Of a DNA stretch of 64,000 nucleotides, positions 1 to 64,000 are shown in pieces. Under the pieces are notes generated by a model. It was given only the letters and a program-made list of their open reading frames with translations. It had not been told where the DNA came from and made no database searches. The stretch comes from Emiliania huxleyi CCMP1516 (taxonomy: Eukaryota). How positions within the stretch are numbered: position 1 is the stretch's first letter; every line of letters begins with the position of its first letter. The position numbers and the translations under genes were made by a program. Where the stretch lies: positions 62,001 to 126,000 of the forward strand of contig NW_005201912.1 in the NCBI RefSeq assembly GCF_000372725.1. Direction: 5' to 3'.

Positions 1-50
1 GGGAGAGCCGCAATCCACAGCGGCCTCTCCAACCGATCCGCAGCTCCGCC

Positions 51-1383
51 TCAGGCCGGCGGGCCGAAGAAGGGTACCCGAGCGCCCGGCGGCAACGCAG
101 GCACCCCGGCGAGGAGTCCAGCGACCTGTTCACGACAGGGGGCGCGCGTGACGAGGCGCCGTTCGCGCCGCCTGGCCGGGCGCGAGGAAGCGGCAGAGCT
201 CACCCACACTCCGGCCGCGATGAGGGCGAGCGTGCAGAAGGTGTTTCCAAAGACGGAGAAGAGGAGGATGGCCAGCGTGCGATTCAGCTTCGGCCGCGTC
301 TCGCCGAAGGGGAGGGACGCCTGCAGACGCTTGATGACCCGCCTGCGAGGTACAGCCGAGGAGCCGCCGAAGCTGACGGCCGACGGAGAACGCCGAGAGA
401 ACGCCGAGAGAACGCCGAGAGGCAGCCGAGAGGCAGCCGAGAGACAGCCGAGAGGCAGCCGAGAGGCAGCCGAGAGAACGCCGAGAGACAGCCGAGAGGC
501 AGCCGAGAGAACGCCGAGAGACAGCCGAGAGACAGCCGAGAGGCAGCCGAGAGAACGCCGAGAGACAGCCGAGAGGCAGCCGAGAGAACGCCGAGAGACA
601 GCCGAGAGGCAGCCGAGAGACAGCCGAGAGGCAGCCGAGAGAGGCCCCAAGAGATAACCCTCTCCGCCGTAACCTCGGCTGCACTCGGCGGCATCTCGGC
701 GGCATCTCGCGGCGGTGTTTGCCCAAACAGCGGCGTGACGCCGACGGAGAAGGCCATGCGGAAGGGGCGGGTGATGGTGCCGAAGGTGAGGTAAATGCCG
801 GCGTACACGGCGAGGAACTTGGACCACTGCCCAGGCGCCAGCGGCGAGAGGCCCGTTGACTGGCAAAAGGTGAACCAGGCGACCGACACCGTCACGCCTG
901 CCGCGCGAGGGAAGGAAGAGCTGCGAGGGGAGAGACTCGGGTACACATCGGAGGAGCCCGCCCGGGAACGTCTCGGAGGGCGTCTCGGGAGTAGCACGCT
1001 CGTATCATGGGCTCGGAGTGTCGTGGATGTCTCGGAAGGCGTGCCGCGCCAGCGTTGAGGTTCGAGACGAGTCCGTAGGTGAAGAAGGCGTCGACACCGA
1101 GCTTGCTCAGCGAAGCGCGGTCGAACTTCATCCACTTGCCAAACCACGCGCGCGCGCGCGCCACCGGCGACTCACCAGCTGACTCACTCGCCATGCGCGG
1201 CGGACACGGTACCCGCGCCGCTCGTTGCAAAGGAGGCGCATATGCCGGTCGCAGCGCTGCTCCCCGCACCGCTGTCACGCCTGGCGAGCGCGCAGTCGTC
1301 CGGACGGCGTGCGAGGCGACGCCGGTGGACAGGATGAGCAGAGTGGCAGACGCGCTGAGCGTCGCAGTTGTACATCTCGTCAT
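51..1383 (-). CDS. Probable plastid-targeted multi-pass membrane protein, conserved algal type (4 exons; inferred introns 898-1050, 343-722, 126-203)
   Basis: Signal/transit-like N-terminus (MTRCTTATLSASATLLILSTGVASHA). Exons join to give LGVDAFFTYGLVSNLNAGVTVSVAWFTFCQSTGLSPLAPGQWSKFLAVYAGIYL...TRPFRMAFSVGVTPLFG with hydrophobic helices. GC-AG and GT-AG boundaries restore the frame. Confidence 0.65.
385..645. repeat. Intronic tandem repeat (~10-12 nt CCGAGAGRCAG-type units)
   Basis: Repeated gccgagaggca / gccgagagaca / gccgagagaac units. Confidence 0.95.
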
Positions 1384-3275
1384 CTTGCGGCCTCCAGCGC
1401 CGAGCAAAATCTTTGCGCTGCCTGGGGCCTGGCGCGCACTGGCGGCTGAGGGCCAAAAGCAAAACGCGCAGCGCGACTCGAGGCCGCGGGTGCGGGCGCG
1501 ACTCGTCAACCAGGGAGAGCGGGCTCGACCCCCCTGGGAGGGGAGGCGACACGACCCAACGCCGCCGCCCCCGCCCGGGGAGACCTCGGCCGGGCCGTCG
1601 ACGCCCTCGAAAGCGGTGGAGCCGGGAGAAGCTGGCGGAGATGAAGGGCGGCAGCGAGCGGAGGAAGCGACACCAACAACGAGGGAAACGGCCACACCGG
1701 CCGTCGCATGACGCTCGTGAGACGAGCAAGAGAACGAATCAAGGGGGGTCGGAACCCTGGGAGGACGGGGGGTGAGCCCTCATGCGGGGGGTTTACTCAA
1801 GTGCCTGCGCGAGTGAGTGTGGAGTGGGGGTGTGACGTGTGAGGCGTGCAGTGTGGTGTTCATTAGCTCCGAGTAGAGGGGGCGTCCTGCAGTTAAGGGG
1901 AAACCCGGTACGCGGGGCCAACCCTCGGAGACCCGTGTTTACTTTAAGGCCCTTGCCCTGCGAACGCGCACCCCCGGGGCTAGGGCTCTCTAGCCCGTAA
2001 CCCGATGCCAATCATCCGGCCCGCTGGGTGCGCTTCTGAGCTCCCTGGCCCTGGATGTGCGGTTAATGACTGCACTCCAAGTGCTCCAAGTGCTCCACTC
2101 TCACATCTCAGAGCCGTGTTCTATCTCAGCAACCCCGCTCGCGGGTGCTAGAGCAGCGTTCTTCAAGCTTAAACCCCACTCTACACAACACAGAGCAGCG
2201 TTTTGCCTAACAAGACTCCGCTCTGCAACCTTCAGAGCGGACTCTTGCTCAGAAAAACACCGACCAAACACGTTCGAGCGGAGCCAAGTCAGTGCAACAC
2301 CGCTCAACATACGTAGCGGGAGCGGTCAATTTCCGCGGAGAGGCTGCTTTCGCCTCCCTCAGTCGCGCTCTTCTCGGGTGAGTTGGAGGGAGCTACCGCA
2401 GTGCTTCCGGAAGTCATTTCAGACTTCGAGGCCATTGTCAATAATTAGCAGACCAGCCGGCGGAAAGGCCACGCCGAAGCCCACCGGCAGAGGCGGTAAC
2501 CGGCACCGGTACACCGGTATGGCTATGCTCCTCAGAGTGCCCGGAGGAATCATGATATTTTCACCGAAACGAAAGTCGAAAGACGAAACGCGAGCGCGGT
2601 GCGACGCGCGTGCACAGCGGTCAGCGCCACATAGGGAGTGCACGCCGTCTCTGAGAGACGGTGCTGAGCTAACATACCGACTCGCGGCGTTAGGTAGAAA
2701 GGTGAAGAACAGTCAGGCTCGGACTGGACACCAGCGCGGTATGGGTGGACGCGGGACAGATGATGACGAACACGCACGAGCAACACACAGACACAAACAA
2801 AGCTCACAAGACACAAAGAACAAGGAAAAGAAAGCGTGGGGGGGGGGGGGGGGCTGTGACCCCTCAAATTAAGCCCAGCCACCACCAGCCAGCGACGAAA
2901 CAAAAGAACAACGAAAAGAAATCGCTTGCTCTCCAAGTGCTTGCGAGCGTGTTCTGCACGTTCCTGGCAGTCGCCGTCGCAGCGCCAAGAGGCACCGCTC
3001 GCCAACAGGTTAGCCATACCGAGGCGGGTCCGTACGTGAACGACGCACAAGGCCTGAGTTGGCAAGGTAAGGGGAATGATCAGAATGGCAAGGCTCGGAA
3101 TGCGTTCTTTGAACGTTCAGAACACCGGCCACTAGGCCCGCCTATACGGGACAGCCACCCTCTCAAAGCACTCACCACACGATTATGCCGCCTCCTATTC
3201 GTCATCCTCTTCAAAGCCGACAATGGCTTCGTCCGCCGCCTTTCTCCGCCGTGCGGTACGCCTTGAGTGCCCGGT

Positions 3276-3704
3276 TCAGGTTCTGCTTGCCGCAGTTGTC
3301 ACGTACAGCTCCTCGAGCTCGACCCAGCGCGTATCAATGAAGCCGTCGTCATTCTGGTCCTCTCCAAACTTGCCGCGGGTGAGGTAGCACAGCGACGTCT
3401 CCGCCGCGGCCAGCTCATTGCGCCGCTTCTTCCCGACGAGCCGCTCAGGGTCGGCGAAGCGCATGCCAATCACCTCCTTGATCTCGAACGAGTATGTCGG
3501 CACGACCGCGTCGTCTCCTCCGCCGTCGGCGAGGCGCGCCACGCGCTCCGCCGTGGCCGCCTTCTGGCATTTGTAGCGGGTACACATGGTGCGGCGCGCA
3601 TACTTGAGCACACCGTGGTTGGTGCAGTTGGCGCACGTGCCTGTGTGGGATAGGGCGACATAGCGACGCGCGCGCTCCGGGTATTTTTTCTGAGACACAC
3701 ACAC
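3276..3704 (-). CDS. Small hypothetical protein or fragment with a Cys cluster and chromodomain-like C-terminus
   Basis: CANC...C..YKC, then YSFEIKEVIGMR...YLTRGKFG...DTRWVELEEL, resembling chromo-fold spacing. Could be a TE remnant. Confidence 0.35.
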   Translation of the reverse strand: MCVSQKKYPERARRYVALSHTGTCANCTNHGVLKYARRTMCTRYKCQKAATAERVARLADGGGDDAVVPTYSFEIKEVIGMRFADPERLVGKKRRNELAAAETSLCYLTRGKFGEDQNDDGFIDTRWVELEELYVTTAASRT

Positions 3705-4100
3705 AGGGCCTCCACAGCTCAGGGGCTCTCACAGCGTCCCATGAAGGTTCACGGGGCCGACTACAGTGTACAACGGGGAGGAGTGCGCCGTACCCCTGGC
3801 TGGGCGCAAAGGGTCTCGCTCTCGGCCTCGTCCCTCACCCCTCAGGCGTCAGGGCTACAGTAAAGCCGCGTGGTACTCTACCCTGTATCCAACGTGCGCA
3901 ACGGCAACTCCGCTCTCCGGGTCCGGCGGCTCGCGTGCAACCCCAACCGGCCCCAACGCGGCCAAGAAAAAAGACATCAACCCTTCGAGAACCTCTCGAG
4001 AACAACTCGGTACCGCTCTCTCGACACTAGTACGGCGCGACAAGAGGACACCCACTTTCACATGACATGGACACATGGAGATGGAGAGATTCATGGTGAG

Positions 4101-7100
4101 TCAGGGAACGGTCTGCGGAGACGCCGACCGCTCAGAGCCGACGCGGCCGTCGCCGTCCAAGTCGATCCCCGTCAGGTTTTCGGTCAGGTTGAGCGCGTCG
4201 CTGAGTAGGCCGCCCCTCCTTGGGCCACACAACGCGTCGATCTGGCCGAGCACCAGCCGCAGCGAGACCTCCGCGTGCGGGCCACCATGCAGCGGAGTCG
4301 CGATCGGGCGGTAGATGCCGGCGTCTCGCAGCGCAGCTGGCGTCGCCGCGATGATGTCGTCGAAAGTGGCGACGCCCACGTCGCCGTCGCGCCGCTCGTG
4401 CACCAGCACGAGCGGCCGGCCGCCCTCCAGCGCCTCGCGCACCTGCCCACGGCACAACGGCGTGAAGAGACGCCGTTCCCCTGGCGACCCCTGGTGTGCC
4501 TCTGTGCACCTCGCAGCCGAGCGCCTCCGCCTGGGCTCCCGGAGCAAAGGTGGAGCTGTTCAGGTAGAGCAAGAAAGCGCACGTGGAGCGCGCCTGCGCG
4601 GGGTCGTGTGCGCTGCTGCTCGAATCTCGGCTGCAATCTCAATATCGGTTGAACCCCGTCGGACATCTCGACCGAATCTCGACCAATCTCGTCTGAATCT
4701 CGGCTCCCGGGTGCGAGAGCCTGCGCGGGGTCGTCCGTGCTGCGCAGCCGCCCGTCGCTCGCCTGCTCACAGATGGAGGTGTGGAGAGACGCGGTTCACA
4801 CCCACAGCGATCCTCGAGGGTCGCGCCGGCTCGCCTCGCCGATGCTCTCTGCCACCTCAGCCGCGCCGGCGTTGCTGGCGGAGTAGTACACGTGAAACTC
4901 CTTCCGGGTGGCGAGCGGCGGCGGCGGCGAGCGGAGGAGGTCGCCCGGCAGGAAGATGGGCTGGTCTGCGCCGGCCGCCTTCCACGCGCGAAGCAGCTCG
5001 ACGATCAGCAGCCTCATCGAGCACATCTGGAAGGGGCGCAGCCGGTGCCACGTCACCAGCGGCGCCGCGAAGACATACTCGCGCAGCTCATCGGGGCACT
5101 CGGCGCGGTGGACCTGTTCACAGCTGGAGGTGTGAAGAGGCGCTGTTCACAGCTCGTCGGAGCACTCTCCACGGTGGGACGTCGAGCGGCACTCCGCCGT
5201 GCGACGGGTCCGTCTCCAGCAGCAGAATCAGCGGCTTCTTCCGCTCAACCTATCCACAAACCCTCTGTTCTCGGCGCTCCGCGCTCTTCTCAGCGCGAGC
5301 GGCCTCTCTGCCGAACCGCGGCGCGCAGCTCGCGCAAGCAGTTGCGGGAGCGCATGTAGTCGGAGGCGGGTGCACCTGTTCACAGCTAGAGGTGTGAAGA
5401 GACGCTGTTCACGGGAGGGAGCGCATGTAGTCGGAGGCGGGTGCGCCGTCGGCGACGGCGGTCGAGCCCGTCAGCAGCACGATCACGGCCTCCGAGTTGC
5501 CCACGTGCTCCTCCAGCCGCGCGGTGTCGTCCAAGTTGTCCACGTCCAAGAAGGGCGAGATGTTTTGTACGTAACTTGGGGACGCGGCGAGCACGTGTCA
5601 GGAGGACGTGTCTGCGGCCGTGTCAGCGGCCGGCGGTCGTGCCGAGGAGCGGCGGCGGTGCGGGCGTAGAGGCAGGGGTGCGGGCAGAGTGGAGGCGGCG
5701 GTGTTGACGGGCGTGCGGATGTGGAGACAGTGGTGGGGGAGGGCGGAGGAGGCGGTGGGTCGCACCGCTGCAGCTGCCCCTTGAGCGCCTTTGCCTGGTC
5801 CTGCCCGCTCGACCACACGTGGGAGAGGAAGACGTGGTACCTGTGCACCTGTTCACAGCTAGAGGAGTGAAGAGACGCTGTTCACGGGAGAGGGAGACGT
5901 GGTACCTGTGCACCGCGGTCAGTCTGTGACGCGCTGGGGCGTGGCCGAGCGAGAGGCAGCTGGTGAGCACCGCCCATCCGGCAGCCCCATAGCAGAGATG
6001 ACCCGCGCCTACACCCGGGTGATCGGGGGTAGATCTCGGGTGATCTGGGGTAGATCTCGGGTGATCTGGCAGTCGTCCGAAATGTCGGACCCCCCCATCA
6101 CGGCAGGGGCGCCGCGCCTACACGCGAGGGCACAGGCCGAGATCATATCTCCCCCACATCTCCCTCATATCTCGTCCTACACGCGAGGAGGCACAGGCCG
6201 AGATCCGCACGAGAGGCCGCCGAGAGGTCTAGCCAGCCGTCGCGGGGCGCCGCACCCTCGTGTTTCTAGGACGAGATATGAGGGAGATATGGAGGAGATA
6301 TGCTCTCGGTCTCAGCCATCGCGGGGCCGCACCTCGTGTGCCTTTGCCAGCTCCCAAGGCGGCGTGCCCCGCTTGGAGCGAGACATGAGCGCGAGGGTGA
6401 CGGAGCGGTGCAGCGACCCCTTCCTACAGCCTCTTCCCATCCCGGCTGATCTCGGCTGGTCCCTAACGGCGGGGCGGCGCAGCACCCTCTCCTCGGCCCA
6501 GCCGGCGGCTCCCAGCGTGCAAAGTCGCGCTCCGCGTCCCTGCAGCCGAGCGGTGCAGTCACGAGGCCGTCAGGGCTCGGAGGAGGCTCGGAGGGCAGCT
6601 CGAGCAGAGTCTGGGGGGGGGGGGCCGATTGCAGGCAAGTGCCGCTGCAGGCCTGATAATGCCCTTGAGATGCCTCCGCCGCCGCTGCAGCCGGAGGTAA
6701 CAGAGTCCGCCGCAGAGGCAGAGCGCAATGAGCCCCGACGCGAGCGCCGCGATGAGTGTAACCACCCCCCTGTTCACGCCTCCAGCCGTGAAGAGACGCC
6801 GAGTACCGCCGCGCGCAAGCAAGGGGGCAGCCCCGCACCGGTTTGAACTGGTTGGACTGGTCGCGTCCTGGCACAGGGCGCCGCTAAACCCCGGAAGGCA
6901 GTCGCAACCGCCGTCGAAGCGGCATTTGCCGTTGCCCGAGCAGTTCCCCTCGTTCAGGCAGTAGCGCAGCTTCCACGGCGGCGTTGGGAAGGAGACGTTC
7001 TCTCTCTCCTTTGCGTCGAAGACAACCTAGAGGAAAACGAGGCGTCAACGAGGGGGTGGTATGTCGGGCGATGGGCGGTGCTACAACACCTCGTAGTCAG

Positions 7101-9067
7101 CCTGCCCGGCCGCCGCCGCGCCGGGCGGGTACTGCACGACAGGGAAGTCCATCCCCTCCATCTGCCCGTCGGCGTTGAAGGAGATGTTGCTGGTGAAGAA
7201 CTCGACGAGCGACGTGCTGCGGAGCGCGCTCGCCACGGCGGCCGTCTCGAGCGAGCCCGCCCGCTCGATGGCGTCGCCCAAGGTGCAGAGCGCCTATCAT
7301 TGACGTGTCGTTGTCATCCTCACCACAATGCCGTTGTTGCTCGATGGCGTCGCCCAGCGTGCGGAGCGCCGCGAAGGTCCCCGCCCCGTCAGAGTCGACC
7401 TTGGCCGGGTACACTGTGCGGCCGCCGAACGCCTTCAAGTACTCCTCCTCGTATTTCGCGCTGTCCCAACCGGAGAAATTGCCAATGTCGCTCGGCATCG
7501 ACGCGACCCACGGCACCGCCTGCAGAGCCGGGGAGCGAGGGCTAGTGGGCTCCACGCGCCGGTGAGAGCAGTGTGAGCGGTGTGCGTGTGCGTGTGCGTG
7601 GTGTGCGTGTGCGAGAGAGAGAGAGGCTGCCTCGAGTGCGTACTCGCCCTGCCACCAGCCGCCCCTCATCTTGCGGACGTATTCGTCGTTGAGGATCGTG
7701 TTTGTCAGGAAAGTGGCGAGCGGCGAGTAGGCCTCCTCCTCCTCCTCCAGGCCGAGTCGCTCCAGCTCCTCCACCTACAGCCTCGACGCATCTCGCGTGA
7801 TCTCGCGCAATCTCCGAGGCCGAGCCGCCCCTCCTCCTCCTCCACCGCGACGATGCCGCCGGCCTCGTACGAGCAGACGAGGACGACGGTGGCGCGCTCG
7901 TCCCGCAGATGCGCCAGCGCCCTCCGCATCTCCTGCCTGTACGTCGATGTGTTGACGCTGCTCCACTTTGGAACCGTCGCGTTCGCTACGATGCCGGAGC
8001 CGGCCGCGTCCGCAGGAGCCGTCAGGATCCGCGCCTTGGCGTCCTCCCACTCTTCTTCGCTGCCGCAGACCCCCCGAAAGGCAGTGTCGTCCTCCTCGAC
8101 GTACCTGCGGGACACACGTCGCGGAAAGTTTCATGGAAAGGGCCGCGAGGCGTCGCCGCCTCCCTTCTCTGCGAACCCGACTCGGAGGGCGCCCAAGCAG
8201 GTCTCGGAAGGTTCGCCGGCGCGGCGCACGCACTCCTTCTGGCAGTCGCACTCCCCGCCAGCATCGCAGCCAGTGTCGCAGTCCTCGGCAGCCTTCAGCA
8301 GCGCCTCGAACTCGCGCCTGTACGACGATACCTCGGCTGTATCTCGGCTGCATCTCGGCTGCGTCCCGGCTGCGTCTCTGGCCAGAGCAACGCCTCATAC
8401 TGCTGCGGGGCAGCATCCCAAACACGCGCAGCCCGAGGCCATTCTCTTGCGCCAGCGCGGCGGCCGAAGAGTAGACGGCGGGATCAGATGACGCTGGAGC
8501 GATCATCAGCTTGCTGTCCAGCACCGCCTGCTTGCTCGCGTAGGTGGTCAGCCCCGAGCCATACGGGCCGAGCAGGAAGTCTGCCGACGCGAAACCGCCC
8601 GACTCCGGGTGCACGAGGCGCGAGGTGGCGTTGGCGACCTGCAGCTGGCTACTGCTGTCTCCGAGGAAGACGCAATGTACGCCGTAGACGTGCGTCGCGT
8701 TGACTTTGATCCCGCCGCGGGGCACCAGCATCCGCGAGAAGAGGTCGCAGCTCCTCTGCATCTTAAGCGAGCTCGTATAGAACTGGTCTTCGGGCTGAAG
8801 CGACGCTGGCGCGCCGATGGTGATTACGCCCCTCGTCCTCTCGTTCTTGCACAGCTGATCGATGTCGGTCTCGAAGGTCAGATGAGGCGTGCCCGCTGGC
8901 AGTGACGGCACCGCTGTTGTGACATTCGTCCAGCAATAGCTTGGGTCGCACTGATCGTCAGAGCGGCCGCGTGTGTTTTCCGTCACCACGACGAGCGGCA
9001 CGTCGTACTTCTCCACGCACTCCGTGATTGTTGCCGCCGCTGCCGCTGTCAGGATCGGCAGCGCCAT
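4101..9067 (-). CDS. Multi-exon receptor-like protein: periplasmic-binding type 1 (Venus flytrap) ectodomain, EGF-like domain, TM helix, TIR domain, second TIR-like domain
   Basis: FLLGPYGSGLTTYA...MIAPASSDPAVY...VFGMLP and LGDAIERAGSLETAAVASAL...ISFNADGQ (Liv/ANF-type PBP1). CSGNGKCRFDGGCDCLPGFSGALC (EGF). VVTLIAALASGLIALCLCGGLCYL-RLQRRRR (TM). RYHVFLSHVWSSGQDQAKALK...FLDVDNLDD...VIVLLT...YMRSRNCLRELRAAV (TIR). FHVYYS...FLLYLNSSTF...EVREAL...LVLVHE (TIR-like). Confidence 0.75.
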
Positions 9068-9170
9068 CGGCGCTGGGTTGTAGCGGACTTGCCTGGGTTG
9101 TAGCGGACTTGCCTGCAGCTCAAAGCACACCGTCCGGCGTCCGCCGCATTTTGGAGTGGCAAAAGAATTT

Positions 9171-9226
9171 TACCCCGAGGCACGGGACTGGCGCTGGCAA
9201 TTCTTTCATTCTTTCTTTCTTGGCGC
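9171..9226 (-). mobile_element. Severely 5'-truncated insertion (3' end of non-LTR-like element) with 14-bp TSD
   Basis: TGGCAAAAGAATTT at 9157-9170 and 9227-9240 flank sequence (minus strand ttgccagcgccagtcccgtgcc) matching the 3' UTR at 25034-25060. Confidence 0.6.
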
Positions 9227-9374
9227 TGGCAAAAGAATTTCCTCGTTACGAGTTCTGCAAGTGCGTCAGCTGTTCCCTCGCCAGAGCCGCCCTGGATGTG
9301 CGAGGCTAGTGACCGCACTCCAAAGTGCTCCAAGACAAGTAGCAAGTTGCAAGAGAATCGTCCAAATAAGACTC

Positions 9375-11141
9375 TCACCAAATGGCGAACCGCGGCGGCT
9401 TCCTCCTTGTGTGGCCGCGGCGGTCCGGGAGCACGCCTCTGGCGAGCGGGTGGGCCTCGGCCGACCTCCTCAGCCCCGCCATCTCGCCGTCGCACGCCGC
9501 GCTCTCGCTAGGCAGGTGCGGCCGTACCCTCGAGAGGTAGTGGAGGTTGTAGCCCAGCCTCGGGCTCGCTTGCCCCTTTCGGTGCTCCTCCGAGTCCCAG
9601 AGCCGCCCGTTCCACGCCTTGGCGCCCGCCACGGTGCCAAAGTAGTGGAAGACCCAGTGCGCCGGCTGCTTGCGGCGCGGGCCGTTGCCGGGCAGCTGCG
9701 AGGCGTCGGGGTTGAAGTAGGCGCCAAAGTCGTGGCGGAGGAACATCATGTACCAGAAGAAGCCCTGATCCTCGGCGGCGGCGACGTACCGCCACCAGTT
9801 GTTGGTCATGGCGCCGGTGGTGTTGATGTGGGTGAACCAGAAGTAGGCCTCGTTGACCCGCGGCCGCAAGGTCGTCGCCCCGCCGGCCGCGGGCGAGACG
9901 TAGCGCTGCTTCAGGTAGCGCGGCGCCTCGAGCAGGGCGCGCGGCGGCCCGACGAGCCCCCACCCGTGCGATACGTTGAGCGGGCAGCTGGCGAGCACGC
10001 GCAGCCCCTCGCGGTAGAGGCGCAGCGAGGGGAGCAGCAGCATGAGCCCCGTGTTGACGGGCGAGGAGCCGTCCGAGGCGCCGATGAACTTGAGCCCCGC
10101 CCGGGGCGCCCTGGCGCCGTCAATGTGGTAAACCTGCGGCGGCAGCGCGCCGCGCCGGGTCGCGGGCGACCCGAACTGCAGCACGAAGGGGAGCATCGCC
10201 CGCCAGCGGGTGCGCAGCTCCACCTCGCAAATCTCGACCGGCATCAGGTCCACGTCCTGGTCCACAAAGAGGACCGCGTCGTACTCTGTCATGCCGACAA
10301 ACTGCCACTTGAGCAACACCTCTGGCGGCATCCCCGTCTGATAGCGACGCCTCCGCTGCTGCGCTAGGCAGCTACGCGCGGCCTGCAGCAACCTCTGGTC
10401 GGGCTCGATGACCTGTGCGAAGCTGCAAAAGGCGGCCGGCCGCGGCGGAGGGAGGCTCAGGCCGTCCCTCCCACGGACAGGCAGCCAGAGGATCAGCACC
10501 GACACCACCCACGGGCCCGACAGGGCCTGCTGCAGCCTGCGCGCGCCCTGGCACCAGAGGCGGAAGGCGCAGTGCTCCTGTGGCGCTGGTAGGGATCGTG
10601 GAGACGGGTACGACAGCGTGGCGATTGCGAGGCGCAGCGCCGAGCCATTGGAGGCGCGGCTCGCCTCAGCCGGAGGAGGGGCGCTCCAGCGGCGCGCTGC
10701 GGGAGGCGGAATGCTCTCGCGCACCTGGACCGTCGTCCACTCTGCGCCAACCCGCCGTGGGCCCCACCAGCTGCGGAGGTCGCCCACGTCGCAGTCCGAG
10801 TACCAGGCACAGACGTTGGCTTCCGCCGAGACGCTGATGTATCGGCACCGCGAGCAGGCCTCGCACGCCGCCACACACGCCTCGGTCGCCGACTGCTGCC
10901 GGAGTGCGCGCTGCGTGCATTGGTCGTCGCACCCTCCGTCTTCCAGCACACGGCGACCGGCGCGGTGCATCCTGAGCTTTGACAGCGCAAGATGCCGAGC
11001 CAACCGGGACGCCATCGCACGGGGCTGCTTGGGCAGCGTGAGGATGCCCTCGCTGCGGCTCTCGCACGCACCAAGTGGAGCTGGTGTCTCCGTGACGAGC
11101 GCACAGAAGCCGCGGTGCTGCGTGGCGTTCGGCATGAGCAC
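9375..11141 (-). CDS. GT-A fold glycosyltransferase (GT8/glycogenin-like) with N-terminal Cys-rich PAN/apple-like module; intronless; start uncertain
   Basis: LKWQ..GMTEYDAVLFVDQDVDL (DxD), SPVNTGLMLLLPS, EDQGFFWY, HYFG..KAW; ACVAACEACSRCRYISVS...CAWYSDC. Confidence 0.7.
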   Translation of the reverse strand: MLMPNATQHRGFCALVTETPAPLGACESRSEGILTLPKQPRAMASRLARHLALSKLRMHRAGRRVLEDGGCDDQCTQRALRQQSATEACVAACEACSRCRYISVSAEANVCAWYSDCDVGDLRSWWGPRRVGAEWTTVQVRESIPPPAARRWSAPPPAEASRASNGSALRLAIATLSYPSPRSLPAPQEHCAFRLWCQGARRLQQALSGPWVVSVLILWLPVRGRDGLSLPPPRPAAFCSFAQVIEPDQRLLQAARSCLAQQRRRRYQTGMPPEVLLKWQFVGMTEYDAVLFVDQDVDLMPVEICEVELRTRWRAMLPFVLQFGSPATRRGALPPQVYHIDGARAPRAGLKFIGASDGSSPVNTGLMLLLPSLRLYREGLRVLASCPLNVSHGWGLVGPPRALLEAPRYLKQRYVSPAAGGATTLRPRVNEAYFWFTHINTTGAMTNNWWRYVAAAEDQGFFWYMMFLRHDFGAYFNPDASQLPGNGPRRKQPAHWVFHYFGTVAGAKAWNGRLWDSEEHRKGQASPRLGYNLHYLSRVRPHLPSESAACDGEMAGLRRSAEAHPLARGVLPDRRGHTRRKPPRFAIW

Positions 11142-12841
11142 GCCCAGGGCTGCCAGTCGCCAGCGGTAACCTCAAGGCGGAGGCGCGGCGCGAGGCTAAC
11201 CTCGGAAATGACACAGAAAGCTGTGCTGGCTCCTCCAAGTGCTCCTTCACAGCCATCTTGAGCACTTGAGCACTGGATAGGGTCGATTCCGCATGGTACG
11301 GGACCCCTCGATCGTCTCGCCCACCCTCACTGGAGTGTTCATTGGGGGGGGTCATAACAAACACGGTGCAGGATCGAGGTGCACGCTGCCGAAGCAGTGT
11401 CGTCCCCCCTCTCCCCGGCGGCGATGGCGGTGTGACCGATCGAGCTACAAGAGGAGCTTGTTCAGCAGGATCCGGGATAGTCAGATGCACTACCTCACTG
11501 GGCCTGAGACCACCGTACGACAGCATCCCGTCACCGTCTCGGATTTATGTGGGGTCGAACCACTCCGGGATGGGCAAGCCCATCAAGTCATTTTCGTCAA
11601 AGTAGAGCTCGAGCAAGATGTTCAGCCGCCCGCACGTCGTCCCCCGCACGCTGCCGGATCCAATATTGGTTGGGGACCCGTAGCATCATGCCCTTGGCCC
11701 GCGTGCGAGGCAATAATCCGACGTCCTGCTGGGTGCCGGCCTGAAGCATGTACCGCCATACAGCTGTATACGCGGCCCTGGGATGACACGTCTCATAGCG
11801 CCGAGTGCCGCTGGCGTGCGGCATCGGCGGAGCAACGTGCTGAGCACATCGGGAGAAACCCAGAAAGGCCCGCGCCAGAAGACGAGGCGCGGCCGTCCAA
11901 TGACCATCGCGGCAAAGGGGACTCAAAGGATGCCACTGCTGTCTCCACGCTTGGTGGCCAATCCCAGCAGTGCACCAACCTTCCGCCAGCCGCGAGGCTG
12001 TAAGCGGCCACATTGATCTGGCTGACCACGTGGTGAGCCCCCATCCCTAGCAGGTGAGACTGTTGTCCACGTACTTCAGCCGCCCCACCGCCGCGCGACC
12101 TCCCCGCGGCGATGCCCACCTTGCCCTCGTATTTGTCGAAGAGCAGCAGCGCTGGGGATCTTCTGGTTAATTGTCAAAATTCCTGTCGTGCAGGAGGGGA
12201 GGGGGCTCTGACGGAGTGCGAGGCGGGAGAGGGCAGGGAATGGGCGCGGGGGAGGGGGGGGGGGGGGGGGCTCAGCCGTGCAAAAAGCATCAATTAATAA
12301 TAGTAAGGAAGACATATTGCCAGGCCGTTCATGAATTCCGTCTCGATTTTGGTTTTTTCCCCACAGACCACTCGGGCAACTTTTACGAAAGGCAAAGTTT
12401 TACTTGACCATTCGGGCAGATTCGATTGCATTTTACCGCTCGGGCAAACTCGATGAAACGGGCGGACGGAAAAGCGCGTTTGCGACGGCTCGCCGGAGCT
12501 ATGCATGGAGCGGCCGGTGCGCCGCCGCAGCTCACCGATGGAGCCTGCGTCGCGGCTCAATCCACTGACGCAGCAGCACCGCGACACACTCTCCAAGCAC
12601 GGCCGCTGGCGTTGCGATTGCACAGAGAGCGAGCAATAGGCGCCAAAAGCACAGATCTGTGTGCAGTGGATCTCCATGTCGGTCGCGCCCAGCGAGAGGA
12701 CAACCGCGGGCCACGGATGCTCGCCTGGACGCGAGCCCACCGTGCGAGTTGCGGACCCGGAGGCGGCCGGCCCAGCTCACCCCCAGAGAGGCATGTCCAG
12801 GGTCAGGCATAAAAAAGGGGGGGGTGTTTTCCGTCCGTCCA

Positions 12842-13215
12842 CAGCCATCTTACCTAAGGATGGCTGAGCTAGCTGCAGTGCAGCCATAGCCTCCAGCCCG
12901 ATGGCTGCAACGCACACACGGCAGCCATCCTTAGTAGACATGGCTGGAGACTCACTACCGCAGCCACATTCCCGCCTCGAGGTGAGCCCTCTTGGCTGAG
13001 CTGGCTACATCGTAGCCATCTTGGGAAAGATGGCTGGGGGACAGCAATTTCAGCCATTTCAGCCATCTACTATGGCTGCGTCATAGAGATGCCATCCTCC
13101 AGAGCCATGGCTGGTGGTAATTCGATGGCAGCCGATGGCAGCCGTCCCGCGAGGCCGGGGGCGACAAGCGCGCAGCCATTTGTGCGTGTGGCGGGGGAGG
13201 CGGACGGCTGCCATC
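12842..13215. repeat. Array of CAGCCAT-N10-13-ATGGCTG inverted-repeat units
   Basis: Left arms at 12842, 12881, 12922, 12961 (variant), 13013 (variant), 13051 and 13060, with matching ATGGCTG arms and non-conserved spacers. Confidence 0.8.
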
Positions 13216-13581
13216 GAATTATCACAAGAATTCGGTTGGGGAACAAGAATTCGGTGCAACTTTGAGGATGCAGAGTGAGTCCAAGTGCCTCATGGCATGG
13301 GCCGGGATGCCGGCCGTGCCATGAGAGCTTGTCCGGTGTGCTCCGGGGCACGGCACGGTGGTCGGTGGACGAGTTTGCGTGTTCCCCAATCCGTGACAAA
13401 GTGCAAATGAACGTTTTACATTTTGTCACGCTGGCGAGTCAGCTAGGTATATAGAACAAGCCATGACTTTTTCATCATGGTTCATGGGTATCACGACTGC
13501 CAAAATTAAGAATTAAGATTTTTCACGTGATGCTGATGGTTCTGGTCCTCAGTGTCCTCTGGCGAGGTTTGGACACTTTTA

Positions 13582-14879
13582 CTAGTGCGGTTCTGCCTTC
13601 TCTGCTGCGCACTGGGTAGGCTCGGATGCGTTGTTGCACACGCTGCGCGTGTACGCGACCCCGCCCGGCACGACATTTGGCCGCGCTCGCTCGTCCGACG
13701 CCGACATCGACACCATGCACCAGACCACGCTCGCGTTCCGCGTCGCGACCTCGCGATGGGCTTTCTGGCGAGGGCCTTGTGCCGGATGCGGAGAGCCCGC
13801 CACCCCCACCCGGGCGGCCGCCCTGTCCGCCGACCCGGCCGCGCGCGCGAGCAGCCCCGCCTGAGCGCACGCTCGCCACGTGTCCTCGGTGCGTCGGCAT
13901 TCAAAATCGAGGCCGACATTGTTGGCAGTGCACGTGAGCCCCCTCGAGCGCTCAAGCATACCGCTTGGCAGCTCCCTCACCACGCAAGCCGCCCATGCAA
14001 AGTGGTCTGCCCAATCCTTCGCGCCGTGCATTATGGCGAGGTTGCCAGCACGCAGGAACTTCTCCGAGCTCCGCGAGCGCCAAAAGTGGACGCGTGCAGT
14101 CGAGGAGATGTCCACGTATGCAATCGGCGTGGCCGGGCCAAGCGACGCGAGGATGTACCCCAGCCCACCGTCGGTCGCAGGCATGCATTTGCGTGCGGCG
14201 CGCGACGCGCCGAGGAATTTCTGCAGCCGAATCAGCCGCGGCTCGGTCGTGAGCTGAGCGACGATCGCGGCGACAATCGCGCTGCCGAGGCCCATACAAA
14301 AGCCGAGGGGAAAGGCAAACGGGCCCTGCCGCGTCGCCGGCGCGTCCACGGTGCGCCGCAATTGCCATTCCTGCATGAGCCGACCGACGACCACGTCTGG
14401 CGTGTTGCCATAGCCATAGTGCTGCATCCGGCGCTCGTCCCACCCGGCCGCCCACGCAGAATGCCGTATACAAGGTTGGGATTCCAGCCCCACTCGGCAA
14501 TATCAAGAGCCAACCGCTGTGGATGTATGAACGCGTCATCGTCCGAGAGCACCATCGCCTCGAACCGCCGCGTGGCTGCGTGCTGAATGGCGGCGATGAC
14601 CTTGCCAAGGCAAGTGGCGCCTGCATCGAGGCGCAGTACGTCGCCACGCCGCTGCTCCAGGCGTAGGTCGTCGCTCGTCGGCGCGGCTCTGTCGAAGACG
14701 TACCAGAGCCGGATCGATCGCAGCATGTCCACTTGCAGGAAGCCACGCTGTAGGCCGAGCGCGGCGAGGGTTGTGCGCTGCATGCAGCGGTAGCGGTGGT
14801 GCAGAGGCGCGTCAACGGAGAGCACGTAGAGCAGCGTGCGATGAGGGCGAGGCTGCAGGTGAGGGCCTGCTTCGTGCAT
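13582..14879 (-). pseudogene. GT31 (galactosyltransferase)-like glycosyltransferase, 1-nt frameshift near 14455 (pseudogene or sequencing error)
   Basis: GKV...VLSDDDAFIHPQRL...LVYG in one frame continues as WAAGWD...GPFAFPLG...DGGLG...IMHGAK in another. In-frame stop just upstream of 14879. Confidence 0.6.
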
Positions 14880-15285
14880 CGCCAGGTATTCAGGCTTGCG
14901 CTGCGGGCGCTTCAGGCTTGCGCTACGTCACATTCACCGTACCGGATGTGTTGTGCACACACGTCGGGCTGAGTGCAGCGTCCCGATGGCCTCAGTTCAC
15001 AGCCTTGTTATTGAGAAGAAATACGTCCCGAAAACAAGGTCTGTGTGCGCGAAGAGCCCCACACGTACAGCCATGGCACAGCCCCTCGCGACCCTCGAGT
15101 TAGAGCATCCGATTTCAATCAACAACATTGTACATTTTAAACATTTTGCACGCACTTCGAAGCGCTCGGCTTTCCATCTACATCTACTAATCGGCAACAA
15201 AATCTGCAATTAACACATCGCTGTTCTCGCATCGAGCCCGCTGTGTCACCCTGGCGACTTCCCATGCCGGGGAGCGGGGTTCGCC

Positions 15286-16268
15286 TCACAGTGTGACGTC
15301 AGCAGAGATCATCACGTGTCCTTCCGGCCAGTGCTGGGTCGCGTTTCGGCTCGGATTCGTAACGGTGCCGCCGCCGCACATTGCGATGCGGTCGTAAAAG
15401 TAGCCGTTGTCAGTCTCGATGTTCATGAAGGGATCCGCGTCGCACTTTCTTGCAGGATTTGTGAGCTGCTTGGCCTTCTTCATCGAGATCGTTTGACCGG
15501 AACCGTTGATATTCGAGTCAACGACGTACAGGATCTCCCCGTCATCTGGGCAGGCGCTGGTGTCGACACCTTGCGGGTCATTGTCAAAGTTGTGCGAGAA
15601 CGTACCTGCAAGGCAACAGGCAGAGGGCCACTCAGCTACATGCGCGGGCCAGGGGACGCGCCGCGGCGGCGCTAACCGATGGCCAGGCAAAACTTCTTTC
15701 CAGTGAGCCTGTGCGTGAGGGGGATCATGCCGCCCGGGCGGGTGTCGTGAGGTCTGCATGGAACCGAGCACGAGTTCTTTGACACGTCGTTGGGGTTGAT
15801 GTTGTCAAAGTAAGGAAGGTTGCCGTCAGTGTAAGCGTTGTCTGCAAGGATGCTGTTATCGATCGTGAAAGTATTTTTGTTGATGAAGGCGACAACTGGG
15901 TCCGCAAACGAACCGCAGACGCACACGAAGCCGACGCCCTCGAAATGAGCGGGGTCCGGCTTGGGCACCTTGGGCGCCTCCACCTCGTTCATCACGAGAA
16001 TCTCTGCGCCGGTCTCAATCGCCCACTTCATCGCAGGCTTGATCTTGTCCGCACATCCCGGGGTGTGCGGACCGGGACCGTCCGGCTTACATTGGTAGTG
16101 GGGCTTGATGTTGTACACTCTGAACGAGTTGCCTGCTGCTGGCGCAGCGCGGCCGTGCTCGATCTCGAGGTTGTGGCTCTCGGCCATGGGAACCGGCACG
16201 GCCGTGGGAACTGGCACAGCCGTGGCGAGCACAAGGCCAACCAGTGTCACTACGCGAGACATCTGCAT
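15286..16268 (-). CDS. Secreted endonuclease/exonuclease/phosphatase (EEP)-fold protein, 2 exons (intron 15606-15676, GT-AG)
   Basis: Signal peptide MSRVVTLVGLVLATA. Ordered EEP-like motifs: RVYNI, ILVMNEV, TFSHN, YVVDSN, FYDRI, EGHVMISADVTL. Confidence 0.6.
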
Positions 16269-16626
16269 CGTCGCTGGTGACGGTGGTAGGCAGAGGCGAG
16301 GAGCCGATCAAATTGCTGCAAATGCGCGCGAACTCCTTTCAGGACTCTGAAATCCGGCGCAGAAAGAACAAGGGAGGGCAGCCGCTGAGCCCCTCCTCTG
16401 TGTGACCCCCCCACCCCCCCCCACCTCCCCCTCCGTTGCTTATCTGTTGCCTCGCTCGTCTCACGAAACAGGTGGTCGCGCCGCTCTCCTCGCTCGATCG
16501 ACGTCGCCGCCGCCGTCGCCGTCACAGCCGCCGCCTTTGGTTGGGTTTGGCGCGAAAGCGAGAGGTGGAGCCCGTTCATGCGGGGCTGCGCGTGAGCTCT
16601 GCCTCTAGTGAGCCCTGCGCGTCGCG

Positions 16627-16735
16627 ACATGCACATGCACATGCACATGCACATGCACACGCACATGCACATGCACATGCACATGCACATGCACAACAAC
16701 AACAAACATGTACATGTACAGTTGTGCATGCATCG
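16627..16735. repeat. (CACATG)n microsatellite
   Basis: Direct hexamer repeats. Confidence 0.95.
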
Positions 16736-16849
16736 CCCTAAATCCCATCGCATTGCATTGGCAGGTTGTGCTCACGCGTGTGTGCCACTTGGTGTGCGTT
16801 CTGCGTTTGACCAGTGGGGGCTCCAGTCCTGATCTCTGAATGGGGATGG

Positions 16850-17560
16850 TAGAGCCGTACGAGGGTTGGCCCCACCTTGCTCCACCACCTCTCGGTGTGC
16901 GGGGAGTACGGCTCTTCACCACCGGCGGCCCCACGACGGCGTCCTCGCCGCCTGGGCGGACGCGATGCGCGCCCCGGCCAACGCGCCGGTCGTGCACGGC
17001 GACAAGGAGAAACCAGAGCTCACCCGGCAGTACTACCTCGCAGAACCCCACGCTGGGTCGGGAGGATGCGATGAAGTGAATGAAATCAAGCTCTGGACGG
17101 CACGCCCCTCCTCAAGACCTCCTCGACGGGCGCTGGCAACGCCTGGCACGCCCGCCTCCATGGGCAGTCCGTGGGCCACTCCTACGCCTTCGGCAACACC
17201 GAGGAGAGAAGGCCCGCCGCCTAAACATGGGTTGCAAGGCGCGCGCGGGCAGCCCGGCCAACCCTTCTCCCACAAGAACGGCCACGCTCGGCTACGTCAA
17301 GGCGCATCGCGGTTTCTACCACGACGCGATCTTTGTCAAGCGCAACAACTTCAACCTGCTGCTCCACGGAGACGTTCGGTGGCGGCTTCTCGCCCACCGC
17401 CGTTCTCAAGCTGCGCCGCCTCGCGCGCAAGGTCGCGCGCGGCAGCGTCGACCGCACGGCCTACTCGCCCAAGTACTCGCTCTCTTTTATGTCCCACCAT
17501 GCAGAGCGCATCTCTCTCTCTGTTGTGCGAGGCGTGAATGAACCGACCGCGCCATTCGCT
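16850..17560 (+). mobile_element. Degenerate 3' portion of RLE-type (CRE-like) non-LTR retrotransposon ORF
   Basis: Frameshifted pieces: HLSVCGEYG / HDGVLAAWADAM (zinc-knuckle region), LLLH-ETFGGGFSPTAVLKLRRLARK...DRTAY...SFMSHHAERISLSVVRG (typical RLE C-terminus). Related to 24700-25003. Confidence 0.6.
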
Positions 17561-17833
17561 CTCACCTGCCTGGCAACCCTGTCTGCACGTCTCGCGCGCG
17601 CGTGAACAGGGCTCCAGGCCCCAAATGACGTGTGAGTGTTAGAGTTGTTTGGTATTGCTAAAAATCTCTCTCTCTACCCACCCCGCCAGCCGCGCAGTCG
17701 CCCACCCGCGCACACGGCGGGTCCCCAAGGGGCGGCGAACAGAGCTGCGACTGGACGACTGCCAGGCGCGGCTCCGAGGAGCCGCTGAAGCCGAGGCCGA
17801 GCTTGCCGGCCAGGATCGACCCGGCCGCCAGCT

Positions 17834-18821
17834 ATGCGAGGAAGCCAGCACGGCACTGTGGTTCTCCTCGTCTCCACGACGGCGCTACTTTCCACCATCT
17901 CGGCGACGCTCTCGACTCTCGTCGATCCGCGGACGGGCGCCTTCCCTTGCTTTGGGCCGCCGGCATCCGTCGACGCCGCCGCTGGCGGAGAGCTGTCGAG
18001 CCCGTTCACCGAGCTGCACGCCTACCCGGAGGAGGCGGAGAAGGAGGGGTGGGGCGTCGAGCAGCTGACGCCGCCCGCCGCGTGGTCGTACCACACCATC
18101 AGCCTCAGCCTGCTCGCGGCGTCGACAGCAATGAGCGCGGCGCTCCCGGTCATGTCGCCGCCGGCGGCGGTGTGCTCTGCGGCGGTTCTGTGCCTCGTCG
18201 ACCCCGTCTGGCTCGGCTTGCACCTCTCCTTCCTCCACCACCGCTCCCAAACCACCTGCTGGCAGCGCAACCCCATCAACATCACGTTTGTGCGGGAGGA
18301 CACGGCAATCATGCTGCCGAGCGGGCAAGTCATTGACCTCTCCGACCAGCGCCTTCAAGGCGGGCCTCTGATCGGGCGCGGCCCGCTGCTCTGGGCGGTC
18401 CTGCACCTCCAGCGCCGCTTCGACCCGCTCGAGCGCGCCTGCGTCGCCCTCGAGTCTGCCCTCGCCGCCTTTGCGGTCTGCGCTATCGTGCACCTCTGCA
18501 CCTTTGCGCTGATGCACGAGAAGCGCGCGCAGACGTGCGAGGTCGACTCGGTGCTTCGGCGGCTGCCCGTCATGACCTTCGCGCAGGTGTGACCTCTCGC
18601 ACACGCACGCACGCGCGCACGCACAAACTCAAACGCACAGCAGCAGCAGCAACCTGCAAACGTAGCATCAACAACCAGCAAACTGCCTCAGGCGACCGCG
18701 CAGCACAGCGGCCGATCTCGCGGCGTCGCGGAGACAGCGCGCGACATGCGGTTGCTTAGCCAGGCGGCGAGGGGAGCTGCGAGCAGCTCGGACAGAGGCG
18801 GCGGTGGTGGCGGCGGCGGCG

Positions 18822-18861
<40 letters not shown>

Positions 18862-19502
18862 CGAGGGCGGCAGCGGCGACCGGGGTGGGGGCGGAGACCG
18901 AGGTGGGGGTGGCGAGGGCGAGAGAGACGACGGGAGCGAGGGTGCCCCCCCCCTACCGCCCTTGAATCTATAAGGGCCTCGTGTGTGGTGAGGCATCCAC
19001 TACTTCGGCGGTGTGGCCGGGACTCCGGCCGCGTATAGGAGCCCCCCCTGAGGAGGTTTCGAGAAAACAACATCCCGGTTTTGGCCCCCCCCCCCCCCCC
19101 CCAATTTGGGGGTTTTCTTAAAAGGGGGGGGGTTTCCCTTGAAAAAACATCCTTAACCCCCTTCTTCCCCTTAGGAAAGGGGGTCCCCCCGGGACCCCCC
19201 CCAATATCCCCGGGATTCCCAGGGGACCCCAAGAAGATCCGAGGATTTTAAGAAAATTTCCCCCAGCTTGTCTTTTAGGGGGGAAAGGTGCCCCTCCCCC
19301 CACCGCGTGGGCCCACGGGTCGCCCTCCGGTCCCGCCCCCCGGCTCCGCAATCCTGTCCCGCCCCTCTGATGCCGCCGTGCCGCCGACACACACGCGTAG
19401 GTGCAGCACACGAAGCTCGACGCCACATGCCCGCTCTGCAAGGCGCCTCTGCTTCTCGAGCGCCGCCGCTGGCCAGGCGGCGGCGACACCGAGATGGTCT
19501 GA
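17834..19502 (+). CDS. Membrane-anchored RING-type E3 ligase-like protein (multi-exon; RING core falls in low-quality sequence)
   Basis: Hydrophobic segments, then LRRLPVMTFAQ, an intron at ~18588-18691, a Gly-rich linker and a last exon VQHTKLDATCPLCKAPLL..., stop at 19500-19502. Confidence 0.5.
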
Positions 19503-19803
19503 TGGTCTAGCAGCGCAGGCGGCCGCCGGGACTCGGCGCTTGCGCCGCCGCCCCGTCTCGCCTTGCCCCCCGCATCACGGGCATATGGCCAGTAGTCGTT
19601 TGCGATGGGTCGCTGGCAGCAGTCCCCTCTCGATCCTCTGCGCATGTACCTCTTTACATTTCCCCCCGTCACGGCGCGACTCGTCTCGCGTCGTCTGGTG
19701 TACTTGCACTTCGTATACTCAATAAAAATGATCCGCCCCCCCTTCAGGAGCAGAGAGGGATGGACATGGAGCTTGGAGGCCCACCTCTCGAATCACACTC
19801 GAA

Positions 19804-21057
19804 TCAGCCGCTGCACTCGCCCCACACCGCGTCCAACGCGCGAGCGACGTCGCTCGCGTTGACAAGCGTCCGCGAGCTGCTCGACGTGGCCTCGAAGAGA
19901 ACGTGGTGGAAGTTCACCCACGGCGCGCCTCCAAAGTACGTGAATACCGACTTTCGGAACGGGCAGCCTGCCTGCACCCTCGAGCTGCGCGCGCCGCAGA
20001 CGAACTCGACGACGTGAGGTAGGGTGCAGGGTGAGCCGGTGAGCCGCGGTGCCGCCGGTGAGGGTGCCCCGCCGTCAGCCCAGCGCGCGCTGCTCGGCTG
20101 CATCCACACCACATTCATCATGCCCCCGCCGTGCGCGCCGACCACAACGCTCGCCCTGGAGAATGTGCGAAACTGATCAGCGAACGTCTCGCCTCGTCCG
20201 GTGAAGGTCACGAGGGTCTCGGCTCGTGCATGAGCACGCATCCTCTCTCGGATGGTGCTGAGCACCAGCGCCTCATTCGCAAATGGCAGACGGCGCCGGC
20301 TGAGGTCCGCTCGCGAGTAGTACACAACAAGCTGGCCGGCACGTGGCGGCGTACCGACGGGACGCACGCGCGAGATCATACTCGCCGTCCTACGGTGCAA
20401 GCTCGGCAGCCGCAGGCTGTTTGGCGACGGCACCCTGGGCGCTGCGAGGTGGAGGACGCCCGAGTCGACGCAGGCGACGGCGCCCAGCCGGACCCAGAGA
20501 ATGCGCCGCCCGGTGAGTAGCGACGCGTCGAGCCACTGTAGGAAGCGGAATGTCATGCTCGCCTCCGGTAGGTCAGTCCTATAGCCGACTACCACCGGCG
20601 TGCCAGGGCTTCCCACGTCCTGGAGCCACTGAATCAATGGCATGTGGTCAGGCATGAAGTGCCCATGGTGGAAGCCAGTGAACCAAGAAGTGTACAGGGA
20701 CGCCGGTCCGCTGATGTGCACCGCGCAGGGCGCACGTCTTAGTCGAGTCTCGGGCGGTGCCCACCACGGCGTCGCAATCAGAGGCGCAGCGCCGCCTCCA
20801 CTCCTCCACACAAACGCATTGAAGCGCAACCCGGTGAGCTGCAAGGGGAGGTAGAATCTCGCCTTGTTGATGCTAAGCATGCTCACAGGCGCTCCGGTGG
20901 GCTCATCAAGTCGTCTCCACGTGAGGAGGAGGTCGCGATGGAAGGCGGCATGCGCACACTGCTCGGCTGCATCGCCTGTGTGCAAGCTTGGAAGGCGCAC
21001 GGGATTGCTGCCATTTGTTCGCGTATCTCTGCGGTTGCTGTGCCGAATGGCGTGCAT
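19804..21057 (-). CDS. GT61/DUF563-like glycosyltransferase, intronless
   Basis: HHGHFMPD, VVYYSR...RRRL..NE, TFADQFRTFSRASVVVGAHGGGMMNVVWM, VVEF. Confidence 0.8.
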   Translation of the reverse strand: MHAIRHSNRRDTRTNGSNPVRLPSLHTGDAAEQCAHAAFHRDLLLTWRRLDEPTGAPVSMLSINKARFYLPLQLTGLRFNAFVWRSGGGAAPLIATPWWAPPETRLRRAPCAVHISGPASLYTSWFTGFHHGHFMPDHMPLIQWLQDVGSPGTPVVVGYRTDLPEASMTFRFLQWLDASLLTGRRILWVRLGAVACVDSGVLHLAAPRVPSPNSLRLPSLHRRTASMISRVRPVGTPPRAGQLVVYYSRADLSRRRLPFANEALVLSTIRERMRAHARAETLVTFTGRGETFADQFRTFSRASVVVGAHGGGMMNVVWMQPSSARWADGGAPSPAAPRLTGSPCTLPHVVEFVCGARSSRVQAGCPFRKSVFTYFGGAPWVNFHHVLFEATSSSSRTLVNASDVARALDAVWGECSG

Positions 21058-21496
21058 CGAGTGGCCTCACTTCAGCAAGTACGGCAGCTCGAGCGCCTTC
21101 CATGCAAACCGCGAGGGACGGGCGGGCGGGGGGGGGGCGGGGGCCGGCTTTGTATGTGTGTGTGAGTGAAGGAAGAAACACGAGGCGCAAACACATTTTC
21201 CCACACCGTCCGTGGTGTGGTTTGGTCGCCCCACACAGATCCGGTTCTGGCTGGCGAGCCCCACTCTGCACCACGTCACTCGCCACGTTGCAAAGCGCGC
21301 GCTCCAAGCCCGGCCTCAGCCAGCCCCCCCCACAAGTGTGCCACAGCCCGACGGCCGGGCGCTTCAAACCGCGCGGGAGTGGTCGGGCACGGAGACGAGC
21401 GAGACAGTCTCGCCCTTCTCCTTCACGACGACCAGCACGCCGCCGCCGGCATGCCTACAAAAGGAGTGCAGAGGTAGGGCGACAACAACACGCATG

Positions 21497-23029
21497 TCAC
21501 CACGATGTGACCGTGTGTTCTCGTCGAGGCAGCAACGCATTCCGCATGGTTTCAGTGCTCCGCCCTGCTGCGTGGCATCTAGCGGCGCGCCGCTCGGCCG
21601 CCACCCACACGGCGACGCTCACAAAGGCGAGGAAGACGCCGGCAGTGAAGTAGCCCGCGCCCGGCATGGTATCGAAGATGGTGGCGGTCCGCCCCTTGGC
21701 AAAGGCGCGCAGGTCTGGCGGCGTGATGCACTCGGGCTGCACCGCTTGCCGCACGAGGCGGGTGAAGGTCGAGAGCGGGCAGAGGAGGGGCGCGTGCGGG
21801 TCGTCCTCCGCCTTGGTGCTGCAGCCGGGGATGGTGACGGGGACGCGGCTCGGGGTGGTCGCCGGGTCGTCGTCCGACAGCACCGTCAGCTCGCGGATCT
21901 GCAGCGGCGTCTGGATGTCAAAGTAGAGCGCGATCTGCCACTCGTCCAGCGGATTCGCGGGGTTGGCCGGCCCAAAGGCCTCAAAGACGAGCGCGCCGCC
22001 GGGCGGCGTGTGGTTGGGCTGGTAGCCGTGGGAGAGCCACTTGAGCCCGAGCAGCTCGGCGAGGTAGAGCAGGTTGGTGTCGTGAGCCGCGTAGTAGACC
22101 AGGCGCGGCGACGGGTCGTGCGCCAGCGCCGGCTCGCGCTGGCCGCTCTCCCACTGGGTGAGCGAGGCGGCGATGTGGGAGAGGAGGGCGGAGCCAAAGG
22201 GGCGCGCTGCGAGCAGGTCGAACTCAAAGGCGCGGTACTGCGTCACAAAGGCGGAGAACTCCATCACCTCCTCCACCGATAGCTTGCCCCACGCAAAGTC
22301 CATCCCGTTGAGCATCGTGAGCTCGATCCACTCTGCAAAGTACTTGCCCGCATAGATGGGGCCCGAGAAGGTGGTGTACCAGTGCGCGGGGTCCCACGAG
22401 CCAGGGAGGTCCTCGAGGCTGCAGCTCTCCATCCCGGCCGGGCACAGCGACTTTGCGCAGCAGCCGAGGAGCTCCGACAGCTTGGCCAGCAGCGGCTTGT
22501 ACAGCCGCAGGTACCCGTCCACGCTGCCGCCGACGCGGCCCTCGACCTGCGCCTGCGTGCCGAGCGCGCACTGGCCGTTCTCTCCGCGCGGCTTCGAGCC
22601 CTGGTCGATGAGGTACTCGACGCCCTCTGAGTGCAGCGGCGGGAGCGCGCAGCCGAGCCCCTTGAAGAAGGCCTCTGCCGTCTTCTCGTCGCGGGGCATG
22701 TTCTCCTCGCAATACACAAAGGCGGCGCCGTCGGCGCAGCCGCCGTCGGCGGCGGAGAGGAGCGAGGCGTAGCGCCCCGACTGATAGGCGCCCATCCGCT
22801 GCACCGCGGCGTACCCGTGCTGAGTGAGCACGCCCATGCCCTCGCCGCCCGCGCCCCACGCCTCGTCCGACGTGTCAAAATGCTTGCCGGGCGCGTAGAG
22901 CGAGAAGTTGAAGGCGGAGCTGGGGAACTGGCGGCGGACGCCGTGACGCGAGACGATGATGGCGCGGTCGGGGACAGCGGCGGCGGTCGCGGCCGCGACG
23001 GAAGCTGCGCCGAGGGGCAAGTGTAACAT
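21497..23029 (-). CDS. Histidine acid phosphatase (AppA/Agp phytase / glucose-1-phosphatase-like), signal peptide plus C-terminal TM anchor, intronless
   Basis: IIVSRHGVR, GVLTQHG, LVYYAAHDTNL, TPPGGALVFE; C-terminal GYFTAGVFLAFVSVAVWVAA. Confidence 0.9.
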   Translation of the reverse strand: MLHLPLGAASVAAATAAAVPDRAIIVSRHGVRRQFPSSAFNFSLYAPGKHFDTSDEAWGAGGEGMGVLTQHGYAAVQRMGAYQSGRYASLLSAADGGCADGAAFVYCEENMPRDEKTAEAFFKGLGCALPPLHSEGVEYLIDQGSKPRGENGQCALGTQAQVEGRVGGSVDGYLRLYKPLLAKLSELLGCCAKSLCPAGMESCSLEDLPGSWDPAHWYTTFSGPIYAGKYFAEWIELTMLNGMDFAWGKLSVEEVMEFSAFVTQYRAFEFDLLAARPFGSALLSHIAASLTQWESGQREPALAHDPSPRLVYYAAHDTNLLYLAELLGLKWLSHGYQPNHTPPGGALVFEAFGPANPANPLDEWQIALYFDIQTPLQIRELTVLSDDDPATTPSRVPVTIPGCSTKAEDDPHAPLLCPLSTFTRLVRQAVQPECITPPDLRAFAKGRTATIFDTMPGAGYFTAGVFLAFVSVAVWVAAERRAARCHAAGRSTETMRNALLPRREHTVTSW

Positions 23030-23206
23030 TGTTGTGCTGTGCGTATAACGTCTCGTGGGCTTTTTACCGTTTCCGGCGGTAATAATGTTTGTCACGTGAA
23101 GTTTTAGGTTTGTTGTTGGCAGTGACGTAGTGGCGGCGCTCCAAGAGTGGTGCTCTTGGGAAGAGGTTCCTCCTTTCCGCTCCCCCCCTGCAACTGCAAG
23201 GCGCGA

Positions 23207-23207
<1 letters not shown>

Positions 23208-23301
<94 letters not shown>
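23208..23301. repeat. (CA)n microsatellite
   Basis: Perfect dinucleotide run. Confidence 0.99.
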
Positions 23302-23303
<2 letters not shown>

Positions 23304-23328
23304 CTACGAATCTTGTGTCAAGACGCCG

Positions 23329-23329
<1 letters not shown>

Positions 23330-23381
<52 letters not shown>
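23330..23381. repeat. (CT)n microsatellite
   Basis: Perfect dinucleotide run. Confidence 0.99.
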
Positions 23382-23383
<2 letters not shown>

Positions 23384-23438
23384 GTAGACGAGCGCATGGC
23401 AGTCATTACAAAACGAAAATAACCCTTCGGCCGGTCCC

Positions 23439-24290
23439 TCACCGGGCGCCGGCAGCCTTGCTTCTTGAACACGCATGGATCCAAGTGGGTTTGGGGTGAT
23501 GTCCCATGACATGAAAGTCGTACGAGTCTTCGATCAATGCGGGCGAAAAGTAGGTTGCTGCTTCGGAGACCATCGACGCGCATTTGAGGAGAAAGTGGCA
23601 TCGCGAGAGCAGTAGCGTGTCCAGGAGCACGTCCATCCCGGCCGTTGCCGCCGCACTCTGATTGCCCCCATCAAGGACCGGATTACGAGAGCTCTCACTC
23701 CGTGGCAAGTCGCGTGCGACGATCTTGGTGGAGGGAAGTGCCGCGCGCAGGTCACGTAGCAAACGGAGCGCTGCGCGTGGCTCATGGCACAGGTAGGCGC
23801 GGATAAGCGGCATATAACTCTGTACACCGACGGGGCGTGTCGACATGACCACCTTATCTGTGCCACGCAAGTGCACGCCCAAGACGGTCGTGTCTGTAGC
23901 AAAGTGCTCGTTCCAGAAGGCACGAGCAGCCTCGGAGTAAACTCCTCGGCCTCGTTCTGAGACGCCGCCGCCGCCTGCCTGCCGATCCCTCGGCGTGGGA
24001 CGATGGGCAGCTGGCGGACGAGCTCAGCCCGCTGCCGCCGATGAATCAACGTGGCATTGTACCAGTTGCCGTTGACCGCTTCCTTGCTGGCGACGTGAGG
24101 GTAGTTTCCGTTGCTCTCCCATGCGCGTGCAGCTGCCCAACAGTCCAGCTGCAAGAGGGCCGCGCCTGTGGGTGCGCGCTATGGCTCAAAGAAATGGGGG
24201 TGCCTCCGTCGTACCCAGGCTCGAGTGCCTTAACATAGGACGCCCAGCCTTGCCCTCGTGCCGCCGAGTGCATATCCTATGCGAGAGAGA
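23439..24290 (-). pseudogene. NodZ/GT23-like fucosyltransferase-type pseudogene
   Basis: LGVHLRGTDK and LLDTLLLSRCHFLLKCASMVSEAA motifs. Upstream coding-like pieces sit in other frames, and the usual ATD motif segment is missing. Confidence 0.6.
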
Positions 24291-24599
24291 TCCCCTGTGC
24301 CCTGTGCCCAGCCCTCTCCGCGCGGCGATGCGCCCTCCCCCCCTCGCTTTTGCAAAATCCTGCAAAGGTGGGGACGTGTCTGTCCTCGACCCAGCCCTAG
24401 CTTGGGATGTCCGTTGTATTTATTTATTTATTCGAGTGCCTTGACGTATGGGTCCGACTATGGGTCATGGGGCATGGGCCCTACTGCGAGGAGGGGGAGG
24501 GGGGGAGGGGGGGGGTGGGAGAGGGGGAGGGAGAGGAGCAGGGGGGGGGGGGATAAGGATACCGGGGGGGCTGCTTTCAAGGGGAAAGGAACAACAAAG

Positions 24600-25086
24600 G
24601 CCAAAAAAGGCAAGGGACCCGGCGCTGGCATACCAAGGGGGGCAGGGTGCTGGGCAGTTACCCCCCCTTACCCTCCTACGGCGGGGACTATACCTTCTCC
24701 CAGGAAAAAAAGGGCGTTGAAGTGCAGCTGCTGCTGTTCGAATCGTTCGGCGGGTTCGGAAAGGGGGTCCGTGAGATCCTCCGGAAGGCGGCGGACGTGC
24801 TACAGAACAAGCTGACGCGGGCCCAGTACCTCGATGAGGTGACTTGGACCACTAAGAATTGGCTGGGGCTGCAGAAGCAGCGTATCTCAGTCGTTCTTCA
24901 CACGGCAATCGCAGAGCAGGTTGTGGATGAGCTTGCAGCCTGTGGCGGGGGTGGGCGGGTGCACGGAGCTAAGTGCCTCGCCACTCTCGCAGGAGTCGCT
25001 TAGTTAGGCGGCTCCCGTGGTGTACCTGTGTTATTGCCAGTGCGAGCCAGTCCCGTGCCCAGTGTTGTGCGAGGGGTCTTCGTTCT
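24600..25086 (+). mobile_element. 5'-truncated RLE-type (CRE-like) non-LTR retrotransposon 3' end with 3' UTR
   Basis: VQLLLFESFGGFGKGVREILRKAA...WLGLQKQRISVVLHTAIA, stop at 25003. Partial copies at 38190-38310 and 48977-49045; 3' UTR copies at ~52915-53005 and 9171-9200. Confidence 0.7.
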
Positions 25087-25226
25087 AAAATTCTTTTCAC
25101 TTCTAAGGAAGCCGTCGCCTGCGCCTTGTCTGTCGTGTGAATCGTGCGTGTGCGAAAGGCTTCGGTTCTAAAATTCTTTTCACTCCAGAGGAGTGTTGTC
25201 GGCGGTGCTCCTGTGCCTTTCCGCCC

Positions 25227-28200
25227 ATGGCGCTGCTTCGAACGGTCGAGACCGACCTGCGGAGCCTCTCGATGGAGGCGCGCCGCCGCTTCCCCGAGGT
25301 CAAGGAGGCTGCGGAGCGCGCGCTCCAGCGGCTGCGCACGGCGCAGGAGTCGCTGCGGCAGGATGCTCCGCTTGCTGAGCAGGCGGCGGCGGTCGCGACG
25401 TCGGAGGAGGTGCTCCTGCCCTTCACGCTCGCGCTGGCGTGCAAGTCGGAGGCTCTCCCTCTCTGTGCCCTCTCCGCCGTGCAGCGGATGATCTCGCACA
25501 GCGCCGTCGCGCCGGTCCATCTGCCCGCGATCGCGTCGCAGCTGATCGCGCGGGCGCAGATGCCGTCGGAGGACTCGATGCTGCTCAAGGTGCTTCAGAC
25601 GGTGCTGACGATCGCCTCCTCCCCGGCCCTCCTCCTTACCGACCTCCTCGTCTCCCAACTCCTCCTCCTCTGCCTCACGCTGCTCGGCTCTCGCTCAGTG
25701 ACCGTGAGGTGTGGAGAGCTCGCACAAACACTTCGCAGACACTTCGCAGAGAAAGAGACTGCGCGGACAGCCAGCGCGGACAGCGCGCGGGCAGCTCGCG
25801 GGCAGCTCGCGGGCAGCTCGCGAGACATTGCAATGTGTCCCGATGAGCCCGATCCGTGCCCCCGCCTTTCGCACCTCCCCGGCACCATCTCCTCCTCGCA
25901 TTCAATCTGAACGACGAATGACGTGAGGGGAAATGCGCACCTCCCAGGCACACGGCGTCCGCGACGGGGCAGCAGTTCGTCTCGCTCCTCCTCGACCTCG
26001 CATCTGCAGAGGCGGCCGCCGCCCAAAAGGATCCCCGCGCGCCGCCGCCCGCCGCCGCCGCGCCGTCCGCCGCCGCCTCGGCAGCGCGCGACCTATCGCG
26101 GCTGTCCGTCGCGGCACGGTGCGCGTACCTCGCGGTGGTGGACCTGTGCGACCTCGCGTCCGGCGAGCCGGCGCAGTGGCTCACCGGTCTCTCGTCGCCG
26201 GTGCCGACGGTGTTTGCGCTCGAGGTTGTGCAGCGAACGCTGGCCTCGCACGCGACGCTGTTCCTCGGCCAGCCCGACTTTCGTCACCTCCTGCACGAGC
26301 ACGTCTGCCCGCTCGCGCTCAAGTGCATGCAGCACACCGTGCAGCACCAGGCCGTGACCGACTGGGAGCACGCGCTGCGCGCCTGCCACCTCACCGCCAC
26401 CCTGCTGCTCAGCTACGCGCGCGCCGTCCGCACAGAGGCGGAGATTCTGCTCGTGACGCTTGGGAAGATGCTCGAGGCGGAAGGCACCCCCATCTGGCAG
26501 CGCGCGCTCGTGCTCGAGACCTTCCGCCTCCTCTCCTCGGACGCGCCGCTCCTCACCGCCATCTTCACCGCGTACGACCTCTCGCCCTCCTCCTCCAACG
26601 CGCTGGCCACCCTCGTCGGCGCCACAACCAAGCTGCTCACTTCGCCGCAAGTCGACTTTTTGGCGCACGCGGAGTTCATCGAGCCCCTCTTCCTGCGCCT
26701 CTCCCGCTCTGCCTCAAACTCGAAGGCCGCCACCTTCAACACCGCACTCTACTCGGAGGCGGACGGGTCTCACGTCACAAACGACTACGCCGCCGCTCTC
26801 GCCATCGAGTGCGTCCTCTCCTCCGCACCTCCCCACACCTCCCCACACCTACCCACACCTACCCACACCTCCCAAAACCTCCCCAAACCTCCCCACAGCT
26901 CCCCGCAACTCCCAACACTCCCCAAGATCTCCCACATCTCCCCACATCTCCCCACAGTCCCCCACACCTCCCACAACTTCCCCAAGGGGCGTCCTCTGCT
27001 CGGACCACTCCCTGCCTGCCCTCTCCGTGGCCGCGCTCCCCCCGTTCCGTCTGACGTTTCCGAGTGCGTCCAATGTCCCCCGGTGGCCCCCCCCACACTC
27101 TCTCTCGGGCGCGGCCCTTTGCCCATACCCACGGTGCCCGCCGGTCAAACACTTGGGGCCCCCCCCCTNNNNNNNNNNNNNNNNNNNNNNNNNNNNNNNN
27201 NNNNNNNNNNNNNNNNNNNNNNNNNNNNNNNNNNNNNNNNNNNNNNNNNNNNNNNNNNNNNNNNNNNNNNNNNNNNNNNNNNNNNNNNNNNNNNNNNNNN
27301 NNNNNNNNNNNNNNNNNNNNNNNNNNNNNNNNNNNNNNNNNNNNNNNNNNNNNNNNNNNNNNNNNNNNNNNNNNNNNNNNNNNNNNNNNNNNNNNNNNNN
27401 NNNNNNNNNNNNNNNNNNNNNNNNNNNNNNNNNNNNNNNNNNNNNGCACACCTCCACGCACCTGCTGCACCTCCACACACCTCCCCACACCTCCCCAGGA
27501 CTGCCCACACCTCCCCACACCTCCCCACACCTCCCCACACCTCCCCACACCTCCCCACACCTCCCCACACCGCCCCACACCGCCCCACACCTCCCCACAC
27601 CGCCCCACACCGCCCCACACCTCCCCGTACCTCCCCACACCTCCCCACACCTCCCCACACCTCCCCACACCTCCCCACACCTCCCCACACCTACCCACAC
27701 CTACCCACACCTCCCCACACCTCCCCACACCTCCCCACGCCTCCCCGCACCTCCCCACACCTCCCCACATCTCCCCACATCTCCCCACATCTCCCCACAT
27801 CTCCCCACACCTCCCCACACCTCCCCCAGGTGCGTCCTCTCGTTCGTCCACTCCGTCGTCGCCCTCTCGGAGCGCGCGGCCGCGCACGGCACGGCGAGCG
27901 GCGAGGAGGCGGCCAAAGGCGGCGGGGTGGAGCGCGCAAAGATCGTCATCGGGGGCGTGCACTTGTCGATGTCGGAGGCGGCGCGCGGCGAGATGCAGCT
28001 GGTGCGCTCCCTCGTCTCGACGTGTTGGGTCCCGCTCTGTACCTCCCTCGCGCTGGCGACGGCGCGCTTCTCTTCCGACGAGTCGCGTGACGTTCGTAGA
28101 CACTTCCGAGACACTTCCGAGACACCTCCGAGACGCTTCCTAGGCGCGCTTCTCTTCCGACGAGGCGGTGCAGGCGACCCTCAAGGCCTTCCAGGCCTTC

Positions 28201-31200
28201 ACGCACGCATGCGGCCGCCTCTCGATGCAGCAGCCGCGCGATGCGCTGCTGGCGGCGCTCTGCCGGTACGCGCTACCGCCGCGCGCGCGGCAGGAGCTGC
28301 AAGAGGCGTCGGCGCTCTCCTTCGCGCCGCCGGACGCGGCGTACGAGCCGCTGCCGCACACGTCCCTCTCCGCCAAGAACGTGCTCGCTCTCAAGGCCCT
28401 CTTCAACATCGCGCACTGCATGGGGTCGCTGCTCGGCTCGTCTTGGAACCTGGTCCTGCAGACCTTCGAGCAGCTCGACCGCATCATCCTCTCCTCCAAG
28501 CTCACCGCAGCCTCGCCGCAGTCCGCCGAGCGCGCGGCGGCGCTCGGCGGCGCCGACGCGGCGACGCAGGAGCTGGGCCTGCTGCACACGGCGCTGAGCA
28601 ACCTCCGTTCGCGTCTGTGGCCGTCTGACCCTGACCCTGACCCGAACCCTAACCAGCGCTAGGCGCTGAGCAACCTCTTCGCGTCTGTGACCGTCGAGCT
28701 CGACGACGAGGCGCTCGGCCACTTCCTGACCGCTCTCTCGACGCAGTGCTTCGCGTCGCTCGCCCACGAGGCAACCTCCAAGGAGAAGCTCGCCGCGCCC
28801 GGCTCGGGGGCGGGTGGGACGGCGCAGCGACTCTTCGCCCTCACGCGGTTCGTCGAGACGGTGCTGTGCAACCTGCACCGCGCGCCTGCCCTGTGGCCGC
28901 TCGTGACGCAGCTGCTGCTGCCCGTGGCGAACCACAAGGTGCCGCGCATCCGCGTCGTCGGGATCGAGTCCCTAGAAGCGGAATACGTGTTCGTGTCTCC
29001 CAGCTAGCGCCCGAGAGGGCCACGTATTCCGCTGTATTCACCCGTAGTCCGCTGTATCACTGCATTCCTATCCGTTGTATTCACGCGGTGCTCTGAAGAC
29101 GCTGCACAATACCGTATTCGCGCCCTGAGGTTGGCGTACTCAGCACGTAGGATCGAGTCACTCTCCAAGGTCGTTCTGAGCGTGCTGCAGTACGGGATGG
29201 CGCAGCGAGACGGCGACGCGGCCCCGCACGGGGGCGAGGCCGCCGCCGACGCGCCGGCGGCGGGAGGGCGCAGGGGGAGGCCCTTGTCTGCCGGCGCGGC
29301 GGGCGGGTGGGGGAGCCAGGGCGGCTGGGGCGGTGGGTGGGACAGGCACGTCCTTTCCCCGCTCGAGGAGCTGCAGCGCCGGTGCGCGCACCGCGAGACA
29401 CAGGAGCGCGTGCTGCAGTGTGTCCACCAGCTGCTCCGCTCGTGCGGCGCCGGGCTGGTCGAGGGCTGGCTGCTCATCCTCTCTATCTTGTGGCGCGCCG
29501 CCACCAAGCCCGCGCTGCTGCCGCTGCTGCCGCTCGCGATCCGCTCTGTCCAGCTCATCGCCTCCGACTTCCTGCCCTCCCTGCCGCCGCCGTGCCTGCT
29601 CGCGTACGTCGAGGTAGCGGCGGCGTACGGCAACCAGGCGGACCATCTCAACGCCTCGCTCACCGCCATCGGCCTGCAGTGGACCATCTCCGACTTTCTG
29701 CTCGAGTACGCCGCCGACGAGGACCCGCCCGGCGCCTCGTCCGCCGCGGAGCCGACCGACGAGGAGGAGGAGGACGAGGAGGACGCCTTCCCCGCGCCTA
29801 GCGGGCGCGCCTCCCCTCCGCCACCGGCCGCCGCCGCGTCGGCGGCGTCGGCGTCGGCGGCGGAGTCGGCAGCGGCAGCGGCAGCGGCAGCGGCAGCGGG
29901 AGCGGCGGCGGCGGCGGCTGCCGGCAGTGCGAGCGACGCGGCGGCTGCGGCCGACCGCGGCGGCGGCGGCTCACCCGCGGGTGGCGACGAGGCGGAGCTG
30001 GCTGGGTCTGCGCTCGCTCCTGCGCCGCGGTACGGCGAACTGCGCGTCGAGGAGCCGGTCGAGTCGCACGAGCTGTGGTGCGCGATCGCGCGCCAGCTGA
30101 GGCGGCTTGCCGCTGACGAGCGGACCGAGGTGCGGACCTGCTCGCTGCACACGCTCACCTCCATCCTCACGTCGCACGGCGCGCAGCTGTCCGGCTCGAC
30201 ATGGGACTACGCGCTCTTCCGCGCGCTGCTGCCGATGATGCGCGAGGTGTGCGAGGCCGCCGCTGCGGCGTGCGCGACGCAGCAGGTTGCAACGCCGCAG
30301 TCGGCAGGAGGAGCTCATAGTCGGTGAATGAAAGGTCCATTCGTTCATAGGTTGCCAAGCCGCTCGGCAAGGAGGGCGGCGTCCCCGTGCTGATGCTCCT
30401 CCACCACTCCCGCGACACCGCCTCCAAGCAGTGGGACGAGACGTGGGTGCTGCTACTGCACTCGTCGACGCGTCTCTTCCGCGCCTTCCTCCCCACGCTG
30501 ATGGCGCGGCCGCGCTTCTCCAAGGCGTGGGCGCGCCTGCTCGCCTTCTGCCGCACGTCGCTGCTCGCCGCCCGCCGCTCCGTCGAGGTTTCCAAGGCGG
30601 CGATCCACGCCCTGGTGCACGAGCTGCTCTGCTCCACCGTCGCCCTCAAGACCCCGCGCCGCGCCTCCTCCTCCCTCCTCGCCGCCGCCCGCTCCCCGCA
30701 GCGCGGCGGCGGCGAAGGCGGAGGTGGAGGCGGCGGAGGCTTTGGCGGCGGCGGCGGCCAGGGCGGCGCATCGAGCGGGGCGGCGGCGGGTGAGCCGGGC
30801 AGCCCTGCAGACCGAGCGCGGCCGAACGCGAGCGAGGCGGCGGCGACCCCGTGGGAGAGAGACGCTACGAGTGATTCTACCCAATGACGGCTTGGTTGAT
30901 GACTCAGGCGCCGGCGACACCTCACGAGAGGCTGCCGATCGCGCTCTGGACCTCCGTGTGGGGGCTCATCGAGTCCGCCTCCTCCGAGACGGCCTGCTGT
31001 GAGTAGCAATGAACAGTCTTGACCCCTGTCAACCATCTACAGGAGCGCCTCCTCCGAGATGGCGGCCGACGCAGAGGCGTACGACGCCAACGCCGAGGCG
31101 CCGCGCGCGACGACCGACCACTCTCCACGGGTGCTGTTTGGTGCTCCTCCCACCGCCCGGCTGCTCTTCACAGGTGCTGCACGCGATGCTCGACGCGCTG

Positions 31201-33600
31201 CACGAGCTGTACACGCAGGCGCGCGGCCGGTGAGCGAACGGATCGAGGGCTGAATGAGCCTCGACGCGCTGCCCGAACCTCACGCACGCGATCTGGCGCG
31301 CGACTGTCCTCGCTTTACCAGTGCCCGAGCTCGCGCCCGCAGGCGCGCGACCGGTTCGAGGAGGCGGATGTCCTTCGGCTGGTGACCCTCTCGGCGAGGC
31401 TCGCAGGTCATCTCCCGGCCATGCCCAGGACACGTCCACGACGCGTCCGAGACGCGTCCACAGGCGAGGCTCGCGGTCCCTCCCGGCGCGTCGAGTGGCT
31501 GGGACCCGTACCGCCCGCCCGCCAAGCCGTCGCCGCTGCAGCTCTCCGCGCTCAAGCTGGTGCAGGGGCTCCCCCCCTTCCCGCCCGCCGTCCGCGCCGA
31601 CAACCTGTGGCCCCTGCTGCTGCTGCACATCCTCAAGTTCGTCGCAATCGCGCCGGACGCCGCGGCGCCGCCGCCGGGGCAGCCGGCCGCCGCCGCGGCG
31701 GCGGCGGCCAAGCCGCGAGGAGTGCGGCACGTGGCGTGCTTCGCGGAGCACGCATACTCGCTGCTGCTGCAGCTGCTGACGAGCGGCGTGCCGCCGCTGG
31801 CCCAGCTGGAGGTTCTCGAGGACGCGTTGCAGGTCCTGCGGCTCGCACAAAGTGAGGACCCTCTCGGACCCTCTCGGACCATCTCGAGGACGTGCTGCAG
31901 GTCCTTCGCGCGATCCTCGAGCTCGCGCACTCGCCCGAGGTGCTGTGCTCCGCCCCCCCCCCCCCCCCTTCCCCCCTTCCCCTCCCCCGCATGAGGAGGA
32001 GGCGGCAGGAGAGCGCTGCTGTGCATCGGCACCCCACCTCTCGGCCGCACTCGCGCCCTCTCCACGGCAGGTGCTCTGCCCCGCGCTGCCAAAGGAGGTT
32101 GCAAGGACCTTCGTCGGCCTCACGCGCGCGGTGCTGCCAGCCCTCGCCCTCGCCTCCGCTGGTGAGACGCCGACCGCCGGCTCGGACGTGGCTACGCCCG
32201 CCGCGCACGACGAGATGATCCGAGCGATGTGGGCGCTGCTCTCGCCGCCGCCGCAGCGGGGTGGGGGGGCGGAGGCGGAGGCGGAGTACGCTGCGCGGGC
32301 GGGCGGGGGCAAGAGGACCCTCCTCCTGCCCACGGCGCCGGAGAAGGAAGGAGCGGGCGCCGCATAAGCTCTGCACACGTCTTCACACGCCGTCTGAGTG
32401 TGAATAGGCGCCCGGCGAGGAGGGGCTGGCGCGCGAGCTTGCGGTGCTGCAGGCGTGGCGAGATTAGCCGAGATCACCGGAGATGAGCGGCGGGGCAGCG
32501 TGGCGAGATCAGCCGAGATCAGCCGAGGTTGGCGGTGTTGCATGCGTGGCGGCGTGCCTGCCCTCCTTTCGGGAGGAGAGTCGTGTCCGTGTCCTGATCC
32601 CGCCTCCCGCCCGCTTGCCCGGGCAGGCTGCACGCGACGTGCTGCGCTCGCTGCCTCAGATGCGCGAAGGGGCGCGGGTCGAGCTGCTCGGCTTGTCGCA
32701 CTCCGTGCTCACCCTGCCCGCGAGCAGCGCGCTCAAGCGGGACGCTTGCTGGCGCGAGGCGCGCGCTCGCTGCCCCCCCCCCCCCCCCTCTCCCCTTGTG
32801 CCGGCGAGGGGGAAGCGGGACAAGAGACCACGCCTCCACCGGTTTCCCACCCACTTGCCCACCAATTCCAGGTTTTTAACCCACCACCCACCGGACGAGT
32901 GGCCACGCACCACTACCGCCCAGGCGCTCGACTCCCTCTGCGAGGCCTCCGCTGGGCTCGGGCCCCTCGAGGGCGAGCCGACCTCCGACAGAGGCGGCGA
33001 CCGAGGCGGGGGCGGTGGAGGCGGGGGCGGTGGAGGCGGGGGCGGCGGAGGCGGGGGCGGCGGAGGCGGCGGAGGCGGCGGGGCGGCTTCGGCGGGGCGA
33101 GCGTGCGGGCCGCACGGGTGGGAAGGCGGCGTGGAGGTGTCGAGGCTCGCGCTCCCGCTGCTGACCGACGCGGTGCAGGCGTCGCTGCGCGAGTGGTCGG
33201 CGGCCGCGCCTCCGCCGGCGCCGTCGAGCGAGGTGTCGGCCCGCGCGTCGCAGCTCTCTGCGATGCTCACGCGGCTGACCGACTTGCGGCTGCCGGTGGG
33301 GACGGCCCACCCGCCAGCCGCCGGCCAGGCCGCCGTGTCGCCGTCTGCGGCGCGGCGCCGCTCCGAGTGCGCTCACTTGGTGCCCCGCGCAGCGCCGGAG
33401 ATGCGGTGTGGGTCGGGTCGGGGGTCGCCTCACGGGTGCGTGGCTATGAGCAGGTTGCGCTCGCCCCGGACCTGATCAACGCCATCGGCAGGCCGACGAG
33501 CGAGGACGGCGGCGCACTCGCGGGGCGCGAGGTGCAGCGGCTGCAGGAGGCGATCCGCGAGGCGCTGCAGCTGGTCTTTGCATCCCTGCCAAAGCCGTGA
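25227..33600 (+). CDS. MON2: Protein MON2 homolog (DCB/HUS/HDS ARM-repeat Golgi-endosome trafficking scaffold), many introns, one N-gap inside an intron
   Basis: ETDLRSLSMEARRRFPEVKEAAERA; KNVLALKALFNIAHCMGSLLGSSWNLVLQTFEQLD; RSVQLIASDFLPSL; LNASLTAIGLQWTISDFL; HHSRDTASKQWDETWVL. Confidence 0.93.
26821..27827. repeat. Intronic (CTCCCCACAC)n 10-mer tandem repeat spanning an assembly gap
   Basis: Dozens of 10-nt units inside MON2 intron 26809-27829. Confidence 0.95.
28971..29151. mobile_element. 181-bp TIR element (MITE-like) with 8-bp TSD ATCGAGTC forming a MON2 intron
   Basis: ATCGAGTC at 28963-28970 and 29152-29159. Imperfect TIRs cctagaagcggaatacg / cgtactcagcacgtagg. Internal GTATTC repeats. 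Confidence 0.7.
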
Positions 33601-34044
33601 GGCGCCTCTCTAGCGGCGCGGGCGGCGGGAGGCACGACCGCTCCCACGTCCCACCGACGGCGCCGGTCGCGCGGCTCAGGGTGGGAGAAGGGATGGACGA
33701 GCGGGAGACTCGATGGTCGATCTTCGTCGAAGCTTATCACATTGGGGGGAGTTCGCGCGCCCGCGATCGCAAAAGAGGCCTGCTCTCGCGCGCCCGTTCG
33801 GCGCGGGTAGCGGCGGATATCGCACGCAGTGCAGGACACCGGATGTTGGTATATAAACTACGACGAGGCAGCAGGCACAGCGCGCACCCCGCCCCGCGAT
33901 CTCAGATCTCAGAAAAGCCACACAGGTGCACAGCCGCGCTGAAAACAGATCAGTCTCGGGGGTCTGCCGCGGTGCGCCAGTGTGGCCCGGGCGGGCAGCT
34001 TTTGCGAGCCGTCGTGTGGGGTACACGGGAGGAAAAATTAATTC

Positions 34045-34150
34045 GTTCTCGGGTCCGTTGGCCTCTTTTGTGTAGAGAAGAATTTTGTACACCCGTCACC
34101 CGTCAAGACGCCTGCTGGGGGCAGCTTCGTAACGAAGCCGTCTGCTCCCC
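34045..34150. repeat. Dispersed ~100-bp repeat with hairpin (copy 1; copy 2 at 40480-40580)
   Basis: Shared gttggcctcttttgt...gaagaatttt...cccgtcaagacgcctgctgggggcagcttcgtaacgaagccgtctgctcccc. Confidence 0.85.
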
Positions 34151-34386
34151 ACTTGTCAACACGACTCACGAGCAGGCGCTGGCGCCATCAACGTTCCTTT
34201 AATTCGTTCTCGAACACGTCAGCTCTACCCCTCTTCAAGCATACGGCTCTACCAGGTACAAACCGTACACCCCAAGACACACCAACCGTACAGAAGGCTG
34301 CGCACATCGCGCGTAGCCGTAGGTATCCACATTCCTAAAAGGGAGAAAACGAATTCCCGCACGCTCTCACTCATGAACTCGAGCTT

Positions 34387-37300
34387 TCACCGACGAAGCT
34401 GCACGACGCGCTCCTCGACGGTGCCGGGCGTGTACAGGTGCACAATCTTCGCGACGCGGGTCTGCCCTGGGCGGTGCACACGTCCCTCGAGCTGCGCCTG
34501 CAGCGCTGCGTCGAGCTGCGGCTCGAGCACGAAGCACGTGTTGGCAGCGGTCAGCGTGAGGCCGGCGGCGAAGTTGCCTGTCTCGAGCAGCAAACCGCAG
34601 CACGTCGGCTCGTCACGAAAGAGGGACATCGCCGCCTCGCCGTCCTTGGCCCACACGAAGAATGGCACAGCCTGCACGCGGTCGAGAGGGAACTCCTCCG
34701 CCTCCTCCTCACCATCGAGCAGCACGAACACGCGCTGGTCGACCCACTCTCGGCCCGCCTCGTCGCGCCACGGCTGCTCAGCGAGGCCCGTCACCGTGCC
34801 GCGGGCGCCGGCGGCGGTGCTGACAATGACGCGCTCGTCGACCTCGATTGCGCGGTGATCTGCCCACTGCGCGTGCAGCGCGTCCGCGACGCGCTCAAGC
34901 AGCAGCTTCGACTGAGAGAAGACAAGGAACTTGTCGCTGTCCTCCTGGTCGGCGATGAGCTCGACGAGCTTCTTGATCTTCGGGGCGTCCGCGAACTGAG
35001 ACGTCCAGTGGCCGGCCGCCGCGTCGAGGTGCGCCATGAAGGCGTGCGGCTCCATGCCGGGGAAGTTGACGAGCAAATCGTTCCACTCCTCGGTCGCGCG
35101 GGAGAGCGACATCGCCTCCGTCCTGGCATGCTGGTAGCCGAGGCGCCACCATCCGGTACCATCGCGCCGGTAGAGCGGTGTCAACTCGTCGATGTTGGAC
35201 CGCCGGTTCTGACCGCTCTCGTATAGCTGCCGGTTCCCGCCAAAGCTCGCGCTGAGGGGCTGCAAGCTGCGTGCGAACCACTGCTCAGCGCAGCCCTTCG
35301 AGTGGAACCGCTCCGTCGCAAAGTGCTGACGCGCCGCCGCGCCGTTCTGCAGCCGCTTGGGCCAGCGGCAACGCCAGATGGACGCGGATGCCGTTGGAAG
35401 CACCTGCAGACAGCCGTCGCACAGGCTGTCGGCTCGCTCGCCAGATGGCAGCGACTCCAGGCGAAGCCCAAAGGCCATGCGCGCGCACGAGAGGTTGCAG
35501 AAGTGCATCTCGTCCTCCGCGTGCTCTGCCATGCACAGCGGGCATCTCACGCACGACGGGTCGACCGCAAAGTGCCTGAGCCTCTCGAGGCACGGGCGGC
35601 AGAAGAGGGAGTGGCCGCACGGCAGTGCCGCCAGCTGGCTCTCCTGCAGCTCCTCGCAGCACACGGAGCATTGCAGCCCCTCGCCCACATCGTATTTCTC
35701 GCGGGCAGCATCGCCGATGCCGTCGAGCGAGCCCGGTCGAATGAGATCCGCCTCTGCGAGTGGCCGCCGCGGGAACTCCTTCGACAGGATGCGCACATGG
35801 TCGAAGCCATCTTCGCATTGAGCGGTGCCGGCGTACCGCCCAAGCATGCCCTCCCGCGCCCGCGCGTCGGCGATGAACGAGTCGCACATGCTCACACGGA
35901 ATCCCTCGAGCTCACACGGAGGCGGGCAGCTCTTGTCCAAAGCTGCCCAGGCGGCGTTGTCATCTAGCGCGCGCTCCGACGCCTCGTACGTGCCGCGGTC
36001 CACGAGCTCGCGCAGAAAACCAAGCTGCAGCCGGTTCCGGCAGCTGCTGTGGCGGCAAAAGAACTCCTCACCGCGCGCTTCGATGAAGAGGTCGCTGAGA
36101 CACCGCTTGCAGTACGAGTGGCAGCACCCGTTGACGATCACGCGCGCGCGAGTCGAAGTGGCGGCGGGCTGGCCGAAGTCCACGCGGCACATCGAGCACA
36201 CCTTGCCCTCATCGACGGCGCGCCGCTGCGCGTCAGACGAGAGGCCGCCGGTCACAGCGGCGAGTGTCACGAGGCGCGTGGGCACGAGCGAGCCGGCGGT
36301 GAGCCCGTCGGCCTTGCAAGTTTGAAGCATCGGCAACCGCGCAGCAACTTCGCCCGGCTCGACCGTGCACGCGTGCGAGCTCGCGAGCAGCAGCTCCTGC
36401 ACCCGCCCCTTGGGCAAGTCCGGGAAATCGCCGTGCGGCGCACCCAAGCCCACGCTGAGCTCGCGCCGTGCAAGGTGCTCGAGGCAGCGAGTCACGACCT
36501 CTCCGTGGCCGGCATGGCCGGTGCTCGAGCACTCGAACGGGACCGGCACGTACGCGTGCTCCTTGCGCGGCAGAGGGATGAGCAAATTGCCCGAGAGCGC
36601 AAAACGCTGCGCGTGCGAGTGCCGCATCATCACGGGCGAGAGGGCTGTGACCGCGCGACGCAGCGCCGCATCGCGCGTCTGCGTGTCACCAAGCGCGCGT
36701 TGCACTGCCGTCCACCAATCGGGGCGAGCGGCGTCGCCGCCAACGCCCAGAAAGGCGAGCTGCCCCGCGAGCGCCGCGAGGTTGCCGTCAATCGCCGTGC
36801 CGGACAGGACCCACCTGTAGCGCGCGCCGAGCTGGCGAAGCTGCTTGCCGATTTTCGACGAGAGTGTGCGCAAATGCTGCGCGCTCTCGTCGACGACGAG
36901 CCGGTGCCAGCGTTGCCGCTTCAGCCGCGAGTCGACGAAGAAGTTCTCGAAGGTGGTGAGCACGACGTCGGCCTCGACGGCAAGCTCAAACTGCTTCATC
37001 TTCTTGTTGTGCACGCACACGCTGCGCGCAGAGACCCGGCGAGTCATGCTGCGCGCGCTCTCATCAACGCGTGGACGCGGCATGCGGGGCGTGAGTGGCG
37101 CGCACCGCAGACGCTCGACATCGGGCTGCGCCTTGGTGAGCTCACGCCGCCACTGCTCGAGCAGCGCCTTCTTCATGACAACGAGAGTAGCGCGGCACTC
37201 GCCGCTCGCCACGCGCTGCGCGAGCTGCGCCTTGTCGTCCGAGAGGACGAGCGCGGCGATGATCTGAGTCTTGCCGAAGCCCATCTCGTCGACGAGCGCC

Positions 37301-37871
37301 CCCCCACGCGTCGCGCCCGCCTCCTTCCCACGAGCCCAGCCGAGCGTCTGCAGCTGCACGGGATAGAGCTGCAGCTCCATCTCCGCCGGCTGCTCGGCCG
37401 TCGGATGACCCGTCGACTCGAGTGCGCGGAAGATGCCAGCATAAGTGTAGGCCGCCTCTCCGACCAACTCAGGCGAGCACTGCAGCACCTCCTCCGGCTT
37501 CAACAGAACGGTGTCCTGTGCGTCAGCCGCTCCGCCTCCAGCCGCACCGGCGGCGGTGCCTGCCCTCACGGCCGCTGCCGCCGCGGTCGCCGCGCCCTCC
37601 TCCACCTGAGGCGCCTCCGCAGCTGCCGCCGCCGCCGCCTCCTCCTCCATCGCGATCGCCGCTGTCCCGGCGCCTGCAGCCGCCGTATTGGCCGCCGGCT
37701 CGCCCTCGCCGCCGCCTCCCTCCGCCTCGCCCTCGCCGCCGCCGCCGTCCGCCTCGCCCTCGCCGCCGCCGCCTCCCGCCTCGCCCTCGCCGCCGCCGCC
37801 GTCCGCCTCGCCCTCGCCGCCGCCGCCGTCCGCCTCGCCCTCGCCCTCGTCGCCGCCGCCATCCGCCTCGC
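34387..37871 (-). CDS. SNF2-family (Rad5/Rad16-like) helicase with two RING fingers between the lobes; 5' end runs into a gap, start uncertain
   Basis: GGALVDEMGFGKT, ATLVV, WHRLVVDESAQH, RWVLSGTAI, RING1 CSMC...CCHSYCKRC, RING2 CSVC...LPCGHSLFCRPC...CPLC, KFLVFSQ, AAGLTLTAAN...QLEGRVHRPGQTR...GTVEER. Confidence 0.9.
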
Positions 37872-37971
37872 NNNNNNNNNNNNNNNNNNNNNNNNNNNNN
37901 NNNNNNNNNNNNNNNNNNNNNNNNNNNNNNNNNNNNNNNNNNNNNNNNNNNNNNNNNNNNNNNNNNNNNNN

Positions 37972-38090
37972 ACCCCCTCGCCCCGGCGGCGGACCGCGGC
38001 CGCGGATTTCTTTGTTTTCGGCGGAGACCATCTAAAGCTGGCGGCGCAGCCTGCGCGCCTGCGGCGCGCCGTGGTTTCTAAATTTTCGCG
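37972..38090. repeat. Dispersed repeat, near-identical to 42498-42617
   Basis: accccctcgccccggcggcggaccgcggccgcggatttctttgttttcggcggagaccatctaaagctgg...aaattttcgcg in both places. Confidence 0.9.
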
Positions 38091-38189
38091 GAAACGCCCA
38101 GTGTGGTTCTTGATCATACGTAACGTAATCGGTTTCTTTCTTTACACGAGGGCATGGAGGGGGAGAGGAAGAGCAAGGGCGAGAGAGGG

Positions 38190-38310
38190 CAAGGGACCGG
38201 GCGCTGGCATACCAGGGGGGGAATGGTGGTGGGCGGCGACCGCCGCATATCGTCCTATGACGGCGAGTGTCGCTACGCCAGGGAGGACAAGGACGTCGAC
38301 GTGCAGCTGA
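38190..38310 (+). mobile_element. Internal fragment of the same non-LTR family as 24600-25086
   Basis: aagggacc.ggcgctggcatacca...cctaygrcgg.ga.t...gtgcagctg aligns to 24612-24730. Confidence 0.6.
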
Positions 38311-39181
38311 AAAGATTTATGTATATAAGTAGAGGAACGAGTCGAGAGGACAGGGAGGGACGTGTCCAGGGGGGGGACAGCTCAGTGTCGGATTGCATCT
38401 CGGCTGCATCAATGGCGGATGGGCGGCCTCGGATCACGGTCACGTCGGCGAGGACAGCGACGGCGTCGTTGGTGGCGCGCAGGGGCGAGGGCGTCGACCG
38501 ACGGGCGCCGCATCAGGGACCCCTCGCTGGCGAGCGGCTGGCGCGGGAGGTCACGGAACGTCGGGTCGAACGACGGGTCGAGCTCCCCCCTCCGCCGGTC
38601 GAGGCCGCGGTCGAGACGGTGAGCGCGCGGCCGAGGTCCTCGCGGGCGTGGCCGAGTATGGCCCGAACTACTCGCTGCCGCAGCCCGCGGAGTCTAAGAC
38701 GGCGCGGCGGAAGCGGCTGCGCCTGGACGCGGCGGCGAGGATCGCCGGGCACGCCGTCGTCGAGGCAGGCACTCACGTGGAGATCCTGGGCGAGCACCAT
38801 CACGGGGCGGGAGGAGGATTCGGCACGGGGCGGGAGGAGGATTCGGACGGCCGGCTCGTGCACGCGGTCGAGTACGATGGCTACCCCGACCAGGATTTCC
38901 GGCTCAACCCTAGAGGAAGTGTCGTGGAGGCGGGCGACGCTCGGCGCCGGCGGCGCGGCCCCCACCAGCGGCGAGGTCAGCGACGNNNNNNNNNNNNNNN
39001 NNNNNNNNNNNNNNNNNNNNNNNNNNNNNNNNNNNNNNNNNNNNNNNNNNNNNNNNNNNNNNNNNNNNNNNNNNNNNNNNNNNNNACCGCCGCCGCCGCC
39101 TCTGATGCATCCTCCGCCGCCGCCGCCGCCGCTGCCGTCGCCTCAGCTGCACGGGGAGCGTCAACCACAGATGCTGGTTGA

Positions 39182-39472
39182 TCAAAGCTGAGGCGCCGGC
39201 GTACTCTCGGCGTAGTCCTCACCGTGCCGCTCAAGGAGCCGCCGCACTCGCTCCCGAACACTCGTCTGTGCTTCCACCGGCGTGCCCGGCGGGAAAATGA
39301 TCCCAAGAAACATCGCTTGGTGCAGCTCATCACGTCCCTCTTGATCCTCCGTACACGCGTTCAAACCAGTGGAAAAGGTCTCGACGATGAAGCGCTGGCC
39401 ATTGGCGACAAGCTGCCCGTGAAGTGGCTCCGCGACGCCCACCAAGAGGCGGCGTAGCTCGAGCTCGGCCAT
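39182..39472 (-). CDS. Hypothetical protein (96 aa)
   Basis: ATG-started ORF with globular composition; no recognisable family. Confidence 0.3.
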   Translation of the reverse strand: MAELELRRLLVGVAEPLHGQLVANGQRFIVETFSTGLNACTEDQEGRDELHQAMFLGIIFPPGTPVEAQTSVRERVRRLLERHGEDYAESTPAPQL

Positions 39473-39519
39473 CAGCCCAAATGAAGAGAATCGCGGCAGT
39501 TTCCTTTTCGCCCGTTTTT

Positions 39520-39600
39520 CTCCTTAAAATCCCTGTGTGGTGGCGGCGTGCCGTCCTCCCATCCCTCCCTTGGGTTGTCTGTTTTTCTTTCTTTCTTACC
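39520..39600. repeat. Dispersed repeat family (other copies at 53100-53195 and 60330-60388 + 61280-61305)
   Basis: ccttaaaatccctgtgtggtggcggcgtgccgtcctcccatccctcccttgggttgtctgtttttctttc. Confidence 0.85.
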
Positions 39601-39810
39601 TCACTTTCCGCAGAGTTTTTCGGCCGCGTGACAAAAAGATCGCAAACCCTATCAGCAATCCTCCTCCGGGAATGTACGTAAGAGCCACGTACATTGAAAA
39701 GTGTGGATTCGGGCACTGGGGCGTGGAGGAAGTAAGCGTGTACGGCTGGTCTGTGAGAGGTTGTAGACAGCGGAGCAGCGAGGAGCGGTGCGATAGCAGA
39801 CAGCCGGCCA

Positions 39811-40290
39811 ATGCGGTTGCAAGACCTGCCTGACGCGCTGTTCGAGCACATCCTGTCCTTTCTACCTCGCGGAGTGACTGCCTACGCTGCTTGCGCCGTG
39901 GACTGCCGCTGGGCGCGCACTTGCGACGACGCCTTGCGCTTGTTGTGCGAGAAGCACGCGTGGAAGCAGCCGCGCAGCCGCCGCCTCGCCGCCGCCTCGG
40001 CCACCGGCGGCGGAGATGCGCTGCGCTGGCGCGCGCTCTACGTCTCCCGCGCGTGCCCTGCATGCCTCGACGCGCCTGGCGACTTTGCGGCACGGCGTTC
40101 AAAGCACGAGGCGCCGCTCTACCTCCTCTGCGGCGCGTGCTGCAGGCGCGAGTCAGTCATCGATAAAATGCGGGCGGCGGGCGCCACGCTCGACGTGACG
40201 GGTGTGTCTGGCAAACCGCTCTACACGCAGCGGGGCGACCGATTTGTGTCGGAGGTGGCTGCCGCCGCCCGGAGAGCAGGCCTGGGGTGA
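39811..40290 (+). CDS. F-box protein with C-terminal CxxC...CxxC putative zinc site
   Basis: LQDLPDALFEHILSFLP...CAVDCRW; WRALY; CPAC...CGAC. Confidence 0.75.
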   Translation: MRLQDLPDALFEHILSFLPRGVTAYAACAVDCRWARTCDDALRLLCEKHAWKQPRSRRLAAASATGGGDALRWRALYVSRACPACLDAPGDFAARRSKHEAPLYLLCGACCRRESVIDKMRAAGATLDVTGVSGKPLYTQRGDRFVSEVAAAARRAGLG

Positions 40291-41015
40291 AGGAGCGCTG
40301 CCTCTGCTCGGCACGTGTGTGTGCAAAGTGTTTTGTGTGTGAGGCGCGGTCAGACGGGCGTGGCAGCTTGTGTACAAGGTCTGTAGTACACGCCGTACGA
40401 AAAAGGCCGCCGCGACCCGCGCGTGTGGTGTGTGTGGACTGCACAGAGACTGTTTTTTCACAGAGACACGGCCCCCTTTCTCGGGGTCGGGCGCGTTGGC
40501 CTCTTTTGTAGGGAAGAATTTTGATACCCGTCAAGACGCCTGCTGGGGGCAGCTTCGTAACGAAGCCGTCTGCTCCCCCAGCAGGCACACACTAGACAGA
40601 TAGGAGGAGAAAGGGGACGGTGGTGGGTTTAGGGTTGCCTAACGTTAATTTGGGGCCTAACAGTTGCGCTATTGTTGGCTGAAATCCTCAACGTTGGTCA
40701 AGTGTTCTCCCCAGCCCAAGCTGTTACTGTTTGGTACTGTTGTTACTGTTGTTCAGCGGCCAGCAAGCGAAAAATGGCAAAAAAACCCGGGGAAAACCCT
40801 AAAATACCCGGGAATTTTCGGGGATTTTCGGGTATTACCCGCACTGGACACTACAGATCGTCGGGGGGCATTGGCCGGCCCTTCCTTAATGTTGTTCAGC
40901 CGGGCCTAACCTTAANNNNNNNNNNNNNNNNNNNNNNNNNNNNNNNNNNNNNNNNNNNNNNNNNNNNNNNNNNNNNNNNNNNNNNNNNNNNNNNNNNNNN
41001 NNNNNNNNNNNNNNN

Positions 41016-42277
41016 CGCGGAAGTAGAGCGTGCATCCGCGAAGCGTACGCCTGACTCGCGCGCTCTCGTTCCGACCTGGACGTCGAGCACGGCCGCGTAT
41101 GCACGGAGTAATCGTCATCTTCAAGCCGTTCATCGTCGGGTGATGGGTGAGGGTCCACGTGCCGAGAAAGGCGTCGGGGTCGGACTCCGACGCCTTGACC
41201 ACAGACTCATCGGCGGGGAAGGAGGCGGAGGCGACGCCCGGACGAGGCGGCGTCGGTGGCGGTGGCAATGGCGGCGGCGCACGGCCGGTTTTGCAGACGG
41301 CGGCAGCGACGAGCGTCAGCATATACACAAATGCAAACACCTGGCGACAAAAGGCGTCTCATATCCGCGACATTTTTTTTCTGCGATGCGTTCAAAGAAA
41401 AGTTCTTCTCAATAGCAAGGAGCTATGAAGCGCACACACAGCGGGGGGGGGGGGGGGTGATCGGGCTGCGGGCAGGAGAGCCCTTACCCCTTATACTACA
41501 CAAAATAAAGAGAACCGCGTTTTCCCGCTTGAAATAAAGAAAACACACTCCGGCCGGCCGGTGCAACAAGTATATGCCAGCCCGCGTCAGCGCCGCGCGC
41601 CGCAAGCCGCCGCCTCTGCGCCGCCTCCGTGCAAGCATTCGGAAGGCCGCCTGGGATGGCCAAGTGGGAGCGGTGCTGGCGTGGCTCGACGGCGGCGGGC
41701 GGGTCGACGAGACGTTCTCTAGGGCGCCAAGTGGGAGCGGATGGGCGAGAAAGAGAAAGAAAAGGAAAAAGAAAAGCAAGCCCCGCCGTGCAAAGCCAGC
41801 GCGGGAGGAGGCGCTCGCCCGTCCGCAACCCCGCCCGTTTGCATGCCCGGCCGAGCGAAGGCTGGCTCGGCCGCCTCCCGGCGCGGGCACGCTTCTACGG
41901 CGGCTACTGCTGCGCCGCTCGCGCTGCCGAAAAGGATCGAGGCGGCGGCGGCGGACGGCAAGGTGGGCGTGGTGCAGACGTGGCTCACCGGGGATGGGCG
42001 GGTTGATGCGACGTGCGTGCGTCGCGGTGTCAGTGGCTGTACGCTCCTGCTGATCGCCGCCGAACACGGTCACAAGCAGCTCGTTGAAGTGCTGCTGAAG
42101 CGCGGCGCGGAGGCGGACGCGCGAGACAGCGAAGGCAGTTTTTCGCTGATGGCCGCCGCCGCCAACGGCCACGAGCGCGTGGCCGAGATGCTGCTGCGGC
42201 ACGGCGCGGAGACCAACCTGCAGAGCAGCGAAGGAGGCACCGCTTCTGATGCTCGCCGCCCTCGGCAACCATCCCGC
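41016..42277. repeat. Local segmental duplication of 42621-43650 (secreted-protein fragment on minus strand plus ankyrin 5' region)
   Basis: Long near-identical blocks with indels. The ankyrin copy has an extra T near 42244 and ends at a gap. Confidence 0.85.
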
Positions 42278-43217
42278 NNNNNNNNNNNNNNNNNNNNNNN
42301 NNNNNNNNNNNNNNNNNNNNNNNNNNNNNNNNNNNNNNNNNNNNNNNNNNNNNNNNNNNNNNNNNNNNNNNNNNNNNTGGGTTGTTATGATCGCCTAATA
42401 TCGCCTAATGCCTGATATCGCCTCTAATATCGCGCAATATTGCGCAATATTGCGCAATATATCGCGCAATATCGCGCACCCTCGCGCACCCTCGCGCACC
42501 CCCTCGCCCCGGCGGCGGACCGCGGCCGCGGATTTCTTTGTTTTCGGCGGAGACCATCTAAAGCTGGCGGCGCAGCCGGCGCGCCTGCGGCGCGCCGTGG
42601 TTTCTAAATTTTCGCGACGTCGCGGAAGTAGAGCGTGCCGTCCGCGAAGCGTACGCCTGACTCGCGCGCTCTCGTTCCGACCTGGACGTCGAGCACGGCC
42701 GCGTATCCACGAGTAATCGTCATCCTCAAGCCGTTCATCGTCGGGTGATGGGTGAGGGTCCACGTGCCGAGAAAGGCGTCGTCGGAGTCCGACGCCATGA
42801 CCACAGACTCATTATACTACACAAAATAAAGAGAACCGCGTTTTCCCGCTTGAAATAAAGAAAACACACTCCGGCCGGCCGGTGCAACAAGTATGTGCCA
42901 GCCCGCGTCAGCGCCGCGCGCCGCAAGCCGCCGCCTCTGCGCCGCCTCCGTGCAAGCATTCGGAAGGCCGCCAGGGATGGCCAAGTGGGAGCGGTGCTGG
43001 CGTGGCTCGACGGCGGCGGGCGGGTCGACGAGACGTTCGTACGGAGCGGATGGGCCAGCAAAGAGCAAGAAAAAAGAAAAAGAAAAGCGGTGCGTGCAAT
43101 CGTGTGTTTGGCGTCATGTCGTGTGTGCCTTCGCTTGTTCCTTTTCACAACGAAGTCTGCTCAAAAAGAAAAGCAAACGACCGTCCGCAACCCCGCCCGT
43201 TTGCACCGCCCGTTTGC

Positions 43218-45136
43218 ATGCCCGGCCGAGCGAAGGCTGGCTCGGCCGCCTCCCGGCGCGGGCACGCTTCTACGGCGGCTACTGCTGCGCCGCTCGCGCT
43301 GCCGAAAAGGATCGAGGCGGCGGCGGCGGACGGCAAGGTGGGCGTGGTGCAGACGTGGCTCACCGGGGATGGGCGGGTTGATGCGACGTGCGTGCGTCGC
43401 GGTGTCAGTGGCTGTACGCTCCTGCTGATCGCCGCCGAACACGGTCACAAGCAGCTCGTTGAAGTGCTGCTGAAGCGCGGCGCGGAGGCGGACGCGCGAG
43501 ACAGCGAAGGCAGTTTTTCGCTGATGGCCGCCGCCGCCAACGGCCACGAGCGCGTGGCCGAGATGCTGCTGCGGCACGGCGCGGAGACCAACCTGCAGAG
43601 CAGCGAAGGAGGCACCGCTCTGATGCTCGCCGCCCTCGGCAACCATCCCGCCGTGGTGCTTCGCTTGCTGCGGGCGGGCGCGGACATGGCGCTGCGCACT
43701 GCGGCGGGCGAGACGGCGCTGCAACTCGCCAAGGAGGAGGGCCACGCCGAGTGCGTCGAGGCATTCAGGACGTATCTCGGCGAGGTGACGACGGGCCGGC
43801 GCGAGGCGCCATCGGCCGAGGCGGGCGGCGCAGGGGCGGGCGGCGCACCCGCAGGCGAGGCGGCGGCGGGCGCCAGTGCCGTGGTCTCTGCCTCGAGCGG
43901 CGAGGGCGCGGAGGCCGCGCCGGGCAGCGAGGCGGTGCCAGAGGAGGTTGTGGACGCGGCTGAGGATGGCGATGAGGAGCCGGTGCTGGCGTGGCTCGAC
44001 GGCGGCGGGCGGGTCGACGCGACNNNNNNNNNNNNNNNNNNNNNNNNNNNNNNNNNNNNNNNNNNNNNNNNNNNNNNNNNNNNNNNNNNNNNNNNNNNNN
44101 NNNNNNNNNNNNNNNNNNNNNNNNNNNNNNNNNNNNNNNNNNNNNNNNNNNNNNNNNNNNNNNNNNNNNNNNNNNNNNNNNNNNNNNNNNNNNNNNNNNN
44201 NNNNNNNNNNNNNNNNNNNNNNNNNNNNNNNNNNNNNNNNNNNNNNNNNNNNNNNNNNNNNNNNNNNNNNNNNNNNNNNNNNNNNNNNNNNNNNNNNNNN
44301 NNNNNNNNNNNNNNNNNNNNNNNNNNNNNNNNNNNNNNNNNNNNNNNNNNNNNNNNNNNNNNNNNNNNNNNNNNNNNNNNNNNNNNNNNNNNNNNNNNNN
44401 NNNNNNNNNNNNNNNNNNNNNNNNNNNNNNNNNNNNNNNNNNNNNNNNNNNNNNNNNNNNNNNNNNNNNNNNNNNNNNNNCGGCGTGGGCTGCTGGGGCG
44501 GCAGAGAGGGCGGCGCAGAGGGCGGCGGAGGAGAAGGAGGCGGCGCGGCACGCCGAGGAGCTGCTGGCCGAGGTCGAGGCGGAGAAGCGCGCCAAGGGCA
44601 AGAAGGGCAAGAAGAAGAAGAAGGGCGGAGGGGCGGGCGGGGCGGGGCCGTCGGAGGAGACGGAGGCGCCAAAGGCAGCCGCAGCCAAGCCCGCGCCGTT
44701 GGACAGGGAGGGGCTGCTCCGGCTTCTCGCGGAGCTCCACGAGGACAGGATCCGGTTCGGCATCACGCCGGAGACGTCGGTCGAGGGATTGGCGGAGGCG
44801 CTGGGAGAGGCGGCGGGCGAGGCGAGCGAGGAGGAGGGCGACGAGGAGACGGCGGAGGCGGCCGAGGAGGAGGCCGACGAGGCGGGCGAGGCGAGGGAGG
44901 TGGCCGCGGAGGCGCGACGGAAGGCGGAGGCCGAGGCGGCCGTGACAGCGGCAGCGGCGGCGGAGGAGGAGGAGGCCGCGGCGGTGGAGGAGGAGGAGGC
45001 ACTGGCGGCAGCGGAGGCGGTGGCGGAGGCGGCCGTTGCCGCCGCCAAGGCGAAGCGCGCGGCCCGCACAGCCGCCGCCAGGGCCAGGGCAGAGGCGGCC
45101 ATGGCGGCAGCAGAGGCGGCAGCAGAGCTCTCGTAG
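43218..45136 (+). CDS. Ankyrin-repeat protein with Ala/Glu/Lys-rich coiled-coil tail (spans N-gap)
   Basis: GCTLLLIAAEHGHKQLVEVLLKRGA, SLMAAAANGHERVAEMLLRHGA, GGTALMLAALGNH; after the gap EELLAEVEAEKRAKGKKGKKKKK. Confidence 0.75.
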
Positions 45137-46372
45137 CTCTCACACCTCACGGGAGACTCGCCTTGCTGCTTGCTGACACTGTTGCGTGGTTGGGACCCCC
45201 CCTGTGGAGCGAGCACGGGTCCCCATGTTATGTCACACAATATGTCTTCTACTTTCTGTGCGGGCCGTGTCTCCAGGCCGGAGGCGACTGTGTGGACCCA
45301 GGTCGCACGGTCTGTGTGTCTGACATCGGATGTCTGACATGGACACACTGCAAAATCGGCATGTGCATCTCGCAGCAGCTGAGGACCCGTTTGTCATTTG
45401 TACAGAGCAAATATAGAACCTGATCTTTTCTCCCCGCAACTGAGGCCGGGGGTGGTTCCGCATTTTAGCAACTCCGGAGACCGGAGTTGCACCGTCCGTT
45501 TCGCGCGCATTAGCGACACGATGCTCTCGACACTCCGCCACTCTGGCGGGAAGAGGAAGGAAGGGCAAGCCGAAGCTGTTGCTGATGGAGACCCCGACGA
45601 TGGCGACGGCTACGCCGTCAAGATGCTCTGCAGCGTCTCCTCGATGTCGCACGGCCAAGACAAGCAGGTTCTTCGATCGCTGTCCGAAACGCTCGAGCTC
45701 GTTCCACCACCCCTCGTAGGCTTTGCCTCTGACCGCCACCGTTCCCAGGCTGCCTAATGGGATGGAAAGGAAGGCTGGGCGAGCGTATAGAAGCGTGCTC
45801 GACCTCGTCGTGGCAACCTGCACGGCAGCGCTGGTAGGCGCGATGAGCGTCGTGCCACCTGACCCAAGACGGGTCGCAGGCGTCGCACCGAGCGCGTCGA
45901 GACCGTGTCCTGATGTGATCGGCACGGGTGAGTCACGTCGGCGTCAAAGGAGCGACGTGCGACCTGTCAGAGCTTGATCTCCGATCTCAGCGGCGTCGAG
46001 TCGTCTCCGGCGCCTGGGTAGTCGACGGGCCCCCGTGGGCGACGGGGGTGCTCTCCCCGGCCGCGGCGGCCGAAAACGGGGGTCGGTATTACGGTGTATT
46101 AATGAAGTGATCCACTTGATCCAAGGGTGCCATTGTGCTACAGTATAGAGAGTAGTCATCACAGCACTATAGCCACGAACACCCACACACGATAGAGGGT
46201 CAACATATGCTGGAGGTATCGATGCGCGGCGCGTACGCTAGCAGCATTCTCGCGCCGCACAATGTGCACACTCAGCCCGTGACGGCCGAGGGAGCGCGCG
46301 ACGGCGCATGGCATGAGCGAGGGGAGCCGAGAGGCGAGAGCGCGCCGGTTAATGACGCCTCAGCCCGGGGCG

Positions 46373-48373
46373 CTAGCTAGTTTCGAACGCCGCCTCCCAG
46401 TCCGCAGCATGTGGGGCTAGCGAGGCGGCGAGCGGGGCTGCGGGACTCGAGTCGAACCCCGCCGGCGGCGACTCGAACCCGGCGGGCGGTGAGAGCAAGC
46501 TGGACAGCACTGGAGCGCTCGGCGGGGCATACGGCGAGAGGCCGCAGTCGTGGGCTGCACGGATCGTGAATGGCTTGGCGGGCTTCCGCTTCTTTGCCGC
46601 AGAGGCCGCCGCCGGGGGCGAGCCTCGCGGCCCCTTCGACGGCACCTCGCCAACTTGCACCGCATCGGATTTGGGGCTCTGCAGTGCCGGCGGCGCTCCG
46701 AACGGAGGGTCAAAGAACGGGTTGCCTGACCCTGCGCACGCCGGTGGCGAGCCGACGGCGAGAGCCGTTGGCTCGCGGCCACCGGGGGCAAGGGTAGTAG
46801 CCGTGGTGGGGAGCAAGTGCTTGTCGGACGAGCCTGTCGCGAGCATGGCGTCCCGCGCCACAACCCCGACCTGAGACGAGGTGTGTAGGTGTTCTAGGTG
46901 AGGTCGCTCCTCCATCTCACGCCACGCACGAGATACAGCCTCGAGGTTGCAGGTAAAGGGCAAGGGCCTTGAGAGCGGTGGTGGTGGGGTGCGCGGTGAA
47001 GGCGCGGTGGTGGTGGGCGGCGGCGGTGGTGGTGGTCTTGGGTGGGGGGTTGAATGGGGGTGGAGTGGTGACGTACCTGGAGGTTATTGTTTTGTGCGTG
47101 GTGGTGGTGGTGGGGGGGGGGGGGGGTTGCGTGCCTTGGGCGCGCCCGAACCGGAGATATCGTCCATCCCGCCCCACTCGTCGGGAGAGGTGAAGCCTCG
47201 GCGGGCCCGGCCGCTCTTCTTTTGCTGCGCGGTGCGACCCCGGACGGCACGCGGGCGGACGCCTGGTGGCAGGGCTGGGGCTAGGATTTGGGGAGTATGC
47301 CCCCCAGCCACGGAGGGCGAGCGGAGTGGCGAGGGGTAGGCGCGAGGGGGGCGGTGAATGAAAGATGTGTGGTGGCGACTGTCAGTGGCGAGATGCGAGG
47401 GCAGAGAGGGGGAGCGAGTGGCGCCTCGGAAGGCACAGAAGCCAGCGACAACCAGGCAAAAGCCGATGAGAGGCAGGAGACTGACGAGGAGTGCCGGGGA
47501 CCCGGTGTTCGAGTCTGGTGAGGATGGAGGCGACGGAGGTGACGGAGGCGAAGACGGAGGCGACGGAGGTGACGGCGGCGACAGCGGAGGCGGTGGGGCT
47601 GGCGGAGACCGAGGCATCGGGGGCTGCGACGGCGGGCTTGAGGGAACTGGCGGCGACCCGGGTGGTGGCGGCACAAACGGCGGAGAGGGAGGCGGCGGCG
47701 ACGGCGGGCCCGGAGGGGGCGAAGGCGGCAGAGGCTGGCGAGGTGGCGAGGGGGGGGGCATCGACGGGGGAGGAGAGGAGGGCGGCGGGAGCGGCGGAGG
47801 CGCCGGCGGCGGCGGCGAGGGCGGAGCGGGCGACGGGCAGAACCCGCAGGAGAAGTCGCAGGCGCCTGCCAACGGGCACGAGGAGCAGTAGTCGTCGCCG
47901 CATTGCGGATCCGCTGTATCTTTTGGGCACCCGGCTTTCAGTTTCTCGGTGCAAGGGTAAGGAGCGACCGGCGGCGGTGACGACGGTGGCGGTGGCAGGA
48001 GCGGCGGAGGCGCCGGCGGCGGCGGGGACGGCGGCGGCGATGGCGGCGGCGACACTGGCGGCATCGACGGGGGTGGAGGAGAAGGCGGTGGCGGGTGCGA
48101 GCAGAAGCTGCAGGTGAAGTCGCAAAAGTGCGGTTGGTGGCAGTCAAGGCAGAACTGCGTGCCGCACAGACCCTGATTGGCTTGGCAGAACGCAGCTCCC
48201 GCCGTTTCTTTGCAGTCCTCATACGGGATGGATGGCGGCAGCGGCGGCGGCGGTAGCAGCGGTGGTGGCGGTAGTGGTGGGCTTTGCGGGGAGGGTGAGA
48301 GTGGGCTTTGTGGCGACGGGGTGGGGGAGCTCGGTAACGCCGCCACTTTCACGGCTAGCAGAGGAAACATCAT
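46373..48373 (-). CDS. Proline-rich cell-surface protein with two ShK-like Cys modules and a TM helix (3' exon structure uncertain)
   Basis: MMFPLLAVKVAA signal-like start; C...C...C..FC..C....CDFTCSFC and C...C...C..YC..C....CDFSCGFC separated by PPSPP linkers; LLVSLLPLIGFCLVVAGFCAF. Confidence 0.65.
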
Positions 48374-48445
48374 CAGTGCGATTGTGGGACGCTGTCGATC
48401 CAAGACGAGTCGTCGACACGGTGCTTGGATTATAAAAAGAATTTT

Positions 48446-48747
48446 GGACTCGCACTGCAAAGGCGACGGCTTAGAAGCCGTCGCCCTCACAGATGCCGTC
48501 CTCCTCACAGAAGGCGTCGCCGGAATGGTAGTTAGGCGGATGGTCGAATCCGCGAGCACCGTGGTGCTCGCCGAGAGGACCATCCCCATCATCCTCCGAC
48601 TCCATCCCCTCCCCCCCCGTCGCTCCCGCCGCGCCCCCCGCCGGCGCCCGTCGCGGGACTTCCTGCCCCCCCCGCCAGCGCCGCGGGCCGGGCCGCTCCG
48701 CAACTCCTCCAGGTCCCCCTCAAAGAGGAGGACCCGCCCCTCCCTCA
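48446..48747 (-). mobile_element. Insertion flanked by 15-bp direct repeats TATAAAAAGAATTTT
   Basis: Repeats at 48431-48445 and 48748-48762. Contains the ggcgacggcttagaagccgtcgcc hairpin, part of which is shared with 25100-25120. Confidence 0.55.
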
Positions 48748-49927
48748 TATAAAAAGAATTTTAACCTAAACTCCGTCGCACGACACTAGGCGAGGGGCCC
48801 CGCCACGAGAAGTGCGTTCTGGGGATGCAGAGCGTGCAAAGCGGCTAGGGATGAGGCCACAAAAGAGGCGCGCGAGACAAGGAGGAGAATCGGAGAACGG
48901 AGAGACTGGGACGACTGGACACAAGAAGACAGTGAGCCACCCACAGGCTGAATTCCGAACTAAATCAAAATTTCATGGTTCAGGAAGGGGGTCGGCGAGA
49001 TCCTCTGGAAGGCGGCGAACGTGCTGCAGAACAAGCTGACGCTCATGTGCAAGCCGCGAGGTGTGTAGCCAGCCAGATCCAGCTGCGCAACGCGAGCGGA
49101 GCGAGCGAAGCGCCAGGACGATGTGCTCCACGGCGCACGTCCCTTTGTAACGCTTCACACGCCGTCGCTATGACATGCTATGAAAGGGTTCGCGAGCATC
49201 GCACAACATCGCCGTTTATCGCATTTTATCGCCAAATATCGCGCGGTATCGCAGTTGCGATATTGTGAAAAATTCCCGCTAGACTAGGGGTAAGTCTGTG
49301 GCTAAGTCGAGATGGGGCAGCGAGCGGCCGGTCAGGTCGACTCGCCAATGCCCAGCCCGCTTGTGGCTGCCACGACACATGGCCTCTTGGACCTTGCCGA
49401 GCAAGGTCCACTTCGGCTAAATTCACGCCCCAAACGCTACTATTTGCTCAGGCCAAGTCCAGACACACTAGAGGACTGCCTGAGCACACAGGGGCATGTA
49501 CTACTTACTATACTCACACCTACTATGCTGTTTTCACACCGATCATAATACGCGATCGCGCAGATGGCGTGCAGGAGGCGCTTACAGCCGCCGTCCATCC
49601 AGCACGTGCTGCGCCAGCGCGCAGCGGCCAACCGAGGATCCCGCCATCGGTCGCCAACTGCTTGCAACGCACACATCGGCTGCCACCGAGTATGCGGAGT
49701 CTGTGTCAGACATCTTTTCCAACGCCGACTTTTCGGGCTCGGCGAAGCGCTACTAGTACCAGAAATCCAAAGGTTTTTCTTGCGGCCTGCTTTTTGCCCG
49801 GCCGCACGCAGCGCTAAGCGGGCGTCCTTTTTATCGGGCGTCCTTTGCTCCTCCGCGAGCTGGAAAGCCGCCCAAAAATCTGCCAAAAATTAGGAAGCGC
49901 CGGAGATATAACTGGGGCCCCGGACGT

Positions 49928-50367
49928 AAGTGGGGCGGGCCCGGGCGGGGCCGGTTCCGGGACCGGCGGGGGCACGGGCGGGCCCCGGCCGGGTCAAAAG
50001 TGGCCGCTCCCGGGCCGCCGAGCGTGCTTTTGCCGGGCCGGTTTTCTCCTCGCCGGGCCCGCCTCGCGCAAAACAGGCCCGGCAAACCCGCCTGTCCGGG
50101 CCCGGCTGTGAGTGAGCGGGCCGGCCTATGTGCCGCAGACGGGCCCGGGCAGGACGGTTTTCTCCACGCCGGGCCCGCCTCGCTCCTCGACCTGCTGATT
50201 TGGGCGCTTCGGCCCGGGAGTGGCAAGCCGGGCCCGGCAAAGTGTGTGGGTTGGGTTTGGGAGGGGCAAGCCGGGCCCGGCAGGGCGCGCGGGTCGGGCC
50301 AGGCATGGGTCCGAGCCGGGCCCCGCAGGTGCCCGAGCCGGGCTCGGCCTGGCCCGGCGCCCCACTA
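49928..50367. mobile_element. MITE-like element rich in CCGGGCCCGG motifs
   Basis: Ends aagtggggcg / cgccccacta are inverted; dense GGGCCC motifs inside; no TSD found. Confidence 0.45.
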
Positions 50368-50538
50368 AGCAAATCGACCCGTTTCCCATCCAATATCTCC
50401 CACTCGGCCGCGGAGGCCCCAATTGAGAGCGGGGCCCGGGAAAGGGGGTTTATACTGGTCGTGGTTACCCCTCGCACGACCCCGGGCGACAGCGGGGGAC
50501 CCCGCAGCAGCGAACCCGCCACTTCCCGCGAGCCCGCG

Positions 50539-51694
50539 ATGCCACACGCTCGCCTCGCTGGCCTTCTTCTGCCGGCTTTGCTGCAGTCGGTTCGATGCCT
50601 CGCTCTCGAGCCTCCCGTCCGCCCCGCGCCACCGGCGTTGCGCCGGCCGCGTCCGCTTGCCATGAGCGCGAGTGGCGGCATTGGCGGTGGCGACAGCAGC
50701 AGTGACCCGGAGCGGTGGGCGAGCCTGAGCGGCTCCGATCTCTCGCGCGAGCTGGCGCGGCGCTCCACGCTCAGCTCTCGCGTGCGCACGTCTGCGCCCG
50801 TCCGCTTCTCGCTCGCGGCAGCTGCCGATGGCCGGCAATTTCTTGTCTCGTTTGCGCGCTTCTGGACGGGCCTCGGCGCGGCGGTGCCGGTGAACCGGCT
50901 CATGCTGGCCCTGATCGTCGCGGCCTACGGGCTGCAGGGCGTCTGCGGCCGCGCAATGCTCTACGCGGGCGCGCGGATGAACCAGGCCATTCTGGTGGGG
51001 CAGTGGCACCGGCTGATCACGCCGATCTGGCTCCACGGCTCGCTGATGCACCTCGCCTCCAACAGCTACTCCCTGTGGCACCTGGGCCCGCAGGCGGAGG
51101 CGCTCTTTGGCGCCGAGCGCTTCCTGCTCCTCTACGTGCTCTCGGGCGTCGGCGGGAGACCCGCCTCGGGGTCTGGGTTGTGCCGGGGGCCCTCCCCTGA
51201 ACCTTCTCGAGAACCTTCGCGTAGGCGGGAACCTGCTCGGGCTGTGGATGGGCGCGGCGAGGAGCATGTCGGTCGGCGCCTCTGGCGCGGTCTTTGGCCT
51301 GATGGGCGGCTTGGCCGGCCACGCACTTCGCACCTACGGCGTCGCGGGCGCGTCGCAGACCCTCTCGTCCGTCTCGCGCATCCTCCTCCTCAACCTCTTC
51401 ATCGGCAGCCGGCGCGGCTCGGGCATCGACAACCTCGGCCACGTCGGCGGCTTCCTCGCCGGCGGCGCGCTCGGCGTCCTGCTCGCGCGCGGCTCGCCCG
51501 GCGACCGCAGCGCGAGCCGAGGGCCGGTGTGGCGCGACGAGCCCCGCGACGAGCCGCGCGCGGACTCCACCTCCGCCGCCCTCGGCGCGGTGGCGGTGCG
51601 CGCGGCGACGGTGGCGGTGTGGGCGGCGCTCGCGCTGAGCACGCGCGATTTTGCGGCGATGACGGCCAACCTGCGCGCGCGCGGCTTGCGATGA
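50539..51694 (+). CDS. Rhomboid intramembrane serine protease, probable plastid targeting (intron 51152-51224, GC-AG)
   Basis: GQWHRLITPIWLHGSLMHLASN, SVGASGAVFG (GxS), IDNLGHVGGFLAG (catalytic H). Confidence 0.92.
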
Positions 51695-51961
51695 CTATAG
51701 AGGAGACGCGGGGACAGCCGTGCCTTAGTCCGTCCAGGTGGAACTCCCCACAAATGTAGAGAGGGCTGGTGGGCTATCCGGCTTTATTGAATGCGTATCA
51801 TTCTCGTTTTATTCAACCCAAAATCATCGGCACGCCCCGTCCCCGCCCGACACTTGCACTCTCCCGGCTTAGCTCTCAATGCACAACGGAGGCGGCGGGG
51901 GTGGGGGGAGGGGGCACTACGCGGCTTTAGCGCCTTTTACCTAGGTTGCTCGCGTGGGGAG

Positions 51962-52847
51962 TCAGGACAGCAACGCGACTCCGGGAGAGCGCCGCGTCAT
52001 CGCCACCGGCGCCACCGCCTCCCACGCATTGGCAGCCGGATGGTACCGCTCGACTGTGTTCATCGGGCCGTCGGTGTCATCGTCTCCCACGCCCACGCCG
52101 CCGAAAGCATACATGATACAGCGTGCCGCACTGCACTGCCGCGCCTGGGGCGTATCGTGCCACCGTCATGGGCGCCACCGCCTCCCATACGTTCGTCGCG
52201 GGATCGTACCGCTCCACCGAGCTGAGGTGGCCGCCGCCGAACCCGCCAACAGCATACAGCTTGCCGTCGAGCACCGCCGCGCCGAGATGAGACCGCGCTG
52301 ACGCCATCGGCGCCACCGCCTCCCACGCGTTCAGCGCGGGATCGTACCGCTCCACCGATCTGAGTTCGTTGCCGTCGTACCCGCCCACAGCGTACAGCTT
52401 GACATCGAGCACCGCCACGTCAAGATCGCCCCGAGCCGCCGACATCGGCGCCACCGCCTCCCATGCTTTCGTCGCCAAGTCGTACCGCTCCACCGAGCTG
52501 AGGGCGCCGTCGTTGGGCTCCCAGCCGCCCACTGCATAGAACTTGCCGTCAAGCACCGCCTTACCGACATTGAATCGTGTCGTCGGCATCGGCGGCATAG
52601 TCTCCGCTTACCCCTCCCACTCGTTCGTAGAGGGGTCGTACCGCTCGAGCGAGTTGAGCACCTCGCCATAGCCGAGGCCGCCGACCACGAGCAGGCGCGG
52701 CCGCTCGCGCTTCTTCAGCGTCTCCTTCCAGCCGCGGCGCCACGCGCGGCACGTCCCCTTGGCGGCGTGCTCCGTGGTCGGCAGCTGGGCGAGGATGTGC
52801 GGGGCGAGGTCCGGCGAGAGGAGGACCTCGGAGAGGATCCAGGGCAT
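51962..52847 (-). pseudogene. F-box-like + kelch-repeat pseudogene (stop/frameshift at ~52608, disruption near 52140)
   Basis: LLSPDLAPHILAQLP...CRAWR, then repeated AVLDGKLYAVGG...SVERYDPA.NAWEAVAPM kelch units across broken frames. Confidence 0.8.
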
Positions 52848-53459
52848 GAAGGTTTGCAGCGAGAATCGGCGAGGGATTGCGCGAAGAGAAGCGTAGGAAA
52901 GAGTTTTACAACAAACCAACAGAAAACTCCCTCGCACGGGACACTGGCTGGGCACGGGACTGGCGCGCACTGGCACTAAACACACACACAGGTACACCAC
53001 TTGGGTTGTCCGTTTTCTTTCTTTCTTTCGATAGGAAGAGGCAGACGCGCCCCAAGGGGGTGGGCGACGGAAGTGGCGACGGCTCTAGCACCACACTCCT
53101 CCTCCTTAAAATCCCCTGTGAGCTGTGTGGTGGCGGCGTGCCGTCCTCCCATCGCCATCCTCCCTCCCTTCGGTTGTCTGTTTTCTTTTTTTCATAGGCT
53201 GTCACATACAGTACGCGCGCATACATTGCGGTATTTTAATAAATAACGAGCCTGTAACGAGCCAGATGTTGACGTGTTTAACCATTTTAACGGCGTGTGT
53301 CGTCCTATCCGCTATTTGGACCAGGTACCAATTTTGTCGAATTTATTTCAAAATCTGCAGGCGCGGAGCGCCTGCGAAAATTTTGAAGAAATTTGCAGTC
53401 CCGCGGGCCTGATTTTCATCAAGATCTTTCAAATTTGCGGTGTGGAGTTGGGGGGTGTG

Positions 53460-53529
53460 GGTTAGGTTAGGGTTATTAGGGTTAGAGGGTTAGGGTTAGG
53501 GTTAGGGTTAGGGTTAGGGTCAGGGTTAG
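53460..53529 (+). repeat. Interstitial telomere-type (TTAGGG)n tract
   Basis: TTAGGG units with variants. Confidence 0.95.
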
Positions 53530-53813
53530 TCTGGTTGTGTCTGCATATGCTACGGGTCCCTAGTATGGGTTCGTCCCCTGTTCACAGCAGTGCGGGGTCC
53601 CCTGGGGGTAGGGGACCCCCGGGGAGTACCAGTATGGATTTCTTTTTCGGCCGCCAATTCCAGGGCTGCATTTCTTCTTCGGGCGGGCGGAAAAAAAAGT
53701 GGCGGTGATTGCAATTTGAGAGTGGTATATGCCAGCGTTGCAGGGTTCTGCGCTGGTATCTGGCCCCACAGCGCCGACGACTAAGACTCAGCCCCAAACG
53801 CTGACCTACGGCT

Positions 53814-53859
53814 TTAGGGTTAGGGTTAGGGTTAGGGTTAGGGTTAGGGTTAGGGTTAG
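53814..53859 (+). repeat. Interstitial telomere-type (TTAGGG)n tract
   Basis: Perfect TTAGGG units. Confidence 0.95.
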
Positions 53860-53964
53860 TCTTTTCTTGCTTGTGTTTGTATGCCAGCGTTGCAGAGTTC
53901 TGCGCTGGGATCTGGCCCCAGCGCCGACGAGTAAGACTCAGCACCGCACGCTGACCCCACCAAA

Positions 53965-54440
53965 TGCCGCCTCAGGGCGCCACAGGCCGCCAGCCACCTC
54001 TTACACGCGGCCCGGCGCCCTCTCGCGGCAAAAGGGTCGAGCGAGCGGGCAGAGTCGCGATGTCTGCGCACCCGCGTGCCGATGGGCGGCACACGCAACC
54101 GAGAGAGGCCCTGTCGCGCCGCCAGTAGCGTTCTCCGCACTCCCCACGCCACCAATTGCCGCCTCAGGGCGCCAGCCACCTCTTACACGCGGCCGGCGCC
54201 CTCTCGCGGCAAAAGGGTCGAGCGAGCGGGCAGAGTCGCGATGTCTGCGCACCCGCGTGCCAATGGGCGGCACACGCAGCGGAGAGAGGCCCTGTCGCGC
54301 CGCCAGTAGCGTTCCGCACTCCCCACGCCACCAATTGCCGCCTCAGGGCGCCAGCCACCTCTTACACGCGGCCGGCGCCCTCTCGCGGCAAAAGGGTCGA
54401 GCGAGCGGGCAGAGTCGCGATGTCCCTGCGCACCCGCGTG
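53965..54440. repeat. ~180-bp tandem repeat (about 2.6 copies)
   Basis: gccagccacctcttacacgcggcc...aaaagggtcgagcgagcgggcagagtcgcgatgtc recurs near 53990, 54170 and 54350. Confidence 0.9.
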
Positions 54441-54761
54441 TTCGCCGCCTATATGCTCTATCCTGTGCCAAGACGGACACATTTTGACAATCAAAATCTA
54501 CCTCAAAATTTGCGGCCGCCCCTCGAAATTTGCTGATCAAAATTTGCGGTGGCCCGGATCGAAACCTGTACTTTGGCCAATCCGCTATCCCTCCCGCTTG
54601 CGTCGTCTGTTTTCTTTCTAGACGTTGAAAAAAGAAATCGTCCGTCCAAGTGCTCCAAGTGCATGACCACGGATCGGCGACGGCTAGCACCACTATCTGG
54701 CACGACCAGGAGGGAGAAGGACGGCAGCGTGTGTGGCGCATCAAACCGTGTGTGCGAGCGT

Positions 54762-57700
54762 TCAAGCCCGCGCCTGCTGCCACTCACGAATCTGCCGGCG
54801 CAGCGTGTGGTTGGGGGCGAGGAAGCTGTGCACGAGTGCCTCGCCCGTCATCGGGCTCGTCGACTTGGTCGCGAGCCAGCGCTCGATCGCCGACCGCTCG
54901 TACGAATGCCCGTCCGCCGCCATCACCGGGTCACTCATGATCTCGGTCGTGATCGGGCAGATGAAGTCAGCCGGCGGCTCCTCCTCCCTTGGAGCGACGC
55001 GGACGGAGGCGGCCGCGAGGGCGCTGCAGAGGGAGGCGGCGGCGAGGGTGACGCGGACGGCGACGGCGGCGACGGCGAGGCGGACGGAGGCGGCGGCGAG
55101 GGCGAGGCGGACGGAGGCGGCGGCGACGGCGAGGCGGAGGGAGGCGGCGGCGACGGCGAGGCGGAGGGAGGCGGCGGCGACGGCGACGCGGAGTGAGGCG
55201 GCGGCGACGGCGAGGCGGAGGGAGGCGGCGGCGACGGTGGCGGAGGCGAGGCGGATGGTGGCGGCGGCGAGTTCGAGCGAGGCGGCGGCGACGGCGAAGC
55301 GGACGGAGGCGGGGGCGACGGCGATGCAGATGGCGGCGGCGACGGCGACGGCGAGGCGGAGGGAGGCGGCGGCGACGGTGGCGGAGGCGAGGCGGATGGT
55401 GGCGGCGGCGAGTTCGAGCGAGGCGGCGGCGACGGCGAAGCGGACGGAGGCGGCGGCGACGGCGATGCAGATGGCGGCGGCGGCGGCGACGGCGAGGCGG
55501 AGGGCGACGGTCTCCTCGAGCGCTGCCGCAAGCTCCGCCTCCTCCGTCGCCGCCACCGCCTTCTCCGCCGCCTCCTCTGCCGGCGCCGCGGGCTCTTGCG
55601 ACGGCCCAGCGCCGCCCCCGCCGCCCTTCTTCTTCTTCTTGCCCCCCTTCTTGGCCTTCTTCTTCTCCTTGGCGCGCTTCTCCGCCTCCTCCTCCGCCAG
55701 CAGCTCCGCGGCGTGCCGCGCCGCCTCCGCCTCCGCCGCCGCTCTCACCGCCTCCCTCGACCTCTCAAGGGCGAGATCGGCGGCAAGCCCGGTCTCGGTG
55801 GCGCGCCAAATCTCCTCGACGGCGGCAGCGACCACCGCCCGCCGCTCATCGTCCGCTGCCCGCTTGGCCGCCTCTGTCGCCAGCGCCCCAGCACGCCGCG
55901 TCGCCTCCGCCGCCGCCTCAAAAGCGCGCTCGCACTCGGTGTGGCCCTGCTCCTTGGCTAGCTGCAGCGCCGTCTCGCCGTGCGGAGTGCGCGCCGCCTT
56001 GTCTGCGCCCGCACGCAGCAGGCAGAGCACGACCGACGCTTTGCCTTCGTAGCACGCAATTTGCAACGGCGTGAAAGACAGCGGCGTGGCGCTATTGTTC
56101 ATGGCGTGGTCGACTGCCGCGCCAGCCTCGAGGAGCAGCCTTGTGCACTCAACCTTGCCCTCCCGGCACGCGACATATAGCGGCGTAAAGCCATTATCAG
56201 CAGCTTGGTTGACCGCCGCGCCGGCCTCGAGGAGCAGCCTTGTGCACTCAACCTTGCCCTCCCGGCACGCGACATATAGCGGCGTAAAGCCATTATCAGC
56301 AGCTTGGTTGACCGCCGAGCTGGCGTCGAGGAGCAGCCGGGCGCACTCGAGCTGGCCCTCCTGGCACGCGATGAGCAGCGGCGTGGCGCCATTCTGCTTG
56401 GCCTGGTCGACTGCCGCACGCGCCTCGAGAAGCAGCTGGACGCACTCGAGGTGGCCGTTCTCGCTCGCGATGAGCAGCGGCGTGAAGCCGCCATCCGCCG
56501 CTTGTTCGACGGCCGCGCCAGCCTCGAGAAGCAGCTGGGCGCACTCGAGCTGGCCCTTCTGGCACGCCATGAACAGCGGCGTGGCGCCGTCGTCCATGGC
56601 TTGGTTGACCGCCGCGCTGGACTCGAGAAGCAGCCGCACGCACTCGAGCTGGCCCTCCTGGCACGCGATGTACAGCGGCGTGGCGCCGTCATCCGTAGCT
56701 TGGTCAGCGTCAGCGTTGGCGCCGAGGAGCAGCCGAACGCAGTCGAGCTGGCCCTCATAGCACGCGATGAACAGCGCGGTGGAGCCACAGCCCGTCGTCG
56801 CCCCCACGCTCGCGCCGCTCTCGAGCAGCAGCCGCACGGCGTCGATCTGCCCGTGGGCAGCGGCCCAGGTCAGCAGCGTGAAGAGGTTCTTGGCCTCCAG
56901 CCGGGTGTCGAGCAGGGCCGTGAGCGCCGGGCCGCGCGTCCGCCCGGCGAGGTAGGCGCGCAGCAAGGTCAGGTTTCCCTCGGCCAGGTCGGAGAGCAGG
57001 GCCGGGCTGATGGCGCGCCGCTCCGATGAACTCCAGCGGAACCAGCGGCTGATGTACTGCTGCATCGTGGAAATCGAACAAGAAATCGTGGGCCGTCCCG
57101 CCACCACCTCCTGGACGCGCTTTTTGAAGGTCTCGACGCACTCGGCGGAGCCCAGCTCTTTGGCCAGCTGCAGCGCCGTCTTGCCGTTCGCACTGCGCGC
57201 CGCCGTGTCTGCGCCCGCCCGCAGCAAGCGCCGCACAATGGCGGAGTGGTTCAAGAAGACGGCGTACATCAGCGCGGTGCAGCCTTCGCTGCTGTGCAGG
57301 TTGATCTCCGCGCCGTGCCGAATCAGCAACTCGACCATCCGCTCGTGGCCGTAGAAGGCGGCGGCCATCAGCGCGGTGCCGCCGCTGCTGCTCTGCATGT
57401 TGATCTCCGCGCCGTGCTGCAGCAGCAACTCGACCACCCGCTCGTGGCCGCTGTGGGCGGCCCACTCCAGCGCGGTGCCGCCGCCGCTGTTCTGCTGGTT
57501 GATCTCCGCGCCGCACCGAATCAGCAGCTCGACCACCCGCTCGTGGCCTTGGTCGGCGGCGGCTATCAGCGCGGTGCCGCCGTCGCTCCTCTGCAGGTTG
57601 ATCTGCGCCCCGTGCCGCAGCAGCAACTTGATCACCCGCTCATGGCCTGCGCCGGCGGCGCACATCAGCAGCGAGATGTCGCTCACCTCGTCTCTCTCGT

Positions 57701-57923
57701 ACGTCGCGTCGGCCCGCCCGCCGCCCTTGAGCCACGCCAGCACCGCCTCCTCGTCGCCTCGCCCAGCTGCTTGCACAACCGCTTCGGAGCCTCTTGCGAC
57801 ACCGCTCGACGCTTGCTCCGCCGCCGCCACTTGCCGCCGCCGCCCGTTCAACTCGGGACGGGAAGCGAGCCCGCCGAGCACGACGCGCTGCCCAAGCAGT
57901 GGCGCGTCTGTAGACTCCGGCAT
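54762..57923 (-). CDS. Ankyrin-repeat, coiled-coil, U-box E3 ubiquitin ligase; single ORF
   Basis: Two ankyrin blocks (GGTAL..AA..GHER.VELL..HGA and GATPL.IAC.EG.LEC.RLLL..GA); C-terminal PADFICPITTEIMSDPVMAADGHSYERSAIERWL...SPMTGE.L...LAPNHTLR. Confidence 0.92.
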   Translation of the reverse strand: MPESTDAPLLGQRVVLGGLASRPELNGRRRQVAAAEQASSGVARGSEAVVQAAGRGDEEAVLAWLKGGGRADATYERDEVSDISLLMCAAGAGHERVIKLLLRHGAQINLQRSDGGTALIAAADQGHERVVELLIRCGAEINQQNSGGGTALEWAAHSGHERVVELLLQHGAEINMQSSSGGTALMAAAFYGHERMVELLIRHGAEINLHSSEGCTALMYAVFLNHSAIVRRLLRAGADTAARSANGKTALQLAKELGSAECVETFKKRVQEVVAGRPTISCSISTMQQYISRWFRWSSSERRAISPALLSDLAEGNLTLLRAYLAGRTRGPALTALLDTRLEAKNLFTLLTWAAAHGQIDAVRLLLESGASVGATTGCGSTALFIACYEGQLDCVRLLLGANADADQATDDGATPLYIACQEGQLECVRLLLESSAAVNQAMDDGATPLFMACQKGQLECAQLLLEAGAAVEQAADGGFTPLLIASENGHLECVQLLLEARAAVDQAKQNGATPLLIACQEGQLECARLLLDASSAVNQAADNGFTPLYVACREGKVECTRLLLEAGAAVNQAADNGFTPLYVACREGKVECTRLLLEAGAAVDHAMNNSATPLSFTPLQIACYEGKASVVLCLLRAGADKAARTPHGETALQLAKEQGHTECERAFEAAAEATRRAGALATEAAKRAADDERRAVVAAAVEEIWRATETGLAADLALERSREAVRAAAEAEAARHAAELLAEEEAEKRAKEKKKAKKGGKKKKKGGGGGAGPSQEPAAPAEEAAEKAVAATEEAELAAALEETVALRLAVAAAAAICIAVAAASVRFAVAAASLELAAATIRLASATVAAASLRLAVAVAAAICIAVAPASVRFAVAAASLELAAATIRLASATVAAASLRLAVAAASLRVAVAAASLRLAVAAASLRLAVAAASVRLALAAASVRLAVAAVAVRVTLAAASLCSALAAASVRVAPREEEPPADFICPITTEIMSDPVMAADGHSYERSAIERWLATKSTSPMTGEALVHSFLAPNHTLRRQIREWQQARA

Positions 57924-57959
57924 TGCCCTGTACCGCAGCACGCCGCGGAAAAAGTTCGC

Positions 57960-58085
57960 ACCCCTCGACCCCTCGACCCCTCGACCCTCCGAGGGTCGAG
58001 GGGTCGAGGCCCCCTCGACCCCTCCGGAGGGGGCCTCCGAGGGGTCGAGGCCCCCCTCGACCCCTCGACCCCCTCGACCCCTCGG
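57960..58085. repeat. CCCTCGA(C/G) motif array in both orientations
   Basis: cccctcgacc and ggtcgagggg units immediately upstream of the U-box gene. Confidence 0.85.
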
Positions 58086-58599
58086 CCTGTTTCCCGGCCA
58101 TTACTGATAGATAGTGGGCGGGCGAAATTCGGCCTCGCGCCCGCCCGCCCATCTGGTTGCAGTCGTGGGCTGCAGCTCTCCTCTCGCCTGTAGCTCTTGG
58201 CCGCCACGCTTGATGAGGAGTCGACGCTCGACCGCCTGGAGGCAGAGTGGCGGCGGCCTGATGGTTGCACGTATGCCCTGGCCCGCGACGCTGTGCCTTC
58301 TGGGCCTCACCACCGCTTACAGCCGCAATGCGGGATGGGAAAGCGCCTGCAACAGGTGACGCAGGAGACTGGAGTGATGCCTTTGAGGATAGTGAGTGCG
58401 ACGATGCTGAGGACGATTTTACCTACTGGACGTGGCTCGCACAGAGAGAGGCCATTGACGGCCAGCCAACTACGTACCGCCTACCGCGAGCGACTCTAAT
58501 AGTGGTATCAATCAGCGCGAATTCGCGGCCAAATGCTTCGACTGGCATGGCACACGCGAGCAAGAACAGCGCCTCGCTGTCTTTTTTGGTATCTCGATC

Positions 58600-58880
58600 T
58601 CTGTGGTCAAGCGGCTAAAGCGGAACTGGGGCTTGACCTTTATCCAGGCCGGAGGCGAGCGCCCAACACTGCCCTCAGACGACGAGCTCCAGGCACTCTG
58701 GGATCAAGACCCCTGTCTGACGGTGGAGGCAATCGCAAACAGATATGGTGTGTGCCCACGAACCATACGCAATCACCTAGCAGCTCTTGGATTCCAACGG
58801 ACACGCCCTGGTCTGCCCGACGACGTTGTGAGAGATGCGCTATTACAGCTAGAACAGGCAAACTTGGACTCGAAGTTGAA
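58600..58880 (+). mobile_element. Probable transposase N-terminal HTH remnant
   Basis: KRLKRNWGL...SDDEL...LTVEAIANRYGVCPRTIRNHLAALGF...LPDDVVRD (tandem HTH pattern); no DDE core visible. Confidence 0.4.
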
Positions 58881-59094
58881 AGTTGAAGTTTGTGTCAGAA
58901 CGGGGACCAAGTTTGTGTCAGAACAAGGCCTACGCCTCAACGTGAGAGTGTCGCCTTGGCGCTTGGGAGGACGTGTTGTGTGTGTTGAGTCCGTCCGTGG
59001 CTCGGAGGGAGACTTCAAGACAGGAAGAGGGAAGGAGCGGGGCAACTGGGAATGTCAGAGCCCCTGAGCTGTGAAGAGAGGGGAGGATTTTGCG

Positions 59095-59185
59095 CTGTTG
59101 TCAGAACGTTGTCAGAACGTTGTCAGAACACTGTCAGAACGCTGTCAGAACGCTGTCAGAACGGCCAGGTCTCTGTCAGAACATC
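59095..59185. repeat. (TGTCAGAACGY)n 11-mer tandem repeat
   Basis: About 7 units, plus isolated TGTCAGA copies at 58893, 58916 and 59053. Confidence 0.9.
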
Positions 59186-59507
59186 TGTGGGAGCTCCACA
59201 AACCAGGTTGGAAACGCACAGTGCTGGGGACCCTCTGGTTTCCCTCTGGGTTGCCGGAAACCCTTGGACAGGCCAAGTTCTCTCTCTGTGTTTGGCGCGG
59301 GGCGCTGCCATCGCAACTCTGCACACGTGCGCTGATTGGATCGCTGTCCTGTGGCCTGTGTGTGGCTGCGGGGGACGAGCGGCGAACAGGCTTCTTGCAA
59401 TCTGTTTCTGTTTGTCTCTCTCCGCGACGTCTCCGTACAACTATCTGATTCTGTGTTTGCCTTCAAAGAGAGTAGTAATTGCTGTGGCCTGTAAACTGTG
59501 TCGTCTC

Positions 59508-60179
59508 TCACACAAACTCAACCAGACTAAAAGTCACGGCCACTGCAGCGAGGGTGTCTAAGCAACCATAATCGTACCAATCGGCCGCGCGGAAGCGCAC
59601 GCCGTACGCTGTTGGCCAGCGGACAGAGTACAGCATGTGCGCCCAATAGCAAGTCGAGCCGAGAGCAACGCGCGGCGCAGAGGGCCATGATGGGTGCGCG
59701 AGGGCTAACAACGCCCACCAGAAGCCGACAAAGCGGAAGGCCGCATGTGCCCAGTGCGACGCCGTCTCGTGCCCGCGCGAGTCGAGCGCCATGCCGGCTC
59801 GGTACAGAGCGGCAACAGTGATAGGCAGCACGCACGCAGTGACAGCAGGGCGCACTGCGGGCGGTGGAGCGGCTACGCTAAAGACGCAGAGAGCGACAAA
59901 CTCAAGCCGTGCCACCGCCTTGTCCGCCTTGAAGACGGAGAGGTCGCCAGTGTGCGCCAGCGTGCGCCAGGTGAGCGTCGATACGAGGCAGGCGGCGCAC
60001 GTGACGGCGAGGAGCAGGGCACCACCGAGGCCGAGCGCGCCAGCGTGGACGCCAAACACGCCGTGGACGCACGGAACCGCCAGCCAGAGGCTCGAGCAGC
60101 CGAGGCTGTAGCGAGAGGCCTCGCGGTGGCCGGGTGATGCGTACTTGGCAGAGGCGGCGCAACACATCGGGCGATGCAC
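59508..60179 (-). CDS. Hypothetical multi-pass membrane protein
   Basis: 223-aa ORF with ~6 hydrophobic segments and conserved-looking S..W, D and HW.H..FR residues. Confidence 0.55.
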   Translation of the reverse strand: MHRPMCCAASAKYASPGHREASRYSLGCSSLWLAVPCVHGVFGVHAGALGLGGALLLAVTCAACLVSTLTWRTLAHTGDLSVFKADKAVARLEFVALCVFSVAAPPPAVRPAVTACVLPITVAALYRAGMALDSRGHETASHWAHAAFRFVGFWWALLALAHPSWPSAPRVALGSTCYWAHMLYSVRWPTAYGVRFRAADWYDYGCLDTLAAVAVTFSLVEFV

Positions 60180-60388
60180 AGGCCGGTGCCCAGGAGCACA
60201 GCGAGCGTGCAGAAGTTACGCCGACAACAGAAAGCAACAAAAAGAATACGCATTGAAGACGAAGAAGTGGACCTATAGGAAGAGGCGGACGCCCAAGGGT
60301 GGGCGACGGCTAGCGCACCACACCCCTCTCCTTAAAATCCCTGTGTGGTGGCGGCGTGCCGTTCTCCCATCCCTCCCTTGGGTTGTCT

Positions 60389-61279
60389 CTGAGGGAGGGT
60401 GTAGAGGATGTAGAGTGTAGAGCGCTGTAGAGCTGTAGAGATGTAGAGCGCTCTGGAGCGCTGTAGAGCTGTAGAGCTCTACATCGGGCACGGGACGAAC
60501 TGCGTGCGTTGTAGAGCGATGTAGAGCGCGATTTTGTTGTAGAGTTTGTTGTAGAGGCTCTACAGCCAACCCGCCGGGAAGGCAGTGACTCAAAGAGGTC
60601 GAGTCGCACTAATGGGGTGTCTCCGAGCTTACTGGAGCTCTGATGGACAGCCCTGACTATCCCTGACACACACAGAGTCACTCTGATGGCACACAACACC
60701 CCATAACTGCGTCATCACCAGCCTGCCATGCGTCGCCGGTGCCGCATTCGTCGCAGTGCTTCTTTAGCAGGCGATGGACTGTCGGCGGCGAGGACGGTCG
60801 CATTTGCGCAAGGCGAGGCGAGCATTCAGACGCGTTGCATGCGCCATGACTCGCGCCAGCGCGTGCGGGAGCTCCTGGCTGAGCGTTGAGTCCAGGCGAG
60901 TTGCGCTGGCCACGATCGCTACGCCGAGCCGAGCTGACGCGCCGAGGCGCCGGCCAGTCGCAGCCGTGAGGCATGCCACAGCAGCAGAGGCACCTCCCAC
61001 CCATTGGGCGGGCAGACAGAAGGCCAGGGCAGCACTGGCGAGTGCAACGCGCCTCATGTCGGAGAGCGACCGTGCCTCGTTCGCCGCTTTTGATGTAGAG
61101 TTTGTTGTAGAGATTTCACGTTGTAGAGCGCCTCTACATCGCTCTACAACGCACGCAGTTCGTCCCGCGGCGGATGTAGAGCTCTACAGCTCTACAGCGC
61201 TCTACAGCGCTCCAGAGCGCTCTACATCTCTACAGCTCTACAGCGCTCTACACTCTACATCCTCTACACCCTCCCTCAG
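60389..61279. mobile_element. 891-bp non-autonomous DNA transposon; long TGTAGAG-rich TIRs; 8-bp TSD GGTTGTCT
   Basis: Begins CTGAGGGAGGGTGTAGAGG and ends CCTCTACACCCTCCCTCAG. TSD at 60381-60388 and 61280-61287. Uninterrupted host repeat at 39570-39600. Confidence 0.92.
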
Positions 61280-61468
61280 GGTTGTCTGTTTTCTTTCTTT
61301 CTTTTAGAGAGTGGACCTGAGCAACTATTGACTCCGTGGGGTGTCTGTCCCCTTATTTTTCTTTTTTTGGCGGCAAATGATCGCAGTGGGCGTCAGAGTC
61401 GTCCTTGCGCGAGGAGAGCTCGATAAACTCGGGGGGCCAAAATATGCGGCGAGGAGGGCAGAGCTGCG

Positions 61469-61900
61469 CTGAGGAAGGGTGTAGAGGATGTAGAGTGTAG
61501 AGCGCGGTAGAGCTGTAGAGATGTAGAGCGCTCTGGAGCGCTGTAGTGTGTAGAGCAATGTAGAGCTGTAGAGCTCTACATCCGGCGCGTGACGAAGCGC
61601 CTGCGTTGTAGAGCGATGTAGAGGCGCTCTACAACGCGAAATCTCTACAACAACTCTACATGATAAGCGGCGAACGAGGCACGGTCGCTCTCCGACATGA
61701 GGCGCGTTGCACTTGCCAGTGCTGCCCTGGCCTTCTGTCTGCCCGCCCAATGGGTGGCAGGTGCCTCTGCTGCTATGGCATGCCTCACGGCTGCGACTGG
61801 CCGGCGCCTCGGCGCGTCAGCTCGGCTCGGCGTAGCGATAGTGGCTAGCGCAACTCGCCTGGACTCAACGCTCAGCCAGGAGCTCCCGCACGCGCTGGCG
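61469..61900. mobile_element. Truncated inverted copy of the right half of the 60389-61279 element (third TIR start at 62335)
   Basis: Reverse complement of ~60855-61279. The same flank gggggccaaaatatgc.gcgaggagggcagagctgcg precedes both 61469 and 62335. Confidence 0.85.
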
Positions 61901-62144
61901 GGCGCAACGGGCATCTTCTCTTCGGGAAACCAGTACACACTCGGCGATGCTATCTTCACTCTGGCTGATGGCGATCAGCTCCCCGCCGGTGGCCGGCTGC
62001 CACACACTACCTCGCCTACTTTGACGGCCAATAGCAGCTTCGCTCTGAGACTCCTTCCACCACTCTCTTCTACACCCGCTCTGAGGAGCTCTGCCCGACA
62101 GCTGTCGCCGTCGGGATGATTCGGAGAACAGACGCAGCTGAGCC

Positions 62145-62297
62145 CTGGTGTCGAGGTGTCGAGGCCCGGTGTCGAGGGTGTCGAGCTGCTGTCGAGGGAT
62201 AGAGGTGTCGTGTGTCGAGGCCTGTCGAGGCCTGTCGAGGCCTGTCGAGGCCTGTCGAGGCCTGTCGAGGCCTGTCGAGGCCTGTCGAGGCCTGTCG
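62145..62297. repeat. (CCTGTCGAGG)n 10-mer tandem repeat
   Basis: About 8 perfect units preceded by degenerate GTGTCGAG units. Confidence 0.95.
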
Positions 62298-62379
62298 GGG
62301 GGCCAAAATATGCCGCGAGGAGGGCAGAGCTGCGCTGAGGGAGGGTGTAGAGGATGTAGAGTGTAGAGCGCTGTAGAGC

Positions 62380-63350
62380 TCGGCAACCTTCTCGGTGACG
62401 GTCACGATCGTGCTGCGCATGAAGATGGCCTACTTCAACGCGGTGAGCAGCGCGGTGAGCCCGGGGTACTCGACCCACACGCCTTTGACGCTCTGTCCCT
62501 TCTCTAGGTGGGGGAGCTGCAGGTGTGTGCGCCGCACCCGCAGCAGGGACCGATCCCAGCCTTCGAGGGCTATGGGGAGTCGGACCTGCTGACGCAGGAG
62601 GAGCTCAAGGAGGAGATCAAGCAGTCGATCTCCTTGATGGTGTCGGCCAGGCCGGCGTGGGGCAAGTACTTGGACCCGCGGCTGCTCACGGCGGCGCGAC
62701 GCACGCCGGAGCAGGAGGCGGCGGCGGCGAGGCAGGAGGCGGCGAGGGTGGAGAGGCTGGCGGGGGGGGCGGAGGCGGAGGCGGAGGCGGACGAGGACGC
62801 GACCCAGGCGTCCGCATTGCCAGCCAGCGTGCTGGCGGAGTCGGGCACGCCGCATCGGCCGTCGCAGGCATCGACAATCGTGCCATCGGCGCCGCAGAGC
62901 GACATGACGGACATCGCGGAGCCGCAGATGCGCGCGAGTCGCTGCAAGAGCAGAGCGAGATGCACACAGCCTGATGGTGGAGGCTGTCGCCTCGCTGGTC
63001 GGTGGCCTCGACGCCCTCCGCGTGCTCCACACCGCCACCGAGGCTCACGTCGAGGAGAACCGCTTCGCCAACCCTCCTTCAGAGCTCGTGTTTGGGCGCC
63101 CAGCACAGGCAGCGCTGGGGGTCGAGCACTGCATGCACATGCACATGTGCATATGCGTTCCCAGGGAGGCTGTGTTGCACGGGCTGCTCGAGGGCACCGC
63201 CGCCATCGTGCGGGAGGTGAACACCGCCGGCAGAGCCTCGAGTACGTCCTGCACGCCGAGGCGGGCTCGAGCGAGCGAGCGTACCAGGGCAGCGCGGGCT
63301 CAAGCGCGACTGCGACGAACGTGGCCGGGCGCTGGATTGCCGTGTGTGAG
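62380..63350 (+). pseudogene. Fragmentary coding-like sequence(s), function unassigned
   Basis: Coding-like pieces in shifting frames (LLTQEELKEEIKQSISLMV; NRFANPPSELVFGRP; GLLEGTAAIVREVN; LEYVLHAEAGSS); 5' side cut by a TIR fragment. Confidence 0.35.
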
Positions 63351-64000
63351 TGAGTATTCTTGATACGAAACCACGACGACACACACCAGTCGACTCGCAT
63401 CGGTTGCCTCCCATGAACGGCGGAGCTATTCTCGCGTCCACACCACACCTGGCTCCAACGTGGACACGCCCATAGCTGGGGACACTACTAGGTCACGCAT
63501 GGCATCAGAAGTTTTATCTCTGGGCCCCGAAAGGCATCTCTAGCAGCGTCGTTACGCATGCGCCCTCCCCTCCTGGGCGCATGCGCCTCACGTCTCGCCA
63601 GAGCATAAGCCCTTGGTGTGCGACGAGACGAGTTTTTCGCCATCGCAGCGAGCAGCAAGCCGCCCGCCGCAATGGCCGCAGCGTGCCGCAATAGCCGGAG
63701 GACTGGAGTGCCGAACCGGATTTCGGGCGTGGGCTTTTGCTCGCCTTCCAGGATTAAACCCTAAGAATTCTTTCTGAAGGCGGCTGCGAACATTTTGCTC
63801 GGCACGCGAGAGAGGTGGTCGTTGGACACATAATGGAGGCAAACGGCGCCGGTCCGAGCGCGGCGCCGCTCGTGGTGGCGGCGGCGGTGCCGCCGCACGC
63901 GCCCGCGCCGGCGCCGCCATTCGTGATGCCGCCGCCGCCGGATTACCCGCATGCCGTGCCTCCCGGCCCGAGGCGCTCCATTCCTCCCCATGTTCACCAG

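What the first reader, a model, noticed from the sequence alone, without database searches (positions are those of the whole stretch)
4101..9067. Venus-flytrap + EGF + TM + TIR(-TIR) receptor: a Toll-like architecture with a small-molecule-binding ectodomain
The inferred exons join a bacterial-type branched-chain amino-acid-binding (PBP1) fold and an EGF domain to one TM helix, a TIR domain (FLSH box; conserved Glu in NCLRELRAA) and a second TIR-like domain. PBP1 ectodomains normally pair with class C GPCRs, iGluRs or guanylyl cyclases. TIRs normally pair with LRR/Ig sensors. This suggests metabolite-triggered TIR (possibly NADase) signalling in an alga.
Basis: partly seen in the sequence, partly recalled or inferred. 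Interest (0 to 1): 0.8.

Follow-up and report, generated by a model that had tools for sequence, protein, structure and literature searches.

The report
Algal flytrap-sensor receptor with twin TIRs
This spliced algal gene encodes a membrane receptor with a bacterial-type "Venus flytrap" domain, likely outside the cell, and two TIR-type domains, likely inside; it would turn sensing of a small molecule into NAD-based signalling, and the same layout is already in print for a sister gene.

Summary
Confirmed as one gene: 19 exons, 1043 aa, no internal stop; 15 of 18 introns appear as joints in contigs of probable RNA runs, including every joint from EGF through the helix into the TIR. Parts: LIV-type flytrap (PBP1), EGF, one helix, a SARM1-like TIR (Z 17.9; Glu768, invariant in 34 of 34) and a second, degenerate TIR-like copy. 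The layout is not new: Shaler et al. 2025 (PMC12489294) described PBP1+EGF+TM+TIR for a paralog (38% identical), induced early in virus infection. What I did not find in print: the second TIR; that this flytrap also sits on class C GPCR 7TMs (14 of 50 long homologs), PARP (2) and two unnamed domains (12); and that the window's TIR is sister to that of a receptor with an unrelated taurine-type sensor. Ligand, NAD cleavage and role are untested. The scan held no look-alike by sequence; it noted analogous bacterial TIR receptors. Verdict: new member of a published but uncharacterised kind; interest 0.55.

The parts
4101..9067 (-). Whole gene, 19 coding exons: 9067-8394, 8317-8177, 8104-7846, 7774-7631, 7519-7370, 7293-7090, 7026-6839, 6769-6653, 6539-6492, 6423-6333, 6008-5971, 5840-5766, 5574-5447, 5375-5317, 5249-5181, 5113-4835, 4762-4721, 4593-4510, 4442-4101; 1043 aa
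   Evidence: Model; joints; contigs extend to about 9095-9138 upstream and 3853-4033 downstream
9026..9067 (-). Likely signal peptide (aa 1-14), weak
   Evidence: Hydropathy 1.33 over aa 1-19; no signal-peptide predictor available; homologs P0062, P0063 start with clearer hydrophobic stretches; inference
8834..9025 (-). Cys-containing N-terminal extension (aa 15-78), no family match
   Evidence: Shared with P0003, P0062, P0059; no Pfam match
6970..8833 (-). Venus flytrap / type I periplasmic-binding domain (aa 79-543), LIV-binding-protein-like; putative pocket residues Ser171, Ser194, Tyr351; Ser449 where most relatives have Tyr
   Evidence: Peripla_BP_6 above cut-off on P0003; profile of 34 homologs hits 8wch at E 5.6e-25, and all 21 PDB hits are prokaryote-type binding proteins; conservation; coordinates
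6868..6963 (-). EGF-like domain (aa 546-577, six Cys)
   Evidence: EGF_Teneurin E 0.0012, EGF_2 E 0.0018, below cut-off; above cut-off in several homologs
6694..6768 (-). Single transmembrane helix (aa 588-612), followed by a run of Arg/Lys
   Evidence: Only hydropathy peak above 1.8; basic run read from the sequence
4985..5975 (-). TIR1 (aa 684-838), SARM1-like fold
   Evidence: AF2 model of P0013 (mean pLDDT 84); VIA Z 17.9, rmsd 1.8 A, 128 residues to SARM1 TIR; Foldseek E 1.9e-6
5329..5331 (-). Codon of Glu768, putative catalytic residue
   Evidence: Glu in 34 of 34 aligned homologs; aligns with the residue numbered E836 in the published paralog
4230..4903 (-). TIR2 (aa 866-1001): diverged copy of TIR1 lacking its FLSH and LDVD motifs; equivalent Glu930 only partly conserved
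   Evidence: hhalign 97.3% to TIR1, shuffled controls at most 4.9 bits; same strand-helix order at pLDDT 87-97 over its core; Glu in 20 of 34
4137..4163 (-). DxDxDG motif in the tail (aa 1024-1032), possible calcium-binding loop
   Evidence: Read from the sequence; also in P0003 and P0016; the calcium-binding reading is recalled, not tested

Best explanation
The gene encodes a single-pass receptor of a haptophyte alga (likely Gephyrocapsa/Emiliania huxleyi or a close relative) whose flytrap domain likely binds an amino acid or similar small molecule outside the cell and would switch on NAD+ cleavage by its first TIR domain inside. Shown: one spliced gene, the domain order, the TIR fold, Glu768, homology of the second domain to the first. 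Inferred: N-terminus outside; ligand closes the two lobes; the EGF stalk and helix pass this on as a change in a receptor dimer or cluster; TIR1 domains assemble and make a cADPR-type messenger rather than draining NAD+; TIR2 is a non-catalytic partner that scaffolds or restrains TIR1, as RRS1 does for RPS4.
For: Gene and domains. TIR1 matches enzymatic TIRs best and keeps Glu (34 of 34), Ser-His-x-Trp (33 of 34) and the Asp-x-Asp motif (33 and 31 of 34). Pocket: the Ser matching the binding Ser of LIV-type proteins is in 93 of 97 homologs, a lobe-II Tyr in 85 of 111, and the window has Ser where a solved amino-acid-binding protein has Thr. The same flytrap sits on class C GPCR 7TMs in 14 of 50 long homologs, so it is a receptor module. 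The window's TIR1 is sister (100/96) to that of P0016, which has an unrelated taurine-type binding domain (TIGR01729 E 6.8e-25): small-solute sensors were put on this TIR at least twice. Precedents: Venus kinase receptors, flytrap + one helix + enzyme, dimeric, activated by arginine (PMC2680970, passages); protist TIRs make cADPR and mostly do not deplete NAD+ (10.64898/2026.04.20.719644, section 8); RPS4/RRS1 pair a catalytic with a non-catalytic TIR (PMC13732033, abstract).
Against: No ligand, activity or localisation data. The signal peptide is weak and untested. Pocket mapping rests on profile alignments, not a structure (the only full-length model failed, pLDDT 36). The window has Ser449 where 87 of 107 relatives have Tyr, so its pocket may differ or be inactive. 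A conserved Glu does not prove catalysis, and the 34 aligned proteins were chosen by likeness to the query. TIR2 keeps the equivalent Glu in 20 of 34, this gene included, so it may not be dead. This gene's TIR is not among the 7 rows of its type in the published table of virus-responsive TIR genes, so nothing ties it to immunity. The species is inferred from named paralogs only.
Confidence: 0.45

Rival explanations
1. The TIR is an enzyme, but the flytrap does not sense a free amino acid: it is an orphan co-receptor or binds a peptide, glycan or virus surface, working with one of its near-identical paralogs.
For: Ser449 in place of the family's Tyr; paralogs share almost identical stretches of flytrap and TIR, which would allow mixed dimers; two relatives rise at the first time point of virus infection (log2FC 3.4 and 1.95).
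Against: The lobe-I Ser pair and lobe-II Tyr are kept; the TIR's sister receptor has a taurine-type small-solute domain.
Confidence: 0.25
2. The twin TIRs are a scaffold that recruits cytosolic TIR proteins, as in animal Toll signalling, and are not active enzymes.
For: Tandem arrangement with a degenerate second copy; the alga has soluble TIR proteins (PMC12489294 section 20); IL-1 receptor-type TIRs also score Z about 15.
Against: Invariant Glu; SARM1 structures fill the top 17 structural rows.
Confidence: 0.15
3. The receptor is a death switch: ligand-triggered TIR assembly drains NAD+ and kills the cell, for instance on sensing lysis products in a bloom.
For: Closest fold is SARM1, an NAD+-depleting enzyme; a cryptophyte TIR depleted NAD+ in E. 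coli.
Against: Most protist and animal TIRs tested did not deplete NAD+; spliced contigs are present in all 8 runs laid; the cassette occurs on dozens of receptors with varied ectodomains, more like general signalling.
Confidence: 0.13
4. Two neighbouring genes or a decaying shuffled copy, not a working receptor.
For: No single contig spans the gene; full-length transcript proteins are mosaics of paralogs.
Against: Unbroken chain of joints from exon 1 to exon 16, open frame, GC3 0.87; the same layout in proteins only 38-45% identical (P0017, P0061, P0062).
Confidence: 0.02

Closest known systems
G. huxleyi cogent1101_i1 (= EMIHUDRAFT_460580; Shaler et al. 2025, PMC12489294)
   Same: PBP1 + EGF + one TM + TIR with conserved Glu (its E836 = Glu768 here); proposed there as a receptor making signalling molecules; same TIR clade (99/94)
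   Different: A paralog, 35-38% identical. The text and table seen name one TIR only, no pocket analysis and no wider family; that gene is virus-induced, this one is not in the table
Venus kinase receptors (PMC2680970)
   Same: Flytrap, one helix, cytosolic enzyme; conserved pocket Ser
   Different: Output is a tyrosine kinase and the flytrap is GABA-B-like; here the flytrap is nearer prokaryotic LIV-type proteins, there is an EGF stalk, and the output is a TIR pair
Algal class C GPCRs with PBP1 ectodomain (diatoms; PMC3727952)
   Same: Homologous flytrap: 14 of 50 long homologs of this ectodomain carry 7tm_3
   Different: One helix, not seven; TIR output, no G-protein-coupling domain
SARM1 and plant TIR NADases; RPS4/RRS1 pair
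   Same: TIR fold (Z 14-18), catalytic Glu position; catalytic plus degenerate TIR recalls RPS4/RRS1
   Different: Those are soluble, switched by ARM/SAM or NB-LRR domains; here both TIRs are in one chain on a membrane receptor; activity not shown
Toll-like and IL-1 receptors
   Same: Ectodomain, one helix, cytosolic TIR
   Different: No LRR or Ig domain; two TIRs; no adaptor identified

Membership tests
cogent1101-type PBP1-EGF-TM-TIR receptors of G. huxleyi | PBP1, EGF, one TM, TIR with conserved Glu, in that order in one ORF | tested here: met
   full-length BLAST to P0017 38%, E 5e-169
cogent1101-type PBP1-EGF-TM-TIR receptors of G. huxleyi | Early induction by virus infection | tested here: inconclusive
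   Its TIR is not among the 7 GQDQ-type rows of Table S9; the sequence file of the supplement was too large to read
Enzymatic TIR domains (SARM1, plant TNL, ThsB) | TIR fold | tested here: met
   TIR1: Z 17.9, rmsd 1.8 A, 128 residues to SARM1, on a model of the near-identical P0013
Enzymatic TIR domains (SARM1, plant TNL, ThsB) | Catalytic Glu in helix C | tested here: met
   Glu768 in 34 of 34; aligns to the paralog's E836, named as the conserved Glu in the paper. The fold search gave no residue-level pairing
Enzymatic TIR domains (SARM1, plant TNL, ThsB) | Self-association to form the active site | not tested
Enzymatic TIR domains (SARM1, plant TNL, ThsB) | NAD+ cleavage | not testable with these tools
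   Needs an enzyme assay
Enzymatic TIR domains (SARM1, plant TNL, ThsB) | Second domain: TIR fold with intact catalytic motifs | tested here: inconclusive
   Homologous to TIR1, same element order, but fold-search rows covered TIR1 only; FLSH and LDVD motifs absent, Glu 20 of 34
Type I periplasmic-binding / Venus flytrap domains (LIV type) | Profile match over both lobes | tested here: met
   PF13458 above cut-off; 8wch E 5.6e-25 over profile positions 110-463
Type I periplasmic-binding / Venus flytrap domains (LIV type) | Amino-acid-binding residues (lobe-I Ser and Thr/Ser, lobe-II Tyr and acidic residue) | tested here: inconclusive
   Ser171, Ser194, Tyr351 present; no conserved acidic residue at the expected lobe-II strand; Ser449 for Tyr. 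Roles of these positions partly recalled
Type I periplasmic-binding / Venus flytrap domains (LIV type) | Binds a small ligand | not testable with these tools
   Needs a binding screen
Toll-like / IL-1 receptors | LRR or Ig ectodomain | tested here: not met
   No such Pfam match at E up to 1; the ectodomain is accounted for by PBP1 and EGF
Class C GPCRs | Seven-helix 7tm_3 domain | tested here: not met
   One hydrophobic peak, no 7tm_3 match
Venus kinase receptors | Cytosolic tyrosine kinase | tested here: not met
   Cytosolic part is two TIR-type domains; no kinase match

The most novel reading that the evidence does not exclude
The gene is one of a large mix-and-match family of protist receptors in which solute-binding domains (LIV-type flytrap, taurine-type) related to those of class C GPCRs are wired through one helix straight to NAD+-consuming enzymes (a catalytic-plus-regulatory TIR pair, PARP, and two unnamed TIR/HET-like domains): a G-protein-free route by which bloom algae turn dissolved metabolites into ADP-ribose signals.
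Probability: 0.3. Interest if true: 0.82.

Novelty: new member of a known kind. Interest (0 to 1): 0.55.

Why it matters
No small-molecule-gated TIR surface receptor turned up as characterised in the papers searched. If this one works as proposed, it links chemical sensing in a bloom-forming alga to NAD-derived messengers and gives a testable handle on how algae sense grazers, bacteria or virus lysis. The soluble ectodomain and the cytosolic TIR pair can each be assayed alone, and natural sensor swaps on the same TIR supply controls. The basic layout is already published for a paralog, which caps the surprise.

Tried and rejected
No genome is held for this window, so paralogs could not be counted in the genome; tblastn of the model on the window found only this locus. 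No run was on record as RNA; the laid runs are guessed RNA, which their spliced joints support. Pfam on single exons found only weak PBP and EGF hits and no TIR. AF2 of full-length P0003 without an alignment failed (pLDDT 36) and was not used. phmmer of P0003 and the full-length TIR alignment against PDB sequences gave only E above 0.01; P0063 against PDB sequences returned only Cys-rich repeats. The protein atlas and the wide structural search did not complete. No relative of the TIR pair in phage records or viral contigs (one short pattern, weak); BFVD gave only distant TIRs, such as that of Chrysochromulina ericina virus, 15% identical. The search of prokaryote genomes was not run. My idea that the unnamed cytosolic domains (motif A, 8 proteins; motif B, 5 with P0002) are HET/TIR-like was not supported statistically: no HET or TIR Pfam hit, hhalign probability at most 6.8%; it rests on three short motifs seen by eye. 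Variant letters in the contigs mix alleles and paralogs (10 silent, 14 changing among 24 picked) and were not used as a test of selection. Rejected: separate genes; TLR, class C GPCR or VKR membership; a claim of first description.
Full report
Gene. The minus strand from 9067 to 4101 reads as 19 exons and 1043 aa with no internal stop. Fourteen listed runs hold 35-42% of the region's words; I laid 8 of them. Their contigs skip the introns: 15 of 18 introns are listed as joints, among them every one between the EGF exon and TIR1, in 4 of 4 runs. No contig spans the whole gene. Donors are GT (10), GC (7) and GA (1). The upstream ORF at 9375-11171 has its own contigs and is a separate gene. The host is inferred to be Gephyrocapsa (Emiliania) huxleyi or a close relative from named paralogs; no call names it.

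Domains. A complete transcript protein, P0003, stood in for the spliced product; it is 96-100% identical over residues 701-1000 but 49-96% over 1-600, probably an assembly mosaic of paralogs. It matches Peripla_BP_6 above the cut-off and TIR_2 below it. A profile of 34 ectodomain homologs finds 21 PDB sequences at E up to 0.001, all prokaryote-type binding proteins, best 8wch (E 5.6e-25); no animal flytrap is among them. An EGF-like domain, one hydrophobic helix and a basic run follow. Nine N-glycosylation sequons lie before the helix, in line with an outside N-terminus; the signal peptide is weak and untested.

Pocket. In the homolog set the Ser matching the binding Ser of LIV-type proteins is kept in 93 of 97 rows and a lobe-II Tyr in 85 of 111; the window has both (Ser171, Tyr351) and Ser194 where a solved amino-acid-binding protein has Thr. 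It has Ser449 where 87 of 107 have Tyr, and no conserved acidic residue at the expected lobe-II position. The roles of these positions are partly recalled. An amino acid or similar solute is the best guess; which one cannot be told.

TIR pair. An AF2 model of P0013, the cytosolic part of a near-identical paralog, with 34 sequences reached pLDDT 84. TIR1 superposes on SARM1 TIR at Z 17.9, 1.8 A over 128 residues; SARM1-type chains fill ranks 1-17, and plant and IL-1 receptor TIRs follow at Z about 15. Glu768 is invariant in 34 of 34. The second domain is homologous to the first (hhalign 97.3%; a TIR1 profile scores 33 of 33 TIR2 segments, up to 28 bits, against at most 4.9 for shuffles) and has the same strand-helix order, but lacks the FLSH and LDVD motifs and keeps the Glu in 20 of 34. 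The fold searches did not test it on its own. I read it as a regulatory or scaffold copy; this is inference.

Family, seen from the TIR side. 46 proteins share the cytosolic part; of the 45 besides P0003, 39 have both TIRs at E below 1e-4. Their ectodomains vary: beta-helix, ephrin-like repeats, FG-GAP, peroxidase-DOMON, ANF-type flytrap, mostly with several helices (34 of the 45 were scanned with Pfam). In a tree of 45 TIR1 domains (3 short rows left out) five single-pass receptors with solute-binding domains form a group (99/94); the window's sister (100/96) is P0016, whose ectodomain is an unrelated taurine-type binding domain with CUB and EGF.

Family, seen from the flytrap side. 338 clusters at 50% identity match the ectodomain at E up to 0.001. 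Of the best 150 I scanned 50 chosen by length (615 aa or more): 14 carry the class C GPCR 7TM, 2 PARP, 2 TIR_2; my own TIR profile adds P0095 and P0076; 8 and 4 carry two unnamed cytosolic domains, and one a truncated kinase. P0002 shares 516 residues with P0003 but has its own EGF, helix and one of the unnamed domains. On a quick tree of 43 flytraps (7 short rows dropped; four TIR labels rest on truncated starts only) the output labels need 14 changes against a minimum of 6: repeated swapping, with weak deep support. The unnamed domains show three TIR/HET-like motifs by eye but no significant profile match. Most rows carry no species name.

Prior art. Shaler et al. 2025 (PMC12489294; abstract, passages, section 20 whole, Table S9 and searched rows of the spreadsheet; the PDF supplement was searched without hits, the large text file was not readable) describe cogent1101_i1 as leucine-binding-like plus EGF ectodomain, one helix and a TIR with E836, expressed early in infection, and propose a receptor making signalling molecules. 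It is the paralog P0059/P0017. P0016 is their cogent7218_i1, listed without its sensor domain. The window gene is not among the 7 rows of this TIR type. Seven searches showed no paper on the second TIR, the sensor swap or the PARP-coupled forms; the library lacks most subscription papers. Others seen: PMC2680970, PMC3727952, PMC4986451 and 10.64898/2026.10.11.758280 (passages); 10.64898/2026.04.20.719644 (passages, section 8); PMC13732033 (abstract, start of text); 10.1101/2021.10.02.462850 (abstract: TIR self-association forms the NAD+ site).

Mechanism and verdict. Best reading (0.45): solute binding closes the flytrap, rearranges a receptor dimer or cluster, lets TIR1 assemble and cleave NAD+ through Glu768 to a cADPR-type signal, with TIR2 as built-in partner. 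Rivals: non-amino-acid ligand or co-receptor (0.25), scaffold only (0.15), NAD+-draining death switch (0.13), not a working gene (0.02). It works like a Venus kinase receptor with a TIR in place of the kinase; it is not a TLR, class C GPCR or VKR. Score 0.55.

Noticed in passing
window 5849-5885, 5376-5412, 5114-5150, 4763-4799 (minus); weaker traces near 4443-4480 and 6770-6800: A 37-nt element ends several introns and supplies the AG acceptor (4 copies within 9 mismatches in the window, all in this gene); very deep and many-ended in contigs, so multi-copy in the genome.
   Followed up: partly
window introns 7369-7294, 5446-5376, 5180-5114, and 5914-5886 within intron 11: The start of several introns repeats the start of the next exon (27 of 30 and 28 of 30 letters for introns 5 and 13), often followed by the 37-nt element: looks like intron gain by short duplication plus an acceptor-bearing element.
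   Followed up: partly
window 6424-6491 (minus): A GA-AG intron, joint seen in 4 of 4 runs; 7 of 18 donors are GC.
   Followed up: partly
P0067, P0104: Flytrap + EGF + one helix + PARP (with WWE in P0067, WW in P0104): surface receptors with an ADP-ribosyltransferase output.
   Followed up: partly
P0070, P0078, P0080, P0089, P0100, P0111, P0122, P0129; P0103, P0105, P0142, P0166, P0002: Two conserved cytosolic domains with no Pfam match, each ending in an Arg-x-Trp-x-x-x-Glu type motif; possibly divergent TIR/HET enzymes, not shown.
   Followed up: partly
P0016: Taurine-type binding domain + CUB + EGF + one helix + the same TIR pair; the published table lists this gene without its sensor.
   Followed up: partly
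P0044, P0063, P0076: Flytrap + Cys-rich repeats + about seven helices + TIR: GPCR-like layouts ending in a TIR.
   Followed up: partly
window 9375-11171 (minus): Intronless-looking 598-aa ORF, covered by contigs near its 3' end, no Pfam match at E up to 1; a stretch with a DxD motif recalls family 8 glycosyltransferases (recalled, untested).
   Followed up: no
window 4137-4163 (minus): DxDxDG motif in the tail, shared with P0003 and P0016; possible calcium input.
   Followed up: no

What the first reader, a model, noticed from the sequence alone, without database searches (positions are those of the whole stretch)
4443..6838. Family of tiny introns: duplication of the next exon plus a shared ~37-nt hairpin/acceptor cassette
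Six introns of one gene (4443-4509, 4763-4834, 5114-5180, 5376-5446, 5849-5913, 6770-6838; 65-72 nt) and one in another gene (126-203) end in the same cassette, consensus GTGAACAGCGTCTCTTCACACCTCTAGCTGTGAACAG. It carries a TTCACA/TGTGAA stem and a terminal AG. In the least diverged copies (5376, 5849) the first 28-30 nt of the intron nearly match the first 28-30 nt of the next exon, so the GT/GC donor is borrowed from duplicated exon sequence. Decay of cassette and duplication co-vary, as expected for insertions of different ages. Introners described in Micromonas and Aureococcus are TIR elements with short TSDs. A TIR-less cassette with ~30-nt duplications would be a different intron-generating mechanism.
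Basis: partly seen in the sequence, partly recalled or inferred. Interest (0 to 1): 0.9.

Follow-up and report, generated by a model that had tools for sequence, protein, structure and literature searches.

The report
Tiny jumping DNA that builds introns
A 37-base DNA piece sits in new-looking introns at about a hundred sampled places in what is likely the bloom alga Emiliania huxleyi, usually beside a roughly 27-base duplication of the host gene; it likely spreads by DNA copy-and-paste, and the same duplications flank other kinds of introns, which may point to a general intron-making process.

Summary
Five of the six proposed introns match RNA joints. The sixth (5849-5913) lies inside a longer intron, 5841-5970. 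The cassette occurs at 98 distinct sites in public metagenome contigs; 75 carry a duplication of the next exon (median about 27 nt), and 69 of the 75 units are 64-74 nt. One copy is precisely absent from DNA contigs of four runs. Copies carry scraps of other copies' duplications, once a whole intron. Antisense copies exist. This matches the published Replitron-1 insertion signature: fixed end, short direct repeats, fuzzy end, variable duplication. No transposase was found. The hairpin is not significant. The family is probably already listed, unclassified, in Introner supplement tables (37-nt families). In the papers I could search, the long duplication and fuzzy end are not described for Introners. 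In 141 kb, 42 further duplication-plus-insert events carry other fillers, half of them 10-11-nt tandem repeats. Verdict: new variant of a known kind, with a possibly general mechanism.

The parts
5376..5446 (-). 71-nt intron: duplicated exon start with GC donor (5417-5446), 4-nt filler (5413-5416), 37-nt cassette ending in AG (5376-5412)
   Evidence: RNA joint in 3 of 4 runs; same copy in metagenome contig L044
5346..5375 (-). exon start that is the second copy of the duplication of the 5376 intron
   Evidence: 29/30 identical to 5417-5446
5849..5913 (-). 65-nt insertion (28-nt duplication plus cassette) inside the 3' end of an older intron; it duplicated the old acceptor; likely parent of the 5376 copy
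   Evidence: 27/28 duplication; shares a junction pentamer with the 5376 copy that 0 of 86 other sites have
5841..5970 (-). intron actually removed in RNA (130 nt, GT..AG), containing the 5849 copy
   Evidence: joint 5838->5969 in 3 of 4 RNA runs; restores the frame into the TIR-like domain
5114..5180 (-). 67-nt cassette intron, present in some alleles and precisely absent in others
   Evidence: DNA joint in 4 of 4 runs, one contig with 199+168 nt sides; intron-bearing contigs in 2 of 4
4763..4834 (-). 72-nt cassette intron, GC donor, duplication no longer detectable
   Evidence: RNA joint 4 of 4; present in DNA 4 of 4; cassette 32/37
6770..6838 (-). 69-nt intron with decayed cassette
   Evidence: RNA joint 3 of 4; present in DNA 4 of 4; 27/37
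4443..4509 (-). 67-nt intron with strongly decayed cassette
   Evidence: RNA joint 3 of 4; present in DNA 4 of 4; nhmmer E 6.5e-4
126..203 (-). possible 78-nt intron with a marginal cassette match in another gene; membership and splicing untested
   Evidence: nhmmer E 0.12; not recovered at E<=0.05 by the larger profile
7294..7369 (-). 76-nt GC..AG intron of the same build (32-nt duplication of the next exon) with an unrelated 44-nt filler
   Evidence: 29/32 direct repeat and length-preserving cut; a transcript-derived relative aligns to only one copy at a time; an RNA piece ends at 7294
4594..4720 (-). 127-nt intron flanked by a 25-nt duplication that spans the splice site; filler of short imperfect tandem repeats
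   Evidence: RNA joint 4 of 4; duplication p 0.002
4103..9067 (-). host gene (approximate limits): receptor-like protein with a periplasmic-binding-type domain, EGF-like and membrane segments and TIR-like C-terminal domains
   Evidence: tblastn of transcript protein P0002; Pfam on P0002: Peripla_BP_6 above cut-off, TIR_2 E 7.5e-5 but below cut-off

Best explanation
The cassette is a 37-40-nt dispersed repeat with short direct terminal repeats that sits next to a 14-44-nt duplication of its host site, and it likely spreads as a non-autonomous DNA copy-and-paste element with a Replitron-1-like insertion signature. Steps. (1) Shown: one end is fixed at the terminal AG. Inferred: it is cut sequence-specifically, 0-2 nt past the AG. 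(2) Shown for a subset: the other end is variable and carries 0-32 nt of the parent copy's own duplication, joined with 2-3 nt of microhomology or one extra base. (3) Shown: the target is duplicated. Inferred: a staggered break is filled in. (4) Shown: in sense copies the first duplicate supplies a GT, GC or GA donor and the cassette supplies the acceptor, so splicing restores the coding sequence; in an antisense copy both sites lie in an AG-GT inside the duplication. (5) Inferred: selection for splicing explains the sense bias and narrows the length to 64-74 nt. (6) Inferred: recombination between the duplicates makes tandem arrays and may delete the intron precisely. (7) Inferred: the long duplication is a property of how this genome completes insertions, because other fillers show it too. 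The mobilising enzyme is not identified; an HUH (Rep) transposase acting in trans is my best guess. The stated confidence is for the mechanism; the anatomy is about 0.95.
For: Dispersed: 112 loci, 123 matches; 98 distinct sites among the 113 matches with enough flank; 965-1124 contigs laid per DNA run, 310-372 only partly matching. Duplication: 75 of 98 sites score >=10 ungapped against 0.2% of 3000 random pairings; 3 more of the remaining 23 with gaps; median 26.5 nt, range 14-44, in 44 clean sites. Fuzzy end: 10 of 26 fillers of >=7 nt match another site's pre-cassette sequence or the cassette tail, against a null mean of 0.9 and maximum 4 in 300. Direction is readable: the filler in L084 and L099 is part of L009's own exon duplication. 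L054 carries the whole 5' part of L061's intron in an unrelated gene whose protein runs straight across the site. Strand: of 76 sites, 56 are sense, 4 antisense and 16 unclear with a codon model that called 177 of 182 held-out windows correctly. L070 is a clear antisense insertion with a 68-nt length-preserving cut inside its duplication. In 3 of 4 antisense-looking copies examined, 1-2 extra bases follow the AG, which an excised intron RNA would not carry. Length: 38 of 39 copies in open coding frames are 64-74 nt against 12 of 17 in other contexts (Fisher p 0.008, window chosen after seeing the data; Levene p 0.07). Polymorphism. Clustering: 8 of 89 loci have a second separate copy within 400 nt, where 0.2-0.9 are expected for 500-1000 copies. 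Published match: four-point Replitron-1 signature and a parent-to-daughter chain (PMC10288648 section 9 and SI Fig. S3).
Against: No transposase or longer element with these ends was found: no such Pfam family in 58 of the 133 long window ORFs scanned, and no genome was available. The element is far shorter than the 52-53-bp ends shared by Replitron-1 and -N1, and its duplications are longer than the 2-8 nt in SI Fig. S3. Craig notes that the Replitron-1 signature may be atypical of Replitrons, and reports only single-locus haptophyte hits. No significant hairpin. 16 of 26 long fillers are unexplained, and 20 of 98 sites show no significant duplication. Unrelated fillers (tandem repeats, AT-rich) share the long duplication, which a sequence-specific transposase does not explain by itself. 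In L054 the copied stretch stops at the parent's donor, as an RNA template predicts. The search pattern required an intact 3' end, so truncated ends could not be seen. Only two antisense calls (L070, L012) are strong. Most loci come from a few metagenome assemblies.
Confidence: 0.5

Rival explanations
1. No dedicated transposase: staggered single-strand breaks about 15-45 nt apart are repaired by fill-in plus templated insertion (polymerase-theta-like end joining), which captures nearby or abundant sequence. The cassette spreads because it makes a perfect acceptor and survives.
For: The long duplication occurs with many fillers: 42 non-cassette events in 141 kb against 0-2 in three shuffles, including 21 with 10-11-nt tandem repeats and 4 AT-rich. 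L110 shows one site duplicated repeatedly with different fillers. Microhomology or single extra bases at junctions. Local clustering. Intron gain during break repair is a recognised category (PMC3443670, passages).
Against: The 3' end is fixed within 0-2 nt even in antisense and non-coding copies, where splicing cannot select it. Parents and daughters are in unrelated genes, so templates are not only local.
Confidence: 0.22
2. RNA-templated insertion: a reverse transcriptase with a long-stagger endonuclease (non-LTR or Penelope-like) primes on nicked DNA and copies spliced-out intron RNA from its 3' AG, truncating at the 5' side.
For: A fixed 3' end at the AG, a variable 5' end, variable duplications and 5' microhomology are hallmarks of target-primed reverse transcription (established knowledge, recalled). 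Long duplications are reported for Dualen and R9 LINEs (PMC9977147, passages). L054's copy stops at the parent's donor. It would allow any intron as template, fitting the varied fillers, and either strand.
Against: Extra G or GC past the AG in 3 of 4 antisense-looking copies. No poly(A) or simple-repeat tail. Total length clusters near 69 nt whatever the duplication length (sd 3.2 against 9.3 when permuted). The terminal direct repeats are left unexplained.
Confidence: 0.2
3. Intron transposition by reverse splicing into mRNA followed by reverse transcription and recombination.
For: L054 holds a whole donor-to-acceptor copy of L061's intron; strong sense and genic bias.
Against: Clear antisense copy L070. 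Most copies have a target-derived, not donor-derived, 5' part (75 of 98). The 5849 copy sits inside an intron, and several copies directly follow an AG that looks like an older acceptor.
Confidence: 0.04
4. Local gene conversion or plain tandem duplication within this gene.
For: Six of seven window copies lie in one gene; 5376 and 5849 share a rare junction; 11 of 98 sites are followed by another copy in tandem.
Against: 98 distinct sites in unrelated genes, each with its own duplication.
Confidence: 0.02

Closest known systems
E. huxleyi Introner families in Gozashti et al. 2022 (PMC9860276, Supplementary Tables 5-6) and 2025 (PMC12130899, supplementary file 8)
   Same: 2022: 653 elements, 82% genic; three families with average length 37 nt (308, 138 and 30 copies; GC 57, 54 and 55%), against 37 nt and 54.4% GC here. 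2025: a 5-copy family of about 69 nt noted as '10bp terminal direct repeats', 5' site co-opted, 3' site carried, class Unknown.
   Different: Those tables give the duplication as '?', 'N' or 2 bp and no mechanism. Neither main text mentions huxleyi. The 14-44-nt duplication, fuzzy end, parent-daughter chains and antisense rescue are not recorded in the parts I saw.
Replitron-1 / Replitron-N1 of Chlamydomonas reinhardtii (Craig 2023, PMC10288648)
   Same: One precise end at a short oriented target, short direct terminal repeats, a fuzzy other end copied from the parent's flank, variable target duplication, copy-and-paste chains.
   Different: 910-3600 bp against 37-40 nt; duplication 2-8 nt against 14-44 nt; fuzzy end up to 13 against up to 32 nt; under-represented in coding sequence and introns there; not reported to make introns; no Rep transposase identified here.
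TIR (MITE-like) Introners of Micromonas, Aureococcus and dinoflagellates
   Same: One splice site carried and one recruited from the duplication; both strands usable in some classes; GT/GC/GA donors.
   Different: Those have family-fixed 3-9-bp duplications and conserved ends on both sides. Here the duplication is long and variable, makes up nearly half the intron, and one end is not conserved.
Intron gain by tandem genomic duplication or during double-strand-break repair (reviewed in PMC3443670)
   Same: Duplicated exon sequence supplies splice sites; antisense copy L070 uses an AG-GT inside the duplication exactly as in the tandem-duplication model.
   Different: Those are one-off events; here one filler is reused at about a hundred sampled sites with traceable parents.

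Membership tests
Introner (intron-generating repeat) | similar sequence in introns of many unrelated genes | tested here: met
   98 distinct sites
Introner (intron-generating repeat) | insertion is spliced out and restores the coding sequence | tested here: met
   three copies present in DNA and skipped in RNA, though in different samples; L054 host protein is continuous across the site
Introner (intron-generating repeat) | recent gain or presence/absence polymorphism | tested here: met
   5114-5180 absent from DNA of 4 of 4 runs and present in 2; gain versus loss not polarised
Published E. huxleyi Introner families | sequence identity to the catalogued families | not testable with these tools
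   only length, GC and notes were visible in the tables; family sequences are in an external repository
TIR/MITE Introner | terminal inverted repeats at both intron ends | tested here: not met
   the intron's 5' end is host-derived; the cassette's repeats are direct, with 8/10 palindromy; folding not above shuffles
TIR/MITE Introner | short fixed-length target duplication (3-9 bp) | tested here: not met
   14-44 nt, median 26.5
Replitron | short direct terminal repeats | tested here: met
   8-mer repeat plus a conserved GCT/GGT before it
Replitron | Y1 Rep HUH transposase, in the element or in a partner with the same ends | not testable with these tools
   no genome held; records not searchable; none in 58 of 133 window ORFs
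Replitron | Replitron-1-type fuzzy end and variable duplication | tested here: met
   compared
Replitron | oriented insertion at a short target motif | tested here: inconclusive
   next exon starts with G in 97 of 98 sites and base -1 is G in 65 of 75, but splicing selection can produce this; antisense L070 lacks the GY
Replitron | sub-terminal hairpin | tested here: not met
   RNA folding z -1.05 for the cassette; DNA parameters not tried
SINE-like / target-primed retroposed copy | fixed 3' end, truncated 5' end, variable duplication | tested here: met
SINE-like / target-primed retroposed copy | 3' tail or 3' end shared with a LINE; partner reverse transcriptase | tested here: inconclusive
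   no tail in the sites read; partner search not possible

The most novel reading that the evidence does not exclude
E. huxleyi runs one general intron factory. A single insertion machinery makes roughly 27-nt staggered duplications and fills them with short copied templates, so that not only this 37-nt cassette (which would be a very small copy-and-paste element and a first Replitron-like Introner) but also the alga's common 10-11-nt tandem-repeat introns and AT-rich introns are born the same way, and can be lost again precisely by recombination between the duplicates.
Probability: 0.3. Interest if true: 0.9.

Novelty: new variant of a known kind. Interest (0 to 1): 0.72.

Why it matters
How new spliceosomal introns arise is a long-standing open question. 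Catalogued Introners mostly use short duplications or have no assigned mechanism. Here each intron records its own history: the duplication marks the break, the filler names the parent, and polymorphic alleles exist in public data. Rates, parentage, selection on length and precise loss can therefore be measured directly in a culturable, ecologically major alga. If the same signature covers the tandem-repeat introns, one process would explain much of this genome's intron landscape, and intron-family searches that need end-to-end similarity would be undercounting such introns.

Tried and rejected
No whole genome was held, so copy number and the partner enzyme could not be determined. Read-depth sums over the cassette are not copy numbers and were not used as such. 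The cassette was not found in viral contigs (2 patterns) or prokaryote genomes. Hairpin function rejected as unsupported. A 9-12-nt periodicity of duplication lengths was not found (Rayleigh p 0.27-0.51, n 44). An excess of mismatches at duplication positions 1-2 in all copies was slight (4 of 46 each) and is not used. One search had two mis-framed training ORFs and is superseded. L036 first looked like a second whole-intron transfer but follows a decayed cassette end and may be ectopic recombination, so it is not counted. L093 was read as antisense by eye but scored -2.9 (unclear); L101 scored -3.8 and was not examined further. The DNA joint 5353->5421 (side 27 nt, 4 nt off a precise loss) is too weak to call the 5376 copy polymorphic. 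Cassette-spacer-cassette joints in contigs may be tandem arrays or assembly-graph loops and are not counted. The splice reconstruction left out the intron near 5575-5765, and the region between 6491 and 6652 is unresolved. Earlier scan findings: none returned. The E. huxleyi genome paper was not held.
Full report
1. Observation. The duplication of the next exon is significant in 3 of 7 (5114, 5376, 5849). RNA contigs from four studies join across 4443-4509, 4763-4834, 5114-5180, 5376-5446 and 6770-6838 in 3-4 of 4 runs. That copy inserted 8 nt before an older acceptor and duplicated it. DNA contigs from four other studies carry the 4443, 4763 and 6770 copies, so those are spliced. The 5114 copy is precisely missing in contigs of all four runs and present in two, so it is a presence/absence polymorphism. 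Folding gives no unusual stability. 126-203 was not tested with reads.

2. Organism and host gene. An exon of the host gene matches transcript-derived proteins at 98% and a paralogue cluster at 75% that includes proteins named Emiliania huxleyi CCMP1516. The organism is therefore likely E. huxleyi or a very close relative (inference). The gene encodes a receptor-like protein with TIR-like C-terminal domains.

3. The family elsewhere. An exact 29-nt pattern found 112 loci in metagenome contigs, mostly from a few assemblies, with 123 matches. 113 had enough flank and fell into 98 distinct sites. 75 of 98 carry an ungapped in-register duplication of the downstream sequence (0.2% of random pairings score as high). 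3 of the other 23 do so with gaps, and 20 show none. 69 of the 75 units are 64-74 nt. The downstream sequence starts GT in 45, GC in 42 and GA in 9 of 98. In 44 clean, non-tandem sites the duplication is 14-44 nt, median 26.5. 22 of 60 non-tandem duplications have no mismatch. 11 of 98 sites are followed by another copy in tandem. 8 of 89 loci have a second separate copy within 400 nt, against 0.2-0.9 expected for 500-1000 copies.

4. The fuzzy end. Between duplication and cassette lies a filler of 0-19 nt. 10 of 26 fillers of 7 nt or more match the pre-cassette sequence of another site or the cassette's own tail (null mean 0.9, maximum 4 of 300). Six of these join with 2-3 nt of microhomology and four with one extra base; 16 are unexplained, as expected if only part of the family was sampled. 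Direction can be read: the filler of L084 and L099 is part of L009's own exon duplication. L054 carries the entire 32-nt 5' part of L061's intron between unrelated flanks, and a database protein runs straight across the L054 site. In the window, 5376 and 5849 share a junction pentamer seen in 0 of 86 other sites, which suggests a local parent and daughter.

5. Strand and selection. A codon model (177 of 182 held-out windows correct) of 76 sites sense, 4 antisense and 16 unclear. L070 (-17) and L012 (-12) are strong. L070 interrupts a WD40-like exon (family recalled from the motif) in antisense and has a 68-nt length-preserving GT..AG cut inside its duplication; L031 has a 64-nt one. Three of four antisense-looking copies carry 1-2 extra bases past the AG. 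Copies between two in-frame coding flanks are 64-74 nt in 38 of 39 cases against 12 of 17 elsewhere (Fisher p 0.008 with a post hoc window; Levene p 0.07). Total length is much tighter than if duplication and insert were independent (sd 3.2 against 9.3), although under-estimated duplications would inflate that contrast. I infer insertion at the DNA level on either strand, a mechanistic total near 69 nt, and selection for spliceable copies.

6. Not only this cassette. Scanning the window and all loci (141,251 nt) for isolated 20-50-nt direct repeats 45-260 nt apart gave 93 events: 51 with the cassette and 42 without (21 with 10-11-nt tandem repeats, 2 with 6-nt repeats, 4 AT-rich, 15 other). 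Three block shuffles gave 0, 1 and 2. 30 of the 42 have a period of 60-90 nt, and 25 of those have a length-preserving GT/GC..AG cut against a null mean of 16.3 and maximum 24 in 500. Two are in the host gene: 7294-7369 and the RNA-confirmed 4594-4720. Caveats: most scanned DNA was chosen for lying beside a cassette, a few events are units of one array, and most were not checked against RNA.

7. Mechanism. Shown: fixed 3' end, variable parent-derived 5' end, long variable duplication, splicing that restores the exon, both strands, polymorphism. Inferred: a staggered break, copy-and-paste at the DNA level, selection on strand and length, recombination between duplicates. Guessed: an HUH transposase in trans (0.5). 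Rivals: repair-driven templated insertion (0.22), target-primed reverse transcription of intron RNA (0.2), reverse splicing (0.04), local conversion (0.02). No mobiliser was found in 58 of 133 long window ORFs, and no genome could be searched.

8. What is known. Gozashti 2022 (PMC9860276; main-text passages and supplement rows seen) lists 653 E. huxleyi elements, among them three 37-nt families (308, 138, 30 copies; GC 54-57%) with duplication and TIR scored '?' or 'N'; the main text describes 3-9-bp duplications. Gozashti 2025 (PMC12130899; passages and supplement rows, all 14 files searched) lists a 5-copy family with '10bp terminal direct repeats', class Unknown, duplication 2 bp. I judge these probably the same family but could not compare sequences. 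Craig 2023 (PMC10288648; passages, part 1 of section 9 and the SI figure file) describes the Replitron-1 signature that this element follows point by point at a different scale. Also read as passages: PMC9977147, bioRxiv 2020.10.14.339549 (its supplements are closed and could bear on duplication lengths in dinoflagellates), PMC11282704 and PMC3443670. Ten library searches (listings only, several cut to the top rows) showed no paper describing long variable duplications or fuzzy ends for Introners or for E. huxleyi introns. The genome paper was not held, and its remark on 10-11-bp intronic repeats is recalled, not checked.

9. Verdict. It is an Introner by function and probably already catalogued as an unclassified one. 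It fails the TIR/MITE tests. It works like Replitron-1, but membership is untested because the defining transposase could not be sought. New variant of a known kind, interest 0.72. The boldest reading left open, one general long-duplication intron factory, has probability 0.3 and interest 0.9.

Noticed in passing
window 7294-7369, 4594-4720, 6424-6491, 28057 (period 82), 28584 (period 72), 31814 (period 68), 32439 (period 91): Direct repeats at intron-like spacing with non-cassette fillers, including 10-11-nt tandem repeats and a telomere-like repeat. 6424-6491 is an RNA-supported intron with a GA donor.
   Followed up: partly
L110:1-439: One site duplicated again and again in 66-69-nt units, two with different AT-rich fillers and then at least two with the cassette.
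   Followed up: partly
L097:123-500: Three duplication-type inserts within 400 nt of an aspartokinase-like gene (family recalled from the motif): a cassette tandem and two with another filler.
   Followed up: partly
contig joints at window 5113-5156 and 5372-5414: Some cassette-spacer-cassette contigs have depth many times single-copy level, differing among runs; they may be long tandem arrays of the unit.
   Followed up: no
window 7816-9019 against 4122-5842: Transcript protein P0002 is 94-100% identical to most C-terminal exons but only 62-67% to the N-terminal exons, which suggests recombination between paralogues or an assembly chimera.
   Followed up: no
proteins P0003, P0019, P0022-P0029: The 75% paralogue appears as 1450-1480-aa products on 4.5-5-kb contigs; it may be intron-free, which would make it an outgroup for all introns of the host gene.
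   Followed up: no
window 342-693: Array of about 22 copies of an 11-nt unit inside a gene.
   Followed up: no
window 6123-6323: 57-nt inverted repeat (88%) inside the 324-nt intron 6009-6332.
   Followed up: no
window 53726-53960: About 150-nt repeated unit containing a TTAGGG telomere-like run.
   Followed up: no
L026:692-736: Cassette variant with a 6-nt internal insertion and a changed 3' end.
   Followed up: no
window 19807-21066, 21500-23317, 25107-30324, 50116-51756, 52080-52607, 54765-58100: Ordinary host genes: glycosyltransferase 61, histidine phosphatase, Mon2-like, rhomboid, kelch and ankyrin/U-box proteins.
   Followed up: no

What the first reader, a model, noticed from the sequence alone, without database searches (positions are those of the whole stretch)
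24600..25227. Promoter-targeting non-LTR retrotransposon: stacked 3' ends at AAAATTCTTTT just upstream of start codons
The RLE/CRE-like element ends at GTTCTAAAATTCTTTTCACT, and this 20-mer recurs ~83 nt later around a second short insert, ending ~45 nt before the MON2 ATG. The same configuration (related 3' end, motif, co-oriented gene 50-100 nt downstream) occurs at 9157-9240, 48431-48800 and ~52898-53005, three times with the motif duplicated. RLE elements are known to be site-specific for rDNA, SL-RNA, snRNA or microsatellites. Targeting a Pol II core-promoter-like motif, regenerated by each TSD, would be an unusual safe-harbour strategy.
Basis: partly seen in the sequence, partly recalled or inferred. 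Interest (0 to 1): 0.8.

Follow-up and report, generated by a model that had tools for sequence, protein, structure and literature searches.

The report
Retrotransposon stacking just before gene starts
In a bloom-forming calcifying alga, a high-copy R2-like retrotransposon leaves short stubs stacked at TTCT sites tens of bases before protein-coding genes, mostly pointing the same way as the gene, likely because it inserts at open gene starts, a target not found in our literature searches for this element class.

Summary
Observation confirmed; interpretation partly right. The element is the 3' end of a high-copy RT-plus-RLE non-LTR retrotransposon of Emiliania huxleyi.

AAAATTCTTTT is not a core-promoter motif. 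It is a junction: the element ends ...GTTGTAAAA and the target begins TTCT(Y)(Y). In 9 of 23 called target-site duplications the upstream copy has no A's, while the downstream copy almost always has AAAA. AAATTCT lies before only 2 of 19 predicted element-free starts.

The positional claim holds beyond the window. In metagenome copies the first downstream coding segment is co-oriented in 46 of 52; upstream it is 16:15. A Pfam-only check gives 10:2. The median distance from motif to ATG is 89 nt. At MON2, RNA contigs of one study begin about 13 nt after TTCT, a weak hint of the start site.

Each insertion regenerates and improves the target, which explains the stacks. Whether the bias comes from targeting or from later selection is not resolved. 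New variant of a known kind.

The parts
24557..25003 (+). Family A: C-terminal remnant of the RT-RLE ORF (5'-truncated copy)
   Evidence: 148-aa frame; 67% identical over 106 aa to the C-terminus of a 1439-aa single-ORF relative, P0268; many E. huxleyi copies
25004..25090 (+). Family A 3' UTR, ending GTTCTAAAA (most common form in other copies GTTGTAAAA)
   Evidence: Summed contig depth about 3000 times that of MON2, a rough figure; 122 metagenome loci; junction table
25082..25101 (+). Upstream copy of the 20-nt duplication made by the family-B insertion
   Evidence: the private G-to-C variant (GTTCT) is in both copies and in 0 of 54 other ends
25102..25173 (+). Family B short 3' stub with the same terminus; stem-loop-rich 3' region
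   Evidence: Six other loci match; fold z -2.3 here, about -6.5 in longer copies
25165..25184 (+). Downstream copy of the duplication; target proper TTCTTTTCACT = 25174-25184
25187..25187 (+). Possible MON2 transcript start (weak hint)
   Evidence: RNA contigs X11 and X12 (one study) begin 31 letters before 25210; X13 begins 18 before; DNA contigs go on for 47-95
25227..25709 (+). MON2 first exon
   Evidence: PF16213 DCB, E 1e-26; RNA contigs leave the DNA after 25709
24232..24431 (+). Unrelated high-copy repeat (family C, (TTTA)n end) next to the 5' side of family A
9157..9241 (-). About 55-nt family-A stub between 15-nt duplications, no older element upstream; ATG at 9067
48431..48791 (-). 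A-like 3' end, motif, 302-nt family-B insert, motif; putative ATG near 48370
52895..53005 (-). Family A 3' stub with a variant junction, before the Kelch gene at 52847

Best explanation
These are 5'-truncated copies of at least two high-copy RT-plus-RLE non-LTR retrotransposon families of Emiliania huxleyi that end in GTTGTAAAA, join a genomic TTCT(Y)(Y) site with a short target duplication, and sit co-oriented just before protein-coding gene starts, likely because insertion itself favours TTCT sites at open gene starts. Inferred mechanism: target-primed reverse transcription. The bottom (template) strand is nicked at TTCT or up to about 9 nt upstream of it, the top strand about 9-11 nt into the target, and priming is helped by pairing between the RNA end and any A's already there. 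The gene keeps a full copy of the target on its side. Each event leaves GTAAAA|TTCT, a better site than the original, so later copies of families A and B stack there. Shown: junction anatomy, stacking, co-orientation, closeness to ATG. Inferred: nick positions, position relative to the transcription start, and that targeting rather than selection makes most of the bias.
For: Class: RT motifs and RH..E..PD..D.K in relatives, N-terminal C2H2-like fingers, all 7 Foldseek hits at E<=0.001 are R2. Junction: 46 of 57 intact ends are followed by TTCT; TTCT is at the 5' junction in 64 of 104 copies against 11 and 9 in control windows; duplication starts exactly at TTCT in 9 of 23 and ends mostly at +9 to +11. 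Position: downstream co-oriented 46 of 52, upstream 16:15, Fisher p 4.5e-4; 39:5 in the 79 long loci alone; Pfam-only 10:2 downstream and 2:4 upstream; co-oriented coding within 300 nt in 22 of 60 against 15% window background. TTCTYY sites in the window's intergenic DNA are only 50:33 co-oriented, less than 46:6 (p 4e-4). The bias is present in the least diverged copies, 11:3.
Against: Only 23 of 60 testable copies have a callable duplication, and the shuffled-pair rate at that score is 24% (15 of 60 against 6.6% at the stricter score). The bias rises with divergence (11:3, 10:2, 23:1), as selection would predict, though the numbers are small. Three copies lie 80-103 nt from the start of a divergent gene, antisense to it (L002, L021, L042). 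The distance advantage of downstream over upstream starts is not significant (p 0.063). The start-site hint rests on contigs of one study. Other repeat families also crowd these regions. All copies are survivors in natural populations, and short-read contigs favour short stubs.
Confidence: 0.58

Rival explanations
1. Loose TTCT preference plus selection: the element inserts at T-rich intergenic sites in either direction, and copies antisense to a nearby start, or inside genes, are purged, or sense copies are kept because the AT-rich end suits a promoter.
For: Co-orientation is strongest in the most diverged class, 23:1 against 11:3; antisense promoter-proximal copies exist; families C, E and F also gather upstream of genes; TTCTYY is already 60% co-oriented in the window.
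Against: The least diverged class is still 79% co-oriented; most stubs are under 100 nt, so a strong cost of orientation is not obvious; selection does not explain stacking at one site.
Confidence: 0.27
2. One reading: AAAATTCTTTT is a host core-promoter motif that the endonuclease recognises.
For: About 7 of 16 sites with no older element end upstream carry 2-4 A's of their own (my reading); window site 9241 is one; L014 has AAATTCTTT about 50 nt before a predicted start with no masked repeat; the RNA start hint at MON2.
Against: 9 of 23 upstream copies have no A's; the motif is at 2 of 19 predicted element-free starts, equal on both strands, and both sense hits appear to lie in L014. Several of the 19 may be internal exons.
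Confidence: 0.08
3. The whole motif is the element's own RNA end, and stacks come only from self-targeting, with no host target.
For: AAAA is element-supplied; 7 of 23 upstream copies look like older element ends; RNA running on into TTCT could pair with the primer, which DNA cannot exclude.
Against: TTCT lies in 5' flanks, also where no element precedes it (window 9241); self-targeting alone does not place first insertions at gene starts.
Confidence: 0.07

Closest known systems
RLE non-LTR retrotransposons of the CRE clade (CRE, R2, R4, NeSL mostly target-specific; HERO mostly not; PMC4640811, passages read)
   Same: Single ORF with N-terminal C2H2-like fingers, RT and a C-terminal PD-(D/E)xK endonuclease; 5'-truncated copies; fold closest to R2.
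   Different: Targets listed there are multicopy: rRNA, spliced-leader exons, tRNA, snRNA, transposons, microsatellites, telomeric repeats. Here the target is a 4-6 nt site before many different single-copy genes. The CCHC knuckle before the endonuclease looks degenerate (expected pattern recalled).
Dictyostelid TRE5 / NLTR-A and yeast Ty3 (PMC5911963, passages read)
   Same: Position- and orientation-biased insertion next to a transcription unit; TRE5 ORF1 binds TFIIIB.
   Different: They target Pol III genes; TRE5 is L1-clade with an APE endonuclease and inserts in the opposite orientation; Ty3 is an LTR element.
Schizosaccharomyces pombe Tf1, Drosophila P, maize Mu (recalled, not read)
   Same: Prefer Pol II promoter or 5' regions.
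   Different: They use an integrase or transposase; no element-supplied end that rebuilds the target for stacking.
Human L1 and Entamoeba EhLINE/EhSINE (L1 recalled; PMC3118788 abstract only)
   Same: Short, loose, T-rich endonuclease preference and dispersed copies.
   Different: No co-oriented clustering at gene starts is known to me for them; L1 uses APE and a long poly(A) tail.

Membership tests
RLE-type non-LTR retrotransposon | RT domain and C-terminal PD-(D/E)xK endonuclease in one ORF | tested here: met
   In relatives: RVT_1 hits, motifs, Foldseek top 7 all R2. The window holds only the last 148 aa or so, linked by 67% identity.
RLE-type non-LTR retrotransposon | Fixed 3' end, variable 5' truncation, target-site duplication | tested here: met
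   a duplication is callable in 23 of 60 copies only.
RLE-type non-LTR retrotransposon | CCHC zinc knuckle before the endonuclease | tested here: not met
   No CCHC pattern at that place in alignment A1; the expected pattern is recalled.
CRE clade | N-terminal C2H2 fingers, single ORF, no ORF1 | tested here: inconclusive
   C2H2-like patterns seen by eye in P0074, P0081, P0268; no Pfam zinc-finger hit for them.
CRE clade | RT tree groups with CRE1 / SLACS / Cnl1 | not testable with these tools
   No named CRE sequence was returned; the CRE label rests on recalled motifs.
Sequence-specific RLE elements (R2, NeSL, Utopia type) | Long conserved target in a multicopy gene or repeat | tested here: not met
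   Conservation fades within about 8 nt after the start of TTCT and flanks are unrelated.
Host core-promoter motif | Enriched at a fixed place before element-free starts | tested here: not met
   2 of 19 sense, 2 of 19 antisense; small set of predicted starts.
Promoter-tethered elements (TRE5 / Ty3 type) | Contact with transcription machinery sets the insertion position | not testable with these tools
   Needs biochemistry or de novo insertion maps.

The most novel reading that the evidence does not exclude
An RLE retrotransposon lineage that homes on Pol II transcription starts: it nicks the template strand about 13 nt before the start site, perhaps in the open or paused complex, duplicates the last 11 or so bases before the start so the gene keeps them, and adds an AT-rich end that becomes both the upstream promoter flank and the next landing site. 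A sizeable share of coccolithophore genes would then carry strain-variable retrotransposon stacks at their promoters.
Probability: 0.3. Interest if true: 0.85.

Novelty: new variant of a known kind. Interest (0 to 1): 0.62.

Why it matters
Specific RLE elements are known for multicopy RNA genes and repeats, and position-specific non-LTR elements for Pol III genes. A co-oriented preference for Pol II gene starts would be a third survival strategy. It would give a natural R2-like enzyme with a short target, and a ready source of promoter variation in a globally important alga. It is directly testable with existing long-read genomes and full-length cDNA. Practical point: many public E. huxleyi gene models have absorbed this RLE tail.

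Tried and rejected
No whole genome is held for this window, so genome-wide counts were not possible. Viral contigs gave 0 DNA hits and 0 confirmed relatives. P0024 alone gave no Pfam family, no useful PDB sequence hit and a useless fold, pLDDT 36. The protein atlas did not answer. Three look-ups of earlier findings were empty.

A search for short duplications starting after TTCT in the 37 copies without a called duplication was inconclusive: 6 of 37 at 7 nt or more against a 6.5% null, four of them starting at TTCT.

No clean empty allele was seen. No laid contig spanned the MON2 stack; one X7 contig joins 24231 to 25210 with unseen letters between.

Relic spliced leaders or retrocopied genes were rejected, because duplications flank the stubs and MON2 keeps its introns. 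Zepp was dropped as a CRE comparison: PMC9940879 (passages) calls Zepp-like elements L1. Family A's 3' UTR in the window has no unusual fold (z -0.2). Family E gave 8:8 downstream orientation, but only in loci picked through family A, so it is no fair control.

Full report
1. Observation. The sequence is as described. The 20-mer lies at 25082 and 25165 and ends 42 nt before an ATG that opens a Mon2 DCB domain. The 11-mer occurs 7 times with at most one mismatch, against 0.05 expected. At 9157-9241 and 48431-48762 it is duplicated with four locus-specific bases behind it. At about 52907 a variant stands once before a Kelch gene. The genes at 9067 and 48370 have no Pfam support.

2. Organism and element. 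Named homologues of the 24677-25000 frame are all Emiliania huxleyi gene models. The cluster of the best long relative includes a 1439-aa single ORF (P0268), 67% identical to the window's tail over 106 aa, and a member labelled E. huxleyi. Relatives carry RT motifs and an RH..E..PD..D.K endonuclease, with the CCHC knuckle apparently lost. A 13-sequence fold (pLDDT 67) hits only R2 structures at E<=0.001. The CRE label is likely but rests on recalled motifs. Contigs of three DNA runs pile on the 3' end at thousands of times the MON2 depth; the tool warns that this is no copy number.

3. What the motif is. After dropping L019, which is the same contig as L018, 126 oriented copies remained. Seventy have AAAATTCT (at most 1 mismatch) within 60 nt, and conservation fades over the next few bases. 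Most copies are tiny: 100 of 111 have under 50 nt upstream of the anchor, partly an effect of short-read assembly.

Of 60 testable copies, 23 have a duplication scoring 8 or more (null 24%) and 15 score 11 or more (null 6.6%). The start falls exactly at TTCT in 9 of the 23 and never later, although shorter duplications would fall below the threshold. The downstream copy has A at 22-23 of 23 per position, the upstream copy at 10-14 of 23. Independently of that call, TTCT lies at the 5' junction in 64 of 104 copies, against 11 and 9 further upstream, and it follows 46 of 57 intact ends. So the element supplies GTTGTAAAA and the host supplies TTCT(Y)(Y), often with some A's of its own or from an older element.

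At MON2 both copies share the private variant GTTCT, seen in 0 of 54 other ends. Family B therefore inserted second and duplicated 20 nt, including A's terminus. The first nick can lie up to 9 nt upstream of TTCT (inferred).

4. Is it a promoter motif? Among 35 predicted gene starts, 19 had no masked repeat within 250 nt. AAATTCT was in the last 150 nt of 2 on the sense and 2 on the antisense strand, and TTCTYY of 5 and 7. Some of these starts are probably internal exons. The set is small, but it argues against a general core-promoter motif.

5. Is the position special? A codon Markov model trained on 14 window stretches called the right frame in 97% of 60 held-out 180-nt pieces. It was then self-trained without regard to element direction. 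The first coding segment downstream of the element was co-oriented in 46 of 52 copies with a call; two of the 46 are stacked RLE fragments. Upstream it was 16:15 (p 4.5e-4). At a stricter score the figures were 32:6 and 13:12.

A model-free check on 252 ORFs from 63 oriented loci gave 12 Pfam hits: 10 sense (among them ubiquitin, ribosomal S10, Psb28, Nramp, alpha-galactosidase) and 2 antisense (p 0.039). Upstream, 145 ORFs from 37 loci gave 2 sense and 4 antisense. Co-oriented coding began within 300 unmasked nt in 22 of 60 copies, against 15% of window intergenic positions. The last motif lay a median 89 nt before the ATG in the 15 of 23 loci where it could be measured. Strand asymmetry of TTCTYY in the window (50:33) does not account for 46:6, but that control comes from one window.

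Against: three copies sit 80-103 nt from a divergent gene's start, antisense to it, and the bias rises with divergence (11:3, 10:2, 23:1).

6. Start site and other strains. The two runs whose letters were shown carry a variant stretch before 25210 with 9 extra bases, and most other laid MON2 contigs also leave the window sequence there. RNA contigs X11 and X12 (one study) begin 31 letters before 25210, equal to about 25187: 13 nt after TTCT and 3 nt past the duplication. X13 begins 18 before, X14 gave only fragments further in, and DNA contigs continue 47-95 letters. Contigs cannot show a start, so this is a weak hint. If the unseen letters match the window, the X6, X7 and X10 contigs break within 7 nt of the AAAA, as alleles differing at this junction would cause. 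One half-depth X7 contig joins 24231 to 25210 with other letters between. No empty allele was read.

7. Mechanism. Target-primed reverse transcription is established for the class. Shown here: composite junction, duplication ending about 9-11 nt into the target, stacking, co-orientation, closeness to starts. Inferred: a preference at insertion for TTCT at accessible gene starts, amplified by self-made sites, with selection adding to it (0.58). Rivals: selection on loosely targeted insertions (0.27), a true host motif (0.08), pure self-targeting (0.07).

8. Literature. Ten full-text searches found no paper on this element or on an RLE element at Pol II starts; two searches returned zero papers. 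I read passages of PMC4640811 (known RLE targets), PMC5911963 (TRE5, NLTR, Ty3), bioRxiv 10.1101/2024.05.26.595999 (automatic repeat annotation; lower CG methylation upstream of the start codon in highly expressed genes; TEs not more methylated), PMC12480563, PMC12477816 (CRE families with thousands of copies in Ectocarpus) and PMC9940879, and the abstract of PMC3118788. Repbase, the 2013 genome paper, subscription journals and the preprint's supplements were not seen, so the family may already be named there. Tf1, P, Mu and L1 are recalled.

9. Verdict. A real and strong pattern, with a corrected reading of the motif and an open choice between targeting and selection. New variant of a known kind; interest 0.62.

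Noticed in passing
window 39519-39599, 53075-53179, 60275-60519: Another high-copy repeat (family E) with a (TTTC)n end lies upstream of genes; its tail contains TTCTTT and hosts family-A insertions in L025 and L062.
   Followed up: partly
window 17608-17675: Repeat family F ends in AAAAA followed by (TC)n in many loci, possibly a microsatellite-targeting or microsatellite-tailed relative; it lies about 170 nt before ORF 17834.
   Followed up: partly
window 34049-34150 and 40487-40578: Two-copy repeat holding AAAATTCTTC internally, antisense near the 3' ends of neighbouring genes.
   Followed up: partly
window, upstream of 23029 (-), and L032 upstream of its predicted start: Two element-free starts share AAAACTTC(A)CGTGAC about 70-85 nt before the ATG; a possible real promoter motif.
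   Followed up: no
window 25188-25209: Differs from runs X5 and X12 by a 9-nt gap, one extra base and one substitution in the MON2 5' UTR.
   Followed up: yes
window 38157-38318 and 48977-49042: Internal family-A fragments without a 3' end, both antisense to the nearest gene start.
   Followed up: no
window about 53460-53860: Interstitial telomere-type repeats next to the stack upstream of the Kelch gene.
   Followed up: no
window 41486-42277 and 42807-43651: Near-identical duplicated start of an ankyrin gene across an assembly gap; possibly two haplotypes.
   Followed up: no
proteins P0002, P0008, P0010, P0025, P0033, P0035-P0039, P0044: Public E. huxleyi gene models fuse the RLE tail to host genes, likely annotation artefacts.
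   Followed up: partly
L116 356-586: A 5'-truncated copy of the sister family (96% identical to P0024) inserted directly behind a family-A junction, so a third family uses the same site.
   Followed up: partly

What the first reader, a model, noticed from the sequence alone, without database searches (positions are those of the whole stretch)
26809..32408. Most MON2 introns start with a copy of the following exon, often giving GC donors
Examples: 28062-28143 (21 nt identical), 28591-28662 (~33 nt), 26809-27829 (12 nt), 30837-30907 and 30973-31042 (~20 nt, diverged). The same holds at 7294-7369 and 51152-51224 in other genes. Fillers differ (10-11-mer tandem repeats, cassette-like ends). This points to general intron birth by staggered-break fill-in or insertion with long duplications, and would explain frequent GC-AG introns as co-opted exonic G|GC sites.
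Basis: partly seen in the sequence, partly recalled or inferred. Interest (0 to 1): 0.75.

Follow-up and report, generated by a model that had tools for sequence, protein, structure and literature searches.

The report
Intron-making elements with long target duplications
In a bloom-forming marine alga, most introns of one gene begin with a copy of the next exon (up to about 35 bases), likely because short repeated DNA elements make new introns by duplicating an unusually long stretch of the site they enter and borrowing its first bases as the splice signal.

Summary
Confirmed and extended. The window is Emiliania huxleyi DNA. In a 17-intron MON2 model (one open frame; 4 introns joined directly in RNA contigs, 7 fitting by length), 12 of 17 intron starts resemble the next exon (permutation p=5e-5). 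Intron ends rarely resemble the previous exon (2 of 17). Across 28 window introns, the donor equals the next exon's first two bases in 21 (11 expected). Fillers are not all unique: a 37-nt element ends six introns of a neighbouring gene, each behind a 28-35-nt stretch, near-exact exon copy in three. Another haptophyte shows the same build with a different 42-43-nt element at unshared positions, and a 98%-identical allele precisely lacks one such intron. Best reading: Introner-like elements carry the acceptor, insert with a ~25-40-nt target duplication, and take the donor from it. The logic is known from dinoflagellates (4-8-nt duplications). A survey lists 37-nt E. huxleyi introners with duplication unknown or absent; I found no paper describing the long duplication. 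This scan noted a similar 15-nt case in another haptophyte. The enzyme and genome-wide share are untested.

The parts
25227..33600 (+). MON2 homolog, 18 exons, about 1870 codons
   Evidence: One open frame, 44-48% identical over nearly full length to P0002/P0003; Sec7-like HUS domain; P0001 names it
25709..25947 (+). Intron 1, GT donor, no exon copy; absent in close relative L013
   Evidence: predicted from homology, no RNA laid
26809..27829 (+). Intron 2, GT, 12-nt exact copy, 10-mer array, assembly gap inside
28062..28143 (+). Intron 3, GC, 21-nt exact copy plus 11-mer repeat filler
   Evidence: RNA join 28060/28143
28591..28662 (+). Intron 4, GC, ~35-nt copy plus telomere-like 6-mer filler
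   Evidence: RNA join 28589/28662
28962..29150 (+). Intron 5, GA donor matching the exon start, 9-nt exact copy
   Evidence: RNA join 28960/29150
30286..30350 (+). Intron 6, GT, worn ~26-nt copy plus 37-nt filler with a hairpin
   Evidence: RNA piece starts at 30349
30837..30907 (+). Intron 7, GC, worn ~23-nt copy
   Evidence: RNA length fit 218=218 for introns 7-11
30973..31042 (+). Intron 8, GT donor against GA exon start, ~21-nt copy
31098..31173 (+). Intron 9, GC donor against GT exon start, worn ~32-nt span
31219..31342 (+). Intron 10, GC, copy on both sides of the junction
   Evidence: 5' p=0.009, 3' p=0.030
31394..31463 (+). Intron 11, GC, 11-nt exact, ~26-nt span
31833..31900 (+). Intron 12, GT; the copy lies mainly at the 3' end (previous exon)
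   Evidence: 3' p=0.003; RNA length fit 44=44 for introns 12-13
31940..32070 (+). Intron 13, GT, weak copy (p=0.050)
32335..32407 (+). Intron 14, GC, ~26-nt copy followed by a worn copy of the 37-nt element
   Evidence: element match p=0.002; RNA piece ends at 32333
32453..32626 (+). Intron 15, GC, no detectable copy
   Evidence: predicted from homology
32759..32923 (+). Intron 16, GC, no significant copy; the only one whose retention keeps the frame
   Evidence: predicted from homology
33380..33453 (+). Intron 17, GT, no significant copy
   Evidence: RNA join 33378/33453
5376..5446 (-). Type example: 34-nt exon copy (30/34) plus 37-nt element at 5376-5412; whole 71 nt spliced; GC donor against GT exon start
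   Evidence: RNA joint 5374/5446 in two runs
5114..5180 (-). 30-nt copy (24/30) plus element; 67 nt spliced
   Evidence: RNA joint 5109/5177
5849..5913 (-). 28-nt copy (27/28) plus element, lying inside the RNA-defined intron 5841-5970; the copy straddles an older acceptor
4763..4834 (-). Element-bearing intron, worn 35-nt 5' part (19/35, not significant alone)
4443..4509 (-). Element-bearing intron, worn (20/29)
6770..6838 (-). Element-bearing intron, worn (20/32, p=0.076)
7294..7369 (-).
   Evidence: an RNA piece at 7339-7412 with 3 differences fits the spliced form (inference)
51152..51224 (+). Rhomboid gene intron, GC, worn ~35-nt span
   Evidence: Pfam Rhomboid positions 2-52 and 54-142 on the two exons; no RNA laid

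Best explanation
Many introns of this alga begin with a copy of the next exon, likely because short repeated elements (about 37-45 nt) inserted into exons with a long target-site duplication of about 25-40 nt, the element supplying the acceptor and the first bases of the duplicate supplying the donor. Shown: the copy is anchored at the donor and one-sided; the whole copy plus element is spliced out; elements recur at unrelated sites; an empty allele exists in a related alga; positions are lineage-specific. Inferred: two offset nicks about 30 nt apart, copying-in of the element and fill-in of the gap. Only insertions in sense orientation with the duplicate starting at G|GT, G|GC or (rarely) G|GA are spliced precisely and survive. 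The intronic copy then decays, and the filler is often overgrown by 6-11-mer tandem repeats or re-duplicated. The most likely copying route is target-primed synthesis by a borrowed reverse transcriptase (about 0.4 within this model; long variable duplication, no terminal inverted repeats), ahead of templated break repair and an unusual DNA transposase. No enzyme was identified. That worn or repeat-filled MON2 introns arose the same way is an extrapolation.
For: 12 of 17 MON2 introns with 5' copy, 2 of 17 with 3' copy; 4 of 11 and 1 of 11 in a second RNA-joined gene. Donor equals exon start 21 of 28, permutation mean 11.2, p=8e-5; G at exon +1 in 27 of 28, at -1 in 25 of 28. 37-nt element in 6 places, all sense, all ending at an acceptor; scores 33-74 against shuffled maximum 29 (3 near-exact matches, 0 expected). 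In front of it lies a 28-35-nt part; elements are 79% alike between introns, the 5' parts 51%. RNA joints remove copy plus element (67 and 71 nt). RNA contigs hold the element with many other 25-39-nt flanks (tables 5c and 7). L008: a 42-43-nt element five times in 20 kb, 4 of 5 behind a clear 28-41-nt copy; 3 of 4 MON2 introns with 24-38-nt copies. L009 (66 mismatches in 3988 nt to L008, keeps other introns) lacks exactly the 81-nt intron L008:9843-9923 and holds one exon-type copy. 0 of 17 positions shared with L008, 0 of 5 with L002. Mismatches of copy against exon fall at codon positions 1/2/3 as 5/8/2, as for a free copy.
Against: 12 of 28 window introns show no significant copy. Only 1 of 17 MON2 introns clearly holds the 37-nt element (p=0.002; three more at 0.014-0.03, not significant after 17 tests), so a mobile origin of most MON2 fillers is not shown. 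7 of 28 donors differ from the exon start. Secondary tandem duplications inside existing introns do occur (L008:9283-9431 has two units, L009 one; L008:6314-6666 has repeated donor units), and 5849-5913 made no new intron. The empty allele could be a precise loss between the repeats. It rests on one metagenome contig. All four DNA sources of E. huxleyi seen (X4, X10, L007, L014/L015) keep the introns they cover. L002 has 2 of 4 with a copy, one of low complexity. No genome-wide test.
Confidence: 0.78

Rival explanations
1. Staggered double-strand breaks repaired by end joining capture whatever repeat is at hand (telomere-like 6-mers, 10-11-mer minisatellites, short abundant sequences). No self-propagating element is involved.
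For: Most MON2 fillers differ from each other; several are simple repeats. Telomere-like fillers at 28591-28662 and L002:1607-1735. Daphnia new introns carry junction repeats (PMC4202315 passages).
Against: Two non-repetitive 37-43-nt fillers recur with the same ends at unrelated sites. Daphnia junction repeats are 4-12 bp, here up to 41 nt. It may still account for part of the introns.
Confidence: 0.12
2. The introns are old, and local tandem duplication or gene conversion later copied exon sequence into their 5' ends. No intron gain.
For: Secondary duplications within introns are seen (and 5849-5913). Two MON2 introns and 4594-4720 copy the previous exon.
Against: Empty allele L009; no shared positions among three haptophytes; the copy starts at the donor itself and is followed by a foreign element.
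Confidence: 0.05
3. Pure tandem genomic duplication of an exon piece containing AG|GT (Rogers model): the intron is wholly made of duplicated exon.
For: 31833-31900 and 4594-4720 resemble flanking exon on both sides.
Against: The 3' halves of most introns are foreign: 3 of 28 resemble the previous exon; shared elements.
Confidence: 0.03
4. The RNA joints are reverse-transcriptase template switches between direct repeats, or the repeats are assembly errors.
For: Joints at 28062 and 28591 can slide over 22 and 16 positions; such artefacts are known (PMC8240250, search listing only).
Against: Every intron ends in AG; removal gives one open frame matching relatives; retention breaks the frame in 16 of 17; many joints lie at repeats of only 1-6 exact bases; independent DNA runs and contigs hold the same introns.
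Confidence: 0.02

Closest known systems
Introner-like elements of Symbiodinium and Polarella glacialis classes 4/5 and 6/8/10 (bioRxiv 10.1101/2020.10.14.339549; Results and Discussion read whole)
   Same: Element carries the 3' splice site; the 5' end of the target duplication (GH...) is the donor; GT, GC and GA donors; GH at the start of the next exon; phase-0 bias (13 of 17 MON2 introns).
   Different: Duplication 4 or 8 nt and fixed there, about 24-41 nt and variable here; inverted repeats there (Symbiodinium), none at the ends here; here nearly half of the intron is locus-specific.
E. huxleyi CCMP1516 Introner families in Gozashti et al. 2022 (PMC9860276, supplementary rows seen; preprint passages)
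   Same: 653 elements are listed; three families have average length 37 nt (308, 138 and 30 copies), the length of the element found here, which itself starts GT and ends AG.
   Different: Duplication is entered as '?' or 'N'. RNA joints here remove 67-72 nt, starting about 30 nt upstream of the element. That these families are the same element is my inference; their sequences were not seen. The search needed similarity within 10 intronic bases of both ends, which correctly bounded introns of this kind would fail.
Daphnia pulex new introns from staggered breaks (PMC4202315 passages)
   Same: Direct repeat of adjacent exon sequence at the far end of a new intron; presence/absence alleles.
   Different: Repeats 4-12 bp, fillers mostly of unknown unique origin; here longer repeats and filler families.
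Non-LTR retrotransposons with long duplications (R9, 126 bp; Dualen, median 900 bp; PMC9977147 passages) and Replitrons (PMC10288648 passages)
   Same: Variable-length duplication; Replitrons have short direct terminal repeats, as the 37-nt element has (8 nt, seen in the sequence), and occur in haptophytes.
   Different: Those are kilobase coding elements not described as making introns in the passages seen; no autonomous partner was found or sought here.
GC-AG majority in E. huxleyi (PMC4028052 passages)
   Same: 56-65% GC, 35-40% GT, up to 4% GA donors; window 13 GC, 14 GT, 1 GA of 28.
   Different: That paper ascribes it to high genomic GC content and, in the passages seen, does not mention copies of the next exon.

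Membership tests
Introner (intron-generating transposable element) | Similar sequence in introns at unrelated sites | tested here: met
   6 copies in window, 5 in L008; 79% and 85% alike between introns
Introner (intron-generating transposable element) | Insertion is removed precisely by splicing | tested here: met
   RNA joints; open frame
Introner (intron-generating transposable element) | Empty site in an allele or close relative | tested here: met
   L009 against L008, one case, other species; none seen in E. huxleyi
Introner (operational definition of Gozashti et al.) | Similarity reaching within 10 intronic bases of both intron ends | tested here: not met
   First 28-41 nt are locus-specific, 47-51% alike between introns (criterion)
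Introner (intron-generating transposable element) | Autonomous mobilising element | not testable with these tools
   No genome held
MITE / DDE-transposon introners | Terminal inverted repeats | tested here: not met
   Ends do not pair; fold z 0.17 and -1.24 for the window element, -0.68 and 0.25 for the L008 element
MITE / DDE-transposon introners | Short fixed duplication (3-8 nt) | tested here: not met
   24-41 nt
Target-primed retroelements (non-LTR, Penelope-like) | Variable-length target duplication | tested here: met
   28-41 nt within two families
Target-primed retroelements (non-LTR, Penelope-like) | 3' tail, 5' truncation, related reverse transcriptase | not tested
   Elements look fixed in length (37; 42-43 nt), which does not suggest truncation; no RT search possible without the genome
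Rogers tandem genomic duplication | Intron made wholly of flanking exon sequence, 3' part copying the previous exon | tested here: not met
   3 of 28 with 3' similarity
Daphnia-type staggered-break introns | 4-12-bp junction repeat with unique filler | tested here: inconclusive
   Not met for element-bearing introns; cannot be excluded for repeat-filled MON2 introns

The most novel reading that the evidence does not exclude
Long-duplication insertion is the main source of introns across haptophytes. It sets their ~70-nt size and GC-AG majority, and the inserted piece is the acceptor end of an existing intron RNA, copied into exons by target-primed reverse transcription: a self-feeding route of intron birth that needs no transposon ends and that current introner searches miss.
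Probability: 0.2. Interest if true: 0.92.

Novelty: new variant of a known kind. Interest (0 to 1): 0.72.

Why it matters
Where new introns come from is a long-standing question. Here each intron keeps a record of its own birth: the copy can be compared with the exon to rank intron ages genome-wide without outgroups. The finding offers a testable cause for the GC-AG majority in E. huxleyi, so far put down to GC content. It suggests that catalogued 37-nt introners of this alga are only the inner part of ~70-nt introns, and that introner surveys undercount this type. It also explains gene-model errors: P0001 reads into such copies. A 25-40-nt duplication points to an insertion chemistry other than DDE transposases.

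Tried and rejected
No whole genome is held, so no genome-wide count. MON2 relatives in viral contigs: 20 pattern matches, none confirmed. The window element in viral and genome collections: 0 and 0. The L008 element: 1 viral contig that ends 12 nt after the acceptor, 0 in genome contigs; a shorter pattern gave 7 loci, of which I read one new (L034, a chance match in coding sequence), one repeated L033 and five were not read. Presence/absence in E. huxleyi: not seen in DNA runs X4, X10 or contigs L007, L014, L015; contigs show presence only. Joint tables were swamped by repeats; joins were read from table 8. First MON2 models had off-by-one borders, fixed. L013 was mistranslated and rechecked; L008:12080 was off by one and counted as no clear copy. 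Of 32 loci, only L002, L006-L011 and L013-L015 were read or compared closely; L001, L003-L006 show no introns and may be transcripts, so they were not used as empty sites. About a dozen further predicted window introns (gene at 120-1196, rest of the gene at 4100-9070, gene at 15200-16260) were not scored; four picked for their copies are kept apart from the counts. Hairpin as a defining trait of fillers: 1 of 7 notable (z -2.46); rejected. Read et al. 2013 is not held; its 10-11-mer intron repeats are recalled only.
Full report
Source. The large MON2 exon matches P0001, labelled EMIHUDRAFT_223134 of Emiliania huxleyi CCMP1516, at 100% over 73% of the query, and carries a Mon2/Sec7 HUS domain. 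No whole genome is held.

Gene model. A 17-intron model (25227-33600) gives one open frame of about 1870 codons, 44% and 48% identical over nearly full length to two other haptophyte MON2 proteins. RNA contigs join four introns directly (28060/28143, 28589/28662, 28960/29150, 33378/33453). The other six rest on homology, some with a contig edge at the border. Retention would break the frame in 16 of 17.

The observation. Scored against same-phase coding positions with the same first two bases, 12 of 17 intron starts resemble the next exon at p<=0.05, 9 at p<=0.01; Fisher 4e-12; permutation 168 against 36.5, p=5e-5. Intron ends resemble the previous exon in 2 of 17, Fisher 0.26. In the minus-strand gene at about 4100-9070, 11 introns defined from RNA joints (borders; three joints carry allele differences) give 4 of 11 and 1 of 11. 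Over the 28 introns, ungapped identity is 27, 22, 19, 20, 19 of 28 at positions +1 to +5, 18 of 28 at +10 and +11, and at background (about 8) beyond about +27. On the other side only -1 (25) and -2 (15) stand out. So the repeat normally starts at the G before the donor. The donor equals the first two exon bases in 21 of 28, against 11.2 by permutation, p=8e-5. This includes the one GA donor. Of G|G(C/T/A) sites in the MON2 coding sequence 62% are GC, 17% GT, 21% GA. Published donors are 56-65% GC, 35-40% GT, up to 4% GA (PMC4028052 passages). GC is used about as often as it is on offer, GT more and GA far less, as expected for borrowing plus selection (inference).

The fillers. Six introns of the neighbouring gene end in one 37-nt element, all in sense and all flush with the acceptor. 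Each has 28-35 nt in front, matching the next exon at 30/34, 27/28, 24/30, 20/29, 20/32 and 19/35; the three best-kept elements have the three best-kept copies. RNA removes copy plus element, not the element alone. RNA contigs show the element beside many other flanks, so it is dispersed. MON2 intron 32335-32407 holds a worn copy (p=0.002); the other 16 do not clearly. One copy (5849-5913) sits inside intron 5841-5970, with its duplicate straddling the older acceptor; it made no new intron. The element has 8-nt direct repeats at its ends and no terminal pairing.

Other haptophytes. The metagenome scan gave 32 loci. L008 (46% identical protein; 'Chrysochromulina-like' is my recollection of its repeats, from no call) has four MON2 introns, three starting with 33/33, 23/24 and 36/38-nt copies. 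A different 42-43-nt element occurs five times in its 20 kb, four times behind a clear copy of 28-41 nt. L009 differs from L008 at 66 of 3988 positions, keeps the end of intron 1 and introns 2 and 3, and lacks exactly intron 4 (81 nt). It holds a single exon-type copy; the join lies before the first mismatch, which argues against a collapse in the long identical stretch. L002 has four introns at yet other positions, one with a 14-nt copy, GC donor and telomere-like filler. No position is shared: 0 of 17 with L008, 0 of 5 with L002. L013, close to E. huxleyi, reads through the site of intron 1.

Mechanism. The anatomy is exon - copy - element - exon, the copy supplying the donor and the element the acceptor. 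That is an insertion with a target duplication of about 25-40 nt. The copy decays freely (mismatches 5/8/2 by codon position in the six clearest ungapped copies). Steps shown: one-sided copy, element families, precise splicing, empty allele, unshared positions. Steps inferred: offset nicks, direction of the L008/L009 difference, same origin for worn and repeat-filled introns, and the enzyme. Long variable duplications without inverted repeats favour target-primed copying over a DDE transposase; fixed element length speaks somewhat against ordinary truncated retroelements. Against generality: 12 of 28 introns show no copy, and secondary duplications inside introns occur.

What is known. Dinoflagellate introner classes use the same logic with 4- or 8-nt duplications (10.1101/2020.10.14.339549, Results read whole). 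Gozashti et al. 2022 list 653 introners in CCMP1516, three families averaging 37 nt, duplication '?' or 'N' (PMC9860276 supplement rows; the file was cut when stored and family sequences were not seen), and a Chrysochromulina family with a 4-bp duplication and the opposite arrangement (preprint passages). Daphnia junction repeats are 4-12 bp. Rogers and Bendich report 4-30-bp repeats near borders of 213 introns (PMC11782384, abstract only). Passages of PMC12130899, PMC11282704, PMC4580454, PMC8379373 and PMC8557442 did not mention this pattern. Ten searches listed no paper on long duplications at haptophyte introns; subscription papers, including the genome paper, and bioRxiv supplements could not be seen. 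This scan noted a 15-nt case in another haptophyte before (e1-2577349), unchecked by me except for the paper it pointed to.

Verdict. Real, well above chance, present in at least two distant haptophytes. A new variant of introner-type intron gain, marked by a duplication three to ten times longer than in described families. Interest 0.72.

Noticed in passing
window 4100-9070 (-): Intron-rich gene with receptor-like, EGF-like, transmembrane and TIR-like stretches (labels recalled by eye; two exons gave no Pfam hit). RNA contigs of two runs differ from it enough to be paralogs or distant alleles.
   Followed up: partly
window 5841-5970 (-): The older part of this intron (5906-5970, 65 nt) may itself be a worn copy plus element (p=0.02), so the same element may have hit the same site twice.
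   Followed up: partly
L002:1904-2016: The frame needs a TC donor with AG acceptor (or a GT one base upstream): possible shifted-register donor, or an assembly error.
   Followed up: partly
L008:9283-9431 and 6314-6666: Introns with two or three tandem units that include the donor and exon end; L009, L010 and L011 have fewer units.
   Followed up: partly
L008:10117-10179: In-frame 63-nt tandem duplication inside the MON2 coding sequence.
   Followed up: no
window 30973-31042: Copy and exon differ at a serine codon of the two different codon families; the intronic form supplies the GT donor.
   Followed up: no
window MON2 introns: Phases are 13 phase 0, 4 phase 2, none phase 1, although 26% of G|G(A/C/T) sites are phase 1.
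   Followed up: partly
P0004, P0006 C-termini: These database proteins read into introns; the P0004 read-through begins like a worn copy of the next exon (seen at protein level only).
   Followed up: no
window 34200-37870 (-): Long intronless SNF2-type helicase with RING-like fingers (label by eye), flanked by a short sequence also found near 40480-40580.
   Followed up: no
window 41000-45130 and 54760-57900: Ankyrin-repeat and U-box-like genes in repeated blocks with assembly gaps; possibly a mobile or expanding family.
   Followed up: no
window 53460-53860: Two interstitial telomere-type arrays.
   Followed up: no
window 60390-62380: Inverted, repeated blocks of a repeat-rich sequence, foldback-like.
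   Followed up: no
L008:13614-13996: Intron of a ribosomal protein L11-like gene without any exon copy, a candidate old intron for contrast (by eye).
   Followed up: no
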